A stretch of DNA of 64,000 nucleotides, taken from the NCBI GenBank assembly GCA_964384945.1, contig CAYLMK010000001.1:125859-189858 (forward strand), in the 5' to 3' direction. Within the stretch, counting starts at the first letter, position 1. Each line of letters begins with the position of its first letter. Shown here piece after piece: positions 1 through 64,000 of the stretch. A program made the position numbers and the translations under genes. The notes beneath the pieces are model-generated. The model saw only the letters and a program-made list of their open reading frames with translations, ran no database searches and had not been told where the DNA came from. The stretch is from an uncultured Thermodesulfobacteriota bacterium (GTDB taxonomy: Bacteria; Desulfobacterota; DSWW01).

Positions 1-363
1 CGGCAGGAGGTCAACGAGGCGATCGAAAGCGCGTTGAAGAAGGCCGACCTGCCGTACAACCGCTACACGGACTACGGGAGTGTCTTCAAGCAGTTCTTCG
101 AAGAATACATGGACGCGGTCAACCGCAAAACGACCTTCCTCGTGATCGGAGACGGCAGGAACAATTTCTTCGAGCCCGGGGAGATCTATCTGTCCCGCAT
201 ACGGTCCCGTGCGCGCCGGACGATCTGGCTCAACCCGGAGAGCCGGGGGTTCTGGCGGTACGGGGACTCCATGATGCACCGATACGCGAAGCAGTGCGAT
301 GAGGTGCGTGAGTGCCGCAACCTCAGGCAGCTCATCGACTTCGTCAACCAGCTCACTCTCTGA
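1..363 (+). CDS. 5'-truncated VWA domain-containing CoxE-like protein (C-terminal part; gene starts upstream of the window)
   Basis: Open frame runs from nt 1; the C-terminal motifs ...TFLVIGDGRNNFFEP...IWLNPE...GDS..Y...CD..EC.NL... are typical of the VWA_CoxE family. Confidence 0.7.
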   Translation, partial: RQEVNEAIESALKKADLPYNRYTDYGSVFKQFFEEYMDAVNRKTTFLVIGDGRNNFFEPGEIYLSRIRSRARRTIWLNPESRGFWRYGDSMMHRYAKQCDEVRECRNLRQLIDFVNQLTL

Positions 364-700
364 ATAGAGGCTGTCCCGAAACGCCCATCTGCGGCTTTCG
401 GCTCGCCCTTCGTTCCTGGCTCTCGCCGGGACAGGCTCGAAATGTCCAAGCTTTGCACCTTTTGCCTTTCAAGCCGGGGGATTGATTCGCTCGCGCTCGC
501 AATACCCCTTCCCTGCAACCGCATTCAATACGTCAGCGAGCCCAGGAAGCGAAGAGGCCGGGCTGCGGACCCTGTCCCCCAGTCCGATCGGTCCGGGACC
601 CGCTCACCCGTGATTCGATCCGCGAAACAACCGGCCGACTCGGATCATCCAAGGTTCGAGAAGTCCACGGCGCACAGGCACCGGCAGACAGGAGACGGAC

Positions 701-1309
701 ATGGCGGAACGCACGATCGAGTTCTTCTGGGACGTGGGAAGCCCTTACACCTACCTCGCCTCGACCCGCATCGAGCAGGTGGCCGATGCATGCAAGGCCC
801 GCCTGCACTGGAGGCCCTTCCTGCTCGGGGGCGTCTTCCGCGAGACGGGCAACCGGCCTCCCCTGGAGGTCCCGGCCAAGCTCAACTACATGATCGACGA
901 CCTGAAGACCTGGGCAGCCCACTACAGGATGCCCTTCCGCTTTCCCGCCGTGTTCCCGATCAACAGCCTGCTGCCCATGCGGGCCGCCCTGGCAGCCGAC
1001 CGGCTCGGCAGGGGAAAGGAGTTCGCCGCGGCCCTGATGCGCGCGTTCTGGAGCGAGGGCAAGGACCCCGGGCAACCCGAAACCCTCCGGGGAATCGCCC
1101 GATCGGCCGGTCTGGACGGTGAGACGGTCGTCCGGATGACCCAGGACGAAGCGATCAAGGAAGGCCTGAAGAGGAATACGGCGGAGGCGGTGGAACGCGG
1201 CGCCTTCGGCGCACCCACCTTCTTCGTGGGCAAGAAGATGTTCTGGGGTCACGACCGGCTGATGCTGCTCGAGGCGTACGTAAAGGGCGAACTCCCCCAG
1301 GATCCTTGA
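701..1309 (+). CDS. 2-hydroxychromene-2-carboxylate isomerase / DsbA-like thioredoxin-fold protein
   Basis: ATG start. N-terminal IEFFWDVGSPYTYLA motif and overall HCCA-isomerase/DsbA-family layout. 202 aa. Confidence 0.75.
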   Translation: MAERTIEFFWDVGSPYTYLASTRIEQVADACKARLHWRPFLLGGVFRETGNRPPLEVPAKLNYMIDDLKTWAAHYRMPFRFPAVFPINSLLPMRAALAADRLGRGKEFAAALMRAFWSEGKDPGQPETLRGIARSAGLDGETVVRMTQDEAIKEGLKRNTAEAVERGAFGAPTFFVGKKMFWGHDRLMLLEAYVKGELPQDP

Positions 1310-1352
1310 CCGGGCCGATCTGAGGACTCCGAATCATCCGCCTGTCGCCGGT

Positions 1353-1868
1353 TCAGACGCTGGCGCTCACCGGGATCTGCGTGACGATGCCCTGGAGCCG
1401 GCCGAGCAGCTCGATGTACCGGGTGAAGTAGGTCTGCGCCACCTCGTTCATGATGTAGAAGCCTGCGAGGCAGTCTGACTGAAGAAGCTTCCGAAGCTCC
1501 GCCGCATCGATGGCCAGCACCTCCGAGGCGACCGAACACTGTGCCTCGGCCGTGTACTTGGCCGACCCCAGCAGAGGAGAGAGGCCGAACATTTCTCCCT
1601 CTTCGACGCTGCTGATGACGATGCGGAATTCGTCCGGTTTGGAGGGAAGGCGCAGGAGCACATGGCCGGAGAGAAGAATGTAGGTGAACGCCCCGTCCTC
1701 CCCATGGCGGAAGATCGTTTCGTTCTTCGCGTAACTCTTCCGCTCCGAGAACCGGCTGATTCTCTCGACCTCTTCCATGGTCAGGTTCTTGAGCAGTTCA
1801 TGCCCCTGGAGGATCTTGGCAACGCTCATCTCTGCCTCCTTTCTCCTGGTTTCCCTTTCTATAGTCAT
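1353..1868 (-). CDS. cyclic nucleotide-binding (Crp/Fnr-type cNMP-binding) domain protein
   Basis: cNMP-binding beta-barrel motifs (GEMFGL..., RTA.A.A). AAGGAG RBS sits 9 nt upstream of the ATG at 1868; the track's TTG at 1874 is too close to the RBS. Confidence 0.7.
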   Translation of the reverse strand: MTIERETRRKEAEMSVAKILQGHELLKNLTMEEVERISRFSERKSYAKNETIFRHGEDGAFTYILLSGHVLLRLPSKPDEFRIVISSVEEGEMFGLSPLLGSAKYTAEAQCSVASEVLAIDAAELRKLLQSDCLAGFYIMNEVAQTYFTRYIELLGRLQGIVTQIPVSASV

Positions 1869-2227
1869 TATCAATAACTCCTTTTTGCCGGGTCAAGGAT
1901 TTTTTCAGGAGAGGGCCCGGAAACCGAGACGAACGGCTCCGGTTCCCGGGTTCGGTGACGAATCTACTCGCGGTCTTTTGACGGAATCCAACCACCCCGA
2001 TCCCTTTTTCCTTGAGGGGACAAGCCAATGCGGAGAGGGAGCGGGGAGGGTCTCCCAGTGATTGACTGACGTGTACCGAGGGCGGGCGCCGCCCTTTCCG
2101 TCGAGAGGGGACGGGACCGGAGCGCCGCGAGAGGTCTGGGGAAAGGGGCCTTGTCGATCCGAGAGGGGTCTCTGCCGAGGGCAGGCCGGACGGCGGCAGC
2201 GGGGAGCCCGGAAATCCAGCGGCCTTG

Positions 2228-3124
2228 TCAGGGAAGTTGTTCCTCCGGCTCGCCCGCGACGTAGGCGGCCCGGAGTCGGTATTCGGTGGTGTCCTGCCAA
2301 CTCTCCAGCACGAGGTTCACGGACTGCCCGCGGAGCGGCACGCATCGGCCGAGATCCAGCACCACCACGTCGTAGCCGGCGCCCGGATTCAGGGAGAGCA
2401 GGCTCTCCTCCTCGTCGCCGAGACCAACGATGAGATCTGCGTCCCCTTCCAGGCTCTCGAGGACGAACTCCATGGAGAGGGCGTCGTCGGGGACCTCGAG
2501 CGGGGGAAGGATCTCCGTGGCGCGGCCGTCCGGCGCATGGGGGTCCAGTACACCCTGCGCCTCGAGGATCACCCTGCCCTGGATGCCGTGAGACCGGCGG
2601 ACCGCAAGCCGCCAATCGGGTTCTTCCTCTCCGTTGCAGTGGACCGGCTCCCCGAGTGGGCTGATCAGGCTCACGAACCAGGGGCTGCCGGCCACACGGT
2701 CCTCCTCCCGGCTCTCTTCACTTACCAGGATCTTCTGGGTGCCTGCGCCCCTGCCGAAGGCGAAATAGCCCGGAGGCGGGTTCTCGGGCCCGAGGACGAG
2801 ATCCGCCTCGCCGGGGACCGCCTCGAGCCTGGCCTCCATCAAGGTCAGGTCGAACGGCGCGTTGAATCGGAAGGAAACCCTGCCCGTCTCGCCCTGGCTC
2901 GAGCTGTCCGCGAAGCAGCCCTCGACCTCGGGACACCCCGGGGAATCGGGGGGTGCTTCGGAGTTCGGGCACCAATCGTCCTTCGTCCCGGCGAGGGGGA
3001 CGAGAGGGAAGACCATCTCCGGCGGTATGTCCCCGGACGGACCCTTGTCCAGGCTGCAGCCGAGCCCGGAGAGGAGCGGAACGAGGAGTAGGGCGAGCGC
3101 CCTGCTTGCAGCGGTCCAGCGCAT
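2228..3124 (-). CDS. hypothetical lipoprotein (acidic, possible pre-peptidase C-terminal-like beta domain)
   Basis: Internal start MRWTAASRALALLLVPLLSGLGCS has a signal peptide and a lipobox (LSGLG-C). The upstream 71 aa of the track ORF are junk-like. Confidence 0.55.
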   Translation of the reverse strand: MRWTAASRALALLLVPLLSGLGCSLDKGPSGDIPPEMVFPLVPLAGTKDDWCPNSEAPPDSPGCPEVEGCFADSSSQGETGRVSFRFNAPFDLTLMEARLEAVPGEADLVLGPENPPPGYFAFGRGAGTQKILVSEESREEDRVAGSPWFVSLISPLGEPVHCNGEEEPDWRLAVRRSHGIQGRVILEAQGVLDPHAPDGRATEILPPLEVPDDALSMEFVLESLEGDADLIVGLGDEEESLLSLNPGAGYDVVVLDLGRCVPLRGQSVNLVLESWQDTTEYRLRAAYVAGEPEEQLP

Positions 3125-3248
3125 GGATCCTCTTGGGGTGGGGTTCACAGTAGGGTACTGGAATCCCCGAGGGGGTGTCAATGTCGAGGCATGCCGGTTG
3201 ACTCGTGTGGTTCCGATCGGCACCCTGTGTAGGCAACGCAAGACAACC

Positions 3249-3608
3249 ATGTTCGGAGGTCTCATCGTGGCCCAAGGCCAGGGGCGCTCCCGGAAGGGTC
3301 CGGAGCACATCGGATCGATCCTCGACTCGCTCTTCAAGCAGCAGGGGATCGAGGAGCCGATCCGGGTGCATCGCGCACTCCTGGACTGGGACCGGCTCGC
3401 CGGCCGGGACGTGGCCGGACACGCCAGGGCGGCCTACATCGAACACGGCACCCTGATCGTGGAGGTGGACAGCCCGGCCTGGATGCACCGGCTCCAGATG
3501 CAGGAGGGGGAACTGCGGGACCGGCTCAACCGGCACTTCGGAGAGGAGATCATCCGCCGGATCCGGTTCCGGCTCGGCTCGGGGGACGGGGACCCGGATT
3601 CCGGGTGA
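3249..3608 (+). CDS. DUF721 domain protein (DciA-like, Zn-ribbon/RNA-binding-like family)
   Basis: 119-aa product MFGGLIVAQG...IRVHRALLDWDRLAG...GTLIVEVDSPAWMHRLQMQ matches the DUF721 architecture. ATG at 3249. Confidence 0.6.
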   Translation: MFGGLIVAQGQGRSRKGPEHIGSILDSLFKQQGIEEPIRVHRALLDWDRLAGRDVAGHARAAYIEHGTLIVEVDSPAWMHRLQMQEGELRDRLNRHFGEEIIRRIRFRLGSGDGDPDSG

Positions 3609-3631
3609 ATCGAGACCGGGGAACCGCGCGA

Positions 3632-4435
3632 TCAGAGCTCCCAGCGAAAGATGCGCTCCATCTCCTCCGTGTAGCCTCCCCGATCGGCTTCCACGAAAAG
3701 CGGCGCCTCGATTGCAAGCCCTTCCCTGCCGCGGCAGACCGCCTCCACCAGGACCCAGCTTGCCCCTTCCCCGGGCTTCGGATAGACGGGCCTCACGGTC
3801 TTGGGCTCGAGGCCGACCGCCCGCAGGCTCGCGACCAGGCCCGCAAAGCGGCCGGCCGGATAGACCAGGAAGGCCTTGCCCTTCTCCCGCAGAAGGTAGG
3901 CCGTCACACCGCACAGGTCCTCGAGGGAGGCGGCGATTTCGTGCCGGGCCAGGGCCCGCTGCGGATCCGGGTTCGTCCTTCCCGTTTGAAGGCGCCGGTA
4001 GGGAGGATTCGATGTGATCCAGTCAAAGGAGCCGCGGGAAAACCGCGAGGGGAGATCCTTCAGGTTCGCGCAGAGGATCCCGAAGCGGTCCTCGAGCCCG
4101 TTGAGCCGCAGGTTCCTCGCGGCCAGGTCTGCGAGCGCCTCCTGGACCTCCACCCCGTAGCCGGAGAGGCCTCTTCCCCATTTGGCAAGCAGGATGAGGA
4201 TCACGCCGCAGCCGGTTCCGATGTCCATGCAGCGGACGGGCCTGTCGGCCCGGGCAGGCCCCTGCAACCGGGCAACAAAGTGGGCCAGGACCACGGCATC
4301 CAGGGAAAACCGGTAGCCCCGCCGCTTCTGCAGGATATGCCCCCGGCCCACGAGGAGCGGCTCGAGCGTCTCGTCTTTCCTCCGCAGATCCTCCCGGAGC
4401 GCGGGGACAACCGGGGGGGGCCGGGCGTCTTCCAT
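3632..4435 (-). CDS. class I SAM-dependent methyltransferase, tRNA1(Val) (adenine37-N6)-methyltransferase-like (TrmN6/YfiC family)
   Basis: MDIGTGCGVILILLA SAM-binding motif plus the DWITSNPPY (NPPY) amino-methyltransferase motif. Its start overlaps the stop of the upstream polyferredoxin gene (TGATG). Confidence 0.65.
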   Translation of the reverse strand: MEDARPPPVVPALREDLRRKDETLEPLLVGRGHILQKRRGYRFSLDAVVLAHFVARLQGPARADRPVRCMDIGTGCGVILILLAKWGRGLSGYGVEVQEALADLAARNLRLNGLEDRFGILCANLKDLPSRFSRGSFDWITSNPPYRRLQTGRTNPDPQRALARHEIAASLEDLCGVTAYLLREKGKAFLVYPAGRFAGLVASLRAVGLEPKTVRPVYPKPGEGASWVLVEAVCRGREGLAIEAPLFVEADRGGYTEEMERIFRWEL

Positions 4436-6129
4436 CAGATCAGGCCCTCCCCCTGCTCCGGTGCGTCGCCCGTTCGCTCGGGCTCGGGCAGCTCGAGACG
4501 ATCCTCTTTCGGCTTGAGAAAGATCCGCTCCCGGTTCAGGGCTTCCTTGTAAGAGCCCTCCTTGAGACGGATCTCGCCCGCCGGGTAGACGACGATGGCG
4601 GCCTCACCGCTCACCGGACAGACGGCCTCGCACATCCCGCAGCCGTTGCACCGGCTCTCGTCCACGAAGGGGCGCTTGTGGCCCTCCACGGGCCGGAAGA
4701 CGATCGCATTGTACGGGCAGGCCTCGTCGCAAAGGAGACAGAGCCGGTCCTTTGCCCAGGCCACGCACGTTTCCCGGAGAATCACCGCCGTCCCGACCTT
4801 GGCGTGTTGTCTTTCGATCAACGGCAGGTTGCGGATGGCTCCGGTCGGACAGATCCTGCCGCAGAGGTTGCACTGCTGCTCGCATCCCGCGAAGCGCATC
4901 CTGTGGACCGGCGTGCCCCATCGGACCAGGCCCGTCTCCATGCCCGAGGCCTGGAGGGTGTGGGTCACGCAGATCCGAAGGCAGGCACCGCAACGGACGC
5001 AGGTCGCCAGGAAGTCCTCTTCCGGCAGAGACCCCGGGGGGCGAAGCGTCCGATCGGTCTTCTTCAGGACGCGCGGGTCGAGCCTCGAAAGCGCGATCCC
5101 CATGCTCCCAAGCCCCAGGCCGAAGAAGAAGTGCCTCCTGGACACGCCTTCGGGTATCGGCCGGTGCGCGGCAGCAGACGGCCGGGGCCGCAACGAAAAG
5201 GAGATCGCCTCCACCGGGCAGACGGCCTGGCAGGACTTGCACTGGATGCAGGCGGACGGTCTTGTCTCGAACGGGTCCTCTCCGATCGCCCCCATAGGAC
5301 AAACGTCCTGGCACCTGCCGCAGGACGTACATGCGGCCGCGACGCGTCTCCGTGCGGGGGCCAGCCGCCCGAGAAGCCCCAGCAGGGCTCCCAGGGGACA
5401 GATGCTCCTGCACCAGAACCTCCGCGTGAGCAGGCCCGGCATGAGAACCGCCGAGAGCAGGATCAGGTTCCCGACGGCTGCCTGGAAACCGGGTTGCGCG
5501 TATGCATGGTACGCGAGACCGTACCAGCCCATTTTCTCCGCCAGCGGCCGGAGGAGGCCGACCGTCCCGTTCGCCGCCCAGATTCCAAGGGGGTAGAAGA
5601 CGACGGCAAGACTTCGCGTGAGCAGCCCGATCGGGTCCAGGACGAGGGGAAGGCCGTTCCGGAGGGCGAGCCCGATCAGCACACAGCCCAAAAGGACCCA
5701 TTGGAGCCCCGCCGAGGCGAGACGCCCGCCCCTGCGTTCCGGCCCGTTCTCGGGGGAGGAAGTCTGCCTCTGCGGGTCCGGTCGCCGCCCGGGAGTCCCG
5801 CGCCGCTGCCCTGCGCTGCCCAGAACATGATCCACCGCATCGATGCAAAACCCCAGCGGGCAGACATAAGCGCAGAAGATCCTGCCCCAGACCATTCCCG
5901 CGACGATCATCGCCAGTGCGAGCCAGATGAACTGCCGGGTCCCGGTTAGGGCGGCGAGAGAGTGCAGAGGGTCCAGGTCGAGAAAGAGCCGATACGGTAT
6001 CCAGGACCGCCAGGGGTGATGCATGGCGACAAAGAGGAAAAGGAAGACGGCGAAGCTCAGCGACTGAAGGAGCCACTTTTTCCGGCGGCTGCCTCCCGGG
6101 AGGCTTGCTTCCGAGGCGACCCGCTTCAC
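4435..6129 (-). CDS. membrane polyferredoxin, NapH/MauN-family 4Fe-4S binding protein
   Basis: Two CxxxCP motifs (CAYVCPLG, CRSICPLG) in a TM region, then at least six CxxCxxCxxxCP ferredoxin motifs. GTG start at 6129 overlaps the DUF362 stop (GTGA) and has GAAAGGTG as RBS. The track N-terminal 211 aa were rejected. Confidence 0.7.
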   Translation of the reverse strand: MKRVASEASLPGGSRRKKWLLQSLSFAVFLFLFVAMHHPWRSWIPYRLFLDLDPLHSLAALTGTRQFIWLALAMIVAGMVWGRIFCAYVCPLGFCIDAVDHVLGSAGQRRGTPGRRPDPQRQTSSPENGPERRGGRLASAGLQWVLLGCVLIGLALRNGLPLVLDPIGLLTRSLAVVFYPLGIWAANGTVGLLRPLAEKMGWYGLAYHAYAQPGFQAAVGNLILLSAVLMPGLLTRRFWCRSICPLGALLGLLGRLAPARRRVAAACTSCGRCQDVCPMGAIGEDPFETRPSACIQCKSCQAVCPVEAISFSLRPRPSAAAHRPIPEGVSRRHFFFGLGLGSMGIALSRLDPRVLKKTDRTLRPPGSLPEEDFLATCVRCGACLRICVTHTLQASGMETGLVRWGTPVHRMRFAGCEQQCNLCGRICPTGAIRNLPLIERQHAKVGTAVILRETCVAWAKDRLCLLCDEACPYNAIVFRPVEGHKRPFVDESRCNGCGMCEAVCPVSGEAAIVVYPAGEIRLKEGSYKEALNRERIFLKPKEDRLELPEPERTGDAPEQGEGLI

Positions 6130-7061
6130 GATGCCGGCACCTTTCGGGAGACGATCTCGACGCGGTCGAGATCGATCTCTCCGACCCCCCTCCGGTGGCA
6201 GGCCACGATGTGCTGGACCTGTTCGGGAGCGACCCGTTTCCCGTACCAGTTCACTCGCTGGACACCGAACGCGTCCACGGCCACCGGATCCAGCCCCCCG
6301 ATGAGACAGCCCAATTCCTCCACAGGTCCGGGACCCAGGGGACCTCCGGCCGTCAGGACACGCGAGCCGTCGAGAATCGTCAGGTCGGCGCGGATCACGG
6401 TATTCAGGTCTCCGATCGCCTCGTTGAGATCCAGACGGCTGTGGAACACGGCCCGATCCCAGATCAGCCCCATGTTGCCCTTCGTGCCCAGGGAAACGGT
6501 GGTGGCCCCGTGCGACTTCATCCGGGGCAGGTTGATTCGCACGTGGGCGTCCAGCGCAGCCCCCAGGACCTTTACCGCATCCAGTTCCCCGCCCCCGGAC
6601 AGGGCGACCCGTCGGAACATCCCCTCCTGGGAGGCGCCGATAATATGAACATCCCGAAGGCCGCTCAGGGCCTCCTTCATCCGGGTCATCTCCAGGCAGA
6701 GGCTCACGGCTCGCATCGGGTGGTCCGCCACGAGCACCCGTTTCGCCCCGGCCTCCAGACAACGCCGGACCATCGCCCTGACAAGGCCCGGATCGGTGGT
6801 CGTGGCCAGCTCCGGGGGATTGGGGAAGCTCATGTTCGGCTTGATCAAGACCGTTTGGCCGGGCCTCACGAAGCGGCCGACACCGCCGAGTTCATCGAGC
6901 AAGAGATCCAGGGCCCGTTCGATCGGTCCCTGCACCTCCACCACGGAGGGCCTTGCTCGGCTTTCGGCCCGCCCGCTGGAAAGAAGGATCGAGGGAGAGC
7001 AGAGAGGCATGCACGAGGCGAGGGTGCCTTTCAGAAACGCCCTTCTCGAACAGGCTTTCAT
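6126..7061 (-). CDS. Tat-exported DUF362 domain protein
   Basis: Start MKACSRRAFLKGTLA carries a twin-arginine motif (SRRAFLK). DUF362-like body. Translationally coupled to the polyferredoxin downstream. Confidence 0.65.
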   Translation of the reverse strand: MKACSRRAFLKGTLASCMPLCSPSILLSSGRAESRARPSVVEVQGPIERALDLLLDELGGVGRFVRPGQTVLIKPNMSFPNPPELATTTDPGLVRAMVRRCLEAGAKRVLVADHPMRAVSLCLEMTRMKEALSGLRDVHIIGASQEGMFRRVALSGGGELDAVKVLGAALDAHVRINLPRMKSHGATTVSLGTKGNMGLIWDRAVFHSRLDLNEAIGDLNTVIRADLTILDGSRVLTAGGPLGPGPVEELGCLIGGLDPVAVDAFGVQRVNWYGKRVAPEQVQHIVACHRRGVGEIDLDRVEIVSRKVPAS

Positions 7062-7205
7062 GGCCCGACCCAACCCCGGTGGAAGAGACATCGAGGAAAC
7101 GGTTTCGAACGCGCGGATCTTCCCCCTCGTTCGAAGTGTATCGGGCCGGAGAAACCCATGTCAAACGGGGGGCGGGCCGGGAGACGGCGCCCTTGAGGGG
7201 ATGCC

Positions 7206-7235
7206 TTTACAGCCCCTTTCATTTGTTGCTATAAT
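7206..7235 (+). promoter_or_regulatory. sigma-70-type promoter for dksA (-35 TTTACA, 18-nt spacer, extended -10 TGcTATAAT)
   Basis: Read directly in the sequence, about 45 nt upstream of the GTG start of dksA. Confidence 0.5.
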
Positions 7236-7278
7236 TTGTTGTTGGTTTTGAGATCAAATCCGTTTCGGGCAGGGCGGC

Positions 7279-7641
7279 GTGAACAAACGAAAGCTCGCAC
7301 AGTACAAGAAGTCGCTCGAAAAATCGCTTGCAAGACTCGTAGAAGAGGCCTCGCAGACGCTCAACGGCATGTCCAGCGAAAAGGCCCTCTTCCCCGACCC
7401 GACCGACAGGGCCTCCCTGGAGTCGGACCGGAACTTCCTGCTGCGCATTCGAGATCGGGAGCGCAAGCTCATCGTGAAGATCCAGGAGGCCTTGAAGCGG
7501 ATCGACGAGGGCACGTTCGGGATCTGCCAGGAGTGCGGCGAGGAGATTTCCGAGAGCAGGTTGCGGGCACGGCCGGTGGCAACGCTCTGTGTGGAGTGCA
7601 AGCGGATGCAGGAACGGGACGAGAAGATCGCCGGGGCCTAG
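7279..7641 (+). CDS. dksA: RNA polymerase-binding transcription factor DksA (DksA/TraR C4 zinc-finger family)
   Basis: GTG start. Coiled-coil N-terminus and CQECGEEI...CVEC C4 zinc finger. 120 aa. Confidence 0.85.
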   Translation: MNKRKLAQYKKSLEKSLARLVEEASQTLNGMSSEKALFPDPTDRASLESDRNFLLRIRDRERKLIVKIQEALKRIDEGTFGICQECGEEISESRLRARPVATLCVECKRMQERDEKIAGA

Positions 7642-7844
7642 CGGGCAGGTGAAAAAGGCCCATGCGCCGCGTTGCACGCATCCTTCGTTCCCGCCTTTCC
7701 TCGGGCCAGGCTCCCCACACGCCCCGCCGCTATCGCACGTGCGCTTCGCTGCCACTCCGGCGCCCGACTCTCGCGCGGGCACACACGCACCCTGCACGCG
7801 GGCCTTTTTGAACGGCCTGCCTGACAGCGCTTTTCAAAAGGCCG

Positions 7845-8231
7845 CTAGGGAGTGCCCCTTCCTTTCTTGCTCGGAACCTTGCCCTCCAGAGCCTTCTTCA
7901 CCTTCTGCTTCAGTTCCGTGAGATCCGATGATTTGACGACGTAATAGTCGGCCGCGAGCGTCTTGTAATCCCCCTTGTACGCGCCGTATGCGGAAGAGAT
8001 GATCACGGGAAGGTCCGGAAACCGTTGTCGAATCTCCTGAAGGAGATCCAGGCCGTCATAGGCCGCCATCTTGATGTCCAGGACAATCACATCGGGTTGG
8101 TCCCGCTCGATCTTCTCGGTGAGAGCGTGCCCATCCTCGGCCTCGACGACCTCGTACCCTTCGTCCTGGAATTCCTCCCGATACAGCATCCGGATGCTCG
8201 CCTCGTCGTCCACGATCAAGATCCTGGACAT
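7845..8231 (-). CDS. single-domain response regulator (CheY-like receiver)
   Basis: MSRILIVDDE...VIVLDIKM...ISSAYG...K with intact acid pocket, phospho-acceptor D, T and K. AGGGGG RBS. The track N-terminal 29 aa were rejected. Confidence 0.8.
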   Translation of the reverse strand: MSRILIVDDEASIRMLYREEFQDEGYEVVEAEDGHALTEKIERDQPDVIVLDIKMAAYDGLDLLQEIRQRFPDLPVIISSAYGAYKGDYKTLAADYYVVKSSDLTELKQKVKKALEGKVPSKKGRGTP

Positions 8232-8256
8232 CACGGCCCCCTGCAGAGTCGTCAAC

Positions 8257-9534
8257 TCACCCTTTCGCCGCCACCCATCGATCCACCAAATAGGGCTTCG
8301 TCTCCTCGAAGATTTCACACTGCTCCTCGATGGAGTCTTCGACCGCCCGGGCCTCCATACCCTGCGTCGCCCTGACGTAGGATCCGGTGCGCCCGAAATA
8401 GAGAGGAACGAAGGCCCCGATCAGTTCGTCTCGCGGGACGACGTTCCGATGAAACCCCAGGGCGAAGTCGTACACGATCTTCGCCCAAAGCCCCGGAGGA
8501 AGCTCGAACCGGTCATAGGGGAGACCCGCAATCTCCCGCGTCTTGAGAAAAACCTCTTGGGTCAACGTCTCCTCGTAAACCCGTGCGTATGCCTTGAACC
8601 CGTCCACGAAATCCCGGTGAAACCCCTTTCCGTTGACCTCCACGGGGGGAGGCACTTCGCTCTCGCCCATGCCGAATCCGAAAATGGGCGTCGGCTTGCT
8701 CCAGCGGACCCCTCTCCAGGTCTCCTCAAAGGACTCCATCAGGCGGAAGAACGTGGACATCACGTGCCGGAACATCGGGCCGAGAGTCGCCGTGGGATCC
8801 TTGGCCCGGCGGATCTTCGGCCCTCCCAGGAAGGCCTGCGCCGTTCGATACGGGCTGTTGAGCGCAAGCGTCGTCATCCAAATATCGATCCCGTAAAACG
8901 CCACACTCTCGTCCCACAGCCTGCATTCCAGGTAGAGACTGGCCATGTCGCCCGAAAAACCGAAATCGCCTCCGATGGGCTGACGCATCCGTCTTCCGTA
9001 CAGGGCTCGGGAGAGCGGATAGGCGATCTGGCTGGTGATCGTTGCGTCGTACTTGTGCCGCGTGTAAATGGGGGCCACGTAACCGTAATTCTGGAAGAGA
9101 GGCTCCCCCAGGTTCTTGATCCAACGGGGCGTGATGCTGCGCAGGTCGGCGTCCACGACCACCACGGCCTGCGCCTCCAGCGCGACCGCTTTTCGGATGA
9201 GATTCCGCACGTTGTTTCCCTTTCCCTTCACCCCCGCCGGCGTCGACAAGTAGATCTTCGGGATATCGGCGCTGTCCGCGGAGAGAAAGGCTTGTCGGGT
9301 CTCGTCCTCCGAGTGATTGTCGCAGTTGATCAAGACACTCCGGCAGTCTTTGAAGTAGGTCTTCAGCCCGATTGCAGCCTGCTCGGTCACGAACGGAATG
9401 CACTCCGCCTCGTTGAAGGACGGGATCCCGACGATGATATCCGCCTGCTGAACCCTCTGGGGATTCCATTCGATCCAGTCCGTCACCCCGGCCGGATGAT
9501 GCTTCGCGCCTTGGCTCGTACTCTCCGCCCGCAC
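8257..9534 (-). CDS. GT-A fold glycosyltransferase (GT2-like; possibly a glycosyl-glycerate/compatible-solute type synthase)
   Basis: IVGIPSFNE...VLINCDNHSEDET...VVVVDADL (DxD) motifs. Start placed at the GTG at 9534 (RBS GAAGGGAAGG). A sigma-70-like promoter (TTGACA/TAATAA) lies inside the track's N-terminal extension. Confidence 0.6.
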   Translation of the reverse strand: MRAESTSQGAKHHPAGVTDWIEWNPQRVQQADIIVGIPSFNEAECIPFVTEQAAIGLKTYFKDCRSVLINCDNHSEDETRQAFLSADSADIPKIYLSTPAGVKGKGNNVRNLIRKAVALEAQAVVVVDADLRSITPRWIKNLGEPLFQNYGYVAPIYTRHKYDATITSQIAYPLSRALYGRRMRQPIGGDFGFSGDMASLYLECRLWDESVAFYGIDIWMTTLALNSPYRTAQAFLGGPKIRRAKDPTATLGPMFRHVMSTFFRLMESFEETWRGVRWSKPTPIFGFGMGESEVPPPVEVNGKGFHRDFVDGFKAYARVYEETLTQEVFLKTREIAGLPYDRFELPPGLWAKIVYDFALGFHRNVVPRDELIGAFVPLYFGRTGSYVRATQGMEARAVEDSIEEQCEIFEETKPYLVDRWVAAKG

Positions 9535-9698
9535 GGCAGAAGCCTTCCCTTCTTCCGCTTGCGATGGGCCGACACTATTCTTTCTTGTTATTACAAAGCG
9601 ATGAACCGTGTCAAGCGCAGGCCCGCTTTCGAGCCCGGCGCCCATGGGCCTTGTGTTTTTGCCTCCCCTACGTTATACAAGGGGGGTAAGGCGATTAT

Positions 9699-9774
9699 GG
9701 GGATGTAGCTCAGCTGGGAGAGCACCACGTTCGCAACGTGGGGGTCGGCGGTTCGAATCCGCTCATCTCCACCA
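9699..9774 (+). tRNA. tRNA-Ala (anticodon CGC)
   Basis: GGGGATGTAGCTCAGCTGGGAGAGC...anticodon loop TTCGCAA...TTCGAATCC...ACCA. G3-U70 wobble in the acceptor stem (Ala identity element). Encoded CCA. Confidence 0.85.
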
Positions 9775-9965
9775 GAAACGACCGAAGATCCTGCCGCCAC
9801 GGGAGTCCTTGAGGCTCGTGCTGACCGGGCAGTCCATCCGATCCGTGCTTCCGCGCCAACGAGAATCGAGAAGCCGCCCCGCGTGATTTGCGCATGGGGC
9901 GCGGCAAGCACGGGGTCCGCACGCCACGGCGGCCCCCAAAGGAGAGGGTAGGCCGGCAAGAGGCC

Positions 9966-12461
9966 ATGATGGATACGCTCCCTCCAGACGTCCAGGTCTG
10001 CCTCCCCCTACCGATCGACGAACCGCTGACCTACCTCTGGCCCTCCTCCCTTCTTTCCCCTCCCGCCGTCGGTCTGCGGGTCCTGGTGCCCCTCGGCAAG
10101 AGGCGTGTTACCGGGTATGTGGTGGGAACGAAACCTGTACCGGTGCGTTCCGGCGCAGACTCCCCGAAGAGCTATCCGCTGAAACCGGTCGTGTCGGTGC
10201 TCGACGACGAGCCGCTTTTCGGCGACCGGGAACTCCGGTTCTTCGAATGGGTGTCCCGATACTACATCAGCCCGCTGGGCGATGTGCTGCGGGCAGCCCT
10301 GCCGGGCTCGATGAACGTGCGGAGCTGCCGGGCGGTACGAATCCTGCCGCAGGGCATGCTGGCCCTGAAACATGGCCTCTTCCTCACCGGGCAGGAGGCG
10401 GACATCCTGAGGCACCTGGAACGAGGCGGAAGATTGACGCTGCGGGCTCTCCGGCAGAAGGCGGCCCGGCCCGTCGACAGGGTCTTGGAAGGCCTGGAAG
10501 AGAAGGGGTTCCTCGAGCGGGTCCAGCTCTTCAAAGGGGGGCAGGCGAAGAGCGGAGCCGGCCGGGGCCTCCTCTGCCTGTCCGTTCCTCCCTCCCCGCC
10601 GCCGTTGGAGGAATGGATCTCCCTCCTGCCCAGGACCGAGGCTCGCATTGTGGAGCATCTGGCGCGCGAAGGGCCCTGTTCCGTTGCGGAGCTGCAAAGG
10701 GCCGTTCCGAGGTCCTCACAGGCCATGGACCGCCTTGCGGAGAAGGGCTTCATCGAGCGGATGCAAGGGCACGCGTCGGACGAGGCGGCGCCGGAGCCCT
10801 TCCGGCCGGTCCCTCCTCCGAGCCTGACGCCGGAGCAGGAAAGGGCCGTCTCCGCGATCGCCCCGTGCATCGACGGAAACTCCTTTCATTCCTTCCTCCT
10901 GCATGGAGTGACGAGCAGCGGCAAGACGGAGGTCTACCTGCAGGTCATCGACAGGGCCCTGAAGGCGGGCAAGGACGCTTTGGTGCTGGTTCCGGAGATC
11001 GGGCTCACGCCGCAGACCCTCCATCGGTTCTCTTCGCGTTTCGGAACCCGGGTTGCCGTGCTCCACTCGGGGCTTGTCGAAAGGGAGCGGCTGGACTTCT
11101 GGTGGAAGATACGGCGGGGACAGGCTCGCATCGCAATCGGCGCCCGTTCCGCCATCTTCGCCCCGTTCCGGAATCTGGGCGTGGTCGTGGTGGACGAGGA
11201 GCATGACCCTTCGTACAAGCAGCAGGATCGTATCCGTTACAACGCCAGGGACCTCGCGCTCGTTCGGGGTCAGCGGGAAAAGGCGGTCGTGATCCTGGGT
11301 TCGGCAACGCCCTCGCTCGAGTCCTACTACAACGCAAGACAGGGAAAGAGCGCGCTCCTCAAGCTGACCGAACGGATCGAAGCAAGGCCTCAACCCGAGG
11401 TCGTTCCGGTCGACATGCGCCGTCCATCCTCCCACGGGTCGCCCCGGAGCTCCCTTTCTCTCCCTCTTCAGGAGGCCCTGGTCCGCAACTGGGAGCAAGG
11501 AGGGAAGAGCCTGCTCTTTCTCAATCGACGCGGGTATGCGAACACCCTGGTCTGCAGGGATTGCGGCCACGCGGTCCGATGCCCTCACTGCAGCGTGAGC
11601 CTCACCCTGCACCGGGCGAAGAAGCGCATGTGTTGCCACTACTGCGACCACCAGCAGATTCCCCCTTCCCGGTGTCCCGCATGCCAGGGTCCGAACGTTC
11701 AACCCGTGGGCAAGGGCACGGAGCGGATTGAGGAGGAAATCGGGGCACTTCTTCCCGAGGCCCGGATCGGTCGAATGGACCGGGATACGACACACAGGAG
11801 AGGAGAACACGAGAGAATCCTCAAGCGCTTCAAGGGAGAGGAGTTGGATATCCTGGTGGGAACCCAGATGATCGCCAAAGGGCACGACATTCCGGCCGTC
11901 ACGCTGGTGGGCGTCGTCCTTGCGGATGTTTCCCTGGACCTCCCGGATTTTCGGGCGGCCGAGCGGACCCTGCAGCTCCTCATGCAGGTGGCCGGCAGGG
12001 CGGGACGGGGTCCCCGGCCGGGTCGGGTTTTGATCCAGAGCTATCATCCGGATCATCCCTGTATCGAATCCGTGCGTCTTCACGATTTCCAGCGATTCTA
12101 CGAACAAGAAATCGCAACGCGCAGAGAACTCGACTATCCCCCGTTCTGCAGGATGGTGAACCTTCGCATCACCGGAACCGGAGAGGAGGCGGCACGGGAA
12201 GCCGCCCGCCGGATGGGAGAGACCGCGCGTGCGATCCGAGAAGAAAGAGACCCCGTTTACAGGGACATCGAGATGCTCGGTCCGTCGCTCGCACCCCTTG
12301 CAAAGCTGCGGGATCGATTCCGGTTCCATTGCTTCCTGAAGGGAAAGGCACCGGGACCGCTTCATGACTTCACGCGGGAGATCATCGCCCGGCGCGGGAA
12401 GTTCCTTTCATCGAGAAGCCTGCATCTCGAAATCGACGTGGACCCGGTCCAGGTATTGTAG
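9966..12461 (+). CDS. priA: primosomal protein N' (replication restart helicase PriA)
   Basis: Helicase Walker A/B motifs (GVTSSGKTEVY, VVVDEEHD), Cys-rich zinc-binding region (CRDCGH...CPHCSVSL...CHYCDH...CPACQG) and C-terminal helicase domain. ATG at 9966 with AAGAGG RBS. Confidence 0.9.
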   Translation: MMDTLPPDVQVCLPLPIDEPLTYLWPSSLLSPPAVGLRVLVPLGKRRVTGYVVGTKPVPVRSGADSPKSYPLKPVVSVLDDEPLFGDRELRFFEWVSRYYISPLGDVLRAALPGSMNVRSCRAVRILPQGMLALKHGLFLTGQEADILRHLERGGRLTLRALRQKAARPVDRVLEGLEEKGFLERVQLFKGGQAKSGAGRGLLCLSVPPSPPPLEEWISLLPRTEARIVEHLAREGPCSVAELQRAVPRSSQAMDRLAEKGFIERMQGHASDEAAPEPFRPVPPPSLTPEQERAVSAIAPCIDGNSFHSFLLHGVTSSGKTEVYLQVIDRALKAGKDALVLVPEIGLTPQTLHRFSSRFGTRVAVLHSGLVERERLDFWWKIRRGQARIAIGARSAIFAPFRNLGVVVVDEEHDPSYKQQDRIRYNARDLALVRGQREKAVVILGSATPSLESYYNARQGKSALLKLTERIEARPQPEVVPVDMRRPSSHGSPRSSLSLPLQEALVRNWEQGGKSLLFLNRRGYANTLVCRDCGHAVRCPHCSVSLTLHRAKKRMCCHYCDHQQIPPSRCPACQGPNVQPVGKGTERIEEEIGALLPEARIGRMDRDTTHRRGEHERILKRFKGEELDILVGTQMIAKGHDIPAVTLVGVVLADVSLDLPDFRAAERTLQLLMQVAGRAGRGPRPGRVLIQSYHPDHPCIESVRLHDFQRFYEQEIATRRELDYPPFCRMVNLRITGTGEEAAREAARRMGETARAIREERDPVYRDIEMLGPSLAPLAKLRDRFRFHCFLKGKAPGPLHDFTREIIARRGKFLSSRSLHLEIDVDPVQVL

Positions 12462-12489
12462 CCGCGGACGGGCGTTCTCGCGCCGGCTG

Positions 12490-12756
12490 CTAATCTTCGG
12501 AAACGAAGGAGAAAAGGGCAAACAGCAGAAGGAGAAAGCCGCTGAAGAAGTACAGGAAGAGGAAAGGGCTCGAGCCTTCGAAGTTCGAGAAGAACACATC
12601 TTTGTTGTAGATGAATCCCCAGTAAAAGGTAAAGCAGAAGGTTATGGACAGGCCGAGCTTGTACCTCGCAAAAAGGAGGCAGAACGACATCAGGGCGATG
12701 AACAGGGCCATGTGGACAACAGGTATCGTGAGCTGCATGTCTTGTAGGTGTTCCAT
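12490..12756 (-). CDS. small hydrophobic membrane protein (88 aa, 2-3 TM), hypothetical
   Basis: MEHLQDMQLTIPVVHMALFIALMSFCLLF.... Lower GC than its flanks. Sits directly downstream of a consensus sigma-54 promoter. Confidence 0.45.
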   Translation of the reverse strand: MEHLQDMQLTIPVVHMALFIALMSFCLLFARYKLGLSITFCFTFYWGFIYNKDVFFSNFEGSSPFLFLYFFSGFLLLLFALFSFVSED

Positions 12757-12794
12757 GGTTCGTCGATCTGCGCGGAAACGCGTGAGTCGAATCT

Positions 12795-12826
12795 GGGCCG
12801 GAGAAAAAGCAAACGTCGTGCCAAGG
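12795..12826 (-). promoter_or_regulatory. sigma-54 (RpoN) promoter: TTGGCACG-N4-TTGCT on the minus strand
   Basis: The reverse complement of 12809-12826 reads CCTTGGCACGACGTTTGC, a perfect -24 GG / -12 GC spacing. It lies about 40 nt upstream of the small membrane ORF start. Confidence 0.6.
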
Positions 12827-13139
12827 CCCCCCGCGCTCATGCCTCAACAGCCGGTCGCCCGGCTCCCTCGTCGGGCCAGGAGGCCCGTCTTCCCGGATCT
12901 GTTGACCCGATCGAGGGTTCTGTGAGAACATTTTTTTCCTGACGGTCGACCGGGAAGAGGCGCTGCGGCGAATCCCCTCCCCTTCCCGGCGGGAATCGGG
13001 ACGTATCGCGTTACGTTTTTCGACTCCTTGTTTCCATTTTGCTCTCCGCCGCGCTTCCGTTCCGATCTCCGGTGACGGGGCGTCCCTGCGATATCCCCTC
13101 GAATCGAAGGCTGAATGAAAGGGGGAGTTCGAGAAACGG

Positions 13140-14084
13140 ATGGGTGGACGAAATTGTATTCAAAGGCTTGCCGGAGTGACGGCCGCATTGCTGTGCATTT
13201 TCGCAGGCACACCCGCGCTCCGGGCCGGATCCAAGGCGGCCGTCGTGGTCCGTGACAGGCTCTGCGTTCCGGGCGAGGAGACCACCATCGAGGCAACCCT
13301 CTATCGAGGCGGTCTCTTCGGCCTGTTCACGGAAGGCGTTCAGGGGGAGCTGCTTTGCTTTTTCGATCCTCAGGGGAATCCCCTCGACAATCGGCTCACC
13401 GACCCGTCCGGCTCCGCCAGAACCCGCTTCACGGTCGGCGCTGCCGGCCGATATACGGTGACGGTGCGTCTGGCCGACAACCCGCGCTATTCGGCCGAGC
13501 CTGCGGCAGGGCTCCTGTTCGTCCGGGAGAGAGAGACGCCCCTGCTCTTCGTCATGGTCGAGTCCGGCCTCATGCCCCGGATCTCGGCGCCGTGGCCCGT
13601 GAGGGACTTGAAGGAGATTGCGGCCGAGCCCAGCTCGGCGGAGGCGCTCTCCGAGGTCGCCGGATGCCGCGTGCTGGTCTACCTCACCCAGACTCCCAGG
13701 CCGTCGGCAGAGCGCGTGCGGTCCTGGCTGACAGACAGAGGCTATCCGCCGGGCCCCCTCGCATTCCTGGATCCTCCTGCCTGGATCGCCATGCTGTCCG
13801 AAGCCCCCGCGATGAAGACGACGGTGCTCGAATCCTTCTGGAAGGAGCGGTCCGTGCCCGCCCACCTGCTGACCCGCGACCGCGGCATGGCGGAGGCGGC
13901 CGCAGGCAAGGGTTTCCACGTGCTGCTCCTGGCGCCGGAAGCGCCGGCCGGCGAGGCGTCCCCGGAGCGGGGAAGGCAGGAAGACGAGCGGCGGGAAAAG
14001 GGGAAGGGGGAAAACATCGAATCCTTTGCGGACTGGTCGGCGCTCCCTGTGATCTGCCGCTGCAAGCCAGGGAAGAGCGGCTAG
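13140..14084 (+). CDS. secreted hypothetical protein (signal peptide; N-terminal beta-sandwich-like region)
   Basis: N-terminal signal peptide MGGRNCIQRLAGVTAALLCIFAGTPALRAG. No recognizable catalytic motif. Confidence 0.45.
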   Translation: MGGRNCIQRLAGVTAALLCIFAGTPALRAGSKAAVVVRDRLCVPGEETTIEATLYRGGLFGLFTEGVQGELLCFFDPQGNPLDNRLTDPSGSARTRFTVGAAGRYTVTVRLADNPRYSAEPAAGLLFVRERETPLLFVMVESGLMPRISAPWPVRDLKEIAAEPSSAEALSEVAGCRVLVYLTQTPRPSAERVRSWLTDRGYPPGPLAFLDPPAWIAMLSEAPAMKTTVLESFWKERSVPAHLLTRDRGMAEAAAGKGFHVLLLAPEAPAGEASPERGRQEDERREKGKGENIESFADWSALPVICRCKPGKSG

Positions 14085-14154
14085 CGGGCCGGCACACAAC
14101 GGCACCCGAGCCGCTGGTTTCTCATCACGCCCACATGGGCAGGAGGCTGGAATC

Positions 14155-14601
14155 ATGAAGAGTCTGAAGGAGATCGTCGCGGACCCCGCCCGAGCACACG
14201 ATGTGATGGCCGACAGCCTGCGATATCTGGACGAAGAAATCGCCAGGCGTTCCGGGATCGGCGGCATGGCGATCAAGGGGGCTTACAAGGTCATCAAGAA
14301 CATCCAGGGCGGGAAGATGATCGAGAAGGCTGTCCGGGTGCTCATCCCCGAATTCATCGACAAGCTGGACCCGTACTACCTTCGATTCCAGCAGGAGGGA
14401 AAGGGACAGCCGTGGGAAGAGTTCCTCCGGCCCCACTACCCTGCCCTCGCAGACGAGCTCCTTGCCGTTACGGACCGAAAGATCCAGGGAACGGACAACC
14501 GTGCGGTTCGCGGGGCCTACGAAAAGCTCCGGCCCAGGGCGCAAAAGGAGGTCATGGCCTCGCTGCCTTCTCTGACCCGTTGGATGGAACGCTACATCTG
14601 A
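14155..14601 (+). CDS. hypothetical protein (148 aa)
   Basis: Clean ORF with ATG and coding-like GC3. No motif recognized. Confidence 0.45.
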   Translation: MKSLKEIVADPARAHDVMADSLRYLDEEIARRSGIGGMAIKGAYKVIKNIQGGKMIEKAVRVLIPEFIDKLDPYYLRFQQEGKGQPWEEFLRPHYPALADELLAVTDRKIQGTDNRAVRGAYEKLRPRAQKEVMASLPSLTRWMERYI

Positions 14602-15362
14602 CCGGGCGGGATTTCTCCGCCGTTCCTCGTGAGTTCATAGAGCTTCGCGTACTTGACGAACTCGTGGAATGCGGACAGAACGCTTGCGACCAGTCCCGGG
14701 ACCCCGTCCAGGAACCCGCGTTTTCCGACGTATTGTTGCAGGAACATGAAGAGGGGGCTGCCCAGCAACCGGGCGAGGGAGAAGGGTCTGCCGGAGCGGG
14801 CAAGCGAGGCGGCGCTCAGGCCCGTGTATCGCTGAATCGTCTCGAGGTGTTCCCGGATGCTGGGAAAGGAGTAGTGGAGCAAGGGGTGTCGCAGTCTCCC
14901 GCACGGCCCGTCCAGAAGAACCGTTTCGTGCACATCCTGTTCGCCCCAGCGGCCGAGCGCCTTCTGAAACAGCCGCACCTTCAAGTCCGGATACCAGCAG
15001 TGGCGGAGGAATCGCCCCAGATAGCGGGTCATTCTCGGTATCCGATAGCCGGCGAGGTCCGGATCGCGGCTCAGGGTGGACCGGATCTCTTCGGCAAGCT
15101 CGGGGCTCACCACTTCGTCCGCATCCAGGCTCAGCACCCACGGATGGGAAGCCTCCCGGAGTGCAAGCGTCTTCTGCCTTGCATACCCCTGCCACGCGTG
15201 CTGGAAAACCTTTGCCCCGTAACGCCTGGCGATCTGGAGGGAGCGATCGGTGGAGAACGAATCCAGCACCACGATTTCATCGGCCCACGGAACCGCGGAC
15301 AGACACTCCCCCAGGATTGCTTCCTCGTTGAAACAGATGACGACGACCGAGAGCCTTGCCAT
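14592..15362 (-). CDS. family 2 glycosyltransferase (LPS core/KdtX-WaaE-like)
   Basis: MARLSVVVICFNEE...VLDSFSTD...LSLDADE (DxD) GT2 motifs. GGAGG RBS. The track N-terminal 47 aa were rejected. Confidence 0.75.
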   Translation of the reverse strand: MARLSVVVICFNEEAILGECLSAVPWADEIVVLDSFSTDRSLQIARRYGAKVFQHAWQGYARQKTLALREASHPWVLSLDADEVVSPELAEEIRSTLSRDPDLAGYRIPRMTRYLGRFLRHCWYPDLKVRLFQKALGRWGEQDVHETVLLDGPCGRLRHPLLHYSFPSIREHLETIQRYTGLSAASLARSGRPFSLARLLGSPLFMFLQQYVGKRGFLDGVPGLVASVLSAFHEFVKYAKLYELTRNGGEIPPGQM

Positions 15363-15459
15363 GGGTTCCTCCCCTTTCCGGCCTACGAAGTAGGAATCCG
15401 AGGCGCAACGCTCCTCGCTCCACGGAACGAAAAACCGGGGGATCGTGCTCGGAACGAGG

Positions 15460-15975
15460 CTAGGATCGGGAACTCGGGAGGGAAACCTTTTTGTGTTCGT
15501 CAAAGGCGTGCATATGTTTTCCGCCGTCCCAGAGCAGGAAGAAATCCGTAAGGACCTTGTTGTCCCTGTACATGTCCCTTGCCTGCAGCATCTTCGTAAT
15601 GATCCCGTCCAGCCGGTCGAAATCCTCCCTCATCTCCTGCAGGGTCACGTCCAGAACATGCTCGGTCTTCTGCATGGGATAGCCCTGTTCGATCATGTGC
15701 TGCGCCTCGACCAGAATGTTGGCCGCGTGCATCAGCGAAGCGACCTTGGAGCGCAACGAGATTTCATATTCGTTGGCAAGGATCTTCTCCGAGGGGTCGT
15801 CGCCCTTCTTGAACAGCTCGTCCCAGCAATACTTGGCGGCTCGCAGTTCCGCCGCAACGATCTGAAAGAGGCCTTCATACTCGATCTCGGACTTGATCAG
15901 GCTCTGAGAACGCAGGATACTTGCAAACATATCTTTGATAAAATGGTTCATGTTTTTCTTGACGTGGAGTTTCAT
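15460..15975 (-). CDS. hypothetical protein, His/Glu-rich (possibly hemerythrin-like metal-binding), low-GC
   Basis: Visibly lower GC than its neighbours. Motifs H..E / HAFDEH. Overlaps the unused 5' part of the dus track ORF. Confidence 0.4.
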   Translation of the reverse strand: MKLHVKKNMNHFIKDMFASILRSQSLIKSEIEYEGLFQIVAAELRAAKYCWDELFKKGDDPSEKILANEYEISLRSKVASLMHAANILVEAQHMIEQGYPMQKTEHVLDVTLQEMREDFDRLDGIITKMLQARDMYRDNKVLTDFFLLWDGGKHMHAFDEHKKVSLPSSRS

Positions 15976-16036
15976 GAGGCAGGCCCTGCCAGGAGTTCCC
16001 CTATACGGCGCGGAACCCATGCTCGGTTTCTTGCGG

Positions 16037-17143
16037 ATGCATGATTTTCATAATAGGAGACTTCTTTCAACCGTGTCAAGACAGGGAGGCCCTGCCGACG
16101 GGCAAAGCGGGCGTCGCCGGAAGGACGCAGCGTCCGAGGATCGCATCGGGGTGCTGAAGATCGGCTCCGTCCGGATCCCGAATCCCATTGCCCTGGCTCC
16201 CATGGCCGGATTCACGGACACCAGTGCGCGCAGGATCGCGAAGCGGTTCGGCGCCGGGCTGGTGTACAGCGAAATGATGAGCGCGGCCGGCCTGGTGAGA
16301 AGGCAGCCCGCGACGCTGGCCATGCTCGCCTTCCATGCGGAGGAGCAGCCCTACGGCGTGCAGATTTTCGGAGCCGAGCCGGCCGAGATGGCCGATGCGG
16401 CCCGGCTCGTCCAGGACCGGGGCGCCTCGATCGTGGACATCAACATGGGCTGCCCGGTCAAACGGGTTTGCCGGAACGGGGCGGGAGCGGCGCTGCTTCG
16501 CCGACCGAGGCAGGTGGAAGCGATCCTGCGGGAGGTCCGAAGGGCGGTGACCTGCCCTGTCACGGTCAAGATGCGCCTTGGCTGGGACACAACGGATCTC
16601 TCCGTCCTGGAAGTTTCCCGGATCGCGGAGGAGCAGGGGGTGGACGCGATCACGCTTCACCCTCGAACGCGGGCGCAAGGATATGCGGGAAGGGCCGACT
16701 GGTCCTGGGTTGCCCGCCTCAAGCAGGAGCGGGGGATTCCCATCATCGGAAACGGGGATCTGGTCGAACCGCAGGGATGCGCAGCCGCGCTGGCAAGCGG
16801 ATGCTGCGACGGCATTATGATCGGCCGCGCCGCAAGGGGTCATCCCTGGATTTTCTCGCAGACCCTGGAGGTCCTCTCGGGACGCGAGCCGGCCGAGCCT
16901 TCGCTCGAATTGCGCTACGGGGCGATCCTCCTGCACATGGAGTGGCTCTTCTCACAGTACGGAAGAGAACAGGGGCTGCGCAGAATGCGCTTTCTGCTCT
17001 TCCAGTACGTTCGGGGATTGCCCGGAGCGGCCCGGTTCCGCCGGGATCTCGTCCGGCAGCCGAGCGAGGAAGCCCTCAAAGCGCTTCTGCGAGCTCACTT
17101 CCTCGAAGGGGCCTCCGGCGGGGCGGACCTGCAGGAATCGTAG
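16037..17143 (+). CDS. dus: tRNA-dihydrouridine synthase (DusB-like)
   Basis: IALAPMAGFTD, DINMGCP, TVKMRLGWD and HPRTR motifs of Dus TIM-barrel flavoenzymes. Start uncertain: ATG 16037, or GTG 16073 after an AGGAGA RBS. Confidence 0.8.
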   Translation: MHDFHNRRLLSTVSRQGGPADGQSGRRRKDAASEDRIGVLKIGSVRIPNPIALAPMAGFTDTSARRIAKRFGAGLVYSEMMSAAGLVRRQPATLAMLAFHAEEQPYGVQIFGAEPAEMADAARLVQDRGASIVDINMGCPVKRVCRNGAGAALLRRPRQVEAILREVRRAVTCPVTVKMRLGWDTTDLSVLEVSRIAEEQGVDAITLHPRTRAQGYAGRADWSWVARLKQERGIPIIGNGDLVEPQGCAAALASGCCDGIMIGRAARGHPWIFSQTLEVLSGREPAEPSLELRYGAILLHMEWLFSQYGREQGLRRMRFLLFQYVRGLPGAARFRRDLVRQPSEEALKALLRAHFLEGASGGADLQES

Positions 17144-17182
17144 GGGTGTCCCGTCCGCAGGGCTCGCTCAGCAAGGGGAGGG

Positions 17183-19393
17183 TCAGGAAGCTTGATCGCA
17201 GGCTTGCGCGTCCGAGGTCACTGTAACCCCGAGGAGCAGCCCGCCGGAGGAGGAGGCGAATTCGAGAAGGTTCAGGGTGGCGTGGCCGGTCACCGAGACC
17301 GCTCCGACGCAGAGCCGGTCCCCTTCGCGGAGGGTCTCGCCCCTCAAATCCCATGCAAACGAGCCTGTCGCTGCGTCGAATGTCGGCTCTCCTCGAGGTT
17401 TTCCGTTCCACAGGGCCTTGATCTCGTTCAATTCGGAGACGTTCGCGTAGATCGTAGCCTGCAGGAGGAGGTCTTCCGGAGTGACAATCTGCCCGTTCTT
17501 CAGGTTGGACAGGATCACGTTCGGCCCTGTCGTCTCCTGCAAGGAGACCGCAATCTCGTAAGCCTCCTGCTCCGAGTCCGGGTCGACGTCGATCTCGAAC
17601 CCGGAGAACCTCGCCGTCGGTATTTCTTCTTCGTCCTCCACCTTTTCCTTCGCCAGCAGAACGCCGATCGTCTTGTAGGTCACGGAGGCGGGCTCGACCT
17701 CGATCCACTCCCAGGGGTTCTGCGGATACTCCCCCCCCGCATTCAGATCCACCCAATCGTCCGCTCTCTCCGGCGTGCCTTTGCCGCCCGTGAGGGGGTC
17801 GCAGGGGCAGCGCACGTCGTTGATCGGGGGTTCCTCCGCTGGACAGGCGCATCGGTAGGCGGAAAACGATGGCTGGCCCCTGTCGTCGGCGGCCCTGGCG
17901 CGGACCCGCAAGGTTTCGCCGAAAGGCAACTGGGCGTTCTGGTTCTTGTCGACTGCCGGGAAGATCTCCCGGATCTGAATCTGCGGGGCCTGATTCTCCT
18001 TCGTCGAAGGCAGGAACACGATGGGCACGTTCTTCTCTGTCTGGTTTCCCTGCACATCGAGGGCGAGGACCGACAGCGAGTTGGGTAGCCCTCCCGCCTC
18101 GTCCGGTTCGTCCACGATTCCGTCGCCGTCCCAGTCCGTCAAGAAGACAAGGGCTGCCAGAAAGTCTCCCTCCAGCGTGATCGTTTCCGGATCCAGAAGC
18201 AGAAACCGGCTCCTGCCGCCTTGCTCTCCCTCGGAAAGCCGCAGGAGCAGCGACCGCACCTCCCCGCTGAAGCTTTTGATGCTGCCCGTGATGTTCTCGG
18301 CTGCGTTCGAGGTCTCCACCCGGTCCTCGTCCTCTCCGGTCACTTCCAGCTCCGGCTGCCAGTCCAGCCTGTCGGGCGAGAAGGAGAATTGCCGGGCAAC
18401 CTGCGTCGAGCGAAACACCCCTGTCTTCTGATCGGGCACGTCTTCGGCGGAGACGGAATAGCGGTACAGCGCCGGTTCCTGTCCGCCGATCACCTCGCCC
18501 GATCCCTCGCTCCTCAACCTCGGATCGAAAACCTGGAATACCTCCGTAAAATTGCCGCTGGTCGCATCCCAGTCGAGGAAATCGTCGTCGTTCCACTTGA
18601 CCAGCGAACGCCAGAGAGCGGTCACCGAGTCGATCCCGTCTTCGCCGTCGCCCGCTCTGAGAAGGATCTGGAAAGAGCAAGGCTCCGCCTCTTCGGGGTC
18701 CCAGGAGAACGCATCCCCCGACCGCAACGTGTAGCATCCGGGCGAGGCGCCGCCTGCAGGGCAGTCCTGCGCAGGGCGGCCGGACGTGCTGCAGGCTGTC
18801 CTGTAATAAAGGGAATAGACAAGGCCGGGGTCCCCCTCGAGGCTGGTCACTCTCAAGATACGGTATTCGGCCCGGATCCGGATCGGATCCTCTTCCGATG
18901 CAGGGACGAGAATGTCCTGCGCCTCCGACACCCGCACCTCCACCTGGTTTTCCTCGCCATCGGCCGTCCCCAGAGAAAAAAGAAAACGGTCCCCGCGAAT
19001 CAGTCTCCGAGCCGCCAGCGAGGGCTCGCATTCGAAGAAGCCCCCCTCCGCCGCTTCGCAGCTCATTTGACATTCGAAGAAACCGTCCTCCGCGCCCGAG
19101 CACGACGAGAACCCCTGCCCACCGGCATCCTCACGCACGGCGGTCCAGACGATCCTCGGGTTGACGACGGCCGTGTTGTCCGTAATGTTTCCCTGGATGC
19201 GGACGGGCGATTGGGGTGCGACGCCCCCGTCTTCGAGGGAGACCCAAGCGCCGCCCGTCAGGCTGTCCCAGTAGGAAAGCCGCACGTTGGTGATTTGGGG
19301 AGCCTCCGGGTTTCCGCAGCCGCAGGAGAGGAGAAAAAGAAGCAAAAAGATCCGGGCCCTTGCGGCCGATCCCCCACGTTGTCTCGCTCGCAT
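17183..19393 (-). CDS. large acidic lipoprotein, hypothetical (thrombospondin type-3-like Ca-binding motif)
   Basis: Start MRARQRGG...IFLLLFLLSCGC has a lipoprotein signal (LLS-C). DWDGDGIVDEPDE motif and repeated GFFEC motifs. 737 aa. Confidence 0.55.
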   Translation of the reverse strand: MRARQRGGSAARARIFLLLFLLSCGCGNPEAPQITNVRLSYWDSLTGGAWVSLEDGGVAPQSPVRIQGNITDNTAVVNPRIVWTAVREDAGGQGFSSCSGAEDGFFECQMSCEAAEGGFFECEPSLAARRLIRGDRFLFSLGTADGEENQVEVRVSEAQDILVPASEEDPIRIRAEYRILRVTSLEGDPGLVYSLYYRTACSTSGRPAQDCPAGGASPGCYTLRSGDAFSWDPEEAEPCSFQILLRAGDGEDGIDSVTALWRSLVKWNDDDFLDWDATSGNFTEVFQVFDPRLRSEGSGEVIGGQEPALYRYSVSAEDVPDQKTGVFRSTQVARQFSFSPDRLDWQPELEVTGEDEDRVETSNAAENITGSIKSFSGEVRSLLLRLSEGEQGGRSRFLLLDPETITLEGDFLAALVFLTDWDGDGIVDEPDEAGGLPNSLSVLALDVQGNQTEKNVPIVFLPSTKENQAPQIQIREIFPAVDKNQNAQLPFGETLRVRARAADDRGQPSFSAYRCACPAEEPPINDVRCPCDPLTGGKGTPERADDWVDLNAGGEYPQNPWEWIEVEPASVTYKTIGVLLAKEKVEDEEEIPTARFSGFEIDVDPDSEQEAYEIAVSLQETTGPNVILSNLKNGQIVTPEDLLLQATIYANVSELNEIKALWNGKPRGEPTFDAATGSFAWDLRGETLREGDRLCVGAVSVTGHATLNLLEFASSSGGLLLGVTVTSDAQACDQAS

Positions 19394-19445
19394 CTCTCCC
19401 CCGTCTCCCCTTGGCCTGCAGGAAAGCCGATGCTCCCCGTGAGCC

Positions 19446-20783
19446 CTATCCTTCCCGCTCACGGATGGCATCGTAAAAAAGCGTATGCTCCGGCACGAAG
19501 ATCAGATCGACCGTTCCGACCGGTCCGTTTCGCTGCTTCCCGATGATGAGCTCCGCCTTTCCCCGGCATTCCGGTTTGTCCCGAAAATAGAATTCCTCAC
19601 GGTAGACGAAAGCAATCAGGTCCGCATCCTGTTCGATCGCACCCGACTCGCGCAGGTCGGCCAGCATCGGCCTCTTGTCCGGCCGGTTCTCCACCCCGCG
19701 GTTGAGCTGCGAAAGGGCCAGGACGGGAACGTTGAGCTCCTTCGCCAGCCGCTTCAGGGAACGGGAGATCTCCGATATTTCCTGAACACGATTCTCGAAC
19801 CTCCCGGACCCCTGCATGAGCTGCAGGTAATCGATGATGATGAGCTCGACTCCATGCTCCCGTCTCATCTGGCGCGCCTTGCCCCGCATTTCCGTCACAT
19901 GCATGCTCGGCGAATCGTCGATGAAGATCGGAGCCCTCGACAGGACGTCGGCGGCCTTGGTGAGCTTCGGAAAATCCGACTTCTTGATATAGCCGGAACG
20001 CAGCTTGGATCCGTCAACCCTCGCCTCGGCGCAGAGCAGCCGGGTGGCCAGTTGTTCCCGGGACATCTCCAGGGAGAAAATCGCAACCGGCAGCCCTTCC
20101 TTCAGGGCGACGTGGGAGGCGATATTCAGGGCAAGGGCCGTCTTGCCCATGCTCGGCCTGCCCGCAAGAATCACGAGGTCCGAGCGCTGCAATCCGGACG
20201 TCTTGTGATCGAAGTCCACGAAGCCGGTGCCGACACCGGAGAGCATTCCCTGTTTGTCGTAAAGTTTTTCGATCGACTGGAACGTCTCCTGCAGGACCGC
20301 CCGGAGGGGGACGAATCCCTGCCGCTGCTGGCTGCGGGAGACCTCCAGAATGGTCTGCTCCGCCCGGTCCAGGAAGGATACCGCGTCCTCGGGCTCCTCG
20401 TAGCCCTGCCGGGCGATCTCCGTGGCGGCCTCGATCAGCCGCCGCAGAACGGATTTCTCCTTGACGATCTTCGCATAATAGAGGATGTTGGCGGCCGTGG
20501 GAACCTCGTCCGCCAGGGAGGCGAGATAGACCGCACCGCCCACCTCCTGAAGCGAGCCCTTCCGATTCACTTCCTCGGTGAGCGTGATCAGGTCCACCGG
20601 GTGGTTCCGCTCCGAGAGGTCCACCATGGCCTGATAGATCTTCCGGTGCGCGTCCCGGTAGAAGTCCTCCTCGCGGAGAATCTCCACCACGTTGGGCATG
20701 GCCCGGTTCTCGAGCAGGATTCCCCCCAGGACCGAGCGTTCCGCCTCGAGGTTCTGTGGGGGAACCCGTTCCAGAAAGCCCAT
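19446..20783 (-). CDS. dnaB: replicative DNA helicase DnaB
   Basis: N-terminal DnaB domain, Walker A GRPSMGKTA, Walker B ELIIIDYLQLM, and the conserved rplI-dnaB context. Confidence 0.95.
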   Translation of the reverse strand: MGFLERVPPQNLEAERSVLGGILLENRAMPNVVEILREEDFYRDAHRKIYQAMVDLSERNHPVDLITLTEEVNRKGSLQEVGGAVYLASLADEVPTAANILYYAKIVKEKSVLRRLIEAATEIARQGYEEPEDAVSFLDRAEQTILEVSRSQQRQGFVPLRAVLQETFQSIEKLYDKQGMLSGVGTGFVDFDHKTSGLQRSDLVILAGRPSMGKTALALNIASHVALKEGLPVAIFSLEMSREQLATRLLCAEARVDGSKLRSGYIKKSDFPKLTKAADVLSRAPIFIDDSPSMHVTEMRGKARQMRREHGVELIIIDYLQLMQGSGRFENRVQEISEISRSLKRLAKELNVPVLALSQLNRGVENRPDKRPMLADLRESGAIEQDADLIAFVYREEFYFRDKPECRGKAELIIGKQRNGPVGTVDLIFVPEHTLFYDAIREREG

Positions 20784-20822
20784 ACGCAGGTATCTCTCAA
20801 AGGGGAAGTCGTGGGGCCCCGA

Positions 20823-21266
20823 TCATTCCTTGACGACCCAGACTTTGATGCTTCCCATGACGTCGGCGTGGAGCTTCACGGGAACGGTGTACATCCCGAG
20901 TTTCTTGATCGGTTCTTCGAGCAGGATGCGCTTCCGATCGATCGAGAGCCCTTCCTCTTTGAGGGCCAGCTCGATGTCGCGGGAGGTCACGGACCCGTAA
21001 AGCTTCTCTTCCTCTCCGGTCTTCCGTCGGATCGTGCAGGAAACCGACTCGAGGCTTCCCGCCAACACCTGGGCATCCTTCCTCTGTCTATCCATCCGCG
21101 CCTGAATGAGCTTCTTCTGATGCTCGATCTCCTTCAGGCTCCTGGTGGAGGCCTTGACGCCGAACCCCCTGGGCAGCAAGTAGTTCCTGGCGAACCCATC
21201 GGCCACAACGACCACATCTCCGACCTTACCCAGATTCTCGACATCTTCTCGTAGGATCAACTTCAT
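20823..21266 (-). CDS. rplI: 50S ribosomal protein L9
   Basis: MKLILREDVENLGKVGDVV...; GGAGGAG RBS. Confidence 0.9.
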   Translation of the reverse strand: MKLILREDVENLGKVGDVVVVADGFARNYLLPRGFGVKASTRSLKEIEHQKKLIQARMDRQRKDAQVLAGSLESVSCTIRRKTGEEEKLYGSVTSRDIELALKEEGLSIDRKRILLEEPIKKLGMYTVPVKLHADVMGSIKVWVVKE

Positions 21267-21427
21267 TCTCGACTCCTCCCTGCTATCGGCAGGCAACCTC
21301 TTGCGGGCGGAACCCCGGAGAACATCCCGCCCGACGGGTCCTTTCGTCCGAAGGGGGAAAGCAAGCGGGTTCCGGCGATGCGAGGATCGGCCTGAACGGA
21401 GCAAACGACGGCGACGGGAACCTGCGT

Positions 21428-21685
21428 CTAGATTTCCATGTTTGTGTAGGGCATCAACGCCAGATGACGCGCCCGCTTGATGGCCAGCGTGATTTTCCTC
21501 TGATGCTTCGCGCAGTTACCGGAAATCCTCCTCGGGATGATCTTGCCCCTTTCCGTAATGAAGTAACGGAGTTGTCTCGGGTCCTTGTAATTGATCTCCA
21601 AGGTTGCGTCCGCACAGAACCGGCAGACCTTTTTCCGCACGTAAAGCCTTCGCTTGGCTTTCTTCAAGTCCTTTCGACCAATCAT
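21428..21685 (-). CDS. rpsR: 30S ribosomal protein S18
   Basis: [43 protein letters not shown]. Confidence 0.95.
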
Positions 21686-21730
21686 CCTTTTTTCCTTCTT
21701 CTGACGGGTGGATCGCGGTGCGCCTGTTCT

Positions 21731-22234
21731 CTACTCGTCCCGGTCCTCTTCCTCTGCGGGTTCAGCCCAGTCCGCCTCCGGCTCCGGGGCCTTCCCCGCC
21801 TCCTCCGTCCCCGGCGGACCGGCCTCCTCGGCGGCATCCGCCTCCTCCGCCTTCGGGGCAACCGGGGGCGGGGCCGCCGCCCTGGCGGCTGCCTTCTCCC
21901 TTTCTTCCGCCTGCTCCTTCCGGGCCGCTGCCAGATCCACCCGATCGTGCGTCTTTACCGTGAGGAAGCGAAGGACGCTTTCGAACATCCTCATGTAGCG
22001 TTCGAGTTCGGAAACCACCTGCGAGGTTCCCACGAAGTCGAACAGGAGGTAATGTCCTTTCGGATGATTCCTGACCGGATAGGCCAGCCTGCGCACTCCC
22101 CAGTCTTCCCTCTTGACGAGGAACCCTCCGCTCTTCTCCACCGCGCCGTCGAGCCGGTCGAGGAGATCCTTCTTCTTGCCTTCATCCAAATCGGCGGGCA
22201 GGATGAAGACGGCTTCGTATCGCCGATTCCGCAT
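21731..22234 (-). CDS. rpsF: 30S ribosomal protein S6 (with long acidic Ala/Pro/Glu-rich C-terminal tail)
   Basis: MRNRRYEAVFIL...GHYLLFDF S6 core. GGAGGG RBS. Confidence 0.9.
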   Translation of the reverse strand: MRNRRYEAVFILPADLDEGKKKDLLDRLDGAVEKSGGFLVKREDWGVRRLAYPVRNHPKGHYLLFDFVGTSQVVSELERYMRMFESVLRFLTVKTHDRVDLAAARKEQAEEREKAAARAAAPPPVAPKAEEADAAEEAGPPGTEEAGKAPEPEADWAEPAEEEDRDE

Positions 22235-22392
22235 GTTCCCTCCTTCTGGTCGGATGGCCCCGCACCGCACAGGGACCGCCGTTGGACGGCCCGGGGTGGG
22301 AGCAAGGGGGTTTCAGGTGTCTCGTTTCGAGAACCTCTTGTCGCCCAGTTTTTGAAATGTACCAGCCCTCATTGGAATTTACAACCTGCCGA

Positions 22393-23502
22393 TCACCTCG
22401 CACTTCCCCCCTGGAACCGTATCCGGACGATATCTCCGTCCCGCACCTGGTAGTCTCTCCCCTCTGCATGGATGAGGCCCTGTTGGCGCACCGCCTCCTC
22501 GGAGCCGGACCGTCGGAAGTCCTCGAAGTGCATGATCTCCGCCTTGATGAACCCTCGCTGCATATCGCTATGGATCTTTCCCGCCGCCTCAAACACGCTC
22601 TCGCCCCGCCGGAGGGTCCACGCGCGGACCTCCGTTCCCACGACCGTGTAGAAGGTGATCAGGTCCAGAAGCCGGTACCCCTCCTCGACCAGGCGCTCGA
22701 GCCCGGAAGGGCCCAGTCCCATCTCCTGCCGGAACCTCTCCCGTTCGGCCGGATCCAGGTCCATGATCTCCTGTTCAACTTTGGCGCCCAAGGGGAGAAA
22801 CACACAGTCCACGTCCTCAAGCCGTTCCCGCATCCGGGCCACGATTTCCGCCTGCCGAGGAATCTGCTCTTCCCCCAGGTTCAGAACGTACAAAACGGGC
22901 CTGTCTGTCAGGAATCCCCACTCCTTGAATCGACCTGCGCGTCGCTCTTCCCTGCCGACCGAACGCCGCAGGGGGATGCCCCGGTTCAGGGTTTCTAGCC
23001 AGCCTTCCAGGAGATCGAGTTCCTGCCGGGCCTCTTTTTGCCCCACCCTGGCCAGCCTCTGCGCCTTTTCTTTCCGCCGTTCCGCCACCTCGATGTCGGC
23101 CAGAATGAGCTCGGTCTCCACGACGTGAACGTCCCGGATCGGCTCCGGTTCGCCCGCGATATGGACGATCTCGGAGTCCTCGAACAGCCGGATCACGTGG
23201 ACGACGGCATCCACCGTGCGGAGATGGCCCAGAAAGGCATTTCCGAGCCCCTCACCCCGACTCGCCCCCTCCACCAACCCCGCCACATCCAGAAACGCGA
23301 GCGTCGTGGGCGTGAGCTTCTCGGGCCTCAGCCGCTCCCCCAGAAGGTCGAGCCGCCCGTCCGGCACGGGGACCCGCCCCCGGTTCGGCTCAACGGTGCA
23401 GAACGGGTAGTTCGAGGCCTCGGCACATCCTCCCGTGAGCGCGTTGAACACGGTTGACTTGCCCACGTTCGGCAGCCCGACGATTCCGCAGGTAAACCCC
23501 AT
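22393..23502 (-). CDS. ychF: ribosome-binding ATPase YchF
   Basis: G1 GIVGLPNVGKST, TGS-like C-terminus, YchF coiled-coil insert. Confidence 0.9.
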   Translation of the reverse strand: MGFTCGIVGLPNVGKSTVFNALTGGCAEASNYPFCTVEPNRGRVPVPDGRLDLLGERLRPEKLTPTTLAFLDVAGLVEGASRGEGLGNAFLGHLRTVDAVVHVIRLFEDSEIVHIAGEPEPIRDVHVVETELILADIEVAERRKEKAQRLARVGQKEARQELDLLEGWLETLNRGIPLRRSVGREERRAGRFKEWGFLTDRPVLYVLNLGEEQIPRQAEIVARMRERLEDVDCVFLPLGAKVEQEIMDLDPAERERFRQEMGLGPSGLERLVEEGYRLLDLITFYTVVGTEVRAWTLRRGESVFEAAGKIHSDMQRGFIKAEIMHFEDFRRSGSEEAVRQQGLIHAEGRDYQVRDGDIVRIRFQGGSAR

Positions 23503-23623
23503 GGAGCCCTGCCTTGCCCGGCAACCCCACAAAAAAACTCGCCAGGGGCTTCGATCCGCCCCTGGCGAGCGTCCCTCGATATCGTAGCCCCATGACCGGG
23601 AGGATCTCGAAGAGCCCCCCCTT

Positions 23624-25732
23624 CTAAAGCAGCGGAGCGATCACCAGGGAGACAACGGACATCAGCTTGATCAGGATGTTCATCGCGGGCCCGGAGGTAT
23701 CCTTGAAAGGATCGCCCACGGTGTCGCCGATCACCGCCGCTTTGTGATTGGCGCTGCCCTTGCCTCCCAGGTTTCCCTTCTCGATGTACTTCTTCGCGTT
23801 GTCCCATGCGCCGCCGCCGTTGGCCATCATGAGCGCCAGGAGCACGCCCGAGGCCGTCGCGCCCGCCAGGGCGCCTGCCAACGCCACAGGTCCCATCCAG
23901 AAGCCGACAACCGGCGGCGTGATGACGGCGACCAGGCCGGGCACGATCATCCTCTTGAGAGCGCCCTTGGTCGCAATATCCACGCACCGGGCCGGATCCG
24001 GCTTCCCGGTGCCCTCCAGCAGCCCTGGAATCTCCTTGAACTGCCGGCGGATCTCGTTGACCATGTCAAAGGCCGCGGAGCCCACGGCCAGCATCGTCCG
24101 GCTGGCGATAAGGAAGGGGATGAAGGCGCCGATGAACAGTCCGATCACCGCCTGCGGGCTGGTCAGGTTGACCACGAGCACTTCGAGAAAATCGGTCGCC
24201 GGGTCGTCCACATTGACCGCCTGCGTATAGGCGGAAAACAGGGCGAGCGCCGTCAAGGCAGCGCTCCCGATCGCAAAGCCCTTGCCGATCGCGGCCGTCG
24301 TGTTCCCCAAAGCATCGAGCCCGTCCGTGATCTGCCGGGTCTCGGGGCCCAACTCGGCCATCTCCGAGATGCCGCCCGCGTTGTCCGCGATCGGCCCGTA
24401 GGAATCCACGCTCATCGTGATGCCCACGGTGGCCAGCATGCCCACGGCAGCGATCCCGATCCCGTAAAGCCCCGCATAGTGGTTGGAGATGAAGATGGCC
24501 AGACAGATGAAGATCACGGGCGCCACCACGCTTTCCATGCCCACGGCCAGTCCCTGAATGATCACCGTGGCGGGGCCGGTCTCCGAGGCCTTTGCGATGT
24601 CCCGCACGGGCTTCCCGGCGGTGTAGTACTCCGTGATCAGCCCGATCACCACGCCGGCCAAACAGCCGAGCGTCACGGCCAGCCAGACGTTCGCCCGGCC
24701 CGCGAGGTCCGCCATGCCAGCCGCAGCGGCCCCTTCGCGCAACAGGCCGTTCACCCCGAACAGCCAGATCCAGATACCGGAGCCCACGATGAAGAGCCCC
24801 GCCGCGATGAACATGGAGTACCGCAGCGCGGCAGCCGGGCTGTACTTCTTCAGCCAGTCGATGCTCCGGATCCCAACGAACGAACTGAGCAACCCGATGG
24901 CCACCATGAAGATGGGAAGGCTCATGAAATAGAAGGCGTTCTCCCCCACCGTGGCCGTCCAGGTCGCGCCGATCGCGATCGTAGCGACGACCGAGCCCAC
25001 GTAGGACTCGAAGATGTCGGCGCCCATTCCAGCGGTGTCCCCGACACAGTCCCCCACGTTGTCCGCGATCACGCCCGGGTTTCTGGGGTCATCCTCCGGG
25101 ATCCCGGCCTCCACCTTGCCCACCAGGTCCGCGCCCACGTCGGCCGCCTTGGTGTAGATCCCGCCCCCGACACGGGCAAAGAGCGCGATCGAGCTCGCGC
25201 CCATGGCGAATCCATTGATATCCTGCGTCTGGAAAAACCCGAACCAGCGGGAAAACAGGTAAAGAATCGTCACCCCCAGCATCCCCAGGCTGGCCACCGT
25301 CAGGCCCATCACGGCCCCACCGTTAAAGGCCACCTCCAGGGCGCTGCCCTGCCCCTCCTGGTTGGCCATCCAGGAGGTCCGCACGTTGGCCTTGGTCGCA
25401 GCCTGCATGCCCACAAAGCCGGCCGTCATGGAGCAGCCCGCGCCCAGCAGGAAGCACACTGCGGTCAGAAAGGAGATCTTCCACGCCAGGAGCAGGAACA
25501 CGATCGCGATGAAGGCGCAAAGGTAGGTATACTCCGTCTTCAGGAAGGCCATGGCGCCCGTGTGGATCAGCTCCGCGATCTCCCGCATCTTGTCCGTGCC
25601 CGAATCCTTCGCCTCGATATCGCCGAAAATCTTGCGCGCCGCACCGATGCCGACAACTCCCACGGCCAACACCCCCAGCAGCCCGACCCCGTACATGCCC
25701 CAGGTTCGAAAGACCTCTACAATCGTCTCCAT
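23624..25732 (-). CDS. hppA: membrane-bound proton-translocating pyrophosphatase (H+-PPase)
   Basis: 702 aa, about 16 TM helices. Conserved GGG/DNVGD, DxxGNTTAA and GDTxGDPxK motifs. Confidence 0.95.
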
Positions 25733-25809
25733 TCAACCGTCCTCCTTTTTTCGCTGGTTGCCCCGTCTTGTTCGCTTCCGTTTCCACAGCAGACAGCGTG
25801 TTCCTTGAT

Positions 25810-26403
25810 CTATGCTCCCGGATCCGCTCCTTTTCCCTCGCTCCGGATCCGAGTATTGAAACGGTTCATGGCCCGATCGATGCCTTCCTCCAGAACACAC
25901 TCCAGAGCCTCGGCTCCTCGTTCGAGGAAAAGCGGAAGCCTTGCTTCCTGTTCGTCCGGGAACCTCCCCAGCACGTAATCCTCAGGCTGTTCTCCGGCCC
26001 TGGGTCGGCCAATCCCCAGTTTGACGCGCAGGAAACGATCGGAACCGAGTTCGCAAAGGATGGATTCGATGCCCCTGTGTCCGCCCGACCCTCCGCCTCT
26101 CTTGAGCTTCATCGTCTCGAACGGAAGGTCCATGTCGTCGTGGACCACGATAAGCGATTCCGTCGGCACGCCCGACGCATCCAGGATCTCGCGGATTACC
26201 TCCCCGCTTCGGTTCATGTAGGTCTGCGGCTTGACGAGAAGGATCCTCGTGTCGCCCACGAGGTGCGACCCGACCGTCGCAAACCCTTTTTGTTCCTTCC
26301 ACGCGCTCTTCTGCCTGCATGCGAATCGATCCAGCACCAGGAATCCGATATTGTGGCGGGTCTTCGCGTAGCGCCGCCCCGGATTCCCGAGGCCGGCCAT
26401 CAA
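25810..26403 (-). CDS. pth: peptidyl-tRNA hydrolase
   Basis: GLGNPG...TRHNIGF...HDDMDLP...GGHNG(L/I) family motifs. Confidence 0.9.
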   Translation of the reverse strand: MMAGLGNPGRRYAKTRHNIGFLVLDRFACRQKSAWKEQKGFATVGSHLVGDTRILLVKPQTYMNRSGEVIREILDASGVPTESLIVVHDDMDLPFETMKLKRGGGSGGHRGIESILCELGSDRFLRVKLGIGRPRAGEQPEDYVLGRFPDEQEARLPLFLERGAEALECVLEEGIDRAMNRFNTRIRSEGKGADPGA

Positions 26404-26414
26404 CCACAGACGGC

Positions 26415-27074
26415 TCAGCTCTCTTCTTCCTTCTCTTTCTCCTGGGCCTTGCCCGGTTCGCCCGGCTCCTCCTCACCCGGTGCAACCTCCGCCGCTTTCG
26501 GTTCCTCCACAGGCGCCGAAATGACAACGACCGGCTCCTTGGCATCGGTGAGAATCCGCACCCCTTCGGGCACCTTCAGTTGTTCCACGTGGATCGAATC
26601 GCCCATCTTCAACGCCCCGATCTCCGCCTCCAGGTATTCGGGGATGTCGCCGGGCAGGCACTCCAGTTCGACCGACCGTCTCAATTGTTGAACCATGCCG
26701 CCGTCCCGGAGCGCCTCCGTGGGCTCACCGACCAGTCGGAGGGGCACCTCGACCGTGATGACCTGATCCATCAGGACCCCGAGGAAATCCGCATGCACCA
26801 TCCGGTTGAGCGGGTCCCTCTGGACTTCCTTGAGGATGACGGTCTGCTCGGCTGCGGGGGATTCCCCGTCCCGGATCTTGAGCTGAATGAGTACGTTCTG
26901 TCCGGCCGCGGCGTGCAGAATCCGTTCCAGTTCCGTCTTATGCAAGCTCAGGGGAATCGGATCAAGGCCCTTTCGATAGCACACAGCCGGGACGAAGCCT
27001 CTGGCCCGCAGCTTCCGGGCCACACCCTTCCCGGTTTCCCGCCTTCTTCTGACTTCCAGTTCCTGCTGTTCCAT
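26415..27074 (-). CDS. rplY: 50S ribosomal protein L25 / general stress protein Ctc
   Basis: L25 N-domain followed by an acidic C-terminal extension. Conserved ctc-pth-prs context. Confidence 0.85.
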   Translation of the reverse strand: MEQQELEVRRRRETGKGVARKLRARGFVPAVCYRKGLDPIPLSLHKTELERILHAAAGQNVLIQLKIRDGESPAAEQTVILKEVQRDPLNRMVHADFLGVLMDQVITVEVPLRLVGEPTEALRDGGMVQQLRRSVELECLPGDIPEYLEAEIGALKMGDSIHVEQLKVPEGVRILTDAKEPVVVISAPVEEPKAAEVAPGEEEPGEPGKAQEKEKEEES

Positions 27075-27131
27075 TCCGGGGAACTCCTTCCCGTTTTCGG
27101 CACAGGGCGCACTCGGGCCCGGTGACGCCGA

Positions 27132-28070
27132 TCATATAAAAAGGCCGCTTACCGACTCACTGAAATAGGTCCGCTTGATCGCTTCGGCGAGCAGTCTGGC
27201 GATCGAGAAGACCCGTATCTTTTCGCACGCCCTCGCCTCGTCGCTCAGGGGAATCGAATTCGTGACGATCAGCTCCTTCAGGGGCGAGTTCTGCAGTCGC
27301 TGCAGCGCAGGGCCCGACAAAACCGGATGCGTACAGCAGGCATACACCTCCCTCGCCCCGGCCTGGTGCAGTGCCTCGGCTCCCTGCACCAGCGTTCCCG
27401 CCGTGTCGACGATGTCGTCCACGACCACGGCCCGGCATCCCTGCACGTTGCCGATGATGTTCATGCTTCGGGAGACATTCGGGGCGTCCCGCCGTTTGTC
27501 GATGATCGCCATCGGCCGGTCGAGCCGCTTCGCAAAAGCCAGCGTCCGTTCCACCCCTCCCGCGTCGGGCGCTACAAGAACGACGTTGTCGGAGAGATTG
27601 TCCCGGATGTAAGGGAGCAGAACGGGCGTGGCGAACAGGTTGTCCACCGGGATATCGAAAAAGCCCTGAATCTGTCCTGCGTGAAGGTCCAGGCACAGGA
27701 TTCGCGTGGCCCCGGCCACGGTAAGAAGATCCGCGATCAGCTTGGCGGAGATCGGGGCGCGGGGCGCCGCCTTCCGGTCCTGCCGTGCGTACCCGTAATA
27801 GGGCACGACCACCGCGATGGTCTTGGCGGATGCGCGCTTGAGCGCATCGATCATGATCAGCAGTTCCATCAGGTTGGTGTCGCTGGGTCGACAGATCGAC
27901 TGGAGCACAAAAACGTCCAGCCCGCGCACGTTCTCCTGGATGACGACGGAGGTCTCTCCATCGCTGAATTGTTTTACCTCCGCGCTGCCCGGCTTGATGC
28001 CGAGTTCGTCGCAGATTTCGCGGAAAAGACTGCGGTTCGAGTTCCCCGAAAAAATACGCAGCTTCTTCAT
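27132..28070 (-). CDS. prs: ribose-phosphate pyrophosphokinase
   Basis: MKKLRIFSGNSN..., the PRPP-binding loop VVDDIVDTAGT, and divalent cation site. Confidence 0.95.
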   Translation of the reverse strand: MKKLRIFSGNSNRSLFREICDELGIKPGSAEVKQFSDGETSVVIQENVRGLDVFVLQSICRPSDTNLMELLIMIDALKRASAKTIAVVVPYYGYARQDRKAAPRAPISAKLIADLLTVAGATRILCLDLHAGQIQGFFDIPVDNLFATPVLLPYIRDNLSDNVVLVAPDAGGVERTLAFAKRLDRPMAIIDKRRDAPNVSRSMNIIGNVQGCRAVVVDDIVDTAGTLVQGAEALHQAGAREVYACCTHPVLSGPALQRLQNSPLKELIVTNSIPLSDEARACEKIRVFSIARLLAEAIKRTYFSESVSGLFI

Positions 28071-28237
28071 GCGGTTCGATCTCGTATACTGGGTGTAGAC
28101 CGGCGGGATTCGCGAAAGCGCAAGCCTACCAGAGAGGCAACAAAAAGTAAAGAGCCCGAGCGCCCGAGACCGCCCAACTGCGTTCCCTGCCACCGGCGCC
28201 GGTCACGCGCCCGGGTGCTTTCCGGCAAGGGGGCGAG

Positions 28238-28312
28238 TGGCTGGGGTGGGAGGATTCGAACCTCCGAATGCAGGAGCCAAAGTCCTGTGACTTACCGCTT
28301 GTCGACACCCCA
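28238..28312 (-). tRNA. tRNA-Gln (anticodon UUG)
   Basis: Minus-strand read TGGGGTGTCGACAAGCGGTAAGTCACAGGACTTTGGCTCCTGCATTCGGAGGTTCGAATCCTCCCACCCCAGCCA. Anticodon loop CTTTGGC. Close match to E. coli tRNA-Gln1. Confidence 0.85.
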
Positions 28313-28398
28313 AGAGCGGGCCCAACCGGGTTCTTCTCGTATCGGGTTATTATAATGCTCGGGCTGGAAAAGGCAAAAACCGCCAAAAGGCGTCCGGG

Positions 28399-28695
28399 CT
28401 AGGTCTCGGTGCCTGTGGGCGATTCGCGCAACCGATCCAATTCCTTTCGGTATTCGTCGAGCACGCGCTCTTCGATCATCCTGCGCGTGGAGTTGTTCAA
28501 GGGATGAGCGGTGTCCTTGAAGGTGCCGTCTTTTCGTTTCTTGCTCGGCATGGCCACGAAGAGCCCCGTATTGCCGTGAATGATCTTCAGATCCCTGACG
28601 ATAAAACAGTCATCGAAAATGATGGTAGCATAGCCCTTCAAACGCTCCTCGCTCACGGGGAATACTCTGACCTCGGTGATCTTCATGATGTTCAC
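28399..28695 (-). CDS. spoVG: septation protein SpoVG
   Basis: MNIMKITEVRVFPV...LKGYATIIFDDCFIVRDLKIIHGNTGLFVAMPS. Confidence 0.9.
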   Translation of the reverse strand: MNIMKITEVRVFPVSEERLKGYATIIFDDCFIVRDLKIIHGNTGLFVAMPSKKRKDGTFKDTAHPLNNSTRRMIEERVLDEYRKELDRLRESPTGTET

Positions 28696-28938
28696 TCCCT
28701 TGCCCGGCTTCCTGCCTGCGAGCCCTCCGTGGTTTGGCGCATCTACAAAGCCGTTTTCCCGCCCCCTGGGCCAAGCCGACGGAAGGTCCCCCGAGGAGGG
28801 CCCGTCCCTCCCGCGACATCCGTCAGACGTTGCGGCCCCGACCCTTCTATCCTATGGGAACACCGCAGGGCTGCGGTTTTCGTCCCTGCCGGGGAAACGC
28901 ATCCACGATAAGGGCTAATAGATAAATTACTTTTTTAA

Positions 28939-28950
28939 CTTTGCGCAAAG
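28939..28950. promoter_or_regulatory. perfect 12-bp palindrome CTTTGCGCAAAG in the AT-rich divergent spoVG/murG promoter region (candidate operator)
   Basis: Seen directly; the sequence is self-complementary. Confidence 0.35.
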
Positions 28951-29201
28951 CATAGGATCTTTCATCGGAATTGTCAACAAAAAATTCGCCGTCAAACCGT
29001 CCGAGCCCTTCCAGGAGGCCACGACAGGGCGCCGGGGTCCCCCGCGTTCCGAAGGGACCGAAGGATGGGCCCGCAGGTCCGGGCCTCCCGGCCGCCGTCA
29101 CACAGACCCCTCACCTTGCATTCCGGGGTCGGTATCCATATCATAGTGCTTCGCGCGGCCGGCTAAAACATCTTTTCCAATCCTTTGATTACGGACCGAC
29201 C

Positions 29202-31313
29202 ATGGACACGCGTTCTCCTGCGGAACCCCTGCGCTACCTGATCACGGGCGGAGGAACCGCCGGCCACGTCTACCCCGGGCTTGCACTGGCGGAAGGCATT
29301 CGGCGCCATGAGCCGGATGCCGAGTTTCTGTTCGTGGGGGCTCGAAGGGGCGCCGAAGAAAGGATCGTACCCGCACAAGGACATGCGCTCCAGACACTTG
29401 CGGTCAGGGGGATCCCGACCACGACGGGTCCCTTCCTGTGGTTGCAGACCATCTGGCGCCTCGGCGTATCCCTGCTGCAGGCAATCCGGCTGATCCTGCG
29501 GTTCAGGCCCCATGCAATCATCGGAACGGGCGGGTATGCGAGTGCGCCGGTGCTCCTGGCGGCCGTTGTCCTGCGAAGCGTCCGGCTTTGGAAGGGGGTT
29601 CTGAGCCTGCATGAGGCGAACATCATCCCGGGCAGGTTCAACCGGTGGATGTCGGGGTGGGCGGACTTCACGGGCACGAGTTTCCCGGAGACCCTCCGGT
29701 TCTTCTCGAAGAAGAATTCTTTCTGGACGGGCTACCCCCTGCGAAACGATCTGGAGGCGTCCTCGAAACGCAGAGGGCGGGACCGTGAGGAGCCCAAGAG
29801 GCGCCTGGGGATTCCCCCGGCGGGCGAGGTTCTTCTCGTTTTCGGGGGAAGCTCGGGGGCCCGGACCATCAACCGTGCCGTGTTCGAGGCGCTCCCAAGG
29901 CTCCTGCAGCGCGAGGGGCTCACCGTCTTTCACGCCACCGGACACCCGCAGGCGGCATACGACCCGGGGGCGGAATTCCGCGAACTGCTGCCCGGACTGC
30001 CGGTCGACGCGAATGTCGTGCAGTCGCGGTATCGCCGGGAGGAGTATCTGCATCATATCGAAGGCTATTACGAAGCGGCCGACATCGTGGTCTGCCGATC
30101 CGGTGCGGGCGCGATCTGGGAACTCGCCGCCTACGGCACGCCGTCGGTTCTCATACCGAAATCAAACCTGCCGGGGGACCATCAGGTCAAGAACGCCTAC
30201 TTCCTCGCACGCCGGGGACAGGCGCGCATTCTTTTCGAGAAACGACCCGTTCCGCCGGAGCCGGCGGGCTCGGAATCGGTCGATCCGGATGCCTTTGCGG
30301 ACGCCGTTCTGTCGATGCTCGACCGAAAAGGCGGCCCCGAGGATCGCAAGAAGGGCACGCCGGCGCAATCGGAGATCCCTTCCGGGAAGGATCTCTTCTA
30401 CGCTCTTATCCGGCGTTTCCGGGAACGGGGGCGGGCCGAGCCGCCGATCCCGCAGGCAACGGCGGGCCCCGGATGGCGCGAGGAAAAGCCCGGCAGCACC
30501 GCGGCCCGCACCGGGATCGAGTGGATCGGCGCCGAGGCGCTTCTCACCCGTCTGGAGGACGACCGGAAACATAAGCGAGAGCTGCCTGAGGAGGAAAGGG
30601 CATATCTGAAATACAAGACCGATCAACTGCTCGCCTCGCCCCGCTGGCAGGACAGAAACGCGGGGGTCAAGCTCGTCGGAGTCATCGGCTACCGGGAGAG
30701 ACTCCCCACGTTGCTCTACATGGTCACGGACCGCACCCCGGCGGCCTGGCACCGGAGGCTGCTGGGCGGGGACTTTGAACAGGTGGGATTCATACGACGC
30801 AATGCACTGCAGGCCGTATGGCGGCTTCGCACGTGCGGTCCCGCCGTCAGGGAGGCCCTGCGAATCGCCCTGCGGGACCCTTATTACGAGGTGCGGTCCT
30901 GGGCGGCCCGCGCGATCGAAAGGCTTTCCCCGGAGATCGGGGAGGACGAGGAGATGGTTCGCCTGCTGCGAAGGAACCTGAAGGACCGCTGGTTCGAGGT
31001 GGTCGTATCCTCGCTGAGGGCCCTGGCCATGATCACGAAGGATCCGAACATCCTCTCCGACCTGATCCCCCTTCTCAGCCACAAGAACTGGAAGGTGCAG
31101 CAGGCGACGGTCCGCTGCCTGACGAGGCTCATGCAGGCCGATGTCATCCGTCTGTCGAAAGAGGCGGAGGAATGGGTCAACAAGATCCCGATGAAGGGGC
31201 TGGACTTCTTCCCAAGCTTCCCGCTCAAGCAGACCTGGGAAGACTTCCAGCGTGTGCTCTCCGAGAAGGCGGCATGCGAGAGGCCGCCGGAAACGAACAA
31301 GGGGGCCTGCTGA
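29202..31313 (+). CDS. murG: MurG (GT28 UDP-GlcNAc:lipid I transferase) fused to a C-terminal HEAT-repeat domain
   Basis: ITGGGTAGHVYPGLALAEG N-motif and SGAGAIWELAAYGTPSVLIP...HQVKNA C-motif of MurG. Followed by about 250 aa with HEAT/PBS-lyase-like repeats (YYEVRSWAARAIERL, WFEVVVSSLRALAMI, NWKVQQATVRCLTRL). The track N-terminal 77 aa were rejected. Confidence 0.75.
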   Translation: MDTRSPAEPLRYLITGGGTAGHVYPGLALAEGIRRHEPDAEFLFVGARRGAEERIVPAQGHALQTLAVRGIPTTTGPFLWLQTIWRLGVSLLQAIRLILRFRPHAIIGTGGYASAPVLLAAVVLRSVRLWKGVLSLHEANIIPGRFNRWMSGWADFTGTSFPETLRFFSKKNSFWTGYPLRNDLEASSKRRGRDREEPKRRLGIPPAGEVLLVFGGSSGARTINRAVFEALPRLLQREGLTVFHATGHPQAAYDPGAEFRELLPGLPVDANVVQSRYRREEYLHHIEGYYEAADIVVCRSGAGAIWELAAYGTPSVLIPKSNLPGDHQVKNAYFLARRGQARILFEKRPVPPEPAGSESVDPDAFADAVLSMLDRKGGPEDRKKGTPAQSEIPSGKDLFYALIRRFRERGRAEPPIPQATAGPGWREEKPGSTAARTGIEWIGAEALLTRLEDDRKHKRELPEEERAYLKYKTDQLLASPRWQDRNAGVKLVGVIGYRERLPTLLYMVTDRTPAAWHRRLLGGDFEQVGFIRRNALQAVWRLRTCGPAVREALRIALRDPYYEVRSWAARAIERLSPEIGEDEEMVRLLRRNLKDRWFEVVVSSLRALAMITKDPNILSDLIPLLSHKNWKVQQATVRCLTRLMQADVIRLSKEAEEWVNKIPMKGLDFFPSFPLKQTWEDFQRVLSEKAACERPPETNKGAC

Positions 31314-31314
31314 C

Positions 31315-32427
31315 ATGTTCCAAGCGCTTTACGGCTGGTTCTACGACCCGGAGGGACCGTTCTCGTTCATCCGGCTCTTTTATTACATCAGCAGCCGGAC
31401 CGTCTTTGCGATCATCACCTCCTTCGTCTTCACGCTTCTGGCGGGAAGGCCGTTGATCCGGGCCCTGTACCGGATGGGGATGCGGGACACGCAACGGGCA
31501 GAGATGGTGGAAGCGCGGGAACACAAGAAGGGGGGGACGCCCACCATGGGAGGCGTCATCCTCTTCTCGGCCACCATGCTCTCCGCTCTCTTGTGGTGCG
31601 ACCTGACGAATCGATTCATCCTCTTTCTTCTGGCTGCCTCCGTGTGGTTCTTCGCGCTCGGATTCTGGGACGATATGCGTAAGATCAGGCACCGGGACAG
31701 CAACAAGGGCCTTTCCCGAAGAATGAAGTACGCCGGACAGATCTCCTTCGGCCTGCTCCTGAGCCTGTTCTTTCTCCATCCGTCGACCTCCCCGGTGCCC
31801 GCTACGGTGGTCTCGAAGTTCTATATTCCTTATTACAAGTACCCCCTTGCGGATCTCTCCTGGGGATACACGATCGTGATCGTGCTCTTCGTCGTCTACG
31901 CAGCGAACGCGATCAACTTCGCAGACGGAATGGACGGGCTCGCCATCGTCCCTTCCGCGTACGCCATCGGCGTCTATGGAGTTTTCGCGTACATGCTGGG
32001 TAACGCAAAGTACAGCCAGTATCTCATGTTCGATTATCTGCCCGGCTGCGGCGAGGTGAGCATCCTGTGCGCCGCCCTGCTCGGTGCCTGTGCCGGATTT
32101 CTTTGGTACAACAGCTATCCCGCTGAGATCTTCATGGGCGACACCGGATCCATGTTCCTGGGGGGTGTCCTGGGAACGATGGTCGTGCTCCTGAAACAGG
32201 AGGTTCTTTTTCTCATCGTGGGCGGCATCTTCCTCGCCGAGATTCTCTCCGTTGCGCTCCAGGACTGGATCGGCATCCAGCGAACCGGACGGCGATTCTT
32301 GTATCGGGCGCCCCTGCACCACACGTTTCAGTACCAAGGGCTGGCCGAAACCAAGATCACGGTGCGTTTCTGGATCGTCTCCGGCGTACTCGCGCTGTTG
32401 GCGCTTGGGTCGTTGAAGATCCGTTGA
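31315..32427 (+). CDS. mraY: phospho-N-acetylmuramoyl-pentapeptide transferase (MraY)
   Basis: KKGGTPTMGG, NAINFADGMDGLA, MGDTGS and PLHHTF motifs. Its ATG lies 1 nt after the murG stop. Confidence 0.8.
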   Translation: MFQALYGWFYDPEGPFSFIRLFYYISSRTVFAIITSFVFTLLAGRPLIRALYRMGMRDTQRAEMVEAREHKKGGTPTMGGVILFSATMLSALLWCDLTNRFILFLLAASVWFFALGFWDDMRKIRHRDSNKGLSRRMKYAGQISFGLLLSLFFLHPSTSPVPATVVSKFYIPYYKYPLADLSWGYTIVIVLFVVYAANAINFADGMDGLAIVPSAYAIGVYGVFAYMLGNAKYSQYLMFDYLPGCGEVSILCAALLGACAGFLWYNSYPAEIFMGDTGSMFLGGVLGTMVVLLKQEVLFLIVGGIFLAEILSVALQDWIGIQRTGRRFLYRAPLHHTFQYQGLAETKITVRFWIVSGVLALLALGSLKIR

Positions 32428-32533
32428 GCGACCCGGTTGACAGGGCAAATCGCTTGCCGCTAAAGTGTTGGATTAGCGTTTTGCACGCCGGGAGTTCCCT
32501 GTACCCTCAGTTTCCCCAGGAAAGGATGTTAGG

Positions 32534-33589
32534 ATGGCCGGATTCCATGTTGCCGTCGTAGGCGCCACGGGCGCCGTCGGGCAGGAGATGCTTGCGATCC
32601 TCGAGGAAAGAAAGTTTCCTGTGAAATCCCTGCGGCTGCTGGCGTCAGAGCGTTCCGTGGGAAAGGTCTTTTCCTTCCGCGGGCAATCCGTGGAGGTTCA
32701 GGAACTCAAGCGAACCTCTTTTCGGGGGATCGACCTCGCCCTGTTCTCGGCGGGCGCCGACAGGAGCAAGCAGTTCGCGCCGGCTGCCGTGAAGGCGGGG
32801 GCGGTGGTCATCGACAACAGTTCCGCCTTCCGGATGGAGTCTTGGGTGCCCCTCGTGGTGCCGGAGATCAACCCGGAAGAGATCGGGAACCATCGAGGCA
32901 TCATCGCGAACCCCAACTGTACGACCATCGTCACCCTGATGGGCCTCTATCCCCTCCGGTCGTACGGAATCCGAAGGATCATCCTGTCGAGTTATCAGGC
33001 CGTCTCCGGTGCCGGGGCATGGGCCATCGAGGAACTCCGAAGGCAGACCCTCGCGTGGGCGCTCCAGGAGATCAAGAACGCGACGATGGGGACCCGGGAG
33101 GAAGCCGTACTGCGGGCCGAGAAGTTTCCCCACCCGATCGCTTTCAACCTGATTCCCCACATCGACCGATTCCTGGACGGCGGATATACGAAGGAAGAGA
33201 TGAAATGCCTGTTCGAGTCCCGGAAGATCATGAAGCTGCCGGATCTGAAGGTCTCGGCCACCACCGTGCGGGTGCCCGTATTTCGCTCGCATTCCGTATC
33301 GGTGCACCTCGAAACGGAAAAGCCCCTGTCGGTGGCCAGGGCCCGCTCCCTGATACGCAAGGCAAAGGGGGTCCGGCTCTGCGACGACCCTGCGAAATCC
33401 AAGTACCCCACCCCGGTCCAGGTGGCGGGCAAGGACGACTGCCTCGTGGGCAGGATCCGAAAGGACGATACCGTACCGAACGGGCTCTGTCTGTGGATCG
33501 TGGGCGATCAACTCCGGAAGGGGGCGGCCCTGAACGCGATTCAAATCGCGGAGTGCCTGTTCGGGACCGGGCCGGCGTCGAAGGCCTGA
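32534..33589 (+). CDS. asd: aspartate-semialdehyde dehydrogenase
   Basis: VAVVGATGAVGQ Rossmann motif, catalytic NCTT (C) motif and HS...V motif. A TTGACA-N17-CTAAAG candidate promoter lies upstream at about 32440-32470. Confidence 0.95.
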   Translation: MAGFHVAVVGATGAVGQEMLAILEERKFPVKSLRLLASERSVGKVFSFRGQSVEVQELKRTSFRGIDLALFSAGADRSKQFAPAAVKAGAVVIDNSSAFRMESWVPLVVPEINPEEIGNHRGIIANPNCTTIVTLMGLYPLRSYGIRRIILSSYQAVSGAGAWAIEELRRQTLAWALQEIKNATMGTREEAVLRAEKFPHPIAFNLIPHIDRFLDGGYTKEEMKCLFESRKIMKLPDLKVSATTVRVPVFRSHSVSVHLETEKPLSVARARSLIRKAKGVRLCDDPAKSKYPTPVQVAGKDDCLVGRIRKDDTVPNGLCLWIVGDQLRKGAALNAIQIAECLFGTGPASKA

Positions 33590-33614
33590 GCCGGCCGCTC
33601 CCCCCTCGCATCGA

Positions 33615-34964
33615 TCAGGAAGCGGCCTGAAACACGCCGCGCTTCGTGCGGAGAGGGAATTGCAGGATCTTCCGCGGGTCGCCCGACCCGTTCCCCTCGA
33701 AGGACGGTTCCGCGGAAGGACGGTTCAGGACCATGCCGTAGGCATCCAGGATGCGGCGAAGGGAGTGGTATTTCGCCTCGATCGACTCGCATACCGAGTC
33801 ATAGCCCCTCCTGGCGGCCCGATGCCGTTCCCGCAAAGAAAGGGGGTTCATCTCGAAGAACCTGTAGTCGTACTCGTTGGGTTCGATGAGGAGGATGTCC
33901 CCTCGGAAGCGAGGGTCCCTGCGGTAAAGTTCGATTCCGTAATCGAGCCTCGTGTGCAGCAGGATCCGGAAGACCTGATTGAGCACCGAAAAGACGCCCT
34001 GGTCAGCGAGGTGCTTCCCTTCGACGACGTGTTTCTTCTTCTCCCGGGAATACCGTGAAATGACCTTGTTGCGGAACGGCCGGAACGGATTGTAACAGAT
34101 GATCAGGTCTGCGCCGCCCTCGACCGCCACGTCGATGTTGGCCGTCTTTCGAACCCCCCCGTCGACATAATCCACCCCCTGGATCCGGGCAGGCCGGTAG
34201 AAACCGGGAAGGGCCGTGGATGCCTGAACCGCCTGCGAGATGGTAAGGTTGTTGTTCTGGTTGTATCCGAAAACGACCCTTTCCGCCGTATCCAGATCGG
34301 CGGCGACGATGTAGAGTTCCTTCCCGGTCAACCGGTACAGGGAGGTGAAATCGTTCGGGAGGCGGTTCCTTTCGAAGGTCTTTCGGAGCGCCGACTCGAT
34401 TCGGTCGTTTCGGAAGAGCCCCCGCGGAAGATAGTCGGGCGGGGAGGGAAACTGGCGGGTCATCCCCAGGATTCTTCCATATCTCGTGAGCAACCGGTTG
34501 CAGGCCTCGAAGGAAGGATGCCGCAGCAGATCGAAGAGCGAGCGGCGGAAATCCTCCTTCAGCAGGCTGTTGGACAGGAGGGCCCCGAGCAGGAACTCGG
34601 GAAGGAAATCAAGGAAATCCCATAGGAAGTGAAAGGGACCTTTGATAAAATCGATCAAGTTGGGATTGTAGAAATCGAGGAAGCCGATCCCATGCAGGTG
34701 ACCGGATTCCCCGTCGATGCTCTCCAGCATCTGGCCGGGACCGATTCCGTTCGCCAGCAGCGAAGCAATGATGGAGCCGGCGCTGAGTCCCACGAAGGCA
34801 TCAAAATCGGTCACCTTCCGATTCTGGAGGCAGCTGTTCAGGGCGTGGAGACCACCGACTTTGTATGCCCCGCCGGTTACCGCCCCGCCGGCCAGCACGA
34901 CGGCGACCTTCGGATTTTCCTTGGGACGGCGAAGATCACTCTTCTGTACGATGGTGATTCCCAT
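33615..34964 (-). CDS. patatin-like phospholipase family protein
   Basis: GGAVTGGAY glycine-rich loop, GLSAGS nucleophile elbow (GxSxG), DGG catalytic Asp motif. Confidence 0.85.
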   Translation of the reverse strand: MGITIVQKSDLRRPKENPKVAVVLAGGAVTGGAYKVGGLHALNSCLQNRKVTDFDAFVGLSAGSIIASLLANGIGPGQMLESIDGESGHLHGIGFLDFYNPNLIDFIKGPFHFLWDFLDFLPEFLLGALLSNSLLKEDFRRSLFDLLRHPSFEACNRLLTRYGRILGMTRQFPSPPDYLPRGLFRNDRIESALRKTFERNRLPNDFTSLYRLTGKELYIVAADLDTAERVVFGYNQNNNLTISQAVQASTALPGFYRPARIQGVDYVDGGVRKTANIDVAVEGGADLIICYNPFRPFRNKVISRYSREKKKHVVEGKHLADQGVFSVLNQVFRILLHTRLDYGIELYRRDPRFRGDILLIEPNEYDYRFFEMNPLSLRERHRAARRGYDSVCESIEAKYHSLRRILDAYGMVLNRPSAEPSFEGNGSGDPRKILQFPLRTKRGVFQAAS

Positions 34965-35145
34965 TGCAACAAGGAGTACAAAATCCCGATGTTTGTGGGT
35001 TCTTCCGGGCCACGAGGGGCATTCTTGAATCGCAATGCATCATTCTAATAGGTTTTCGGAGAAAGTAAAGAAATGTTTGGGATTCCTTCTTCTCTCCCCG
35101 CTTCGGTGAATCCGAACATACGAACGTAACAAAGACACCCGGTTT

Positions 35146-37626
35146 ATGAACTCAAAGAACGGAAGAAGCCCGATGATCGTCCCTGACGAGCCCTTCGCGG
35201 ACAGGGACTCCCTCCGGCAACTCGACTGGCCCTGGCTTCTGGACCAGATCCGCCAGAGGCTTCGAACGGCGCCCGCACGCGAGGACTGTGCAGGCCTCCT
35301 GTGGGCATCGACCCGCGACGAGGCCCTCCAGACCATGCGCGAGGTCGAGGAAGTTCGAAACCTGCTGGACAAGGGAACCCCCTTTCCCCTGGGGAATCCT
35401 CCCGACATCCGGGCTCTGCGGCCCCGCATCGACAAGGGCGCGATCCTGGGACCCGCGGAACTGCTTGACATCGCCTCCTGGATGGAGACGGTGGAGGCCT
35501 TGAGGAAGTTCCTGGTCATGCGCCGCCAGCAGGCGCCCCTGCTCTATCGATACGCCGAGACGGCCCCGTCCCTGTCGCATCTCGTCTACGACATCCGCAG
35601 CTGCGTGGACGAGAAGGGAGAGGTGCGCGACGAGGCAAGTCCGGAACTTTCCGCGCTCCGGAAGCGGGCCAGAAAGGTCCACCAGGAAATCCATCAAAGG
35701 CTCCATGCGTATCTGACGGAGAAGGATTTCGCCGACATCCTCCAGGATCGATTCTACACACTCAAAGAGGACAGGTACGTTCTGCCCATCAAGGCCCACC
35801 AGCGCGGGTTCGCGGACGGAATCGTCCTGGGCAGCTCGAACAGCGGTGCCACACTCTTCATCGAGCCCCGGGAGATCGTCGAACTCAACAACACCTACAA
35901 ATTGGCTCTGCTCGACTCCCAGCGGGAAATCAACAGGATTCTGCTGGGCATCGGTGATCACCTGCGGCAGGATGCTTCGGAAATCGACAAGGGAGAGGCC
36001 TTTCTGACCCGGCTGGACCTGGTGCAGGCACGGGCGAGCTTCTCCAATGCCCTGAAGGCGAACGTGCCGACCCTGAATCGCGAACAGGGCATCCGGCTTC
36101 TCCAGGCCCGTCATCCCTTTCTCTTCCTGACCCGGGACCGTCTTGTGCCGAATGATATCCGGATCGAGCCGCCGAACCGGACCTTGCTGATCACGGGACC
36201 GAACGCGGGAGGCAAGACGGTCATTCTGAAGACCGTCGGTCTCCTCTCCCTGATGGCGAGGGCCGGCTTCGCTTTGCCCGTTGCCGAGGGTTCGAATCTC
36301 CCCTTCTTCGACCGCATCTTCTCGAACATCGGGGACAGCCAGAGCCTGGAAGAGGACCGATCCACCTTTTCGGGTCATGTGCAGCGGATCGTCGATTTCC
36401 TCGCCCGCATGCAGGACACAAGCCTCGCCCTGCTGGACGAAATCCTCATCGGAACCGATCCGGAGGAAGGGAGTTCTCTGGCGCAGGCGGTTCTCGAACA
36501 TCTCGCGGAAACCGGATCGTTCACCCTGGCCACGACCCACTACATCGCCCTGAAATCGTTGGCGGCCCGGCAGTCAGGCATCCGGAACGCAGCCCTGGGT
36601 TTTGATCCCCACACCCTTCGGCCCACCTACCGGCTGATCCCGGGCGTCCCCGGAACGAGCAATGCCCTGGCGATCGCGAGCCAGCTCGGCCTTCCCGCCC
36701 GCATCCTCGAAAGGGCCCGGTCCCTGCGGGGCGACAAGGGCGCGGACATCGAAGGGCTTCTTGTCCAGATCCAGGCCGTCAAGAAGGAGGCGGAAGCGGA
36801 GAGGGATCGGTGGAAGAAGGCCTCCGAAGAAGTCGAGGCCGCTTTGCAGGCGGTTCGAAAGGAACGGGAAGAGGTGGAGAGCCGCGAGAGGGAATTGAAA
36901 AGGAGGTATCGGGACAGATTGGAAGAGGCCTTCCGGGAGGCATTGCGGGAATTGCAGCGACTGCGATCCCAGGCCCGCCCCGAGGCCTCCCCCTCGTGCG
37001 CTGCGGTATCCAGGCAAATCAGAGAATACAGGGAGACGCTGACCTCCGAAGAGGGAGCGTTTCATGACCCCCTTCCGGTTCCGCAGGCGGATCGCCAAGT
37101 CGACTGGGCCGAGGTTCAACGCGGGGACACCGTCCATCTGCCGGAGCTGAAGACGGATGCCAGGGTCCTGGCCCGACCGGACCGGAAAGGGACGGTCGTC
37201 GTGGAGGCAAAGGGCTTCCGGATGCAGGTGGAGGCGGACAAGGTCCTGAAACCTGCCGTGCAGAAGCGCACCATCAAAAAGGAGGACACGGGCCGCCGTG
37301 CGGGGTCGAACGTCTCCTGGGACCTGCAGGCCTCCGCCGAGCCCTCGCCCGCAGAGGGAGCCGGCTCCCCCCGTTATGACCTGCGGGGGCTGACCGTGGA
37401 AGAGGCCCTGCATCGAACCTCGCTGTGGCTGGACAGGGGATTTCGTGAACACGCGCCCCGCATGGTCTTGGTCCACGGCCTGGGGAAGGGGGTGCTGCGT
37501 GACGCGATCCGGGAGTCCTTGTCCCGGGTTCCGTACCCGATTTCCTTCAGGCCGGGACAACCTGCGGAGGGCGGCGACGGCGTGACCGTCGTCGAGTTCG
37601 AGCCGGCCGGATTTCCGGATCGATAG
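35146..37626 (+). CDS. mutS2: endonuclease MutS2 (MutS domains plus C-terminal Smr domain)
   Basis: Walker A GPNAGGKT, MutS ATPase domain, long coiled coil, C-terminal Smr (LDLRGLTVEEAL...LVHGLGKGVLR). Start may be ATG 35146 or 35173. Confidence 0.9.
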   Translation: MNSKNGRSPMIVPDEPFADRDSLRQLDWPWLLDQIRQRLRTAPAREDCAGLLWASTRDEALQTMREVEEVRNLLDKGTPFPLGNPPDIRALRPRIDKGAILGPAELLDIASWMETVEALRKFLVMRRQQAPLLYRYAETAPSLSHLVYDIRSCVDEKGEVRDEASPELSALRKRARKVHQEIHQRLHAYLTEKDFADILQDRFYTLKEDRYVLPIKAHQRGFADGIVLGSSNSGATLFIEPREIVELNNTYKLALLDSQREINRILLGIGDHLRQDASEIDKGEAFLTRLDLVQARASFSNALKANVPTLNREQGIRLLQARHPFLFLTRDRLVPNDIRIEPPNRTLLITGPNAGGKTVILKTVGLLSLMARAGFALPVAEGSNLPFFDRIFSNIGDSQSLEEDRSTFSGHVQRIVDFLARMQDTSLALLDEILIGTDPEEGSSLAQAVLEHLAETGSFTLATTHYIALKSLAARQSGIRNAALGFDPHTLRPTYRLIPGVPGTSNALAIASQLGLPARILERARSLRGDKGADIEGLLVQIQAVKKEAEAERDRWKKASEEVEAALQAVRKEREEVESRERELKRRYRDRLEEAFREALRELQRLRSQARPEASPSCAAVSRQIREYRETLTSEEGAFHDPLPVPQADRQVDWAEVQRGDTVHLPELKTDARVLARPDRKGTVVVEAKGFRMQVEADKVLKPAVQKRTIKKEDTGRRAGSNVSWDLQASAEPSPAEGAGSPRYDLRGLTVEEALHRTSLWLDRGFREHAPRMVLVHGLGKGVLRDAIRESLSRVPYPISFRPGQPAEGGDGVTVVEFEPAGFPDR

Positions 37627-37732
37627 CCTGAAGGGAGGGCTCGCGTTCCGTCGGCTCGGCCCGATACGCTCCATGCGGGGGCGGAGGAAGGGGGTTCTTC
37701 GCGGTCGCCTGCGAGTTCCGGCTTTCCCTGCC

Positions 37733-38203
37733 TCAACCCGGTACCTTTCCGGGGCGCCACGGCAGTCCGATCCTGTCCCCCCCCTTCCGAATCAGGACGA
37801 GGGCCGCGACGAGCAGGAGGATGTCTTCGGCGAGAAGCTTGAGGCCGACCCTCCTGCCTCCCTGCGTGTTGAAACAGCCGCATTCGATGTCCAGCCCGCG
37901 AACGAGCGTGATGCTCACCGCGACGATGAACACGCAAAGAAGAAAGGCGGACACGAGCGCGGCCGACCGCACCCACTGCCCGAACAGGAGCAGCAACCCG
38001 CACAGACACTCGACCCAGGGGAGGGTCACCGCGACGAGGTTTACGAGGAGTTCCGGCAACAGCCCGTAATTGTCGATCGCTCGCGCGAAATCGTCCGGAC
38101 GAAGGATCTTGTCGAAACCGTACAGGAGAAACACGAGGCCCAGAAGAATCCGGGCGGCGGCCTCCATCACCCGATCTCTTCCTATATTCCGGCCGATCGT
38201 CAT
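37733..38203 (-). CDS. DoxX/MauE family membrane protein
   Basis: Four predicted TM helices and a Cys-containing loop (CGCF), typical of MauE/DoxX. Confidence 0.65.
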   Translation of the reverse strand: MTIGRNIGRDRVMEAAARILLGLVFLLYGFDKILRPDDFARAIDNYGLLPELLVNLVAVTLPWVECLCGLLLLFGQWVRSAALVSAFLLCVFIVAVSITLVRGLDIECGCFNTQGGRRVGLKLLAEDILLLVAALVLIRKGGDRIGLPWRPGKVPG

Positions 38204-38206
38204 GGT

Positions 38207-38773
38207 TCACCCTCCATCCGGACCCGTGTCGCTCCGGCTCGAAGAGGTCTGCCCCCCGCCCTTCGTCTTCTTTCCCTTCGGCGAATCCCCTTCGGCCGGA
38301 TACCCCGCCTCCCTCCACTTCTCCCAACCGCCCCAGAAGACCTTCACCTGCGTGTAGCCTTCTTCTTTCAGCAATTCGGCCACATCCCGGCTCGTCTCGC
38401 AGCTTCCTCCGCCGCAGTAGGTAACCAGAAGGGTGTCGAACGGGATGAGCGTCGTCCAGGAGGAGAGGGCCTCTTCGAAATCTTCCTTCGGCAGCAGGAG
38501 CGCCCCCGGGATATGGCCGGCGGCGAATTCCTCTGCGGAGCGGGCATCGACGAAGATAGCCTTCCGCTCCCTGTGCAGGACCCAGACTTCATCCAGCCCG
38601 ACTTCCTCGATCCCCTTCGTGTCCGGCCTCGGGACCGGCCCGAGCAGGCCCAGGCCGCGGGGAGAGAGGGCGTTGGAGAGCACCCCGAGCAGGGCGCCGG
38701 TCAGAACGATCAGAAAACCCCGCCTTGCAGATGCAGCAAAGGCAGGAATGTCAAGAAACAATCGACCGCTCAA
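38207..38773 (-). CDS. membrane-anchored rhodanese-like (sulfurtransferase) domain protein
   Basis: N-terminal TM anchor. Rhodanese active-site loop YCGGGSCETS (catalytic Cys). Confidence 0.75.
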   Translation of the reverse strand: MSGRLFLDIPAFAASARRGFLIVLTGALLGVLSNALSPRGLGLLGPVPRPDTKGIEEVGLDEVWVLHRERKAIFVDARSAEEFAAGHIPGALLLPKEDFEEALSSWTTLIPFDTLLVTYCGGGSCETSRDVAELLKEEGYTQVKVFWGGWEKWREAGYPAEGDSPKGKKTKGGGQTSSSRSDTGPDGG

Positions 38774-39252
38774 CGTTCGGATTCTCCTACGCAGTCCCGC
38801 CGGGGCCGCCCCCTCAGCGGGGAACCACGGTCCTCCGGCTCTCTACGCATCCGAGGCTACAGGATAGCAAAAAGTGCATCGCACAGAAAGCCGGAAGGCA
38901 CGTGGCGGCCCTTTACTTTTCGCAACGGCTGTTGTAATATTTTTTACAATGGAAATCAACAGGTTATGACATACTCGCGGGGGATATCCCGATCGACAAG
39001 GTATTCGGCAACACCCTCGGTCTCAAGCCCAGCCAGCATACGAGGATTCAGCGAATCTACCGGAGGCGGATCCCTCTCGCACAGATATGCACACCCGAAC
39101 TCGCCCGCTACCTGTCCGAAATCTCCTGGGAGGTCGGCAGGCAGATCGGCATCCTGGTCGACCGCAGAGGCTACATCCAACAAGTAGTCGTCGGAGACGC
39201 CAAGCAGGTAGTTCTGCCCGACCGGAAGCGATCCAGGTCTGCTGCCGGTCGA

Positions 39253-40788
39253 TTGTCCGGCATTCGGTACATACATACCCACCTCCGGCCGGAGCCCTTG
39301 AGCGAGGAAGACCTGGCCGATTTGTCCCTGCTCAGGCTGGACTGCGTGACCGCCATCGAAGTCGGCCCCCAGGGCCTTCCACAAAGGCTGCATGTCGCCT
39401 TCCCCGCCCCGGACGGCGCTTCGGAAGCCCCCTGGGACATCCGGAAGCCCCTTTCGGCGGCCGAGGCGGCCGAGATCGATCTGCTTGCCCTGATTCGCGA
39501 CCTGGAAAGGGAACTGGCGCGTACGACACCCTTTTCCACCGAGACGCGCGCAGGGGCCGGGCCCCAAAGGGCGATTCTCGTGGGCGTCGCCCTCGGGGAT
39601 GTCGGCGAGGCCGAGGAATCGCTGGACGAGCTCAGGTCCCTGGCCTGCTCCAGCGGCGTCACCGTGCTCGACACCCTCCTGCAGCGGAGGCCCTTCCTTC
39701 ACCCCCAGTTCATCGTCGGCAAAGGGAAGCTCCAGGATCTGGTCATCCAGGCCTTGCAGAAGGGGGCCGAGATGATCATCCTCGACCACGATCTGACCCC
39801 GAATCAAATGCGATGCATCACCGATTTCACGGAGATCAAGGTCCTCGACCGCACCCAGTTGATCCTGGACATCTTCGCCCAACGGGCAAAGACGCGGGAC
39901 GGTAAGATCCAGGTCGAACTTGCGCAGCTTCGGTACCGGCTTCCGAGGCTTCTTCACCGCAACACCGGATTGTCCCGGCTCGCGGGCGGGATCGGCGGCA
40001 CCGGGCCGGGGGAGACAAAGCTCGAGATCGACCGACGCAGGGTGCGGGACAGGATTCACCGCCTCGAGAGGCAGGTCGAGAGGCTTCGCAGGGAACGCAG
40101 GACCCGCCGGGCCCGCCGCAATGAGAGCGGGCTTCCCCTGGTATGCCTGGTGGGCTACACCAACGCCGGAAAATCGACCCTGCTGAACACGCTGACGCAA
40201 AGCAACGTGTACACGGAGAACCGGCTCTTCGCGACCCTGGATCCTGCAACGCGCAGGCTCCGGCTCAACGGAGGCCGCGAGATCCTGGTCACCGACACGG
40301 TGGGATTCATCCGAGATCTCCCTGGCGACCTCATCGCGGCCTTCCTGGCCACGTTGGAGGAGCTGCGCGATGCCGATCTGCTGGTCCATGTCATCGACGG
40401 CGCTTCGGATCGCTGCGAGAAGCAGCTGGAGGTCGTCGAGGATCTGCTGGACACGCTGGAGCTGGGGCGCATTCGCACGTTGCGGGTCTTCAACAAGGCC
40501 GATCGGGCCGCCCCGGAGAGGCTGAGCAATCTGTGCCGCCGATATCAAGGCATCCCGATCTCAGCCCTGGACCCGTCCACCCTGACGGCCCTTCTTGACA
40601 GGCTGGAATCCCTGCGGGTCACGGGCAACGGAGTCTCCCCGCTGAAGACGGCCTCGGGCACGGTTCGCGCCGCTCCCTCGGGGTCCGGCCCCTGCCCGGG
40701 ACGGAATTGGGAAGAACCGGTGCGTGCCGATTGCGATCGAACGAGATGGATCACGGAGACGGGCGGGAGGGGTAGCCGAGCACCTTGA
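39253..40788 (+). CDS. hflX: GTPase HflX (with about 110-aa non-canonical N-terminal extension; TTG start; true start may lie upstream)
   Basis: HflX N-domain (RAILVGV...LILDIFAQRAKT...GKIQVELAQLRY), G-domain (GYTNAGKSTL, DTVGF, NKAD). The in-frame region 38936-39252 is coding-like (high GC3) but has no ATG/GTG/TTG. Confidence 0.8.
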   Translation: MSGIRYIHTHLRPEPLSEEDLADLSLLRLDCVTAIEVGPQGLPQRLHVAFPAPDGASEAPWDIRKPLSAAEAAEIDLLALIRDLERELARTTPFSTETRAGAGPQRAILVGVALGDVGEAEESLDELRSLACSSGVTVLDTLLQRRPFLHPQFIVGKGKLQDLVIQALQKGAEMIILDHDLTPNQMRCITDFTEIKVLDRTQLILDIFAQRAKTRDGKIQVELAQLRYRLPRLLHRNTGLSRLAGGIGGTGPGETKLEIDRRRVRDRIHRLERQVERLRRERRTRRARRNESGLPLVCLVGYTNAGKSTLLNTLTQSNVYTENRLFATLDPATRRLRLNGGREILVTDTVGFIRDLPGDLIAAFLATLEELRDADLLVHVIDGASDRCEKQLEVVEDLLDTLELGRIRTLRVFNKADRAAPERLSNLCRRYQGIPISALDPSTLTALLDRLESLRVTGNGVSPLKTASGTVRAAPSGSGPCPGRNWEEPVRADCDRTRWITETGGRGSRAP

Positions 40789-41338
40789 GCAAGTGAGGCC
40801 GAAGATCTTCGGTCGTGTAGGGCTTGTCGATCACCGCCTCCACCCCCAGGGAGAGCAGCGCCTGCATCTTTCCGCCCGGGACCTTTTCGTTGAGAACAAT
40901 GACCTTCGTCCCCCGGACCTCCGGGATTCTTTGAAGGGCGCGGCAGAACCTCACGATTTCCTGAGCCTTCGGGATCGTCCCGAGGATCACCAGCTCCGGC
41001 CGCAACAACCCGATTTGAACCCCGCTCTCGTATAGGTCCTTGGCCACAAAGACCTTGTAGGCATCGGACGATCTTCGTAGAATCTGTTTCAGGAGCCCTT
41101 CCAGGAGCCGCTTTGTCTCGACAACGAGGATCTTCTTCTTCTCGCCGCCGGCCTTGACTGAAAAAGGGATCTGGTAGCGCTCCAGGAAACGGACCAGGTC
41201 CGCCTCCCGGACCCGGCGGTGCCCTCCCGGGGTGCGAAACGAGGTCAGTTTGCCTTGATCCACCCAGCGGATCACGGTCCGAAGTGAGACCTTGCACACC
41301 TTGGCCAGGTCCACCGTCGTATAGATGCGCTCGGTCAT
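40751..41338 (-). CDS. MerR/excisionase-type HTH protein with C-terminal pseudo-receiver domain
   Basis: N-terminal HTH (YTTVDLAKVCKVSLRTVIRWVDQGKL). The C-terminal CheY-like fold has ET in place of the DD acid pocket and G in place of the phospho-acceptor Asp (LVILGTIP). Confidence 0.6.
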   Translation of the reverse strand: MTERIYTTVDLAKVCKVSLRTVIRWVDQGKLTSFRTPGGHRRVREADLVRFLERYQIPFSVKAGGEKKKILVVETKRLLEGLLKQILRRSSDAYKVFVAKDLYESGVQIGLLRPELVILGTIPKAQEIVRFCRALQRIPEVRGTKVIVLNEKVPGGKMQALLSLGVEAVIDKPYTTEDLRPHLLKVLGYPSRPSP

Positions 41339-41532
41339 GGGTCCGGCATCTCCCTCGTTGAAGGCCTCGGCCGAAGATCTTCCCATCCATTTCCCCCTTC
41401 CCCTTCGACATGCGGCGGGCTTTTCTTTAGCTTTCGGGGTTTTTCAAAGGACGGCCGGGGAAACCCCCGGCACCGGAGGGATTGCGGGGAGGGGGAAGGG
41501 CCGCATCGCCCGGGGGCACGGGGGAGAGAAAT

Positions 41533-42561
41533 TCAGCGCCCCTTCGCGAAGGCCTTCACGAGTTCGTCGATCGGGAAGGAGGGCATGTCCGATTCGGTGC
41601 CGCCTCGCACCCACGTGAGGCCTTCTTCCCGGGGACACACATGACCGATGGGGCGGCAGTCTATGCCCGCGTCCTCCAGCGCGTCGCGCACTCGAGCGGC
41701 GCAGGACGGGGTTACCACAAGCAGCAGGGCGCCCGAGGCGAGAAGTCCCATCGGATCGATACCGAACGAAGCCGCCAGGACCTCCGTCTCCGGAAAAACC
41801 GGGATTCTGTCCGCTTCGATCCGCATCCCCACGGCCGCGCGGTGCGCGAGCTCCCGCACCCCTTGGACCAGCCCCCCTTCCGTGGGATCGTGCATTCCGT
41901 GGAGGCCGGGGCCGGCAGCTTCCTGGGCGACCCGCGCATCCTTGACGACGCTGATCCCCGGATCCCGGAGGAAAGCTCCGGCCTTCTCGATGACCTCATC
42001 CTTCACCCTTCCCCTCAGGACATCCCTCCTGTCGCGGGCCAGGATGCAGGTTCCCTCGACGGCAACGCCCTTGGTGAGCAGCACCACGTCCCCGGGGCGT
42101 ATGTTGCTCTTGTCCACGAATCGTTCCTTGCTCACCTCTCCCAACAATTGCCCCACGAGGATCGGCCGGTCGAGTCCCAAGGTGATCTCCGTATGCCCGC
42201 CGCAGACCGTGATGCCCAACTCGGAACAGGCCGCCGAAAGATCTTCAAAGAGGGACTCCACCCGGTCGGCGTCCGTGCCATGCTCGGGCAGGAGACAGGT
42301 CACGAGGAGCCACTTGGGGTCCGCCCCCATGCAGGCCACATCGTTCGCGTTCACGCTCACCAGATACCACCCGATCCGGTCCGTCGCGAACGTAATGGGG
42401 TCGGTCTTGGCCACGAGGAACCGGTCGCCCATGTCGATGACGGCGGCGTCTTCCCCCACCCGCGGCCCGACCCGTAAGCGCGCATCTGCGGCGGGCAATT
42501 TGGCCAGCAGGGTCTCGAGGAACCCGAGGGGAAGCTTTCCGGCGGAGAAGGCCTGCTTCAT
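41533..42561 (-). CDS. AIR synthase-related (PurM-like/HypE-family) protein
   Basis: PurM-like N- and C-domains (DAAVIDM..., GGHTEIT, GPGLHGMHDPTEGG). Confidence 0.65.
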   Translation of the reverse strand: MKQAFSAGKLPLGFLETLLAKLPAADARLRVGPRVGEDAAVIDMGDRFLVAKTDPITFATDRIGWYLVSVNANDVACMGADPKWLLVTCLLPEHGTDADRVESLFEDLSAACSELGITVCGGHTEITLGLDRPILVGQLLGEVSKERFVDKSNIRPGDVVLLTKGVAVEGTCILARDRRDVLRGRVKDEVIEKAGAFLRDPGISVVKDARVAQEAAGPGLHGMHDPTEGGLVQGVRELAHRAAVGMRIEADRIPVFPETEVLAASFGIDPMGLLASGALLLVVTPSCAARVRDALEDAGIDCRPIGHVCPREEGLTWVRGGTESDMPSFPIDELVKAFAKGR

Positions 42562-42588
42562 GGCAGGGAAGGTCCTCGTCCTGTCAGG

Positions 42589-42930
42589 TCAGGGCAGGGG
42601 AATGCAGCAGATGAACACCAGGCCGTCCTCTCCGGCCTCGAAGCGGTGTCTCTCCTCCGGCGGCACAAACACCGCCGTGCCCGCCTCCAGGGGCAGGCTT
42701 CCGCTCTCCCCGCGCACCCGTCCCGTCCCTCCGGTGACGAACACCTCGTGTTCCCAGGCGTGAACGTGATACGGCGTGGACCCGCCGGGCTCGAGCCGGA
42801 ACAGGCGCATGGTGAAGTTCTTCGCCCCGTCCTCCGCCGTGATCAGAGATCGAAGGTCCACCCCTTTCGCGTCCCGTTCGGCCGAAAGGTCGGCGGGCCT
42901 CGCATCGTTTGCATGCCGGACGAGAATCAT
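42589..42930 (-). CDS. cupin domain protein (113 aa)
   Basis: Two-His cupin motifs G(X)5HxH(X)3-4E...G(X)5PxG...H: PGGSTPYHVHAWEHEVFVTGG...GTAVFVPPEERH. GGAGGGAGG RBS. Confidence 0.7.
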   Translation of the reverse strand: MILVRHANDARPADLSAERDAKGVDLRSLITAEDGAKNFTMRLFRLEPGGSTPYHVHAWEHEVFVTGGTGRVRGESGSLPLEAGTAVFVPPEERHRFEAGEDGLVFICCIPLP

Positions 42931-43193
42931 CGAACACCTCCCTCCGGGAACCGGGCGTCCCGAGATTGGCATCGTCCACGAACCGGTTCGAAGATACCAC
43001 ACGCCCTCTGTCGCCCGCAAACCAGCGAAGAGAAAGGCTCGGCAGGCCTCCCAGGGGTTCCTCGCTCGACGGGCCCTGGGCGTAGGGGGGTCTCCTTCCC
43101 GCTTTTGAGTCCGCCGTCGAACTTCTGGTATGATGCCCGGATGCAAGAGCCGAATCCCTGATCCCGACTCCATCCAAGAGGACCCCGAGGGCC

Positions 43194-43718
43194 GTGAGAA
43201 AGGCCGTCCATCCTTCCCGGCAAGCAAGCGTGTCGTATCGGCCCTGGAACAGGGGCGACATTCCTCACCTGGCCCGGTTGGCGCGGGAACTGTATGCCTA
43301 CATCGAGTCGATCGATCCGGTCTGGAGGACCTCCCCGGGCGCGGAGGACCACCTGCGGGTTCATCTGACGGACCTGTTCATGACCCGGCACGCCATATCC
43401 TTCGTTGCCTGCGAAGGGAACGAAATCGTCGGCTTCATCACCGGCAGCATCACCCAGCGGCCGGCCGTCATCCTGCCGCGAAGGGACGGCCTCGTGGACA
43501 ACGCCTACGTGAAGCCTTCGTGGAGAAGACGCGGGATCGGAAGCCGGCTCTGCAGGATGATGCTGGAATGGTTCGCGGAGCAGGAGGTCGAGGAGGTCCG
43601 GATTCACTATCAGGTAAGCAACCCGGATGCGGTCCGCTTCTGGGAAGGGCTCGGATTCCGCCCGTGGACGATCCAGGCCCATCTCCGGCTGACGGGGGAG
43701 AGCCCGCCGAAGCCCTGA
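43194..43718 (+). CDS. GNAT family N-acetyltransferase
   Basis: Acetyl-CoA binding motif A (VKPSWRRRGIGSRL). GTG start. A candidate promoter with extended -10 TGgTATGAT lies upstream. Confidence 0.75.
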   Translation: MRKAVHPSRQASVSYRPWNRGDIPHLARLARELYAYIESIDPVWRTSPGAEDHLRVHLTDLFMTRHAISFVACEGNEIVGFITGSITQRPAVILPRRDGLVDNAYVKPSWRRRGIGSRLCRMMLEWFAEQEVEEVRIHYQVSNPDAVRFWEGLGFRPWTIQAHLRLTGESPPKP

Positions 43719-44776
43719 GGCCCGTCCGTTCGCAGAGAGGCGGGTGCGCCGTAGAAGCGGACGGTGTACCGGGCGGGCAGAGAACCCAGTTCCAGGACCT
43801 CCTTGAGACCCTCTTCGACCCAGACCGTTCCGTCCTCATCGACAAGCACCCCTTTTGCGCCCGGGAATCGATGCAGCAGGTCGATCCCGCCCTGCCTTCC
43901 GCCCACCATGACCGCCGTGGCCAAGGCATCGGCAAGGGAAGAGTCCTCGGCAACCACCGTGACGCTGAGGAGGCCTTGCACGGGCCGCCCCGTCCTGGGG
44001 TCCACGATGTGGGCGAACCTGCCCTCTTTCGTTTTGAAGTAGCGCTCATAGGTGCCCGAGGTCACCACCGCACCTTCCCGCAGGGAGAAGAACCCGAGGA
44101 GGCCTCCCTTGTCGAGAGGGTCCTGGAGCCCGATACGCCAGGGAGGGCTTTCGGGCCCGCCCGAGGCTCGAATGTCTCCTCCCGCATTGACCAGCGCCTC
44201 CCTGATTCCGCCGCCGTTCACCCAGGCCATCCCCCGGTCGACGATGTAGCCCTTCGCAATCCCCCCCAGGTCGATTCGCATCCCCTCCTTCTCGAGAAAG
44301 ACCGTCTTGGCCTTCCGGTCGACACGGACGCGCTCGTACCCGACGCGGTCCAGCGCGTCCCGGACGGCCTGATCCCCCGGCACCCGGCCGCCTCCTTCCC
44401 GCTGGATGTCTCCCCAGGCGGCCTCGACCGGTCCGACCGTCACATCAAAGGCGCCTCCCGTAATCCCGGAGACGGTCAGGGACTTCTCGATCACCTCCAG
44501 AAGATCGTCGGAGACCTGCACCGGCGCCTTGCCGGCGGCCTCATTGATCTTCACGAGTTCGGAGGAGGGATCGTACAGACTCATCCGCGCGGCGAGCGCA
44601 TCCATCCGGTTCAGGGCGGAGCGGACCGTCTCGGCCTCATCCTCCCCTCCGCGGGTCCGCCACACGATTTCGACGAGGGTGCCCATCATGGGCCGCGTGA
44701 CGCGCCGGACGCTCTCCTGGAGCGGCGGCCTCGGAGCGCAACCGGTGAACAGGCTCAACCCCATCAGGAACAGCAT
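43610..44776 (-). CDS. apbE: FAD:protein FMN transferase (ApbE family lipoprotein)
   Basis: Lipobox LFTGC. ApbE motifs (GGIAKGY, TSGTYER, DALATA). Start uncertain: ATG at 44776 or upstream as far as 44986. The 3' end overlaps the convergent GNAT gene. Confidence 0.7.
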   Translation of the reverse strand: MLFLMGLSLFTGCAPRPPLQESVRRVTRPMMGTLVEIVWRTRGGEDEAETVRSALNRMDALAARMSLYDPSSELVKINEAAGKAPVQVSDDLLEVIEKSLTVSGITGGAFDVTVGPVEAAWGDIQREGGGRVPGDQAVRDALDRVGYERVRVDRKAKTVFLEKEGMRIDLGGIAKGYIVDRGMAWVNGGGIREALVNAGGDIRASGGPESPPWRIGLQDPLDKGGLLGFFSLREGAVVTSGTYERYFKTKEGRFAHIVDPRTGRPVQGLLSVTVVAEDSSLADALATAVMVGGRQGGIDLLHRFPGAKGVLVDEDGTVWVEEGLKEVLELGSLPARYTVRFYGAPASLRTDGPQGFGGLSPVSRRWAWIVHGRNPSPSQKRTASGLLT

Positions 44777-44963
44777 CAGGACGATCGCGCCGCATGCGTC
44801 GGCGCCTGAACGGAAGAGTTCGTACGCGACCGCAACGGCTCTCGTGCGCTTCGCGGCGGAGAAATCCCCGTGCACCCGTCGCAAGCGGTCCCGCTCGGGG
44901 GCCGAGGAAGGCCAGGGGAGGAACGCGGAGAGTCGACCGCAGGTTGCGCCGAACGATCCTTCT

Positions 44964-45794
44964 TCAGACAGGCTCGCAGCCCCCATCTTCCTGCCTTCTT
45001 CTCACTTTTCCCTCCTGGATGAGCTTCACCAGGTGGGCTTCGACGGAGAAATAGGCCATCGCGTGAAAGGACTCCGGAATATCCGTATAGATCCTTTTCA
45101 CCAGTTCCTCGGTCCGACGGATGCCGGACCGCACGCCCTCCAAGACGGCCTCCTCCCTCTGTCTCCGATGTTCCAGGTATTCCAGGATCTTCTCCCTGGC
45201 CTGCCACACGACCGGCCCATGGCCCGGACAGATGACCTTCACGGGATAGGAGAGCAAATCGGCCAGGGAGGCCATGTACAGATGCATGTCCCCGTCCGGC
45301 GGAACGATGATCGAGGTCCCGGTTCCCAGGATGTGATCCCCTGTGAACAGGACCCCTTGCTGCCGCAGGAAGAAACAGCAGTGTCCCGAGGAATGGCCGG
45401 GCGTGTGAATCACCTCGAGCTCCTTGCCGTCGAAGGCGATCCGGTCGCCGCCCCGGAAGGTGAAATCGGCGCGCAGGGGAGCCAGTTTGTCCGCCTCGCT
45501 CGCATGAATGCCCACTCTGCAGCCCGTTCTCTCCCGGATCCTGTCGGCGCCGACGAGGTGGTCCGGGTGCCAGTGCGTGAGGGCGAGCCAGCTCAACCTG
45601 CACGTCCCGTCCCTTCGGACGTGGTCGACCAGGGCTTCCGCACCCGACTCGTCCCAGAAGCCGGCATCGATCATTCCGATTTCCCGGTGACCCAGCAGGA
45701 AGCTGTTGGTCTCGCGATGCGGGGGCAGGGTCTGTGTGGGCACCGGGATCGGGAAGACAAAATCGACCTCTTTCGACAGCGGCAGCCACCGCAT
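44964..45794 (-). CDS. MBL-fold metallo-hydrolase
   Basis: HxHxDH motif (THWHPDH), plus downstream His and Asp ligands (HTPGHS, GD). The track N-terminal 113 aa were rejected. Confidence 0.75.
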   Translation of the reverse strand: MRWLPLSKEVDFVFPIPVPTQTLPPHRETNSFLLGHREIGMIDAGFWDESGAEALVDHVRRDGTCRLSWLALTHWHPDHLVGADRIRERTGCRVGIHASEADKLAPLRADFTFRGGDRIAFDGKELEVIHTPGHSSGHCCFFLRQQGVLFTGDHILGTGTSIIVPPDGDMHLYMASLADLLSYPVKVICPGHGPVVWQAREKILEYLEHRRQREEAVLEGVRSGIRRTEELVKRIYTDIPESFHAMAYFSVEAHLVKLIQEGKVRRRQEDGGCEPV

Positions 45795-45817
45795 CGCGGA
45801 ATCCCTCTCGCCGCGTT

Positions 45818-47095
45818 TCAGGTCGACGATTTCAGGAGAGCCTCGATGACGTCGCCGGACAGAAAGTCCGGATGGCCGTGCCAGCGTATCCGACCCTGGG
45901 AATCGACGGCGACCACGCACGGGATGTTCTTGACGGCCATCTCCTGGGAGGTCTTCCCCTCTTCGTCCACACCCGTGGGGTAGCCCATGGGATGGCCGTC
46001 GATGTACTCCCGGATCTTCTCGACCCCCTGCCCCGAGGCCAATCGAGTCACGCCGATCACGGAGACGCCCTCTTTTGCGTAGGTCTCCCGCAGATGTTCC
46101 ATCTTGGGGATGTTTCGTCTGCAGTGGGGACACCAGACAGACCAGAAGGTCAGCAGTGTAAGCCTGCCCCCATAGGTGCCGGGCTCCCGCGGGGGCTCAC
46201 CGATCCATTCCTGCACCTTAAGGGGCGGGGCCTGAGAACCCACGAGCCCGATTCCGTCGAGCTTGGTCTTGGCCTTCTCCGCCAAGCCCGTGTCGGGATA
46301 CCGCTCCGTGATCTCTCGGAAGACCCTCTCCGCGCCTTTCAGGTCCGGTTCGCTCAAGTGCAGGTTTGCAAGCTCGAAAAGCGACTTGCCGGCAAAGGGG
46401 TGATCCGGATAGGCATCGGCCGCCTTCCGGAATGCCTTTCGGGCCTCGCCGGGTTGCTGGAGGGAGGCAAGGGCTTCCCCGAGGCAAAAAAGCGCCTCGG
46501 CCCCGATCTCCGCATTTCCGCGGTGCTCCTTCGACAGTTCCCGGAAGATCTCCTCGGCTTTCCGAAGGTGTTTTACCCCGAGGGGATCCCGGCCGTTCAG
46601 GAACGTCTGCTGTCTGCCCGTGGCCAGGTAGGTCTGCCCCTTGCTCATCAGGAACCGGGGGACGGCCGGGCTGTCCGGATAGCGCTCGAGCAGCAGATCG
46701 AACTGGCGGATCGCCTCGTCGTATGCTCGCAAGAGCATCCAGGCCTGCGCCAGGGTGAACTGAACCGTCTCGGCCCAGGGCGCGTCGGGAGATCGCTTCA
46801 GGAGTTCCTGAAGTTCCCGGACCGCGGACGCCTGCCCCCCCCGCCGAAATTCGTCCTGGATGCGCAGGAATTCCTTCCGGCTTTCCGGATCGTCCCGGAA
46901 CAGCGACTGGAAATACTCCGGAATGGAGAGGGGCCGTTCCGTTCCGGACCTGTTCCGTTCCGATGAGCCCTTGCATCCGGCCGAACCCACGGCGAGAACG
47001 GAGAAGATCAGCAGCGTGAAAAGCACGCTTCGGAGGGAGACCGGCGTCCGCCGGCCTTGTTGCCGCGCCATACTCCGCCAGCCAGTCTTGTCCAT
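45818..47095 (-). CDS. TPR-repeat / TlpA-like thioredoxin (redoxin) lipoprotein
   Basis: Signal peptide and lipobox (LAVGSAGC). TPR region, then a C-terminal thioredoxin fold with WCPHC active site. Strong RBS AGAGGAGGAAGGG before the ATG at 47095. The upstream part of the track ORF is antisense to aroE. Confidence 0.75.
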   Translation of the reverse strand: MDKTGWRSMARQQGRRTPVSLRSVLFTLLIFSVLAVGSAGCKGSSERNRSGTERPLSIPEYFQSLFRDDPESRKEFLRIQDEFRRGGQASAVRELQELLKRSPDAPWAETVQFTLAQAWMLLRAYDEAIRQFDLLLERYPDSPAVPRFLMSKGQTYLATGRQQTFLNGRDPLGVKHLRKAEEIFRELSKEHRGNAEIGAEALFCLGEALASLQQPGEARKAFRKAADAYPDHPFAGKSLFELANLHLSEPDLKGAERVFREITERYPDTGLAEKAKTKLDGIGLVGSQAPPLKVQEWIGEPPREPGTYGGRLTLLTFWSVWCPHCRRNIPKMEHLRETYAKEGVSVIGVTRLASGQGVEKIREYIDGHPMGYPTGVDEEGKTSQEMAVKNIPCVVAVDSQGRIRWHGHPDFLSGDVIEALLKSST

Positions 47096-47278
47096 CGACG
47101 CCCTTCCTCCTCTTGCGATGTGCTCATCCCGTTGCAACTCCGAGGTGCGAAAGAAAACTATTATATTCCCCCGTGCCACGGCGCGCAAGCACTCCCGGTT
47201 TCGTATCCGGAGGATATGCGGTAGACTCCTTGAGAGTCTCGTCCGGTTCGGCGGCCCTCGTACCCGGGAGGATTCGTC

Positions 47279-48130
47279 ATGAAGATCGATGGCAGGTCGC
47301 GCGTCTGCGCTGTGATCGGAAACCCGGTGGAACACTCCCTTTCCCCGCTCCTTCATAACGCGGCGTTCCGAGAGAAGGGGCTCAACATCTGTTACGTGGC
47401 CTTTCGCGTGCACGATCTGGCGGCGGCCATGGCCGGGGTCAGGGGCCTGAACATCCTCGGTCTGAGCGTCACCATCCCCCACAAGGTCGCCGTCCTGGAG
47501 TATCTCGATGAAATCGAGGAGACCGCCGGGAGAATCGGTTCCGTCAATACGGTCCTTCACAAGGACGGACGGCTTATCGGCTACAACAGCGACGGCATGG
47601 GCGCCGTCCGGGCCCTTCGGGAGGCGAACGTTCCCCTTGCGGGGGAAAAGGTCAGCCTTCTGGGCTCGGGGGGCGCCGCCCGGGCGATCGCCTTCACTCT
47701 CGGCAGGGAAATCGCCCTGCGGGAGATCGCTCTGCTGGGCATCGAGGTCGATGAATGCAGACGGCTTGCGGAGGATCTCGAAAAGGCGCTGCCTTTCCCG
47801 ATCACCTGGGACAGATTGAATCCGGAAACCTTGCGCCGTCACGTTCCCGAATCCGCCGGCGTCATTCATTGCACGCCCGTCGGGATGACGCCCCATGTGG
47901 AGCAGAGCGTCCTGGATCGAGCCTCGCTTCGCCCCGAACAGTTCGTCTTCGATATCGTCTACAATCCGCTCAAGACGCGCCTGCTCCGGGAGGCGGAATC
48001 CGCCGGGTGCCGCACCGTCCCCGGCGTCGAGATGTTTCTCCATCAGGCCGTCTTCCAGTTCGAGCTCTGGACGGGGCAGCAGGCCCCGGTCGACTGCATG
48101 CGGCGTGTCGTGATGGAGGCCCTCTCATGA
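47279..48130 (+). CDS. aroE: shikimate dehydrogenase
   Basis: GNPVEHSLSP substrate motif, NADP Rossmann GSGGAARA, catalytic K/D. Confidence 0.9.
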   Translation: MKIDGRSRVCAVIGNPVEHSLSPLLHNAAFREKGLNICYVAFRVHDLAAAMAGVRGLNILGLSVTIPHKVAVLEYLDEIEETAGRIGSVNTVLHKDGRLIGYNSDGMGAVRALREANVPLAGEKVSLLGSGGAARAIAFTLGREIALREIALLGIEVDECRRLAEDLEKALPFPITWDRLNPETLRRHVPESAGVIHCTPVGMTPHVEQSVLDRASLRPEQFVFDIVYNPLKTRLLREAESAGCRTVPGVEMFLHQAVFQFELWTGQQAPVDCMRRVVMEALS

Positions 48131-48654
48131 ACATCGTGCTCATCGGATATCGGGGGACCGGCAAGACCACGGTCGCATCCCTGCTCGCCGCCGCCCTCCG
48201 GATGCCGAAGGTCTGCCTGGACGAGCAGATCGTGAGAAGGGCCGGGAAAAGCATCCCGGAAATCGTCGCCACCCACGGATGGCGGCATTTCCGCGACCTG
48301 GAAAGCGAGGTCGTGGAGGCTTACGGCAACAAGGACGGCTGGATCATCGATACGGGCGGCGGGGTGATCCTCCGGAGCGAGAACGTGCGCAACCTCCGCC
48401 GGAACGGCACCCTCGTGTGGCTGACCGCTCCGCCTTCCGTTCTGATCGAACGCATCAAGGACGATCCGGAGCGCCCTGCGCTGAAAGAGGGAAAGACCTT
48501 CCTGGAAGAGGTGGAGGAGGTGCTCGAAGAACGCCTGCCGCTCTACCGATCGGCCGCCCATCTGGAGATCGACGTCTCGACGGGCGACGCGGAAGAGGTC
48601 TCTCGCAGAATCCAGAGCCTGCTGCGGCAACGAGGCCTGCTACCCGCGGGATAG
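48127..48654 (+). CDS. aroK: shikimate kinase
   Basis: Walker A GYRGTGKTT. ATGA overlap with the aroE stop (translational coupling). Confidence 0.9.
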   Translation: MNIVLIGYRGTGKTTVASLLAAALRMPKVCLDEQIVRRAGKSIPEIVATHGWRHFRDLESEVVEAYGNKDGWIIDTGGGVILRSENVRNLRRNGTLVWLTAPPSVLIERIKDDPERPALKEGKTFLEEVEEVLEERLPLYRSAAHLEIDVSTGDAEEVSRRIQSLLRQRGLLPAG

Positions 48655-50067
48655 GCCCCCCGGAGCGAACGGCCCCGATTCCCTTTTCCCCACCGGCACG
48701 ACGTGGAACCCGATCCGGCCGAGGGCCTCCGGATCCAGAAGGTTGCGGCCGTCGAAGACGAAGGCAGGCTTCTCCATGTGCCGGAAGATCCTCTCGAAAT
48801 CGAGATCCCGGAACAGCTTCCACTCCGTCAGCACCAGGAGGGCGTGCGCTCCCTTCGTCGCTCGGTAGGCGTCCGTCTCGTAGGTCACGGCCCGGCCAAA
48901 ACCCTTCAGGTCGTTTCGCGCATTCGCGAGCGCCTTCGGGTCCACGATGCTCAGCCGCGCCCCCTCCTCAAGCAGCCTCTTGCAGATGTAAGCCGCCGGC
49001 GCGTCCCGCGTATCCCCGGTGTCCGGCTTGAAGGCAAATCCCAGAACCGCGATCCGCTTTTCCGTGACCGTGTGGAACATCTTCTCGATGATGCTTTGCA
49101 CGAACCTCTGCTTCTGGTATTCGTTGAGCCGCACGACCGATTCCCAGTAATCCGCCACTTCGGTCAGACCGTAACTGCGGCACAGATAGACCAGGCTGAG
49201 GATGTCTTTCTGAAAACAGGAGCCTCCGAACCCGACCCCCGCGCGCAGGAAGTTCCTGCCGATGCGCGTGTCCATTCCGATCGCGCGCGACACCTCCTCG
49301 ATGTTCGCGCCGGTCCTTTCGCAGAGCGCGGAAATGCTGTTGATCGATGAAACGCGCTGCGCAAGGAAGGCGTTGGCCGCGAGCTTGGAAAGTTCGCTGC
49401 TCCAGGTGTTGGTCTCCACGATCCGCTCGCGATCCACCCAGCGGGCGTACAGATCCGCCAGGATGCGGCTCGCCCTCCTTCCCTCCGGGCTCTCCCGCGA
49501 GCCGATCAGGACCCGATCGGGGTCTTCCAGGTCCCGGACGGCCGTGCCCTCGGCCAGGAATTCCGGATTGGACAGGACCTCGATCCGTTTGCCCCCTTTT
49601 GCATCGGAGCACAGGATGCGTTCGATGGCCTCGGCGGTCCGCACCGGGACCGTGCTCTTCTCGACCACGATCGTCCCGGACCGCGCATGCCGCAGGATCA
49701 TCCGGGCCGTCTTCTCCACGTACTGCATGTCCGAGGCGTATCCGGCCCCGTATCCGAAGGCCTTGGTCGGCGTGTTCACGCAGACAAAGATCATGTCGGC
49801 CTGCCGGATTCCTCCCGGGATGTCCGTCGAGAAGAACAGGTTCCTGCCCCGCGTCCTCTTCACGATCCTTTCCAGGCCGGGCTCGAAGATCGGCAGACAG
49901 GCACCCAGCCAGGCCCGGATCTTGGCGGCATCCACGTCCACCACCGTCACCCTCAGGTCGCGGCATCGATCCGCCAGGACCGCCATGGAGGGGGCTCCCA
50001 CGTAGCCGGCTCCGATTCCGAGGATGTTCTTGACAGGGGAATCTTGCCCGCTCCCTTTTCTCATCAT
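48640..50067 (-). CDS. ugd: UDP-glucose 6-dehydrogenase (long, eukaryotic-type UGDH)
   Basis: GIGAGYVG NAD motif, catalytic GFGGSCFQKD, and the 475-aa length of the UGDH long form. Confidence 0.9.
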   Translation of the reverse strand: MMRKGSGQDSPVKNILGIGAGYVGAPSMAVLADRCRDLRVTVVDVDAAKIRAWLGACLPIFEPGLERIVKRTRGRNLFFSTDIPGGIRQADMIFVCVNTPTKAFGYGAGYASDMQYVEKTARMILRHARSGTIVVEKSTVPVRTAEAIERILCSDAKGGKRIEVLSNPEFLAEGTAVRDLEDPDRVLIGSRESPEGRRASRILADLYARWVDRERIVETNTWSSELSKLAANAFLAQRVSSINSISALCERTGANIEEVSRAIGMDTRIGRNFLRAGVGFGGSCFQKDILSLVYLCRSYGLTEVADYWESVVRLNEYQKQRFVQSIIEKMFHTVTEKRIAVLGFAFKPDTGDTRDAPAAYICKRLLEEGARLSIVDPKALANARNDLKGFGRAVTYETDAYRATKGAHALLVLTEWKLFRDLDFERIFRHMEKPAFVFDGRNLLDPEALGRIGFHVVPVGKRESGPFAPGGLSRG

Positions 50068-50284
50068 CCGTCCTTCTCACGTTCCGGAAAGGAGGCTCCC
50101 GCCGATGCGAACTGCTCCCATTATAGAAGGGGTCCACGAGAAGACAAGAGGCACGAGCGAGACCGAACCCCCTGGCGTGACGCGGCCGGCCCGCCTGGCT
50201 TGACAGGCCGCATTTAGTTCATTAACGTATTGTTCCAGTAGAGTACCATTCTTGGGAGACGCCCGGCCGGAACGGAAAGGGAAC

Positions 50285-50746
50285 ATGATCCGATTCGAGG
50301 ACAATCTGGGAATCCATCTCTTCAAGGCCTATTTCAGCATTTACAAGTACCTGAAGAAGACCTTCTCGGAACACCAGATCGAGAACATGAATCCCACGCG
50401 CCTCGGGATCCTCCTGGCCCTGGCGGACCACGACGGCGTCATCATGTCGAAGCTCGGGCAGAGACTCTTCCTGGAGAAGTCCACCATGACCGGCGTCATC
50501 GACAAGATGGAGTCGGAGGGTCTGGTGGAAAGACGGAGCGACCGGGCCGACCGCAGGGCACTGCGCATCTATCTCACTCCGAAGGCGAAGAAGCTGAACG
50601 AACGGATCTTCAAGATCATCGACAAGGCCTACAGCGACCTGAGCGGAGGATTGACCGCCGAGGAACTGGCCGCATCGGTGAAGGTTTCCAAGCGAATCGG
50701 GCAGGCCGCCAACGATCTGACCGGCAACCACGACCGGAAGGCCTGA
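50285..50746 (+). CDS. MarR family transcriptional regulator
   Basis: Winged HTH (RLGILLALADHDGVIMSKLGQRLFLEKSTMTGVIDKMESEGLVERR...DRRALRIYLT). AAAGGGA RBS. Confidence 0.85.
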   Translation: MIRFEDNLGIHLFKAYFSIYKYLKKTFSEHQIENMNPTRLGILLALADHDGVIMSKLGQRLFLEKSTMTGVIDKMESEGLVERRSDRADRRALRIYLTPKAKKLNERIFKIIDKAYSDLSGGLTAEELAASVKVSKRIGQAANDLTGNHDRKA

Positions 50747-50891
50747 GCGATTTGCATCTCCTCCCTCATTCTCCGCCTCGCGGAACGCCTTTTCCCGGGC
50801 CGGGGCGCCGAAGGGCCCCGGGTCCGCGGAAAGGAAACATCGAGGGTCGCCGCGGCAAGGAAGGCCGCCCCTTGCGGAAGGCGCGGATTTG

Positions 50892-50920
50892 TTGACACGC
50901 ACCCTCCTTGCCGATATAGT
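50892..50920 (+). promoter_or_regulatory. strong sigma-70-type promoter (-35 TTGACA, 17-nt spacer, -10 TATAGT) upstream of the ATP-grasp gene
   Basis: Read directly in the sequence. Confidence 0.5.
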
Positions 50921-50982
50921 CTCGCCTACGAACGTCTGACGGGGGAAGTTGTCGGAACGCTGAAGAGGGAGTGGACGAGCAT

Positions 50983-51663
50983 ATGAAGATTATCGAGGAA
51001 GCGATTGCAAGGGGCCAGAAGAGCCTCTCCGAGTTTGGATCCAAACAGGTGCTGGCCTCCTACGGAATCCCGGTCTGCCAGGAGTCCCTCGTCCATTCCG
51101 AGGATGAGGCCGTGGCCAGGGCCCGCGCCTTCGGCTTTCCGGTGGTCTTGAAGGCCTGCGGCGAGAAACTCATTCACAAGACCGAAGAAAACCTCGTCCG
51201 CCTCTGGCTGCGGAGCCCGCAGGAGGTGCAGGAAGCCTACCGGGACCTGACGAAGAGGGCCCCGGAAGGTCTGGAAGGCATTCTCGTCCAGGAGATGGTG
51301 CCGGGTCACAGGGAGCTGGTCATCGGTCTGATCCGGGATGCTCAGTTCGGCCCTTGCGTGATGTTCGGTTTCGGCGGCGTCTTCACCGAGGTGCTCAACG
51401 ATGTCTCCTTCCGCGTGGCCCCCCTGGAGGAATGGGACGCCATGGAAATGATGGAGGAGATCCGCGCCAAGAAGATCTTGGAACCCTTTCGAGGCGAACC
51501 GCCGGTCGACAGGCGCCTCCTGGCGGAATCCCTGATCGCTTTGGGGAGAATCGGACTGGAGAATTCGGCAATCGAAGAAATCGACGTGAACCCGCTCAAA
51601 TTCCGAAACGGAAAGCCTGTGGCGGTCGATGCGCTCGTCGTACTCTCGCAGAAGGCTTCCTAA
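50983..51663 (+). CDS. stand-alone ATP-grasp domain protein (acetyl-CoA synthetase ADP-forming beta-subunit-like)
   Basis: Matches the ATP-grasp (AcdB-like) part of NDP-forming acyl-CoA synthetases (LASYGIPV...GFPVVLKA...HKTE). No CoA-binding or ligase domain in the ORF. Confidence 0.6.
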   Translation: MKIIEEAIARGQKSLSEFGSKQVLASYGIPVCQESLVHSEDEAVARARAFGFPVVLKACGEKLIHKTEENLVRLWLRSPQEVQEAYRDLTKRAPEGLEGILVQEMVPGHRELVIGLIRDAQFGPCVMFGFGGVFTEVLNDVSFRVAPLEEWDAMEMMEEIRAKKILEPFRGEPPVDRRLLAESLIALGRIGLENSAIEEIDVNPLKFRNGKPVAVDALVVLSQKAS

Positions 51664-52424
51664 CGTCTTCCGAGCAACACGCGAAACTTCCTTCCCTCCC
51701 CCTCGAAGACGATTTCGTTCTCCTGGATGGCCAGAACCGAAAAGCCCTCGACCTGCTCCCCCTCGTGGACCGTCTTCAGATTGACAACGGCGAAGCGGCT
51801 CTTGGGATCCTGGCTGTAAGCGATCGCGTTGATCCTGATCTCGGAGCCTTCCCATTCCGGAATCGCCTCGAACTCCGAGGCCTCCGGCGCTAAGGGCAGC
51901 GTTTCCCCGCGGTCGTCAAGCACCTCCTCCTCGAAGAACGCGGATTCGATCTCCTCTTCAGGCTCGACCGGGGGAGATGGCACCGCATCCTTCCCAAGCT
52001 CTTGGGACGGAGGCACGGGGGCAACCCTCTCAGCAGGCTTCGAAGGCAGCTCCCCCCTCCAAGCCGAGACCGTCGTCCCCACGGGCTCGGGCCGAAGGGG
52101 CCGGGGTGTCGAGGCCGGCACCTCCGGAAGGGAGGGGAGGGATGAGGCGTCGCTCCCGGAAGGGGACGAGGCAAGCAGGGAGACGGTCCCCTCCGCCGCC
52201 CTCTCCGGCGGCGTGAGAAGGGAGCGTCGAGTCACCCAGGACGTCGCCGCGATCACCACCGCGAGGAGAACAACCCCAAGGCCCGCCCACCCAAGCCTTC
52301 TGCGCCTCGGCCCCGGCGCCGCCTCCGTGTCCGGCAGGAGAACCGCCTCCATGGGATTGGCGCCCTTCCGGGACCTTTCCTTGTCCTGCTCGAGCCTTCT
52401 CAGTGCGTCCAGGATGTAGCTCAT
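51660..52424 (-). CDS. gspB: general secretion pathway protein B-like (GspB/ExeB)
   Basis: N-terminus MSYILDALRRLEQD, single TM, Pro-rich spacer, C-terminal FAVVNLKTVHEGEQVEGFSV...IVFEGEGRKFRV domain. Adjacent to gspA. Confidence 0.7.
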   Translation of the reverse strand: MSYILDALRRLEQDKERSRKGANPMEAVLLPDTEAAPGPRRRRLGWAGLGVVLLAVVIAATSWVTRRSLLTPPERAAEGTVSLLASSPSGSDASSLPSLPEVPASTPRPLRPEPVGTTVSAWRGELPSKPAERVAPVPPSQELGKDAVPSPPVEPEEEIESAFFEEEVLDDRGETLPLAPEASEFEAIPEWEGSEIRINAIAYSQDPKSRFAVVNLKTVHEGEQVEGFSVLAIQENEIVFEGEGRKFRVLLGRR

Positions 52425-52437
52425 CCCCCACCCGTTT

Positions 52438-54345
52438 TCACGAGGCCCCGTCCAGGGTCGGCATCTTGTATCGCTTCAGGGCCTGGTATAGGACGATTCT
52501 CGTCTGGGGGCCGAGGATGCCGTCCTCCTCGAGGAAGTGATCCCTCTGGAAGGCCATGAGCGCTTCGGCCGTCTTCGGGTCGAAGACCCCGCTCGGCTCC
52601 GACCCGTAGTAGCCCAGATCCCGCAGGGAGGACTGCATCTGCCCGATGGTTCCGCCCTTCATCCCCTCGGCCAGGTACCTCTTTTCCCCCCATTCGTCCT
52701 TCCACAGGACGTAAGCAGTGCCGTACCAGAGGGACTCCAGCACGCTCAGCGGCACGAGCGAGGCGCCGTCGCTGAGCGGGGGAGCAATCCTGGCCGCCTC
52801 CCCCTCGAAGGCAAGGAGGCCCACGTATCTCTTCGTCATGTTCTTGTCCAGCCGCAGTTCCAGAAGCGCCGGAAGATTCAGGGCTCGAAGCCGATTGACG
52901 TTCCCCCACAGCCGCAGACACTGGAATCCCACGGCCTTCGAGGCCGTAAAGAGATCCGGGGCGCCGCGGTAGAGCCTGCGTGCCTCCTCTTTGGAAAGCC
53001 CGGAATCCCATTTCCCCAGAACGGCGAGGAAGGCCTCCTCACGCGTCTCCAAGAGCGGCTTGCTGTACAGCGCGCGGAGGATCTGTTCTTCGATACCGGC
53101 CGAGGGATCCCCAGTATCCTCCGATTCGAGCAAGGCAGATTCCTCGATCGACGCCCGCGGCGCCGGGCCGGCCTCGGCCGTCTCGTCGGGGTCCCGGCCG
53201 GCTGCCGGCTCCCCTGCAGCCTCCGGCCGGGGCGTCTGCGGCTCTTCCTCCGTGATGGGTCTCGGAGGGGATGCCGTCTCCGGAGATTTCGATGCGAGAA
53301 GGGCGGGCGTCTCTGCTTCCTCCGGCGGACCCGAACCCGGGACGAGGGCTTCCGGGGCGGTTTCTCTGTCGGAAGCGGCCGCCTGCTCGGCGGCGGCCCC
53401 CTCCCCCCTCGCCTTCGGCTCTTCGGCGAGATAATCTCGGAGCACGATCACGAGCAGGACGAGGAAGACCCCGAGGAGCGAGGCCGGAACGAGCCCGCGC
53501 CGGACCGCCCGGCCGACGGTCGGGCTGACCGCCCAGGCTGGCCGTCCGGTGACCTCCCTGCTCGCCCGATCGACCATCGGCCCGTCGATGTTCTTGATCC
53601 TCTGTCCGTAACCGGCCAGCAGCGCGCGGTCGCAAAGGACGTTGATCAGCCGCGGCACCCCTCTCGTATGCCGCCAGACCCGCTTCAGCGCATCCGGCGA
53701 GAACAAGATCTTGTCCGACGCATCGATGACGGAGAGACGGTGTCGGATATACTCGGCCGTCTCCGCCTGTGAAAGCGCCCCGAGGTGGTATCGTACCGTG
53801 ACACGCTGATTGAGCTGAAGGAGGCGGGGTTCCTCCAGAATGTGGCGGAATTCGGGCTGCCCGATCAGGATGATCTGCAGCAGCTTCTCGGTCTCGGTCT
53901 CCAGGTTGGACAAGAGACGAATCTGCTCCAGAACCTCTCCGTCGAGGCTCTGCGCCTCATCGATGATGAGGACCGTGTTCTTGCCTTCCCGGCGCTTTTC
54001 CAGCAGGAACCGGTTGAGTTCGTCGATGAGTTCCTTCTTCGTCGTCCCCTGCGAGGGGATCCCGAAATCCTCGTTGATGCTCTTGAGCAATTCCAGAGCG
54101 GACAGAGTGGGATTGAAGATGAAGGCTACCAGCGTGTTTTCGTCGAGATGTCTCAGCAGCCCCCGGCAAAGGGTGGTCTTTCCCGCGCCGATCTCCCCGG
54201 TGATCACGATGAACCCGCCCCGCTCCCGTATGCCGTACAGGAGGTGGGCAAAGGCCTCCTTGTGCGTCTTTCCGAGATAGAGGAACTTGGGATCCGGGGT
54301 GATCGAGAATGGTTTTTCAGCGATACCGTAAAAGGAACAGTACAT
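52438..54345 (-). CDS. gspA: ExeA/GspA-like AAA ATPase with C-terminal peptidoglycan-binding domain
   Basis: Walker A GEIGAGKTT, Walker B LIIDEAQ, TM segment, low-complexity Pro/Glu/Ala linker, C-terminal PG_binding_1-like motif (LGYYGSEPSGVFDPKTAEALMAFQRDHFLEEDGILGPQT). Confidence 0.8.
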   Translation of the reverse strand: MYCSFYGIAEKPFSITPDPKFLYLGKTHKEAFAHLLYGIRERGGFIVITGEIGAGKTTLCRGLLRHLDENTLVAFIFNPTLSALELLKSINEDFGIPSQGTTKKELIDELNRFLLEKRREGKNTVLIIDEAQSLDGEVLEQIRLLSNLETETEKLLQIILIGQPEFRHILEEPRLLQLNQRVTVRYHLGALSQAETAEYIRHRLSVIDASDKILFSPDALKRVWRHTRGVPRLINVLCDRALLAGYGQRIKNIDGPMVDRASREVTGRPAWAVSPTVGRAVRRGLVPASLLGVFLVLLVIVLRDYLAEEPKARGEGAAAEQAAASDRETAPEALVPGSGPPEEAETPALLASKSPETASPPRPITEEEPQTPRPEAAGEPAAGRDPDETAEAGPAPRASIEESALLESEDTGDPSAGIEEQILRALYSKPLLETREEAFLAVLGKWDSGLSKEEARRLYRGAPDLFTASKAVGFQCLRLWGNVNRLRALNLPALLELRLDKNMTKRYVGLLAFEGEAARIAPPLSDGASLVPLSVLESLWYGTAYVLWKDEWGEKRYLAEGMKGGTIGQMQSSLRDLGYYGSEPSGVFDPKTAEALMAFQRDHFLEEDGILGPQTRIVLYQALKRYKMPTLDGAS

Positions 54346-54526
54346 AACCCTATTTCCATCCCGCATGTCTGGGCACGCAAGGTGGATCTTATGAGAAAAG
54401 CGGCGGAATAGCAAGACAAACGCGTTCCGGCTCCCCACCGCTGCACCCCGGAAGTTCGTTGACAGAAATTCCATACCTGTGTTAGACAGTTACAGGGCCG
54501 GTGCTCCTGGAAACGGAAGGCAAGCC

Positions 54527-55393
54527 ATGCGAGAGAGGCTCGCGTCGAGGATCCGCAGGATCCTCTCCCCGGAGGAGATGCTCCCGCTGGGAGGCAGGCA
54601 GGCCAAGGTGATCTCCGTCTCCAACCAGAAGGGGGGCGTGGGCAAGACAACGACCTCCGTCAACCTCGGTGCAGGCCTGGCCCTGTTCCACCGGAAAAAG
54701 GTGCTCCTCGTGGACATGGATGCGCAGGGCCACATCGGCACCAGCCTGCATCATCTCGCGTCCAACGGGGACGGCATCGGCCAGGTCCTGACAGCCAGGA
54801 ACGGCTCCGTCATGGATGTGATCGTGCCGACGGATGTGCCCCAGCTGGACATGACGCTCTCGGATCATTCGCTGCTCGAGGCGGAGTCCCAGCTTGCCGG
54901 CAAGATCGGCCGGGAGTTCATCCTCCGCAAGGCGCTCACGAGGGCCCGAACCTACTATGACTTCATCCTGATCGACTGCCCGCCCAACCTCGGGAATCTC
55001 ACCGTCAACGCCTACGTCGCCTCGGACTATCTGCTGATTCCATGCGACCTCTCCGCGCTTGCACTCGAGGGCATGGAGGGGATGCTGGAGGTCGTGGACA
55101 CGGTCAATTTCCGCCTCAACCATCCCCTGAAGCTGCTCGGCGTACTGCCGACCCGCGTGGACCGGCGGAACCTGCTCATGAACGAGGCGGTGTTCGCGAG
55201 GCTGAAAGAGGCCTTCCGCGACAAGCTGTTCCAGACGCAGATCACCGTGAACACGGACCTGAACAAGGCGCAGCTCTCCGGCAAGCCGATCTTCCTCGTT
55301 GCCGCGAGTTCGTCGGGAGCAAGGGATTACCGGGCCCTTGCCCAGGAAGTGATCGAGCGCCTCGACGCAATGCACGGTCCGGGAGCGATCTGA
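54527..55393 (+). CDS. ParA/MinD-family ATPase (orphan)
   Basis: Deviant Walker A KGGVGKTT, Walker A' and B ([19 protein letters not shown]). No parB seen nearby. Confidence 0.85.
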
Positions 55394-55490
55394 GCCTCCC
55401 CGCCCTCCTTGCCTAAGCCGGCGGCATCTGCTATTCATCCAATCGAAACCTGCAGCACACACCCCGGGCAACCCCGGGACCGAGGAGAAG

Positions 55491-56600
55491 ATGGCGGGAA
55501 ACACCTTCGGAAGGGTCTTCCGGGTCACCACCTGGGGCGAGTCCCACGGGTGGGCCATCGGCACGGTGGTGGACGGCTGTCCGCCCGGGCTGCCTCTGGA
55601 CGAAACGACGATCCAGAAGGACCTGGACCGAAGGAAGCCGGGCCAGAGCGATCTGACCACGGCCCGGGAGGAAAGGGACAGAGTGGAGATCCTCTCCGGG
55701 GTCTTCGAGGGAAAGACCTTGGGCACACCGATCTGTCTCCTCATCCGAAACCAGGGGCAGCAATCCGAACGCTACGACCACCTCCGGGAGGTCTTTCGTC
55801 CGGGGCACGCGGAGGCGACCTACTACCAGAAATACGGCCTCTACGATCACCGCGGAGGGGGCCGCGCCTCGGCCCGGGAGACGGCCGCCCGCGTGGCCGC
55901 CGGGGCGGTCGCCAAGCGGCTCCTTGAGGAACAGGGGATCGAGGTGGTGGGTTATACGCGCCGGGTCGGGTCGATCGAGGCCGAGACATTCGATTTCCGG
56001 CAGATCGAGAAGAATCCGGTTAGGTGCCCCGACCCCGTGCAGGCGGGGAAAATGGCGGAACTGATCCGGCGGGTTCGCGAAGAAGGCGACTCCATCGGCG
56101 GCCTCGTCGAGGTGGTCGCCCGGGGTGTACCCGCCGGCCTGGGCGAGCCGGTCTTCGACAAGATGGACGCAGACCTGGCAAAGGCCCTGATGAGCATCAA
56201 TGCGATCAAGGGGGTCGAGATCGGCGCGGGCTTCGGCGTGGCCGAAAGACGGGGCTCCGGGAACAACGACGCCTGGTTCTTCGAGGGCGGAAGGCTGCGC
56301 ACCCGGACCAACCATGCAGGCGGCGTCATCGGCGGGATCACGACGGGCGAGGAGCTGCTCGTACGAATCGCGGTCAAGCCTCCCTCGACCATCGGCATCC
56401 CGCAGCAGACCGTGGACCGCAAGGGAAGAAGCGTAACCATGACCCCGGGCGATGCCGAGTCAAAAAGACGGCACGATCCTTGCATATGCCCCAGGGTGGT
56501 TCCAGTCGCGGAGGCCATGGTCGCTATCGTCCTGGCGGATCACCTCCTGCGCCACCGCGGCATGAGGGGATCCGATTTCGACCCACGGAAAGCCCCCTAG
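55491..56600 (+). CDS. aroC: chorismate synthase
   Basis: N-terminal [15 protein letters not shown] and the conserved signature regions of AroC. Confidence 0.95.
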
Positions 56601-56771
56601 GCCCGCGACGGCACCGTCTCCTCGCCGATCCCCTTGCCTTTCGGCGGGCATCGCGAGAAGATGATTGCGGCAGCGGGCCGCGGGTTCCCCATGCCCTGCC
56701 GAGAGCGCCCGCCGGCCGCTTCCAGACGAGCCGAAAGAAAAAAGGGATCCGAAGGGACAGCATTTTCAGCC

Positions 56772-57629
56772 ATGAAGAACACACCGCCGAAGGAAGGCAC
56801 ATCCAACCGCGCAAAACGAAAACTCTCTTCGCTGGTCAACCGTGGAATACGGGCCACGCTCCAACGAACGAGCGTTCAGAGGATCTACGAGTCCATGGTA
56901 TGGAGCCAGATCCGTGGAGGGCCCATCCCCGAACACATCGGCGTGATTCTGGACGGCAACCGCCGCTGGGCCCGCAGACGAGGGCTGGATCCCTGGAAAG
57001 GGCACGCGCAGGGCGCCAAGAAGATGGAGGACTTCCTGGACTGGTGCGGGGAGATCGAGGAGATCCGTTCGGTCACGCTCTATGCCTTCTCCACAGAAAA
57101 CTTCAAACGCTCGGAGAAGGAGGTTTCCGAGATCTTCCGGCTCCTCAAAGAGTACCTGCATACCCTTCTCAAGGACGAGCGGGTCCACAAGAACCAGATC
57201 CGCGTCAAGATGCTCGGCAGGCTCGAGATGCTGCCGGAGGAGTTCCAGGCGCTGATCCGTCAGGTGGAGGAAAAGACGGCGAACTACCGGGAGCACTACC
57301 TGAACTTCTGCATCGCCTACGGAGGCAGGAGCGAGATCGTGGATGCGGTCCGATGCCTTGCCCGCGATGTCAAAGAGCAGCACCTCGATCTCGAGGCGAT
57401 CGACGAGAAACGAATCGAGAGCTACCTCTACACCGCTCACCTGCCCAAGTGCAATCCGGACCTGATCATCCGCACGTCGGGCGAGGTGCGCCTGAGCAAT
57501 TTCCTGACCTGGCAGGGCGCTTACAGCGAACTCTGTTTCGTGGATGTTTACTGGCCGGACTTCCGGAAGCTCGACCTGCTGCGGGCCATCCGCATGTACC
57601 AGCACAGGCAGCGCCGTTTCGGCGGATAG
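56772..57629 (+). CDS. uppS: isoprenyl transferase (undecaprenyl diphosphate synthase-type cis-prenyltransferase)
   Basis: HIGVILDGNRRWA, YAFSTENFKR and RTSGEVRLSNFLTWQ motifs. Has an N-terminal extension; the start could be as early as 56634. Confidence 0.85.
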   Translation: MKNTPPKEGTSNRAKRKLSSLVNRGIRATLQRTSVQRIYESMVWSQIRGGPIPEHIGVILDGNRRWARRRGLDPWKGHAQGAKKMEDFLDWCGEIEEIRSVTLYAFSTENFKRSEKEVSEIFRLLKEYLHTLLKDERVHKNQIRVKMLGRLEMLPEEFQALIRQVEEKTANYREHYLNFCIAYGGRSEIVDAVRCLARDVKEQHLDLEAIDEKRIESYLYTAHLPKCNPDLIIRTSGEVRLSNFLTWQGAYSELCFVDVYWPDFRKLDLLRAIRMYQHRQRRFGG

Positions 57630-57645
57630 AAGAAAGGGCGCGCAA

Positions 57646-58632
57646 CTACCGGCGGGCAAGGACCTCCTCCATCCTCGCCCGTATCTCCTCGCGGGTGACG
57701 ACCGCGGTTCCGAGTTTCTCGACCACGAGCCCCCCTGCAACGTTGCTCAGGACCGCCGCCTGCCGAAAGCTCGCACCCACCACCAGGGCGGAAGTGAAAA
57801 CGGCGATGACCGTATCCCCGGCGCCGGAGACATCGTAGACCTCCCGGGCCCTGGCGGGAATCGCGAAGGGAGGCTTCGACGCCTCGAAGAGACACATGCC
57901 CTGCTCCCCCATCGTGATCAGCACAGCGTCGCTCTCGAGCCTCGCCAGCAGCCGGCCGCCCGCCTCGTGGAGCCCTCTTTCGTCCTCGATCGGAACGCCC
58001 GCCGCCTCTTCCGCCTCCAGCCGGTTCGGCGTGATTGCGGTGACCCCTTTGTAGAAATCGAAGTGGTCCCTCTTCGGGTCCACGGTCACGATCTTTCCGA
58101 GGCCCCTGGCCATGGGAACGATCTCTCGCAGAAGCCCCTCCTGAATCACCCCCTTGCCGTAGTCCTCCAGGATCAGGGCGTCCACACCGGCGACCGCCTC
58201 CCGCAAGTGACCCTTCATGTCCTCCAGGCCCTTGCCCGCCAGGGCCCTTCTGTCCTCGCGGTCCACCCGAACAACCTGCTGCTTGTGCGCGATGATCCGC
58301 GTCTTCAGGATCGTGGGCCGCCCGGAATCCCGGATGACCCGTCCGGTGTCGATCCCTTTCTGATGCAACATCTCCAGCAGCATGCGACCGTGGGAATCGT
58401 CTCCCACGACCCCGCAGATGCCCACCGAGACGCCGAGGGCATTCAGGTTGTTGGCCACGTTGGCGGCGCCGCCGAGCGAAAAGCTTTCCCGGACCACATC
58501 CACCACAGGGATGGGGGCCTCCGGGGAAATCCGGCTCACCTTGCCCCAGATGTATTGATCCAGGATCAGATCCCCGAGAATCAGGATCCTGGCCCGATCG
58601 AATCCATCGAGAATCCTTCCCAAGCCTTCCAT
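57646..58632 (-). CDS. D-glycero-beta-D-manno-heptose-7-phosphate kinase (RfaE/HldE domain I, PfkB-type kinase)
   Basis: ILILGDLILDQYIWGKVSRISPEAPIPVV..., and the PfkB sugar-kinase motif DVSGAGDT. No domain II (adenylyltransferase) in this ORF. Confidence 0.8.
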   Translation of the reverse strand: MEGLGRILDGFDRARILILGDLILDQYIWGKVSRISPEAPIPVVDVVRESFSLGGAANVANNLNALGVSVGICGVVGDDSHGRMLLEMLHQKGIDTGRVIRDSGRPTILKTRIIAHKQQVVRVDREDRRALAGKGLEDMKGHLREAVAGVDALILEDYGKGVIQEGLLREIVPMARGLGKIVTVDPKRDHFDFYKGVTAITPNRLEAEEAAGVPIEDERGLHEAGGRLLARLESDAVLITMGEQGMCLFEASKPPFAIPARAREVYDVSGAGDTVIAVFTSALVVGASFRQAAVLSNVAGGLVVEKLGTAVVTREEIRARMEEVLARR

Positions 58633-58871
58633 CGAACCCCCTCCGGAGACGGCGCCTTGACGCCGGGTATGGGCTTTCTTGACGCTCGAAGCGGCCGAGC
58701 AATCGGTCGCAAAGCATTGGCGAGCCAACAGAGCGGGTCCGATTATACGGGAGCGGCGAGCGAAGGGTCAACGCGTTTGCGCGAGGCCAAGACGGCCTCC
58801 GGTCCTTTTTGTACAGTCAAAAACCTCTTGTTTTTTCGCTGGTTGGATACGGAGGGGCGGGGCCGTTCCGT

Positions 58872-58900
58872 TTGTCTTTTCCCCTTGCTATGCATATAAT
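58872..58900 (+). promoter_or_regulatory. sigma-70-type promoter (-35 TTGTCT, 17-nt spacer, -10 TATAAT) upstream of the receiver-AAA-HTH-LpxC gene
   Basis: Read directly in the sequence, about 65 nt upstream of the ATG at 58968. Confidence 0.45.
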
Positions 58901-58967
58901 GCCTGCTGTCCCGGCCGCCTTTGCGGATCAGGCTCGAGCAACCCATTCCACAGGAAGAACCCCTGCC

Positions 58968-61196
58968 ATGTTCAAGGCCAAGCTGCTCGTCGTCGACGAC
59001 GGAGAGGACATCCTCAGCATGCTCAGCGGGAGCCTCGAAGATGAGGGCTACGAGGTCTGGACGGCTCGAGACGGGGCCGAGGCCATGCAGCTCGTCCGCA
59101 CGAAACATCCGGACATCATCTTCCTGGACATCTGGCTCCCCGGCATGGACGGCATCCAGACCCTGAAGGCCATCAAGGAATTCGATGCCGACATCGACGT
59201 CGTCATCATGACCGGACATGGCACCGTAGGGACGGCCGTTCAGGCCATCAAGCTGGGCGCGGCCGACTTCCTCGAGAAGCCCCTGTCCCTGGATCTCGTC
59301 CTGGATACCATCCGAAGGATCCTCGAACAGAACCTCCTCCAGAGGGAGGGCGGGCCGGAGGCAAAGCTACGCAGTCCGCGCAGGGACGAACTGATCGGTA
59401 ACAGCCAGGCGGTGCGTGACCTCCGGAAGGAGATCAACCGCGTGGGAAAGGAGGAGGGGCCGGTTCTCATCGTGGGAGAGCCGGGGGCGGGCAAGGAACT
59501 GGTCGCCCGGGTCCTCCACAGCAGGAACCTGGGCAAGAGGAGGCCTCTCATCAAGTTTGCGAGCACCATATGGCCTGAGGAAGAACTGGAAGAAGAGATC
59601 TTCGGCCCGGACCCGAACGGATCGACGAAGCGAAAAGAAAACCGGAAGTCGCTTTTCGAGCAGGCCTCCGGCAGGGTTCTCTACCTGGATGCGATTGACG
59701 AACTCCCTCTGCCCGTCCAGACGCGGCTCGCCCAGGTGCTGGCCGAACGCAAGAAGGTCCGCTCGGCTCCTTCCGGCCTGCCGAAAGGGCCGGTCCGCAT
59801 CATCGCCTCCACCACAAGGGACCCGGACAAGGGAAGGCGGGACGGCGTTCTCAGCGAGGAGCTTCTCGAATGCTTCCAGGGACGCATCTTGAAGATTCCG
59901 CCCCTTTCCGAAAGGAAATCCGACATTCCGGACCTGACCCGCTTCTTCCTGAAGACCCTTTGCATGGACTACGGAAGAAGGCCGAAAGAGATTGACGACG
60001 AGGCCCTGCAGACCCTGGTCGCCTTCGACTGGCCCGGCAATGTCAAGGAACTGAAGAACATCGTGGAACGTCTTGTCATCTCGGTCCCGATCTCCAGGAT
60101 CACGGCCCGAGACATCCCGCCCTCGATCCGAGGCAAGGCCCCGGCGCAGGCGGAAGGCGCGAGGAGCCAGGCCTTCGAGATCTGGGATTCCTACCGGGAG
60201 GCCCAGCAATCCTGGGAGAAGGAATACCTGCTCTACCATATCAAGAAGAACGAGGGGGACCTGAAGACAACGGCCAAGGCCCTTCACATGGACCCGCGAC
60301 GGCTGGCCCGGAAGGCGGACAAGCTGGGCCTCTTGAGCAAGCCCGAGGCCTCCAAGCCGGTCCTGAGGCAGCGGACCCTGCGGCGAAGCGTGGTCCTGGC
60401 CGGGCAAGGCCTCCACTCGGGGGTGAAGACAGGTCTGATTCTCACCCCTCTACCTCCGAACAGCGGCATTCTGTTCGGAAACATCTCGACCGGCGAGGTC
60501 GTCCCGGTGCACGTGGACCACGTGCAGTCCACGGGGTACGCAACCTGCCTGCAAAAGGGCGCAACCTCCGCGAAGACGACGGAGCATTTTCTCGCCGTAC
60601 TCCACAGCTACCGCATCTCCAATCTGCTCGTGAAGATCGAAGGCGAGCTGCCGATCATGGACGGTTCTTCCCTGGACTTCTGCGCCATCGTCGAAGACGC
60701 GGGCATCGAGGAACAGGACGAACCGCTCGAGGAGATCGTCATCGACAGGAAATACGTAATCGGCAAGGAGGGGCCCGACGAAAAGTTCCTCCGGATCGAG
60801 CCGGCCGACACCTTCCAGGTCCACTACCTGCTCCATTACCCGGAGCCCATCGGAAGGCAGGAGGTGGATTTCACCCTCAAGAGCGAGAAGGAGTTCAAGG
60901 AGCTGATCGCCCCGGCCCGGACCTTCGGCTTCCTCAAGGACATCGAGAAGATGGAAAGCATGGGGCTCGCGAGCGGCGGCAAGCTCACCAACGTCATTCT
61001 GGTGGACGAAGAGAAGGTGGTGAACACGACCCTGCGGTTTCCGGACGAATTTGCGCGGCACAAGATCCTGGACATCCTGGGGGACTTCTACCTGCTCGCC
61101 AGGCCGGTGCGCGGCAGGATCACGGCCCAGAAGACGGGGCACTCGGAGAACGTGGCCATGATGCGGATGATCCGGGAGCAGATGAAGATTGTCTGA
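58968..61196 (+). CDS. lpxC: fusion protein: response-regulator receiver + degenerate NtrC-type AAA+ domain (no GAFTGA) + Fis-type HTH + full-length LpxC
   Basis: Receiver: LLVVDDGED, IIFLDIWLPGMDG, VIMTGHG, FLEKP. AAA+: GEPGAGKELVAR, Walker B VLYLDAIDEL; the GAFTGA position reads GPDPNGSTKRK. Fis HTH: LARKADKLGL. Linker SKPEASKP. LpxC: RQRTLRRSV..., TTEHFLAVL, ARTFGFLKDIE, HKILDILGD, KTGHSEN (all Zn/catalytic residues present). No stop codon between the domains. Confidence 0.75.
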   Translation: MFKAKLLVVDDGEDILSMLSGSLEDEGYEVWTARDGAEAMQLVRTKHPDIIFLDIWLPGMDGIQTLKAIKEFDADIDVVIMTGHGTVGTAVQAIKLGAADFLEKPLSLDLVLDTIRRILEQNLLQREGGPEAKLRSPRRDELIGNSQAVRDLRKEINRVGKEEGPVLIVGEPGAGKELVARVLHSRNLGKRRPLIKFASTIWPEEELEEEIFGPDPNGSTKRKENRKSLFEQASGRVLYLDAIDELPLPVQTRLAQVLAERKKVRSAPSGLPKGPVRIIASTTRDPDKGRRDGVLSEELLECFQGRILKIPPLSERKSDIPDLTRFFLKTLCMDYGRRPKEIDDEALQTLVAFDWPGNVKELKNIVERLVISVPISRITARDIPPSIRGKAPAQAEGARSQAFEIWDSYREAQQSWEKEYLLYHIKKNEGDLKTTAKALHMDPRRLARKADKLGLLSKPEASKPVLRQRTLRRSVVLAGQGLHSGVKTGLILTPLPPNSGILFGNISTGEVVPVHVDHVQSTGYATCLQKGATSAKTTEHFLAVLHSYRISNLLVKIEGELPIMDGSSLDFCAIVEDAGIEEQDEPLEEIVIDRKYVIGKEGPDEKFLRIEPADTFQVHYLLHYPEPIGRQEVDFTLKSEKEFKELIAPARTFGFLKDIEKMESMGLASGGKLTNVILVDEEKVVNTTLRFPDEFARHKILDILGDFYLLARPVRGRITAQKTGHSENVAMMRMIREQMKIV

Positions 61197-61842
61197 CAAG
61201 CCCCCCGATAAGACCGGCGACGCCTCTTCCGCCATACGACCCTGGCCTCTGCTGGACTCGAGGGTCCTGCACGCCTTTCCGATTTACAGGCTCCGTCAGG
61301 ACACGCGTCAATCCCCGCGAACCGGGAAGAGACACGATTTCCTCGTCCTCGATTCCAAGGACTGGATCAACGTGGTTTCCGTGACTCCGGAAGGAAACCT
61401 GGTCCTGATCCGCCAGTTCCGCCACGGAACCGCTTCCATAGTCTGGGAGATCCCGGGCGGAATCATGGACGAGGAGGACGAGAGCCCGGAGCAGGCGGCC
61501 CGGCGGGAGTTGCTGGAAGAGACGGGCTACGAACCCGAAGAAATGGTATTCCTGGGGGCCGTTCATCCCAACCCCGCCATTCAGAACAACCGGTGCCACA
61601 CGTTCCTGGCCCGCAACGCCCGGCCGATCAAGTCGCAGCGGCTGGACGGCTCGGAAGATATCGAAGTCCGGGAAGCCTCGTGGGCCGAGGTCTCCCGGAT
61701 GGTCGATCAGGGGCTGATCTCTCACTCTCTTGTGCTCACGGCCCTCTTCTGGTACGAACGACACCTGGCAAAACTTCCTCCCCCACCCCCACCGGCCAAG
61801 GCATCGCTCGAGGAGGTCGCGGCCCTGCTCAGACAGGGCTGA
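61189..61842 (+). CDS. NUDIX hydrolase (ADP-sugar pyrophosphatase-like)
   Basis: Nudix box GGIMDEEDESPEQAARRELLEETG. TTG start overlapping the last codons of the upstream fusion gene. Confidence 0.75.
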   Translation: MSDKPPDKTGDASSAIRPWPLLDSRVLHAFPIYRLRQDTRQSPRTGKRHDFLVLDSKDWINVVSVTPEGNLVLIRQFRHGTASIVWEIPGGIMDEEDESPEQAARRELLEETGYEPEEMVFLGAVHPNPAIQNNRCHTFLARNARPIKSQRLDGSEDIEVREASWAEVSRMVDQGLISHSLVLTALFWYERHLAKLPPPPPPAKASLEEVAALLRQG

Positions 61843-61951
61843 CGGGCCCGGACCCCCGCAGGGGGAGTCGAAACGGTCTCCTGCAAGCCCGGCCCACCCC
61901 GCACGCCCCACGCTTCTGCGGACATCCCGCCGGCGATCGGCGCAAAGGGGC

Positions 61952-62818
61952 TCACGGGTTCCTCCGCTCGTGACGGGCCCCGCCCGTGAAGTAGTTCCCC
62001 GGCAGCCGTCGGGTCACCCTTCGGGTCGGGTTGATTCGCTCGACCGAAAGCCCGAAGACCCGCTCGAGGAAGTTCATGAGGATTCTGAAAGTGGCTCCCC
62101 AGAGGATTTCCTCTTCCGCGCCGTCGTGGATGACCAGGCAGGGGTACTCCCATTCGTGCGTGCGTTGGCCCGCCTCCTCGGAGGGCACGGCGAGGAGGAA
62201 CCTGCAGACCGCGTAATTCTCAGGGTCCAGAAAGACACGAAGGGGAACCCGCAGGACGCTCTCCACCTCCCAGTTCGGGCGAGCCCTCCAGCCCGCCCTG
62301 ACATGTCCCACCACGGGAAAGATTACGCGCGGGAAGCTCTGCATCCAAAGCGAGGGCAGGGCCCCCATGTAAGCGACCCTCCAGGGCGGCAGGCGCATCT
62401 CCTCCCAGCTCTCTCTGAGAACCCCGGCGATCACGGAGAGAAACACCTCCCGCGACCCCGGCGAGGAACGGAGCAGCCTCCGGAAAGGCTCGGAACGCTC
62501 CATGGGCAGGATCTTCCACGCGAGAAGCCGGCTCAGGACCCGGTCCACCCTTCGGTCCACACCGCCGCCGGGAAAGCAAAGATCCCCGGCCTGCTGCACG
62601 TAAGCGGAACGCTTGTTCAGAATGACCGTGTATTGCCGACCCGAGACATCAAACTCGATCGGCAACAGCACCGCGGAGGCCGCACAAGACTCCCCAGCCT
62701 CCCGTCTGTCCGCCACGAACCGCATCTGTTTCGGAAAGTCGGCGGGTGAGGGCTCCAGCCTCTCGCCCAGGTGCTTGCGAAAGGCCTCCGGATGCCCGAC
62801 GAAGGCCTCATCGTCCAT
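61952..62818 (-). CDS. NudL-like CoA pyrophosphatase / NUDIX-fold protein (degenerate Nudix box)
   Basis: LNKRSAYVQQAGDLCFPGGGVD resembles the NudL signature. The REx2EE of the Nudix box is not obvious. Confidence 0.5.
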   Translation of the reverse strand: MDDEAFVGHPEAFRKHLGERLEPSPADFPKQMRFVADRREAGESCAASAVLLPIEFDVSGRQYTVILNKRSAYVQQAGDLCFPGGGVDRRVDRVLSRLLAWKILPMERSEPFRRLLRSSPGSREVFLSVIAGVLRESWEEMRLPPWRVAYMGALPSLWMQSFPRVIFPVVGHVRAGWRARPNWEVESVLRVPLRVFLDPENYAVCRFLLAVPSEEAGQRTHEWEYPCLVIHDGAEEEILWGATFRILMNFLERVFGLSVERINPTRRVTRRLPGNYFTGGARHERRNP

Positions 62819-63244
62819 CGACCTTCGCCTCCACACGGGTCGCATCCACAGAGGGCCCTCCCCCGAGGAATAAGATACTCGCCTTTGACCGCACGGACCC
62901 CGCAGGGGTCTTCCCGATCAAAGCGGCCTTGTCTTCTTCTCCGCCTCGATGAATCTAGAGGAGCAAAGGCAGGGCTGTCAACGCATCACTGCTGGGCGGG
63001 AGACCGTCTCGCCCGCCTCCGATTCACCTGTCGGACGCCCTCGAAGCCGCCTTCGGGGCGAACCATGCGGGCATGACGGCGAACATCGGAAGGACGAGAC
63101 GGATCGGCCGGAGCGGGAAGGATGCCCTTGGAAGACCGCGCAAACGCGCGCCGGGGCACAGGTCGCGTGAGCGCGCAGATTGGGCAACGGGTCGATCGGG
63201 ACGGCCGGCTCCGTGTTCGCGCGCAGGGAAGGCGGAAGGGGGAT

Positions 63245-63736
63245 TCACCGGGCAGGGGGGTGACGGAATCCTGCCGGAACGGCCGGCAGGTCCTCCTCGA
63301 TCGGCTCCACGTCCCGGCTCTCCGGGGACGGGCTCGGTTCGACCCGCCGGATCCGGGGAGGAAGCAGGCCGGATGCCCTTTGAAACTGCCACGCAAGATT
63401 CGTGTTCTCGTCGAACCAGTGGTTGTCCGCGTAACGCATTCCGGAAGGCATGCCCACGCCTTCCTCTCCAAGGCGTTCCATCAGCTCCGCGCCGTCCTTC
63501 ACCCATGCAACCCCCCGGAGATGGTGCTCCGCCGCATGGTGCGCGAGCGCTCCGTGCAAGGCGCGTATGTAGCCGTGGGCCTCCGCCTCCTCCGTCTCCT
63601 CCCTCTTGTCCTTCTTTGCATCCATGTAGCGCGTCACCGCAACGACGGACAGGAGACCCAGGGCGAAAAGCAGCGTCACGATCTGGATCAGCGTGGATAC
63701 CTTGTACTCCGCCGCCACATGCTCACCCATTCTCAT
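63245..63736 (-). CDS. hypothetical single-pass membrane protein
   Basis: Start MRMGEHVAAEYKVSTLIQIVTLLFALGLLSVVAVTRY (TM helix), then a His-rich soluble domain. Confidence 0.4.
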   Translation of the reverse strand: MRMGEHVAAEYKVSTLIQIVTLLFALGLLSVVAVTRYMDAKKDKREETEEAEAHGYIRALHGALAHHAAEHHLRGVAWVKDGAELMERLGEEGVGMPSGMRYADNHWFDENTNLAWQFQRASGLLPPRIRRVEPSPSPESRDVEPIEEDLPAVPAGFRHPPAR

Positions 63737-64000
63737 TCTGCTCTTCCCCCTCTTGACCCTCGGTCCGCGATTTCGCGCAGCAACCGACATCATTCCCGCC
63801 GCCCCCGTCGTCCGTTCCGATCGCCGGGTCCGCGCGCAACGGGCCCGCCCGGAGACCATGAAGAACAACTTGAAAAGTATGAATCCCACAACGATGTGAT
63901 GATAATACAAAAGTCCGGAAAGGCCTGTCAAGGGAAAGCTCCCAGACTCCCCCTGCGGAAACGGACACGCGCCCCCCGGATCCCCTCTTTGACAAGCTGC

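Follow-up and report, generated by a model that had tools for sequence, protein, structure and literature searches.

LpxC is the enzyme that commits cells to lipid A synthesis. In the DNA analysed here, a stretch of 64,000 nt from an uncultured Thermodesulfobacteriota bacterium (the window), the lpxC sequence forms the 3′ part of a larger gene, the remainder of which specifies a response regulator. This raises the question of whether such a fusion is real and, if so, whether the regulator controls the enzyme attached to it. An earlier note, made from the letters alone, described one uninterrupted frame joining four modules, and proposed that LpxC could thereby come under direct two-component control.

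A regulator and LpxC in one reading frame

The fusion gene (58968–61196, + strand) is open throughout, as described, and encodes 742 aa followed by a stop codon; its homologues extend across the full length, at 94% to about 40% identity. Profile scans, which the earlier note had recommended, matched receiver, AAA+ and LpxC domains within this one ORF. Translation starts at the ATG at 58968 rather than at the in-frame upstream TTG at 58809; a predicted sigma-70-type promoter (TTGTCT-17-TATAAT, 58872–58900, + strand; 10/12 positions matching in a scan) and a ribosome-binding site (AGGAAG, 58952–58957, + strand, 10 nt 5′ of the ATG) both fall between the two codons. Both promoter hexamers are kept in five related loci (L013, L001, L002, L003 and L005), and AGGAAG is kept in L013, L001 and L002, with purine-rich variants at the same place in L003–L005. 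No sigma-54-like site was seen upstream of the fusion gene in the window.

The N-terminal receiver (REC) domain (58968–59327, + strand, aa 1–120) matches Pfam Response_reg (PF00072) over aa 7–115 (6e-30, 104 bits). It is a canonical CheY-like receiver, as claimed, with D10/D11, the phospho-acceptor D54 within IIFLDIW (codon at 59127–59129, + strand), T82 and K104 all present. Residues D10, D11, D54 and K104 are invariant in the 119 aligned long-form members of the family, and position 82 is T in 115 of them and S in the other 4. The dN/dS values of the receiver are 0.07–0.14.

An NtrC/NtrX-type AAA+ core (aa 142–300) and lid (aa 301–396) follow (59391–60155, + strand), recognised by Pfam Sigma54_activat (PF00158, aa 142–300, 1e-27, 97 bits, cut-off 20.2) and AAA_lid_14 (aa 315–396, 2e-22, 80 bits). 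The domain is catalytically degenerate, and in the fusions only the P-loop is kept of the ATPase catalytic set. The Walker A motif of the window protein reads GEPGAGKE (59475–59498, + strand), and K176 is found in 118/119 members. Walker B (LYLDAI, 59679–59696, + strand; D241-A242) has Ala in place of Glu, a position that is Ala or Ser across the family and Glu in only 3/119 members. The GAFTGA loop is replaced by FGPDPNGSTKRKENRKS and is variable among relatives, the finger region reads LSEELLECF and lacks the arginine finger, and sensor II is Lys in 119/119 members, the Arg having been lost. Neither GAFTGA nor an arginine-finger motif occurs in any of 154 long-form fusions. The sigma-54 contact loop and the Walker B glutamate, noticed earlier to be missing from the window protein, are thus missing family-wide, as are the arginine finger and the sensor-II Arg. 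The domain is nevertheless under purifying selection (dN/dS 0.07–0.23).

The next module (60192–60332, + strand, aa 409–455) is a Fis-type helix-turn-helix (HTH) remnant. The earlier description of it as intact holds in part: it can be aligned with the HTH at the C-terminus of Brucella NtrX, forms three helices in a structure model (aa 409–452) and is under purifying selection (dN/dS 0.05–0.28), but its match to HTH_8 (PF02954; 13.8 bits, E 0.048) lies below the 22-bit cut-off. One family member (P0289) clears that cut-off with 26.9 bits, and in intermediates such as P0139 the HTH is reduced or lost. The retained HTH may also contact DNA, e.g., in autoregulation or at the promoter of the divergent heptose kinase. 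An 11-residue linker, LSKPEASKPVL (60333–60365, + strand, aa 456–466), connects it to LpxC. The linker varies in sequence across the family, and the stretch spanning it (aa 452–470) has the same length in 112/119 members. Confidence is low at aa 458–462 in the full-length structure model, which has a pTM of 0.45 and gives no confident inter-domain arrangement or fixed packing.

The LpxC domain (60366–61193, + strand, aa 467–742) is the most conserved module of the fusion (dN/dS 0.04–0.12). The earlier note had staked its reading on the C-terminal part matching LpxC profiles, and this part scores well above the cut-offs of both Pfam LpxC (PF03331, aa 468–735, 3.5e-79, 266.5 bits, cut-off 27, model positions 1–266 of 268) and NCBIfam lpxC (TIGR00325, 230.5 bits, cut-off 187.25). 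The TIGR00325 match ends at model position 276 of 297, so the fused LpxC has no extended C-terminal tail. The domain aligns with residues 3–277 of P. aeruginosa LpxC and carries the motifs TTEH, ARTFGF, HKILDILGD and TGHSEN. Eight residues (E539, H540, T652, H698, K699, D702, D706 and H725) are invariant in 119/119 members; these are the equivalents of the E. coli zinc ligands H79, H238 and D242 and of the catalytic or substrate residues E78, H265, T191, K239 and D246. Profiles, alignment and family-wide invariance together bear out the prediction of a complete LpxC with all its zinc and catalytic residues. No second lpxC was found in 98 LpxC-bearing sequences (97 loci and the 64-kb window).

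Several neighbours of the gene are LPS-related, as the earlier note had pointed out. Divergent to it is a D-glycero-beta-D-manno-heptose-7-phosphate kinase gene (rfaE domain I; 57646–58728, − strand; TIGR02198, 381 bits, cut-off 345), the true start of which is probably downstream of 58728, and which has a predicted promoter of its own (TTGACC-18-TATAAT, 58771 to 58742). The synteny of heptose kinase and fusion is kept down to 70% identity, and an unexplained conserved block at ~58820–58850 lies in the promoter region common to both genes. The upstream neighbour uppS (undecaprenyl/polyprenyl diphosphate synthase; 56634–57629, + strand; TIGR00055, 268 bits, cut-off 110) is also conserved in synteny. 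On the other side, a NUDIX hydrolase ORF (61189–61842, + strand) with a weak NudE-like match is probably co-transcribed with the fusion gene, the stop of which it overlaps by 8 nt if its start is the TTG at 61189. A NUDIX gene is found 3′ of the fusion in L013/L014 and L020 (with an 8-nt overlap in L020, and called 35 nt past the stop in L013) and is absent beside distant fusions. A GT2 gene is present elsewhere in the window (14592–15503).

Neither Pfam searches of all large ORFs nor tblastn with the NtrY-like kinase of locus L015 revealed a histidine kinase in the 64-kb window, and none adjoins the fusions of the window's clade, making the window gene an orphan regulator. The only other receiver in the window is a single-domain one (7845–8318, − strand). 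The window contains two tRNAs only, and no rRNA.

Long and short forms of the fusion

One alternative is an assembly or annotation artefact, in which a stop codon or frameshift separating lpxC from an ntrX-like gene was missed, or in which the contig is a chimera. The uninterrupted chain, however, is found in 150 or more protein clusters drawn from assemblies made independently (JGI, ENA, NCBI and Logan), and the architecture recurs in hundreds of such assemblies, i.e., far beyond chance. The interruption at the HTH/LpxC junction that the earlier note had named as a possible refutation was not seen in these relatives, in which the linker-spanning stretch is almost always of one length. Codon-level purifying selection runs across the junction, and broken copies occur only on visibly error-ridden contigs (L019, L005). 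The fusion is not an assembly artefact, and this explanation is effectively refuted. The lineages reported for fusions are Thermodesulfobacteriota, Nitrospinota, Schekmanbacteria, Binatia and Thermoanaerobaculia.

A short form, consisting of receiver, linker and LpxC (about 426 aa, range 419–456 aa) without AAA+ and HTH, is common. No modules but REC and LpxC are present in every form, and since the short forms have no DNA-binding module, LpxC is their only possible output. Across 119 long and 41 short forms, the five receiver residues and the complete set of zinc and catalytic residues of LpxC are invariant but for one exchange, Ser/Thr at the conserved hydroxyl position. In the window clade every domain, including AAA+ and HTH, is under purifying selection. 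The linker of the short forms is long, variable and disordered, so that allosteric coupling through it is not obvious, but the structure model of the short form reaches a pTM of 0.81 despite this linker, a hint that REC and LpxC are arranged in a defined way.

Kinases of NtrY architecture lie directly upstream of four long forms (L006, L007, L015 and L022), of the short forms L016–L019, and of short forms at 10/36 metagenome loci. Among short-form loci with enough upstream sequence, ~30% show an adjacent kinase. The term NtrY-like rests here on domain order and weak NtrY_N Pfam matches, NCBIfam giving the adjacent kinases no specific assignment. The metagenome loci were chosen by an LpxC peptide pattern and by similarity to the whole fusion, a selection that favours loci holding both parts. 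Two apparent stand-alone LpxC sequences nested among the fusions were rejected, P0170 being a frameshifted contig artefact and P0159 starting inside the linker. No claim of a single origin is based on the neighbour-joining (NJ) tree, which is rough.

Unfused lpxC two-component loci and known systems

At no fewer than 21 loci, an unfused lpxC gene is followed by an NtrY-like kinase gene and then by a regulator gene. The regulators linked to lpxC in this way (n = 22) mostly retain the sigma-54 machinery: GAFTGA, Walker B DE and the arginine finger are each present in 18 of the 22, and the sensor-II Arg in all. A near-consensus sigma-54 promoter (TGGCAC-N5-TTGCT) is predicted 37–74 nt 5′ of lpxC in 13/18 unfused loci, where it is usually the sole such site in the locus. 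At fused loci, only three weak matches were found in 53, which is the background level. An inverted repeat (TGTGTC...CACA) lies upstream of the sigma-54 promoters of the unfused lpxC genes; by eye, it was not seen upstream of the window gene.

The unfused and fused systems have the same partner, lpxC, and the same kinase family (32–52% identity over about 660 residues), while the regulators share 41–57% identity in REC and 33–39% overall (228–296 bits). The lpxC-linked regulators match the N-terminal part of the window protein at 276–296 bits, and no stand-alone protein among 1.84 billion representatives is closer. The two arrangements differ in that the lpxC-dedicated sigma-54 systems have a separate lpxC gene under transcriptional control, whereas in the window the enzyme is within the regulator, the promoter is of the sigma-70 type and the ATPase motifs are gone. 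Gene order also differs (lpxC-HK-RR when unfused, HK-RR::LpxC when fused), so that genes must have been rearranged for the fusion to arise, and the ancestry proposed for it is a reconstruction by comparison.

Among characterised regulators, NtrX of Brucella abortus (PDB 5M7N) has, like the fusion, REC, an AAA+ domain without GAFTGA, and a Fis-type HTH. Its residues 4–453 align end to end with aa 4–454 of the fusion (E 3.8e-78), and the NtrX model NF051870 is the best NCBIfam regulator match, although its 351.5 bits are under the 600-bit equivalog cut-off. NtrX has no enzyme domain, and three features lost from the fusion are still present in it (Walker B DE, FREDLFHRL and the sensor-II Arg). 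Its partner NtrY has no counterpart adjoining the window gene, kinases of that architecture being found upstream of distant fusion relatives. Since the closest stand-alone relatives mostly have GAFTGA, the NtrX-like appearance of the fusion may be the result of convergent loss. The earlier assignment to the NtrC type agrees with the Sigma54_activat match, and can be refined to a regulator closest to NtrX and to the lpxC-linked NtrC-family activators.

A connection between such regulators and lpxC has been described before. In Rhodobacter and Caulobacter, NtrYX acts as a repressor of lpxC transcription and is linked to the cell envelope (PMC7240162, PMC12444477). The single target of DVU2934, a regulator of D. 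vulgaris, is lpxC, and in S. fumaroxidans the operon orthologous to that of DVU2934 has lpxC directly upstream of it (PMC3333781); DVU2934 is placed beside the fusion by this described target, not by sequence. In the E. coli FtsH/LapB(YciM)/YejM system, LpxC is proteolysed via a C-terminal degron, whereas the fusion has no tail and has a phospho-receiver covalently attached. The literature searched mentions no LpxC fusion other than LpxC-FabZ (deacetylase/dehydratase, NCBIfam PRK13188; FCB/PVC groups), which likewise couples LpxC to a lipid-homeostasis partner, but that partner is a C-terminal metabolic enzyme instead of an N-terminal signalling module. In CheB, a response regulator made up of REC and a methylesterase, the active site is held in check by the receiver as long as this is unphosphorylated. 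The short form is built likewise, from receiver, flexible linker and hydrolytic enzyme, making a CheB-like restraint a plausible working model for it by analogy; the output of CheB is unrelated in sequence to LpxC, and in the long form input and output are separated by a dead AAA+ domain and an HTH.

Full-text literature searches turned up neither a receiver-LpxC nor an NtrX-LpxC protein, nor LpxC as a response-regulator output, though a passing mention in Galperin's response-regulator censuses is possible. The earlier note, which knew of no described architecture of this kind, is borne out in this sense, but the proteins are abundant in sequence databases, where they are automatically named 'NtrX' or 'LpxC'.

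Proposed control of the enzyme by the receiver, and other readings

The recurrence of the fusion suggests that the gene encodes a response regulator with LpxC as its output, and that an undescribed direct phospho-control of outer-membrane synthesis exists. The favoured reading, given a probability of roughly 0.55, is that a two-component system dedicated to lpxC became fused to its target enzyme, and that control would thereby have moved from transcription to the protein. The starting point would have been a system beside lpxC, with an NtrY-like membrane kinase and an NtrC-family activator switching on the sigma-54 promoter of lpxC. In one lineage, LpxC would have been joined to the C-terminus of the activator, after which the sigma-54 remodelling machinery (GAFTGA loop, Walker B Glu, arginine finger and sensor-II Arg) would have been lost and the gene placed under a sigma-70 promoter, the phospho-acceptor pocket and LpxC active site presumably staying invariant throughout. 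In other lineages, deletion of AAA+ and HTH would have left receiver-linker-LpxC.

In the window organism, a sensor kinase encoded at an unlinked site would phosphorylate D54, and the resulting change in receiver conformation or dimerisation would be relayed through the ATPase-dead but still selected AAA+/lid scaffold, which probably remains able to bind nucleotide and determines the oligomeric state. The outcome would be altered activity, active-site access or stability of LpxC, and therefore an altered flux into lipid A. That phosphorylation regulates the fused LpxC, and in which direction, we infer from sequence comparison. Comparative evidence in favour of the earlier proposal of direct two-component control is strong, coming from the short receiver-LpxC forms, the kinases next to fusions and the unfused clusters in which sigma-54 drives lpxC, while the phospho-control itself keeps the status of a prediction. 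A more specific version, in which the sigma-54 circuit has been short-circuited onto its own target enzyme and the ATPase-dead AAA+ ring has become a phosphorylation-controlled oligomerisation scaffold for LpxC, is offered tentatively, at slightly under even odds.

Purifying selection on the HTH and AAA+ domains is equally compatible with a regulator that acts on DNA independently of the enzyme. The protein would then do two uncoupled jobs, as an NtrX-like, sigma-70-type DNA-binding regulator and as a constitutive LpxC passenger; phosphorylation would control only DNA binding, e.g., at the promoters of its own gene and of the divergent heptose kinase, and the fusion would provide co-expression or localisation. 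The selection on HTH and AAA+/lid in the window clade fits this, as do the alignment of the N-terminal 454 aa with Brucella NtrX (a DNA-binding regulator without GAFTGA), the conserved block in the promoter region common with an LPS-core gene, and the lack of fixed inter-domain packing in the full-length model. However, short REC-LpxC forms without any DNA-binding module keep an invariant phospho-acceptor pocket and often an upstream kinase, the HTH is the least recognisable module and is dispensed with in some intermediates, and the stretch spanning the HTH-LpxC linker is constrained in length. Such a division of labour is considered unlikely, though it deserves serious consideration.

Two further readings concern what happens to the enzyme. 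Phosphorylation could control the turnover of LpxC and not its catalysis, the receiver/AAA+ part serving as a conditional degron or an adaptor for Lon/FtsH in place of the enterobacterial C-terminal degron and LapB route. Proteolysis is the established control of LpxC in E. coli and Lon has been proposed in some alphaproteobacteria (PMC12444477); the fused LpxC ends right after its fold, and in L020 a lon gene lies ~3.5 kb downstream of the fusion. Against these points, no conserved protease gene adjoins the fusions and no degron was identified, and the idea is in any case a sub-variant of the favoured reading; it is rated improbable. Conversely, the LpxC domain could be a sensory input that tunes the regulator by binding UDP-3-O-acyl-GlcNAc or a related precursor of lipid A, with a separate canonical LpxC performing catalysis. 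Enzyme-derived sensor domains do occur in other regulators, and the search for a second lpxC, which found none, covered loci and the window rather than whole genomes. A sensory role is very improbable given that the zinc and catalytic residues are invariant in long and short forms alike, that LpxC is the most strongly conserved module and passes the TIGR00325 equivalog cut-off, and that the short forms have no other output.

Proteolysis, a small number of protein partners and indirect effects on transcription are the means of LpxC control listed in a 2025 review (PMC12444477). How LpxC levels are set outside enterobacteria is an open question, to which this family offers a testable alternative, with a receiver covalently wired to the enzyme and a kinase often adjoining. 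The unfused sigma-54-driven lpxC genes, the fusions with a dead AAA+ domain and the minimal receiver-LpxC proteins form a natural series, with which one can ask to which signal the kinase responds and by what route phosphorylation affects LpxC. As the fusion proteins are now named either 'NtrX' or 'LpxC', they also pose a systematic annotation problem. LpxC would be added to the outputs of response regulators, and the family is a clean example of a pseudo-ATPase maintained by selection. If the more specific version with the oligomerisation scaffold is true, the fusions would represent a documented case of regulation migrating from promoter to protein, and a hitherto unknown means of LPS homeostasis that is phylogenetically widespread, in the lineages from which they are reported.

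The fusion gene and its product

On the forward strand the fusion ORF stays open between an ATG at 58968 and a stop codon at 61194–61196, and encodes a product of 742 residues. A TTG at 58809 is formally possible as an earlier start but unlikely. A sigma-70-type promoter (TTGTCT-17-TATAAT, 58872–58900, +) and a ribosome-binding site (AGGAAG, 58952–58957, +) both lie downstream of this TTG, and both promoter hexamers are kept in five of six related loci by alignment, so that ATG 58968 is the start of the gene. The gene shares its promoter region (58729–58967) with the divergent heptose-7-phosphate kinase gene. Just 5′ of the −35 element, a block at 58820–58850 (AAAACCnnTTGTnTTC...TTGGA) is conserved in the related loci L013 and L001–L003, and may represent an operator.

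Pfam matches within the product are Response_reg (aa 7–115), Sigma54_activat (aa 142–300), AAA_lid_14 (aa 315–396) and LpxC (aa 468–735), the last spanning essentially the whole model. The complete LpxC proposed in the earlier note is borne out by a score of 230.5 bits, which passes the TIGR00325 equivalog cut-off of 187.25 (NCBIfam). The C-terminal 286 residues align with residues 3–277 of P. aeruginosa LpxC, and retain the E-H pair, T191/F192, the H-K-x-x-D-x-x-x-D motif and the second catalytic His. Some residues are invariant in fused LpxC domains of both the long and the short form and differ from P. aeruginosa LpxC: C572 (F-C, 60681–60683) and the motif Y-x3-Y-P-x-P-x-G-x-Q (aa 620–631, 60825–60860). 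Both are candidates for a fusion-specific interface.

The best NCBIfam match to the N-terminal 455 residues is NtrX (351 bits, under the 600-bit cut-off of that model), and in a search of solved structures aa 4–454 can be aligned along their whole length with Brucella NtrX (5M7N, E 3.8e-78). GAFTGA is absent from both proteins. However, Brucella NtrX retains the Walker B D-E, the arginine-finger segment FREDLFHRL and the sensor-II Arg, whereas the fusion has D-A, LSEELLECF and Lys, in line with the loss of GAFTGA and of the Walker B glutamate recognised previously. The HTH is the weakest module. It had been described as an intact Fis-type HTH, but its HTH_8 match (13.8 bits, E 0.048) falls under the cut-off. 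The segment can nevertheless be aligned with that of NtrX, and the structure model has three helices at aa 409–452. The AlphaFold2 model of the full-length protein has a pLDDT of 80 and a pTM of 0.45.

Long and short forms of the family

Among the matches listed from 5.8 billion proteins searched were at least 120 clusters, and with two exceptions these are full-length chains of 720–768 aa with 94–48% identity. All have receiver, AAA+ and LpxC Pfam domains except for one truncated copy without the receiver, and they stem from JGI, ENA, NCBI and Logan assemblies. When 1.84 billion representatives (at 50% identity) were scanned exhaustively with HMMER, this gave about a dozen full-length representative clusters together with reduced forms. 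Judged by source names, the long form occurs in Thermodesulfobacteriota/Desulfobacterota, Nitrospinota and Candidatus Schekmanbacteria, and all carriers of the fusion are uncultured.

Alignment of 119 full-length members shows receiver residues D10, D11, D54 and K104 to be invariant; at position 82, 115 members have Thr and four have Ser. The eight zinc and catalytic residues of LpxC are likewise invariant. The P-loop Lys is retained in 118 of the 119; the Walker B Glu position is occupied by Ala or Ser (Glu in just three), the arginine finger has been lost, and Lys stands at sensor II in every member. Neither GAFTGA nor the finger motif was found in any of 154 long-form fusions, while both are present in most of the nearest stand-alone regulators. 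The stretch spanning the linker between HTH and LpxC is variable in sequence but of a single length in 112 of the 119. Within the clade of the window protein, dN/dS values (Nei-Gojobori) are 0.04–0.14 for the receiver and LpxC, 0.11–0.23 for the AAA+ core, 0.07–0.14 for the lid and 0.05–0.28 for the HTH, the low values of the last three showing that the 'degenerate' modules are still under selection. The presence of the same chain across independent assemblies, the single linker length and the low dN/dS exclude, for practical purposes, an assembly artefact as the source of the fusion, and the single-ORF, four-module architecture claimed earlier stands. Broken copies were seen: at locus L005 (3443–4806) the regulator part is divided over two frames, and at L019 (4800–6900), an error-ridden contig, the kinase, RuvB and receiver-LpxC genes are all fragmented. 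The apparent stand-alone LpxC P0170 is a spurious product of the latter contig.

The representative search also contained many proteins of 419–456 aa with only Response_reg and LpxC as Pfam domains, and a search seeded with one of them established that this short form is very common. Candidatus Binatia, Thermoanaerobaculia and 'Deltaproteobacteria' are among its source names, and contigs of 4.5–4.9 Mb carry some of the copies. Alignment of 41 short forms shows no variation in the receiver quintet (its hydroxyl residue being Ser) or in the catalytic residues of LpxC, and the linker is a variable, low-complexity stretch of 25–50 residues. An AlphaFold2 model of one short form (pLDDT 85, pTM 0.81, linker disordered) hints at a defined arrangement of receiver and LpxC. 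Two intermediate proteins, P0125 and P0139, have the AAA+ and lid with the HTH shortened or missing. Receiver and LpxC are thus the constant pair across the wider family. P0139 (695 aa) is also a divergent, pseudo-receiver variant, with the phospho-acceptor Asp changed to Ser (VILVSLWLPG), an E-N-D acid pocket and a Walker A of GEVGSEHE; only about 22 residues separate its lid and LpxC.

Gene neighbourhoods, fused and unfused

In the clade of the window protein, the order uppS, divergent heptose-7-phosphate kinase gene (rfaE domain I, above the model cut-off), fusion and NUDIX ORF is kept down to 70% identity. In a 70%-identical relative (L020, 1–3738 and 11761–14223) this block is flanked by genes for a hexapeptide-repeat protein, for Lon protease and for a PMT_2/STT3 (ArnT-like) glycosyltransferase, which extends the envelope-related context. 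No histidine kinase was found within the 64 kb window. At four more distantly related long-form loci (L006, L007, L015 and L022) a kinase of 745–751 aa, with NtrY_N (a weak match), HAMP, PAS, HisKA and HATPase_c domains, ends 10–80 nt 5′ of the fusion. The same kind of kinase lies 18 nt upstream of the short form P0362 on a circular 4.93 Mb contig (ERZ25072384 ctg341759_89x_c), and beside 10 of 36 short forms at metagenome loci with enough upstream sequence, these loci having been picked by an LpxC peptide pattern and similarity to the whole fusion, so that their frequencies are not population estimates. Other fusion members are orphans.

Elsewhere in the window, a 780 aa protein (28971–31313, +) of unusual architecture joins both the N- and the C-terminal domain of a MurG-like GT28 glycosyltransferase to HEAT repeats at its C-terminus, and is followed by a Glycos_transf_4 (MraY/WecA-type) gene (31252–32427). 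Two further envelope-related proteins combine TPR repeats with an AhpC/TSA thioredoxin-like domain (741 aa, 45818–48043, −) and an AAA_22 ATPase with a peptidoglycan-binding domain (678 aa, 52438–54474, −). Two long ORFs with coding-like GC3 remain without matches: one of 762 aa (17183–19471, −) in Pfam and NCBIfam, and one of 462 aa (8257–9645, −) in Pfam, the latter directly upstream of, and overlapping, a single-domain receiver protein (7845–8318, −).

In at least 21 metagenome loci lpxC stands alone and shares one strand with separate genes for an NtrY-like kinase and for a regulator of REC-AAA+-HTH architecture. Their kinases show 32–52% identity over about 660 residues to those adjacent to fusions, and their regulator receivers 41–57% identity to fusion receivers. 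Since these regulators mostly retain GAFTGA, the Walker B D-E and the arginine-finger motif (18 of 22 in each case) and the sensor-II Arg (22 of 22), most are intact sigma-54 activators. A near-consensus sigma-54 promoter (TGGCAC-N5-TTGCT, 9–10 of 11 positions) lies 37–74 nt 5′ of lpxC in 13 of 18 unfused loci (L055, L056, L059–L061, L064, L066, L067, L074, L080, L082, L084 and L085, at roughly 950–1650), and is usually the sole such site of the whole 6–11 kb locus. The same scan of 53 fused loci gave just three weak matches, as expected from a background of 0.05 per kb. About 100 nt 5′ of the sigma-54 promoters is an inverted repeat (TGTGTC-N6-8-CACA), often doubled, which looks like an activator binding site and is unlike the 58820–58850 block of the window. 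Together, the unfused loci look like a dedicated sigma-54 regulon for lpxC in uncultured bacteria. This arrangement matches that of Desulfovibrio vulgaris, in which lpxC is the single mapped target of the response regulator DVU2934, and of Syntrophobacter fumaroxidans, in which lpxC is directly upstream of the orthologous operon (PMC3333781). In Rhodobacter and Caulobacter, lpxC transcription is repressed by NtrYX (PMC12444477, PMC7240162).

Origin and function of the fusion

The lpxC-linked activators score 228–296 bits against the N-terminal part of the window protein (most 276–296), equal to the best stand-alone protein in the 1.84-billion representative library. These scores and the gene context fit descent of the fusion from such activators, a single NJ tree being rough; fused and unfused loci do not share the same gene order, and such descent requires a rearrangement. 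No locus examined carried two lpxC copies. Architecture, conservation, gene contexts and promoter types are direct observations, and the data fit a three-stage series. In the first, lpxC would lie behind a sigma-54 promoter under the control of an adjoining NtrY-like kinase and sigma-54 activator. In the second, represented by the window protein, the activator would have fused to LpxC, with loss of the sigma-54 contact loop and ATPase residues and a change to a sigma-70-type promoter. Deletion of the AAA+ and HTH modules would then have given receiver-LpxC.

Only the receiver pocket and the active site of LpxC persist through the whole series, and the most economical reading is therefore that phosphorylation of D54 would act on LpxC itself, through its activity, active-site access, oligomeric state or stability; such control, in either direction, is inferred. 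As the chief alternative, the long form may still work mainly as a DNA-binding regulator, with LpxC as a passenger. This may hold for the window clade, in which the HTH and AAA+ are still under selection, but cannot apply to the short forms, which have neither module. That LpxC serves as a sensor domain is unlikely given its invariant catalytic residues and equivalog-level score.

In full-text searches of the literature neither a receiver-LpxC nor an NtrX-LpxC protein was found described, and LpxC-FabZ/FabA is the one LpxC fusion mentioned there. Among the mechanisms given in a review of lipid A regulation from 2025, none is of the receiver-LpxC kind (PMC12444477). The observation and core interpretation of the earlier note hold, and the finding is stronger than first reported because the protein belongs to a large family that spans several phyla and has a recognisable unfused state resembling an ancestor. 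The fusion is a response regulator whose output is enzymatic, in this case LpxC, the enzyme committing the cell to lipid A synthesis, and is highly interesting for how outer-membrane biogenesis is regulated.
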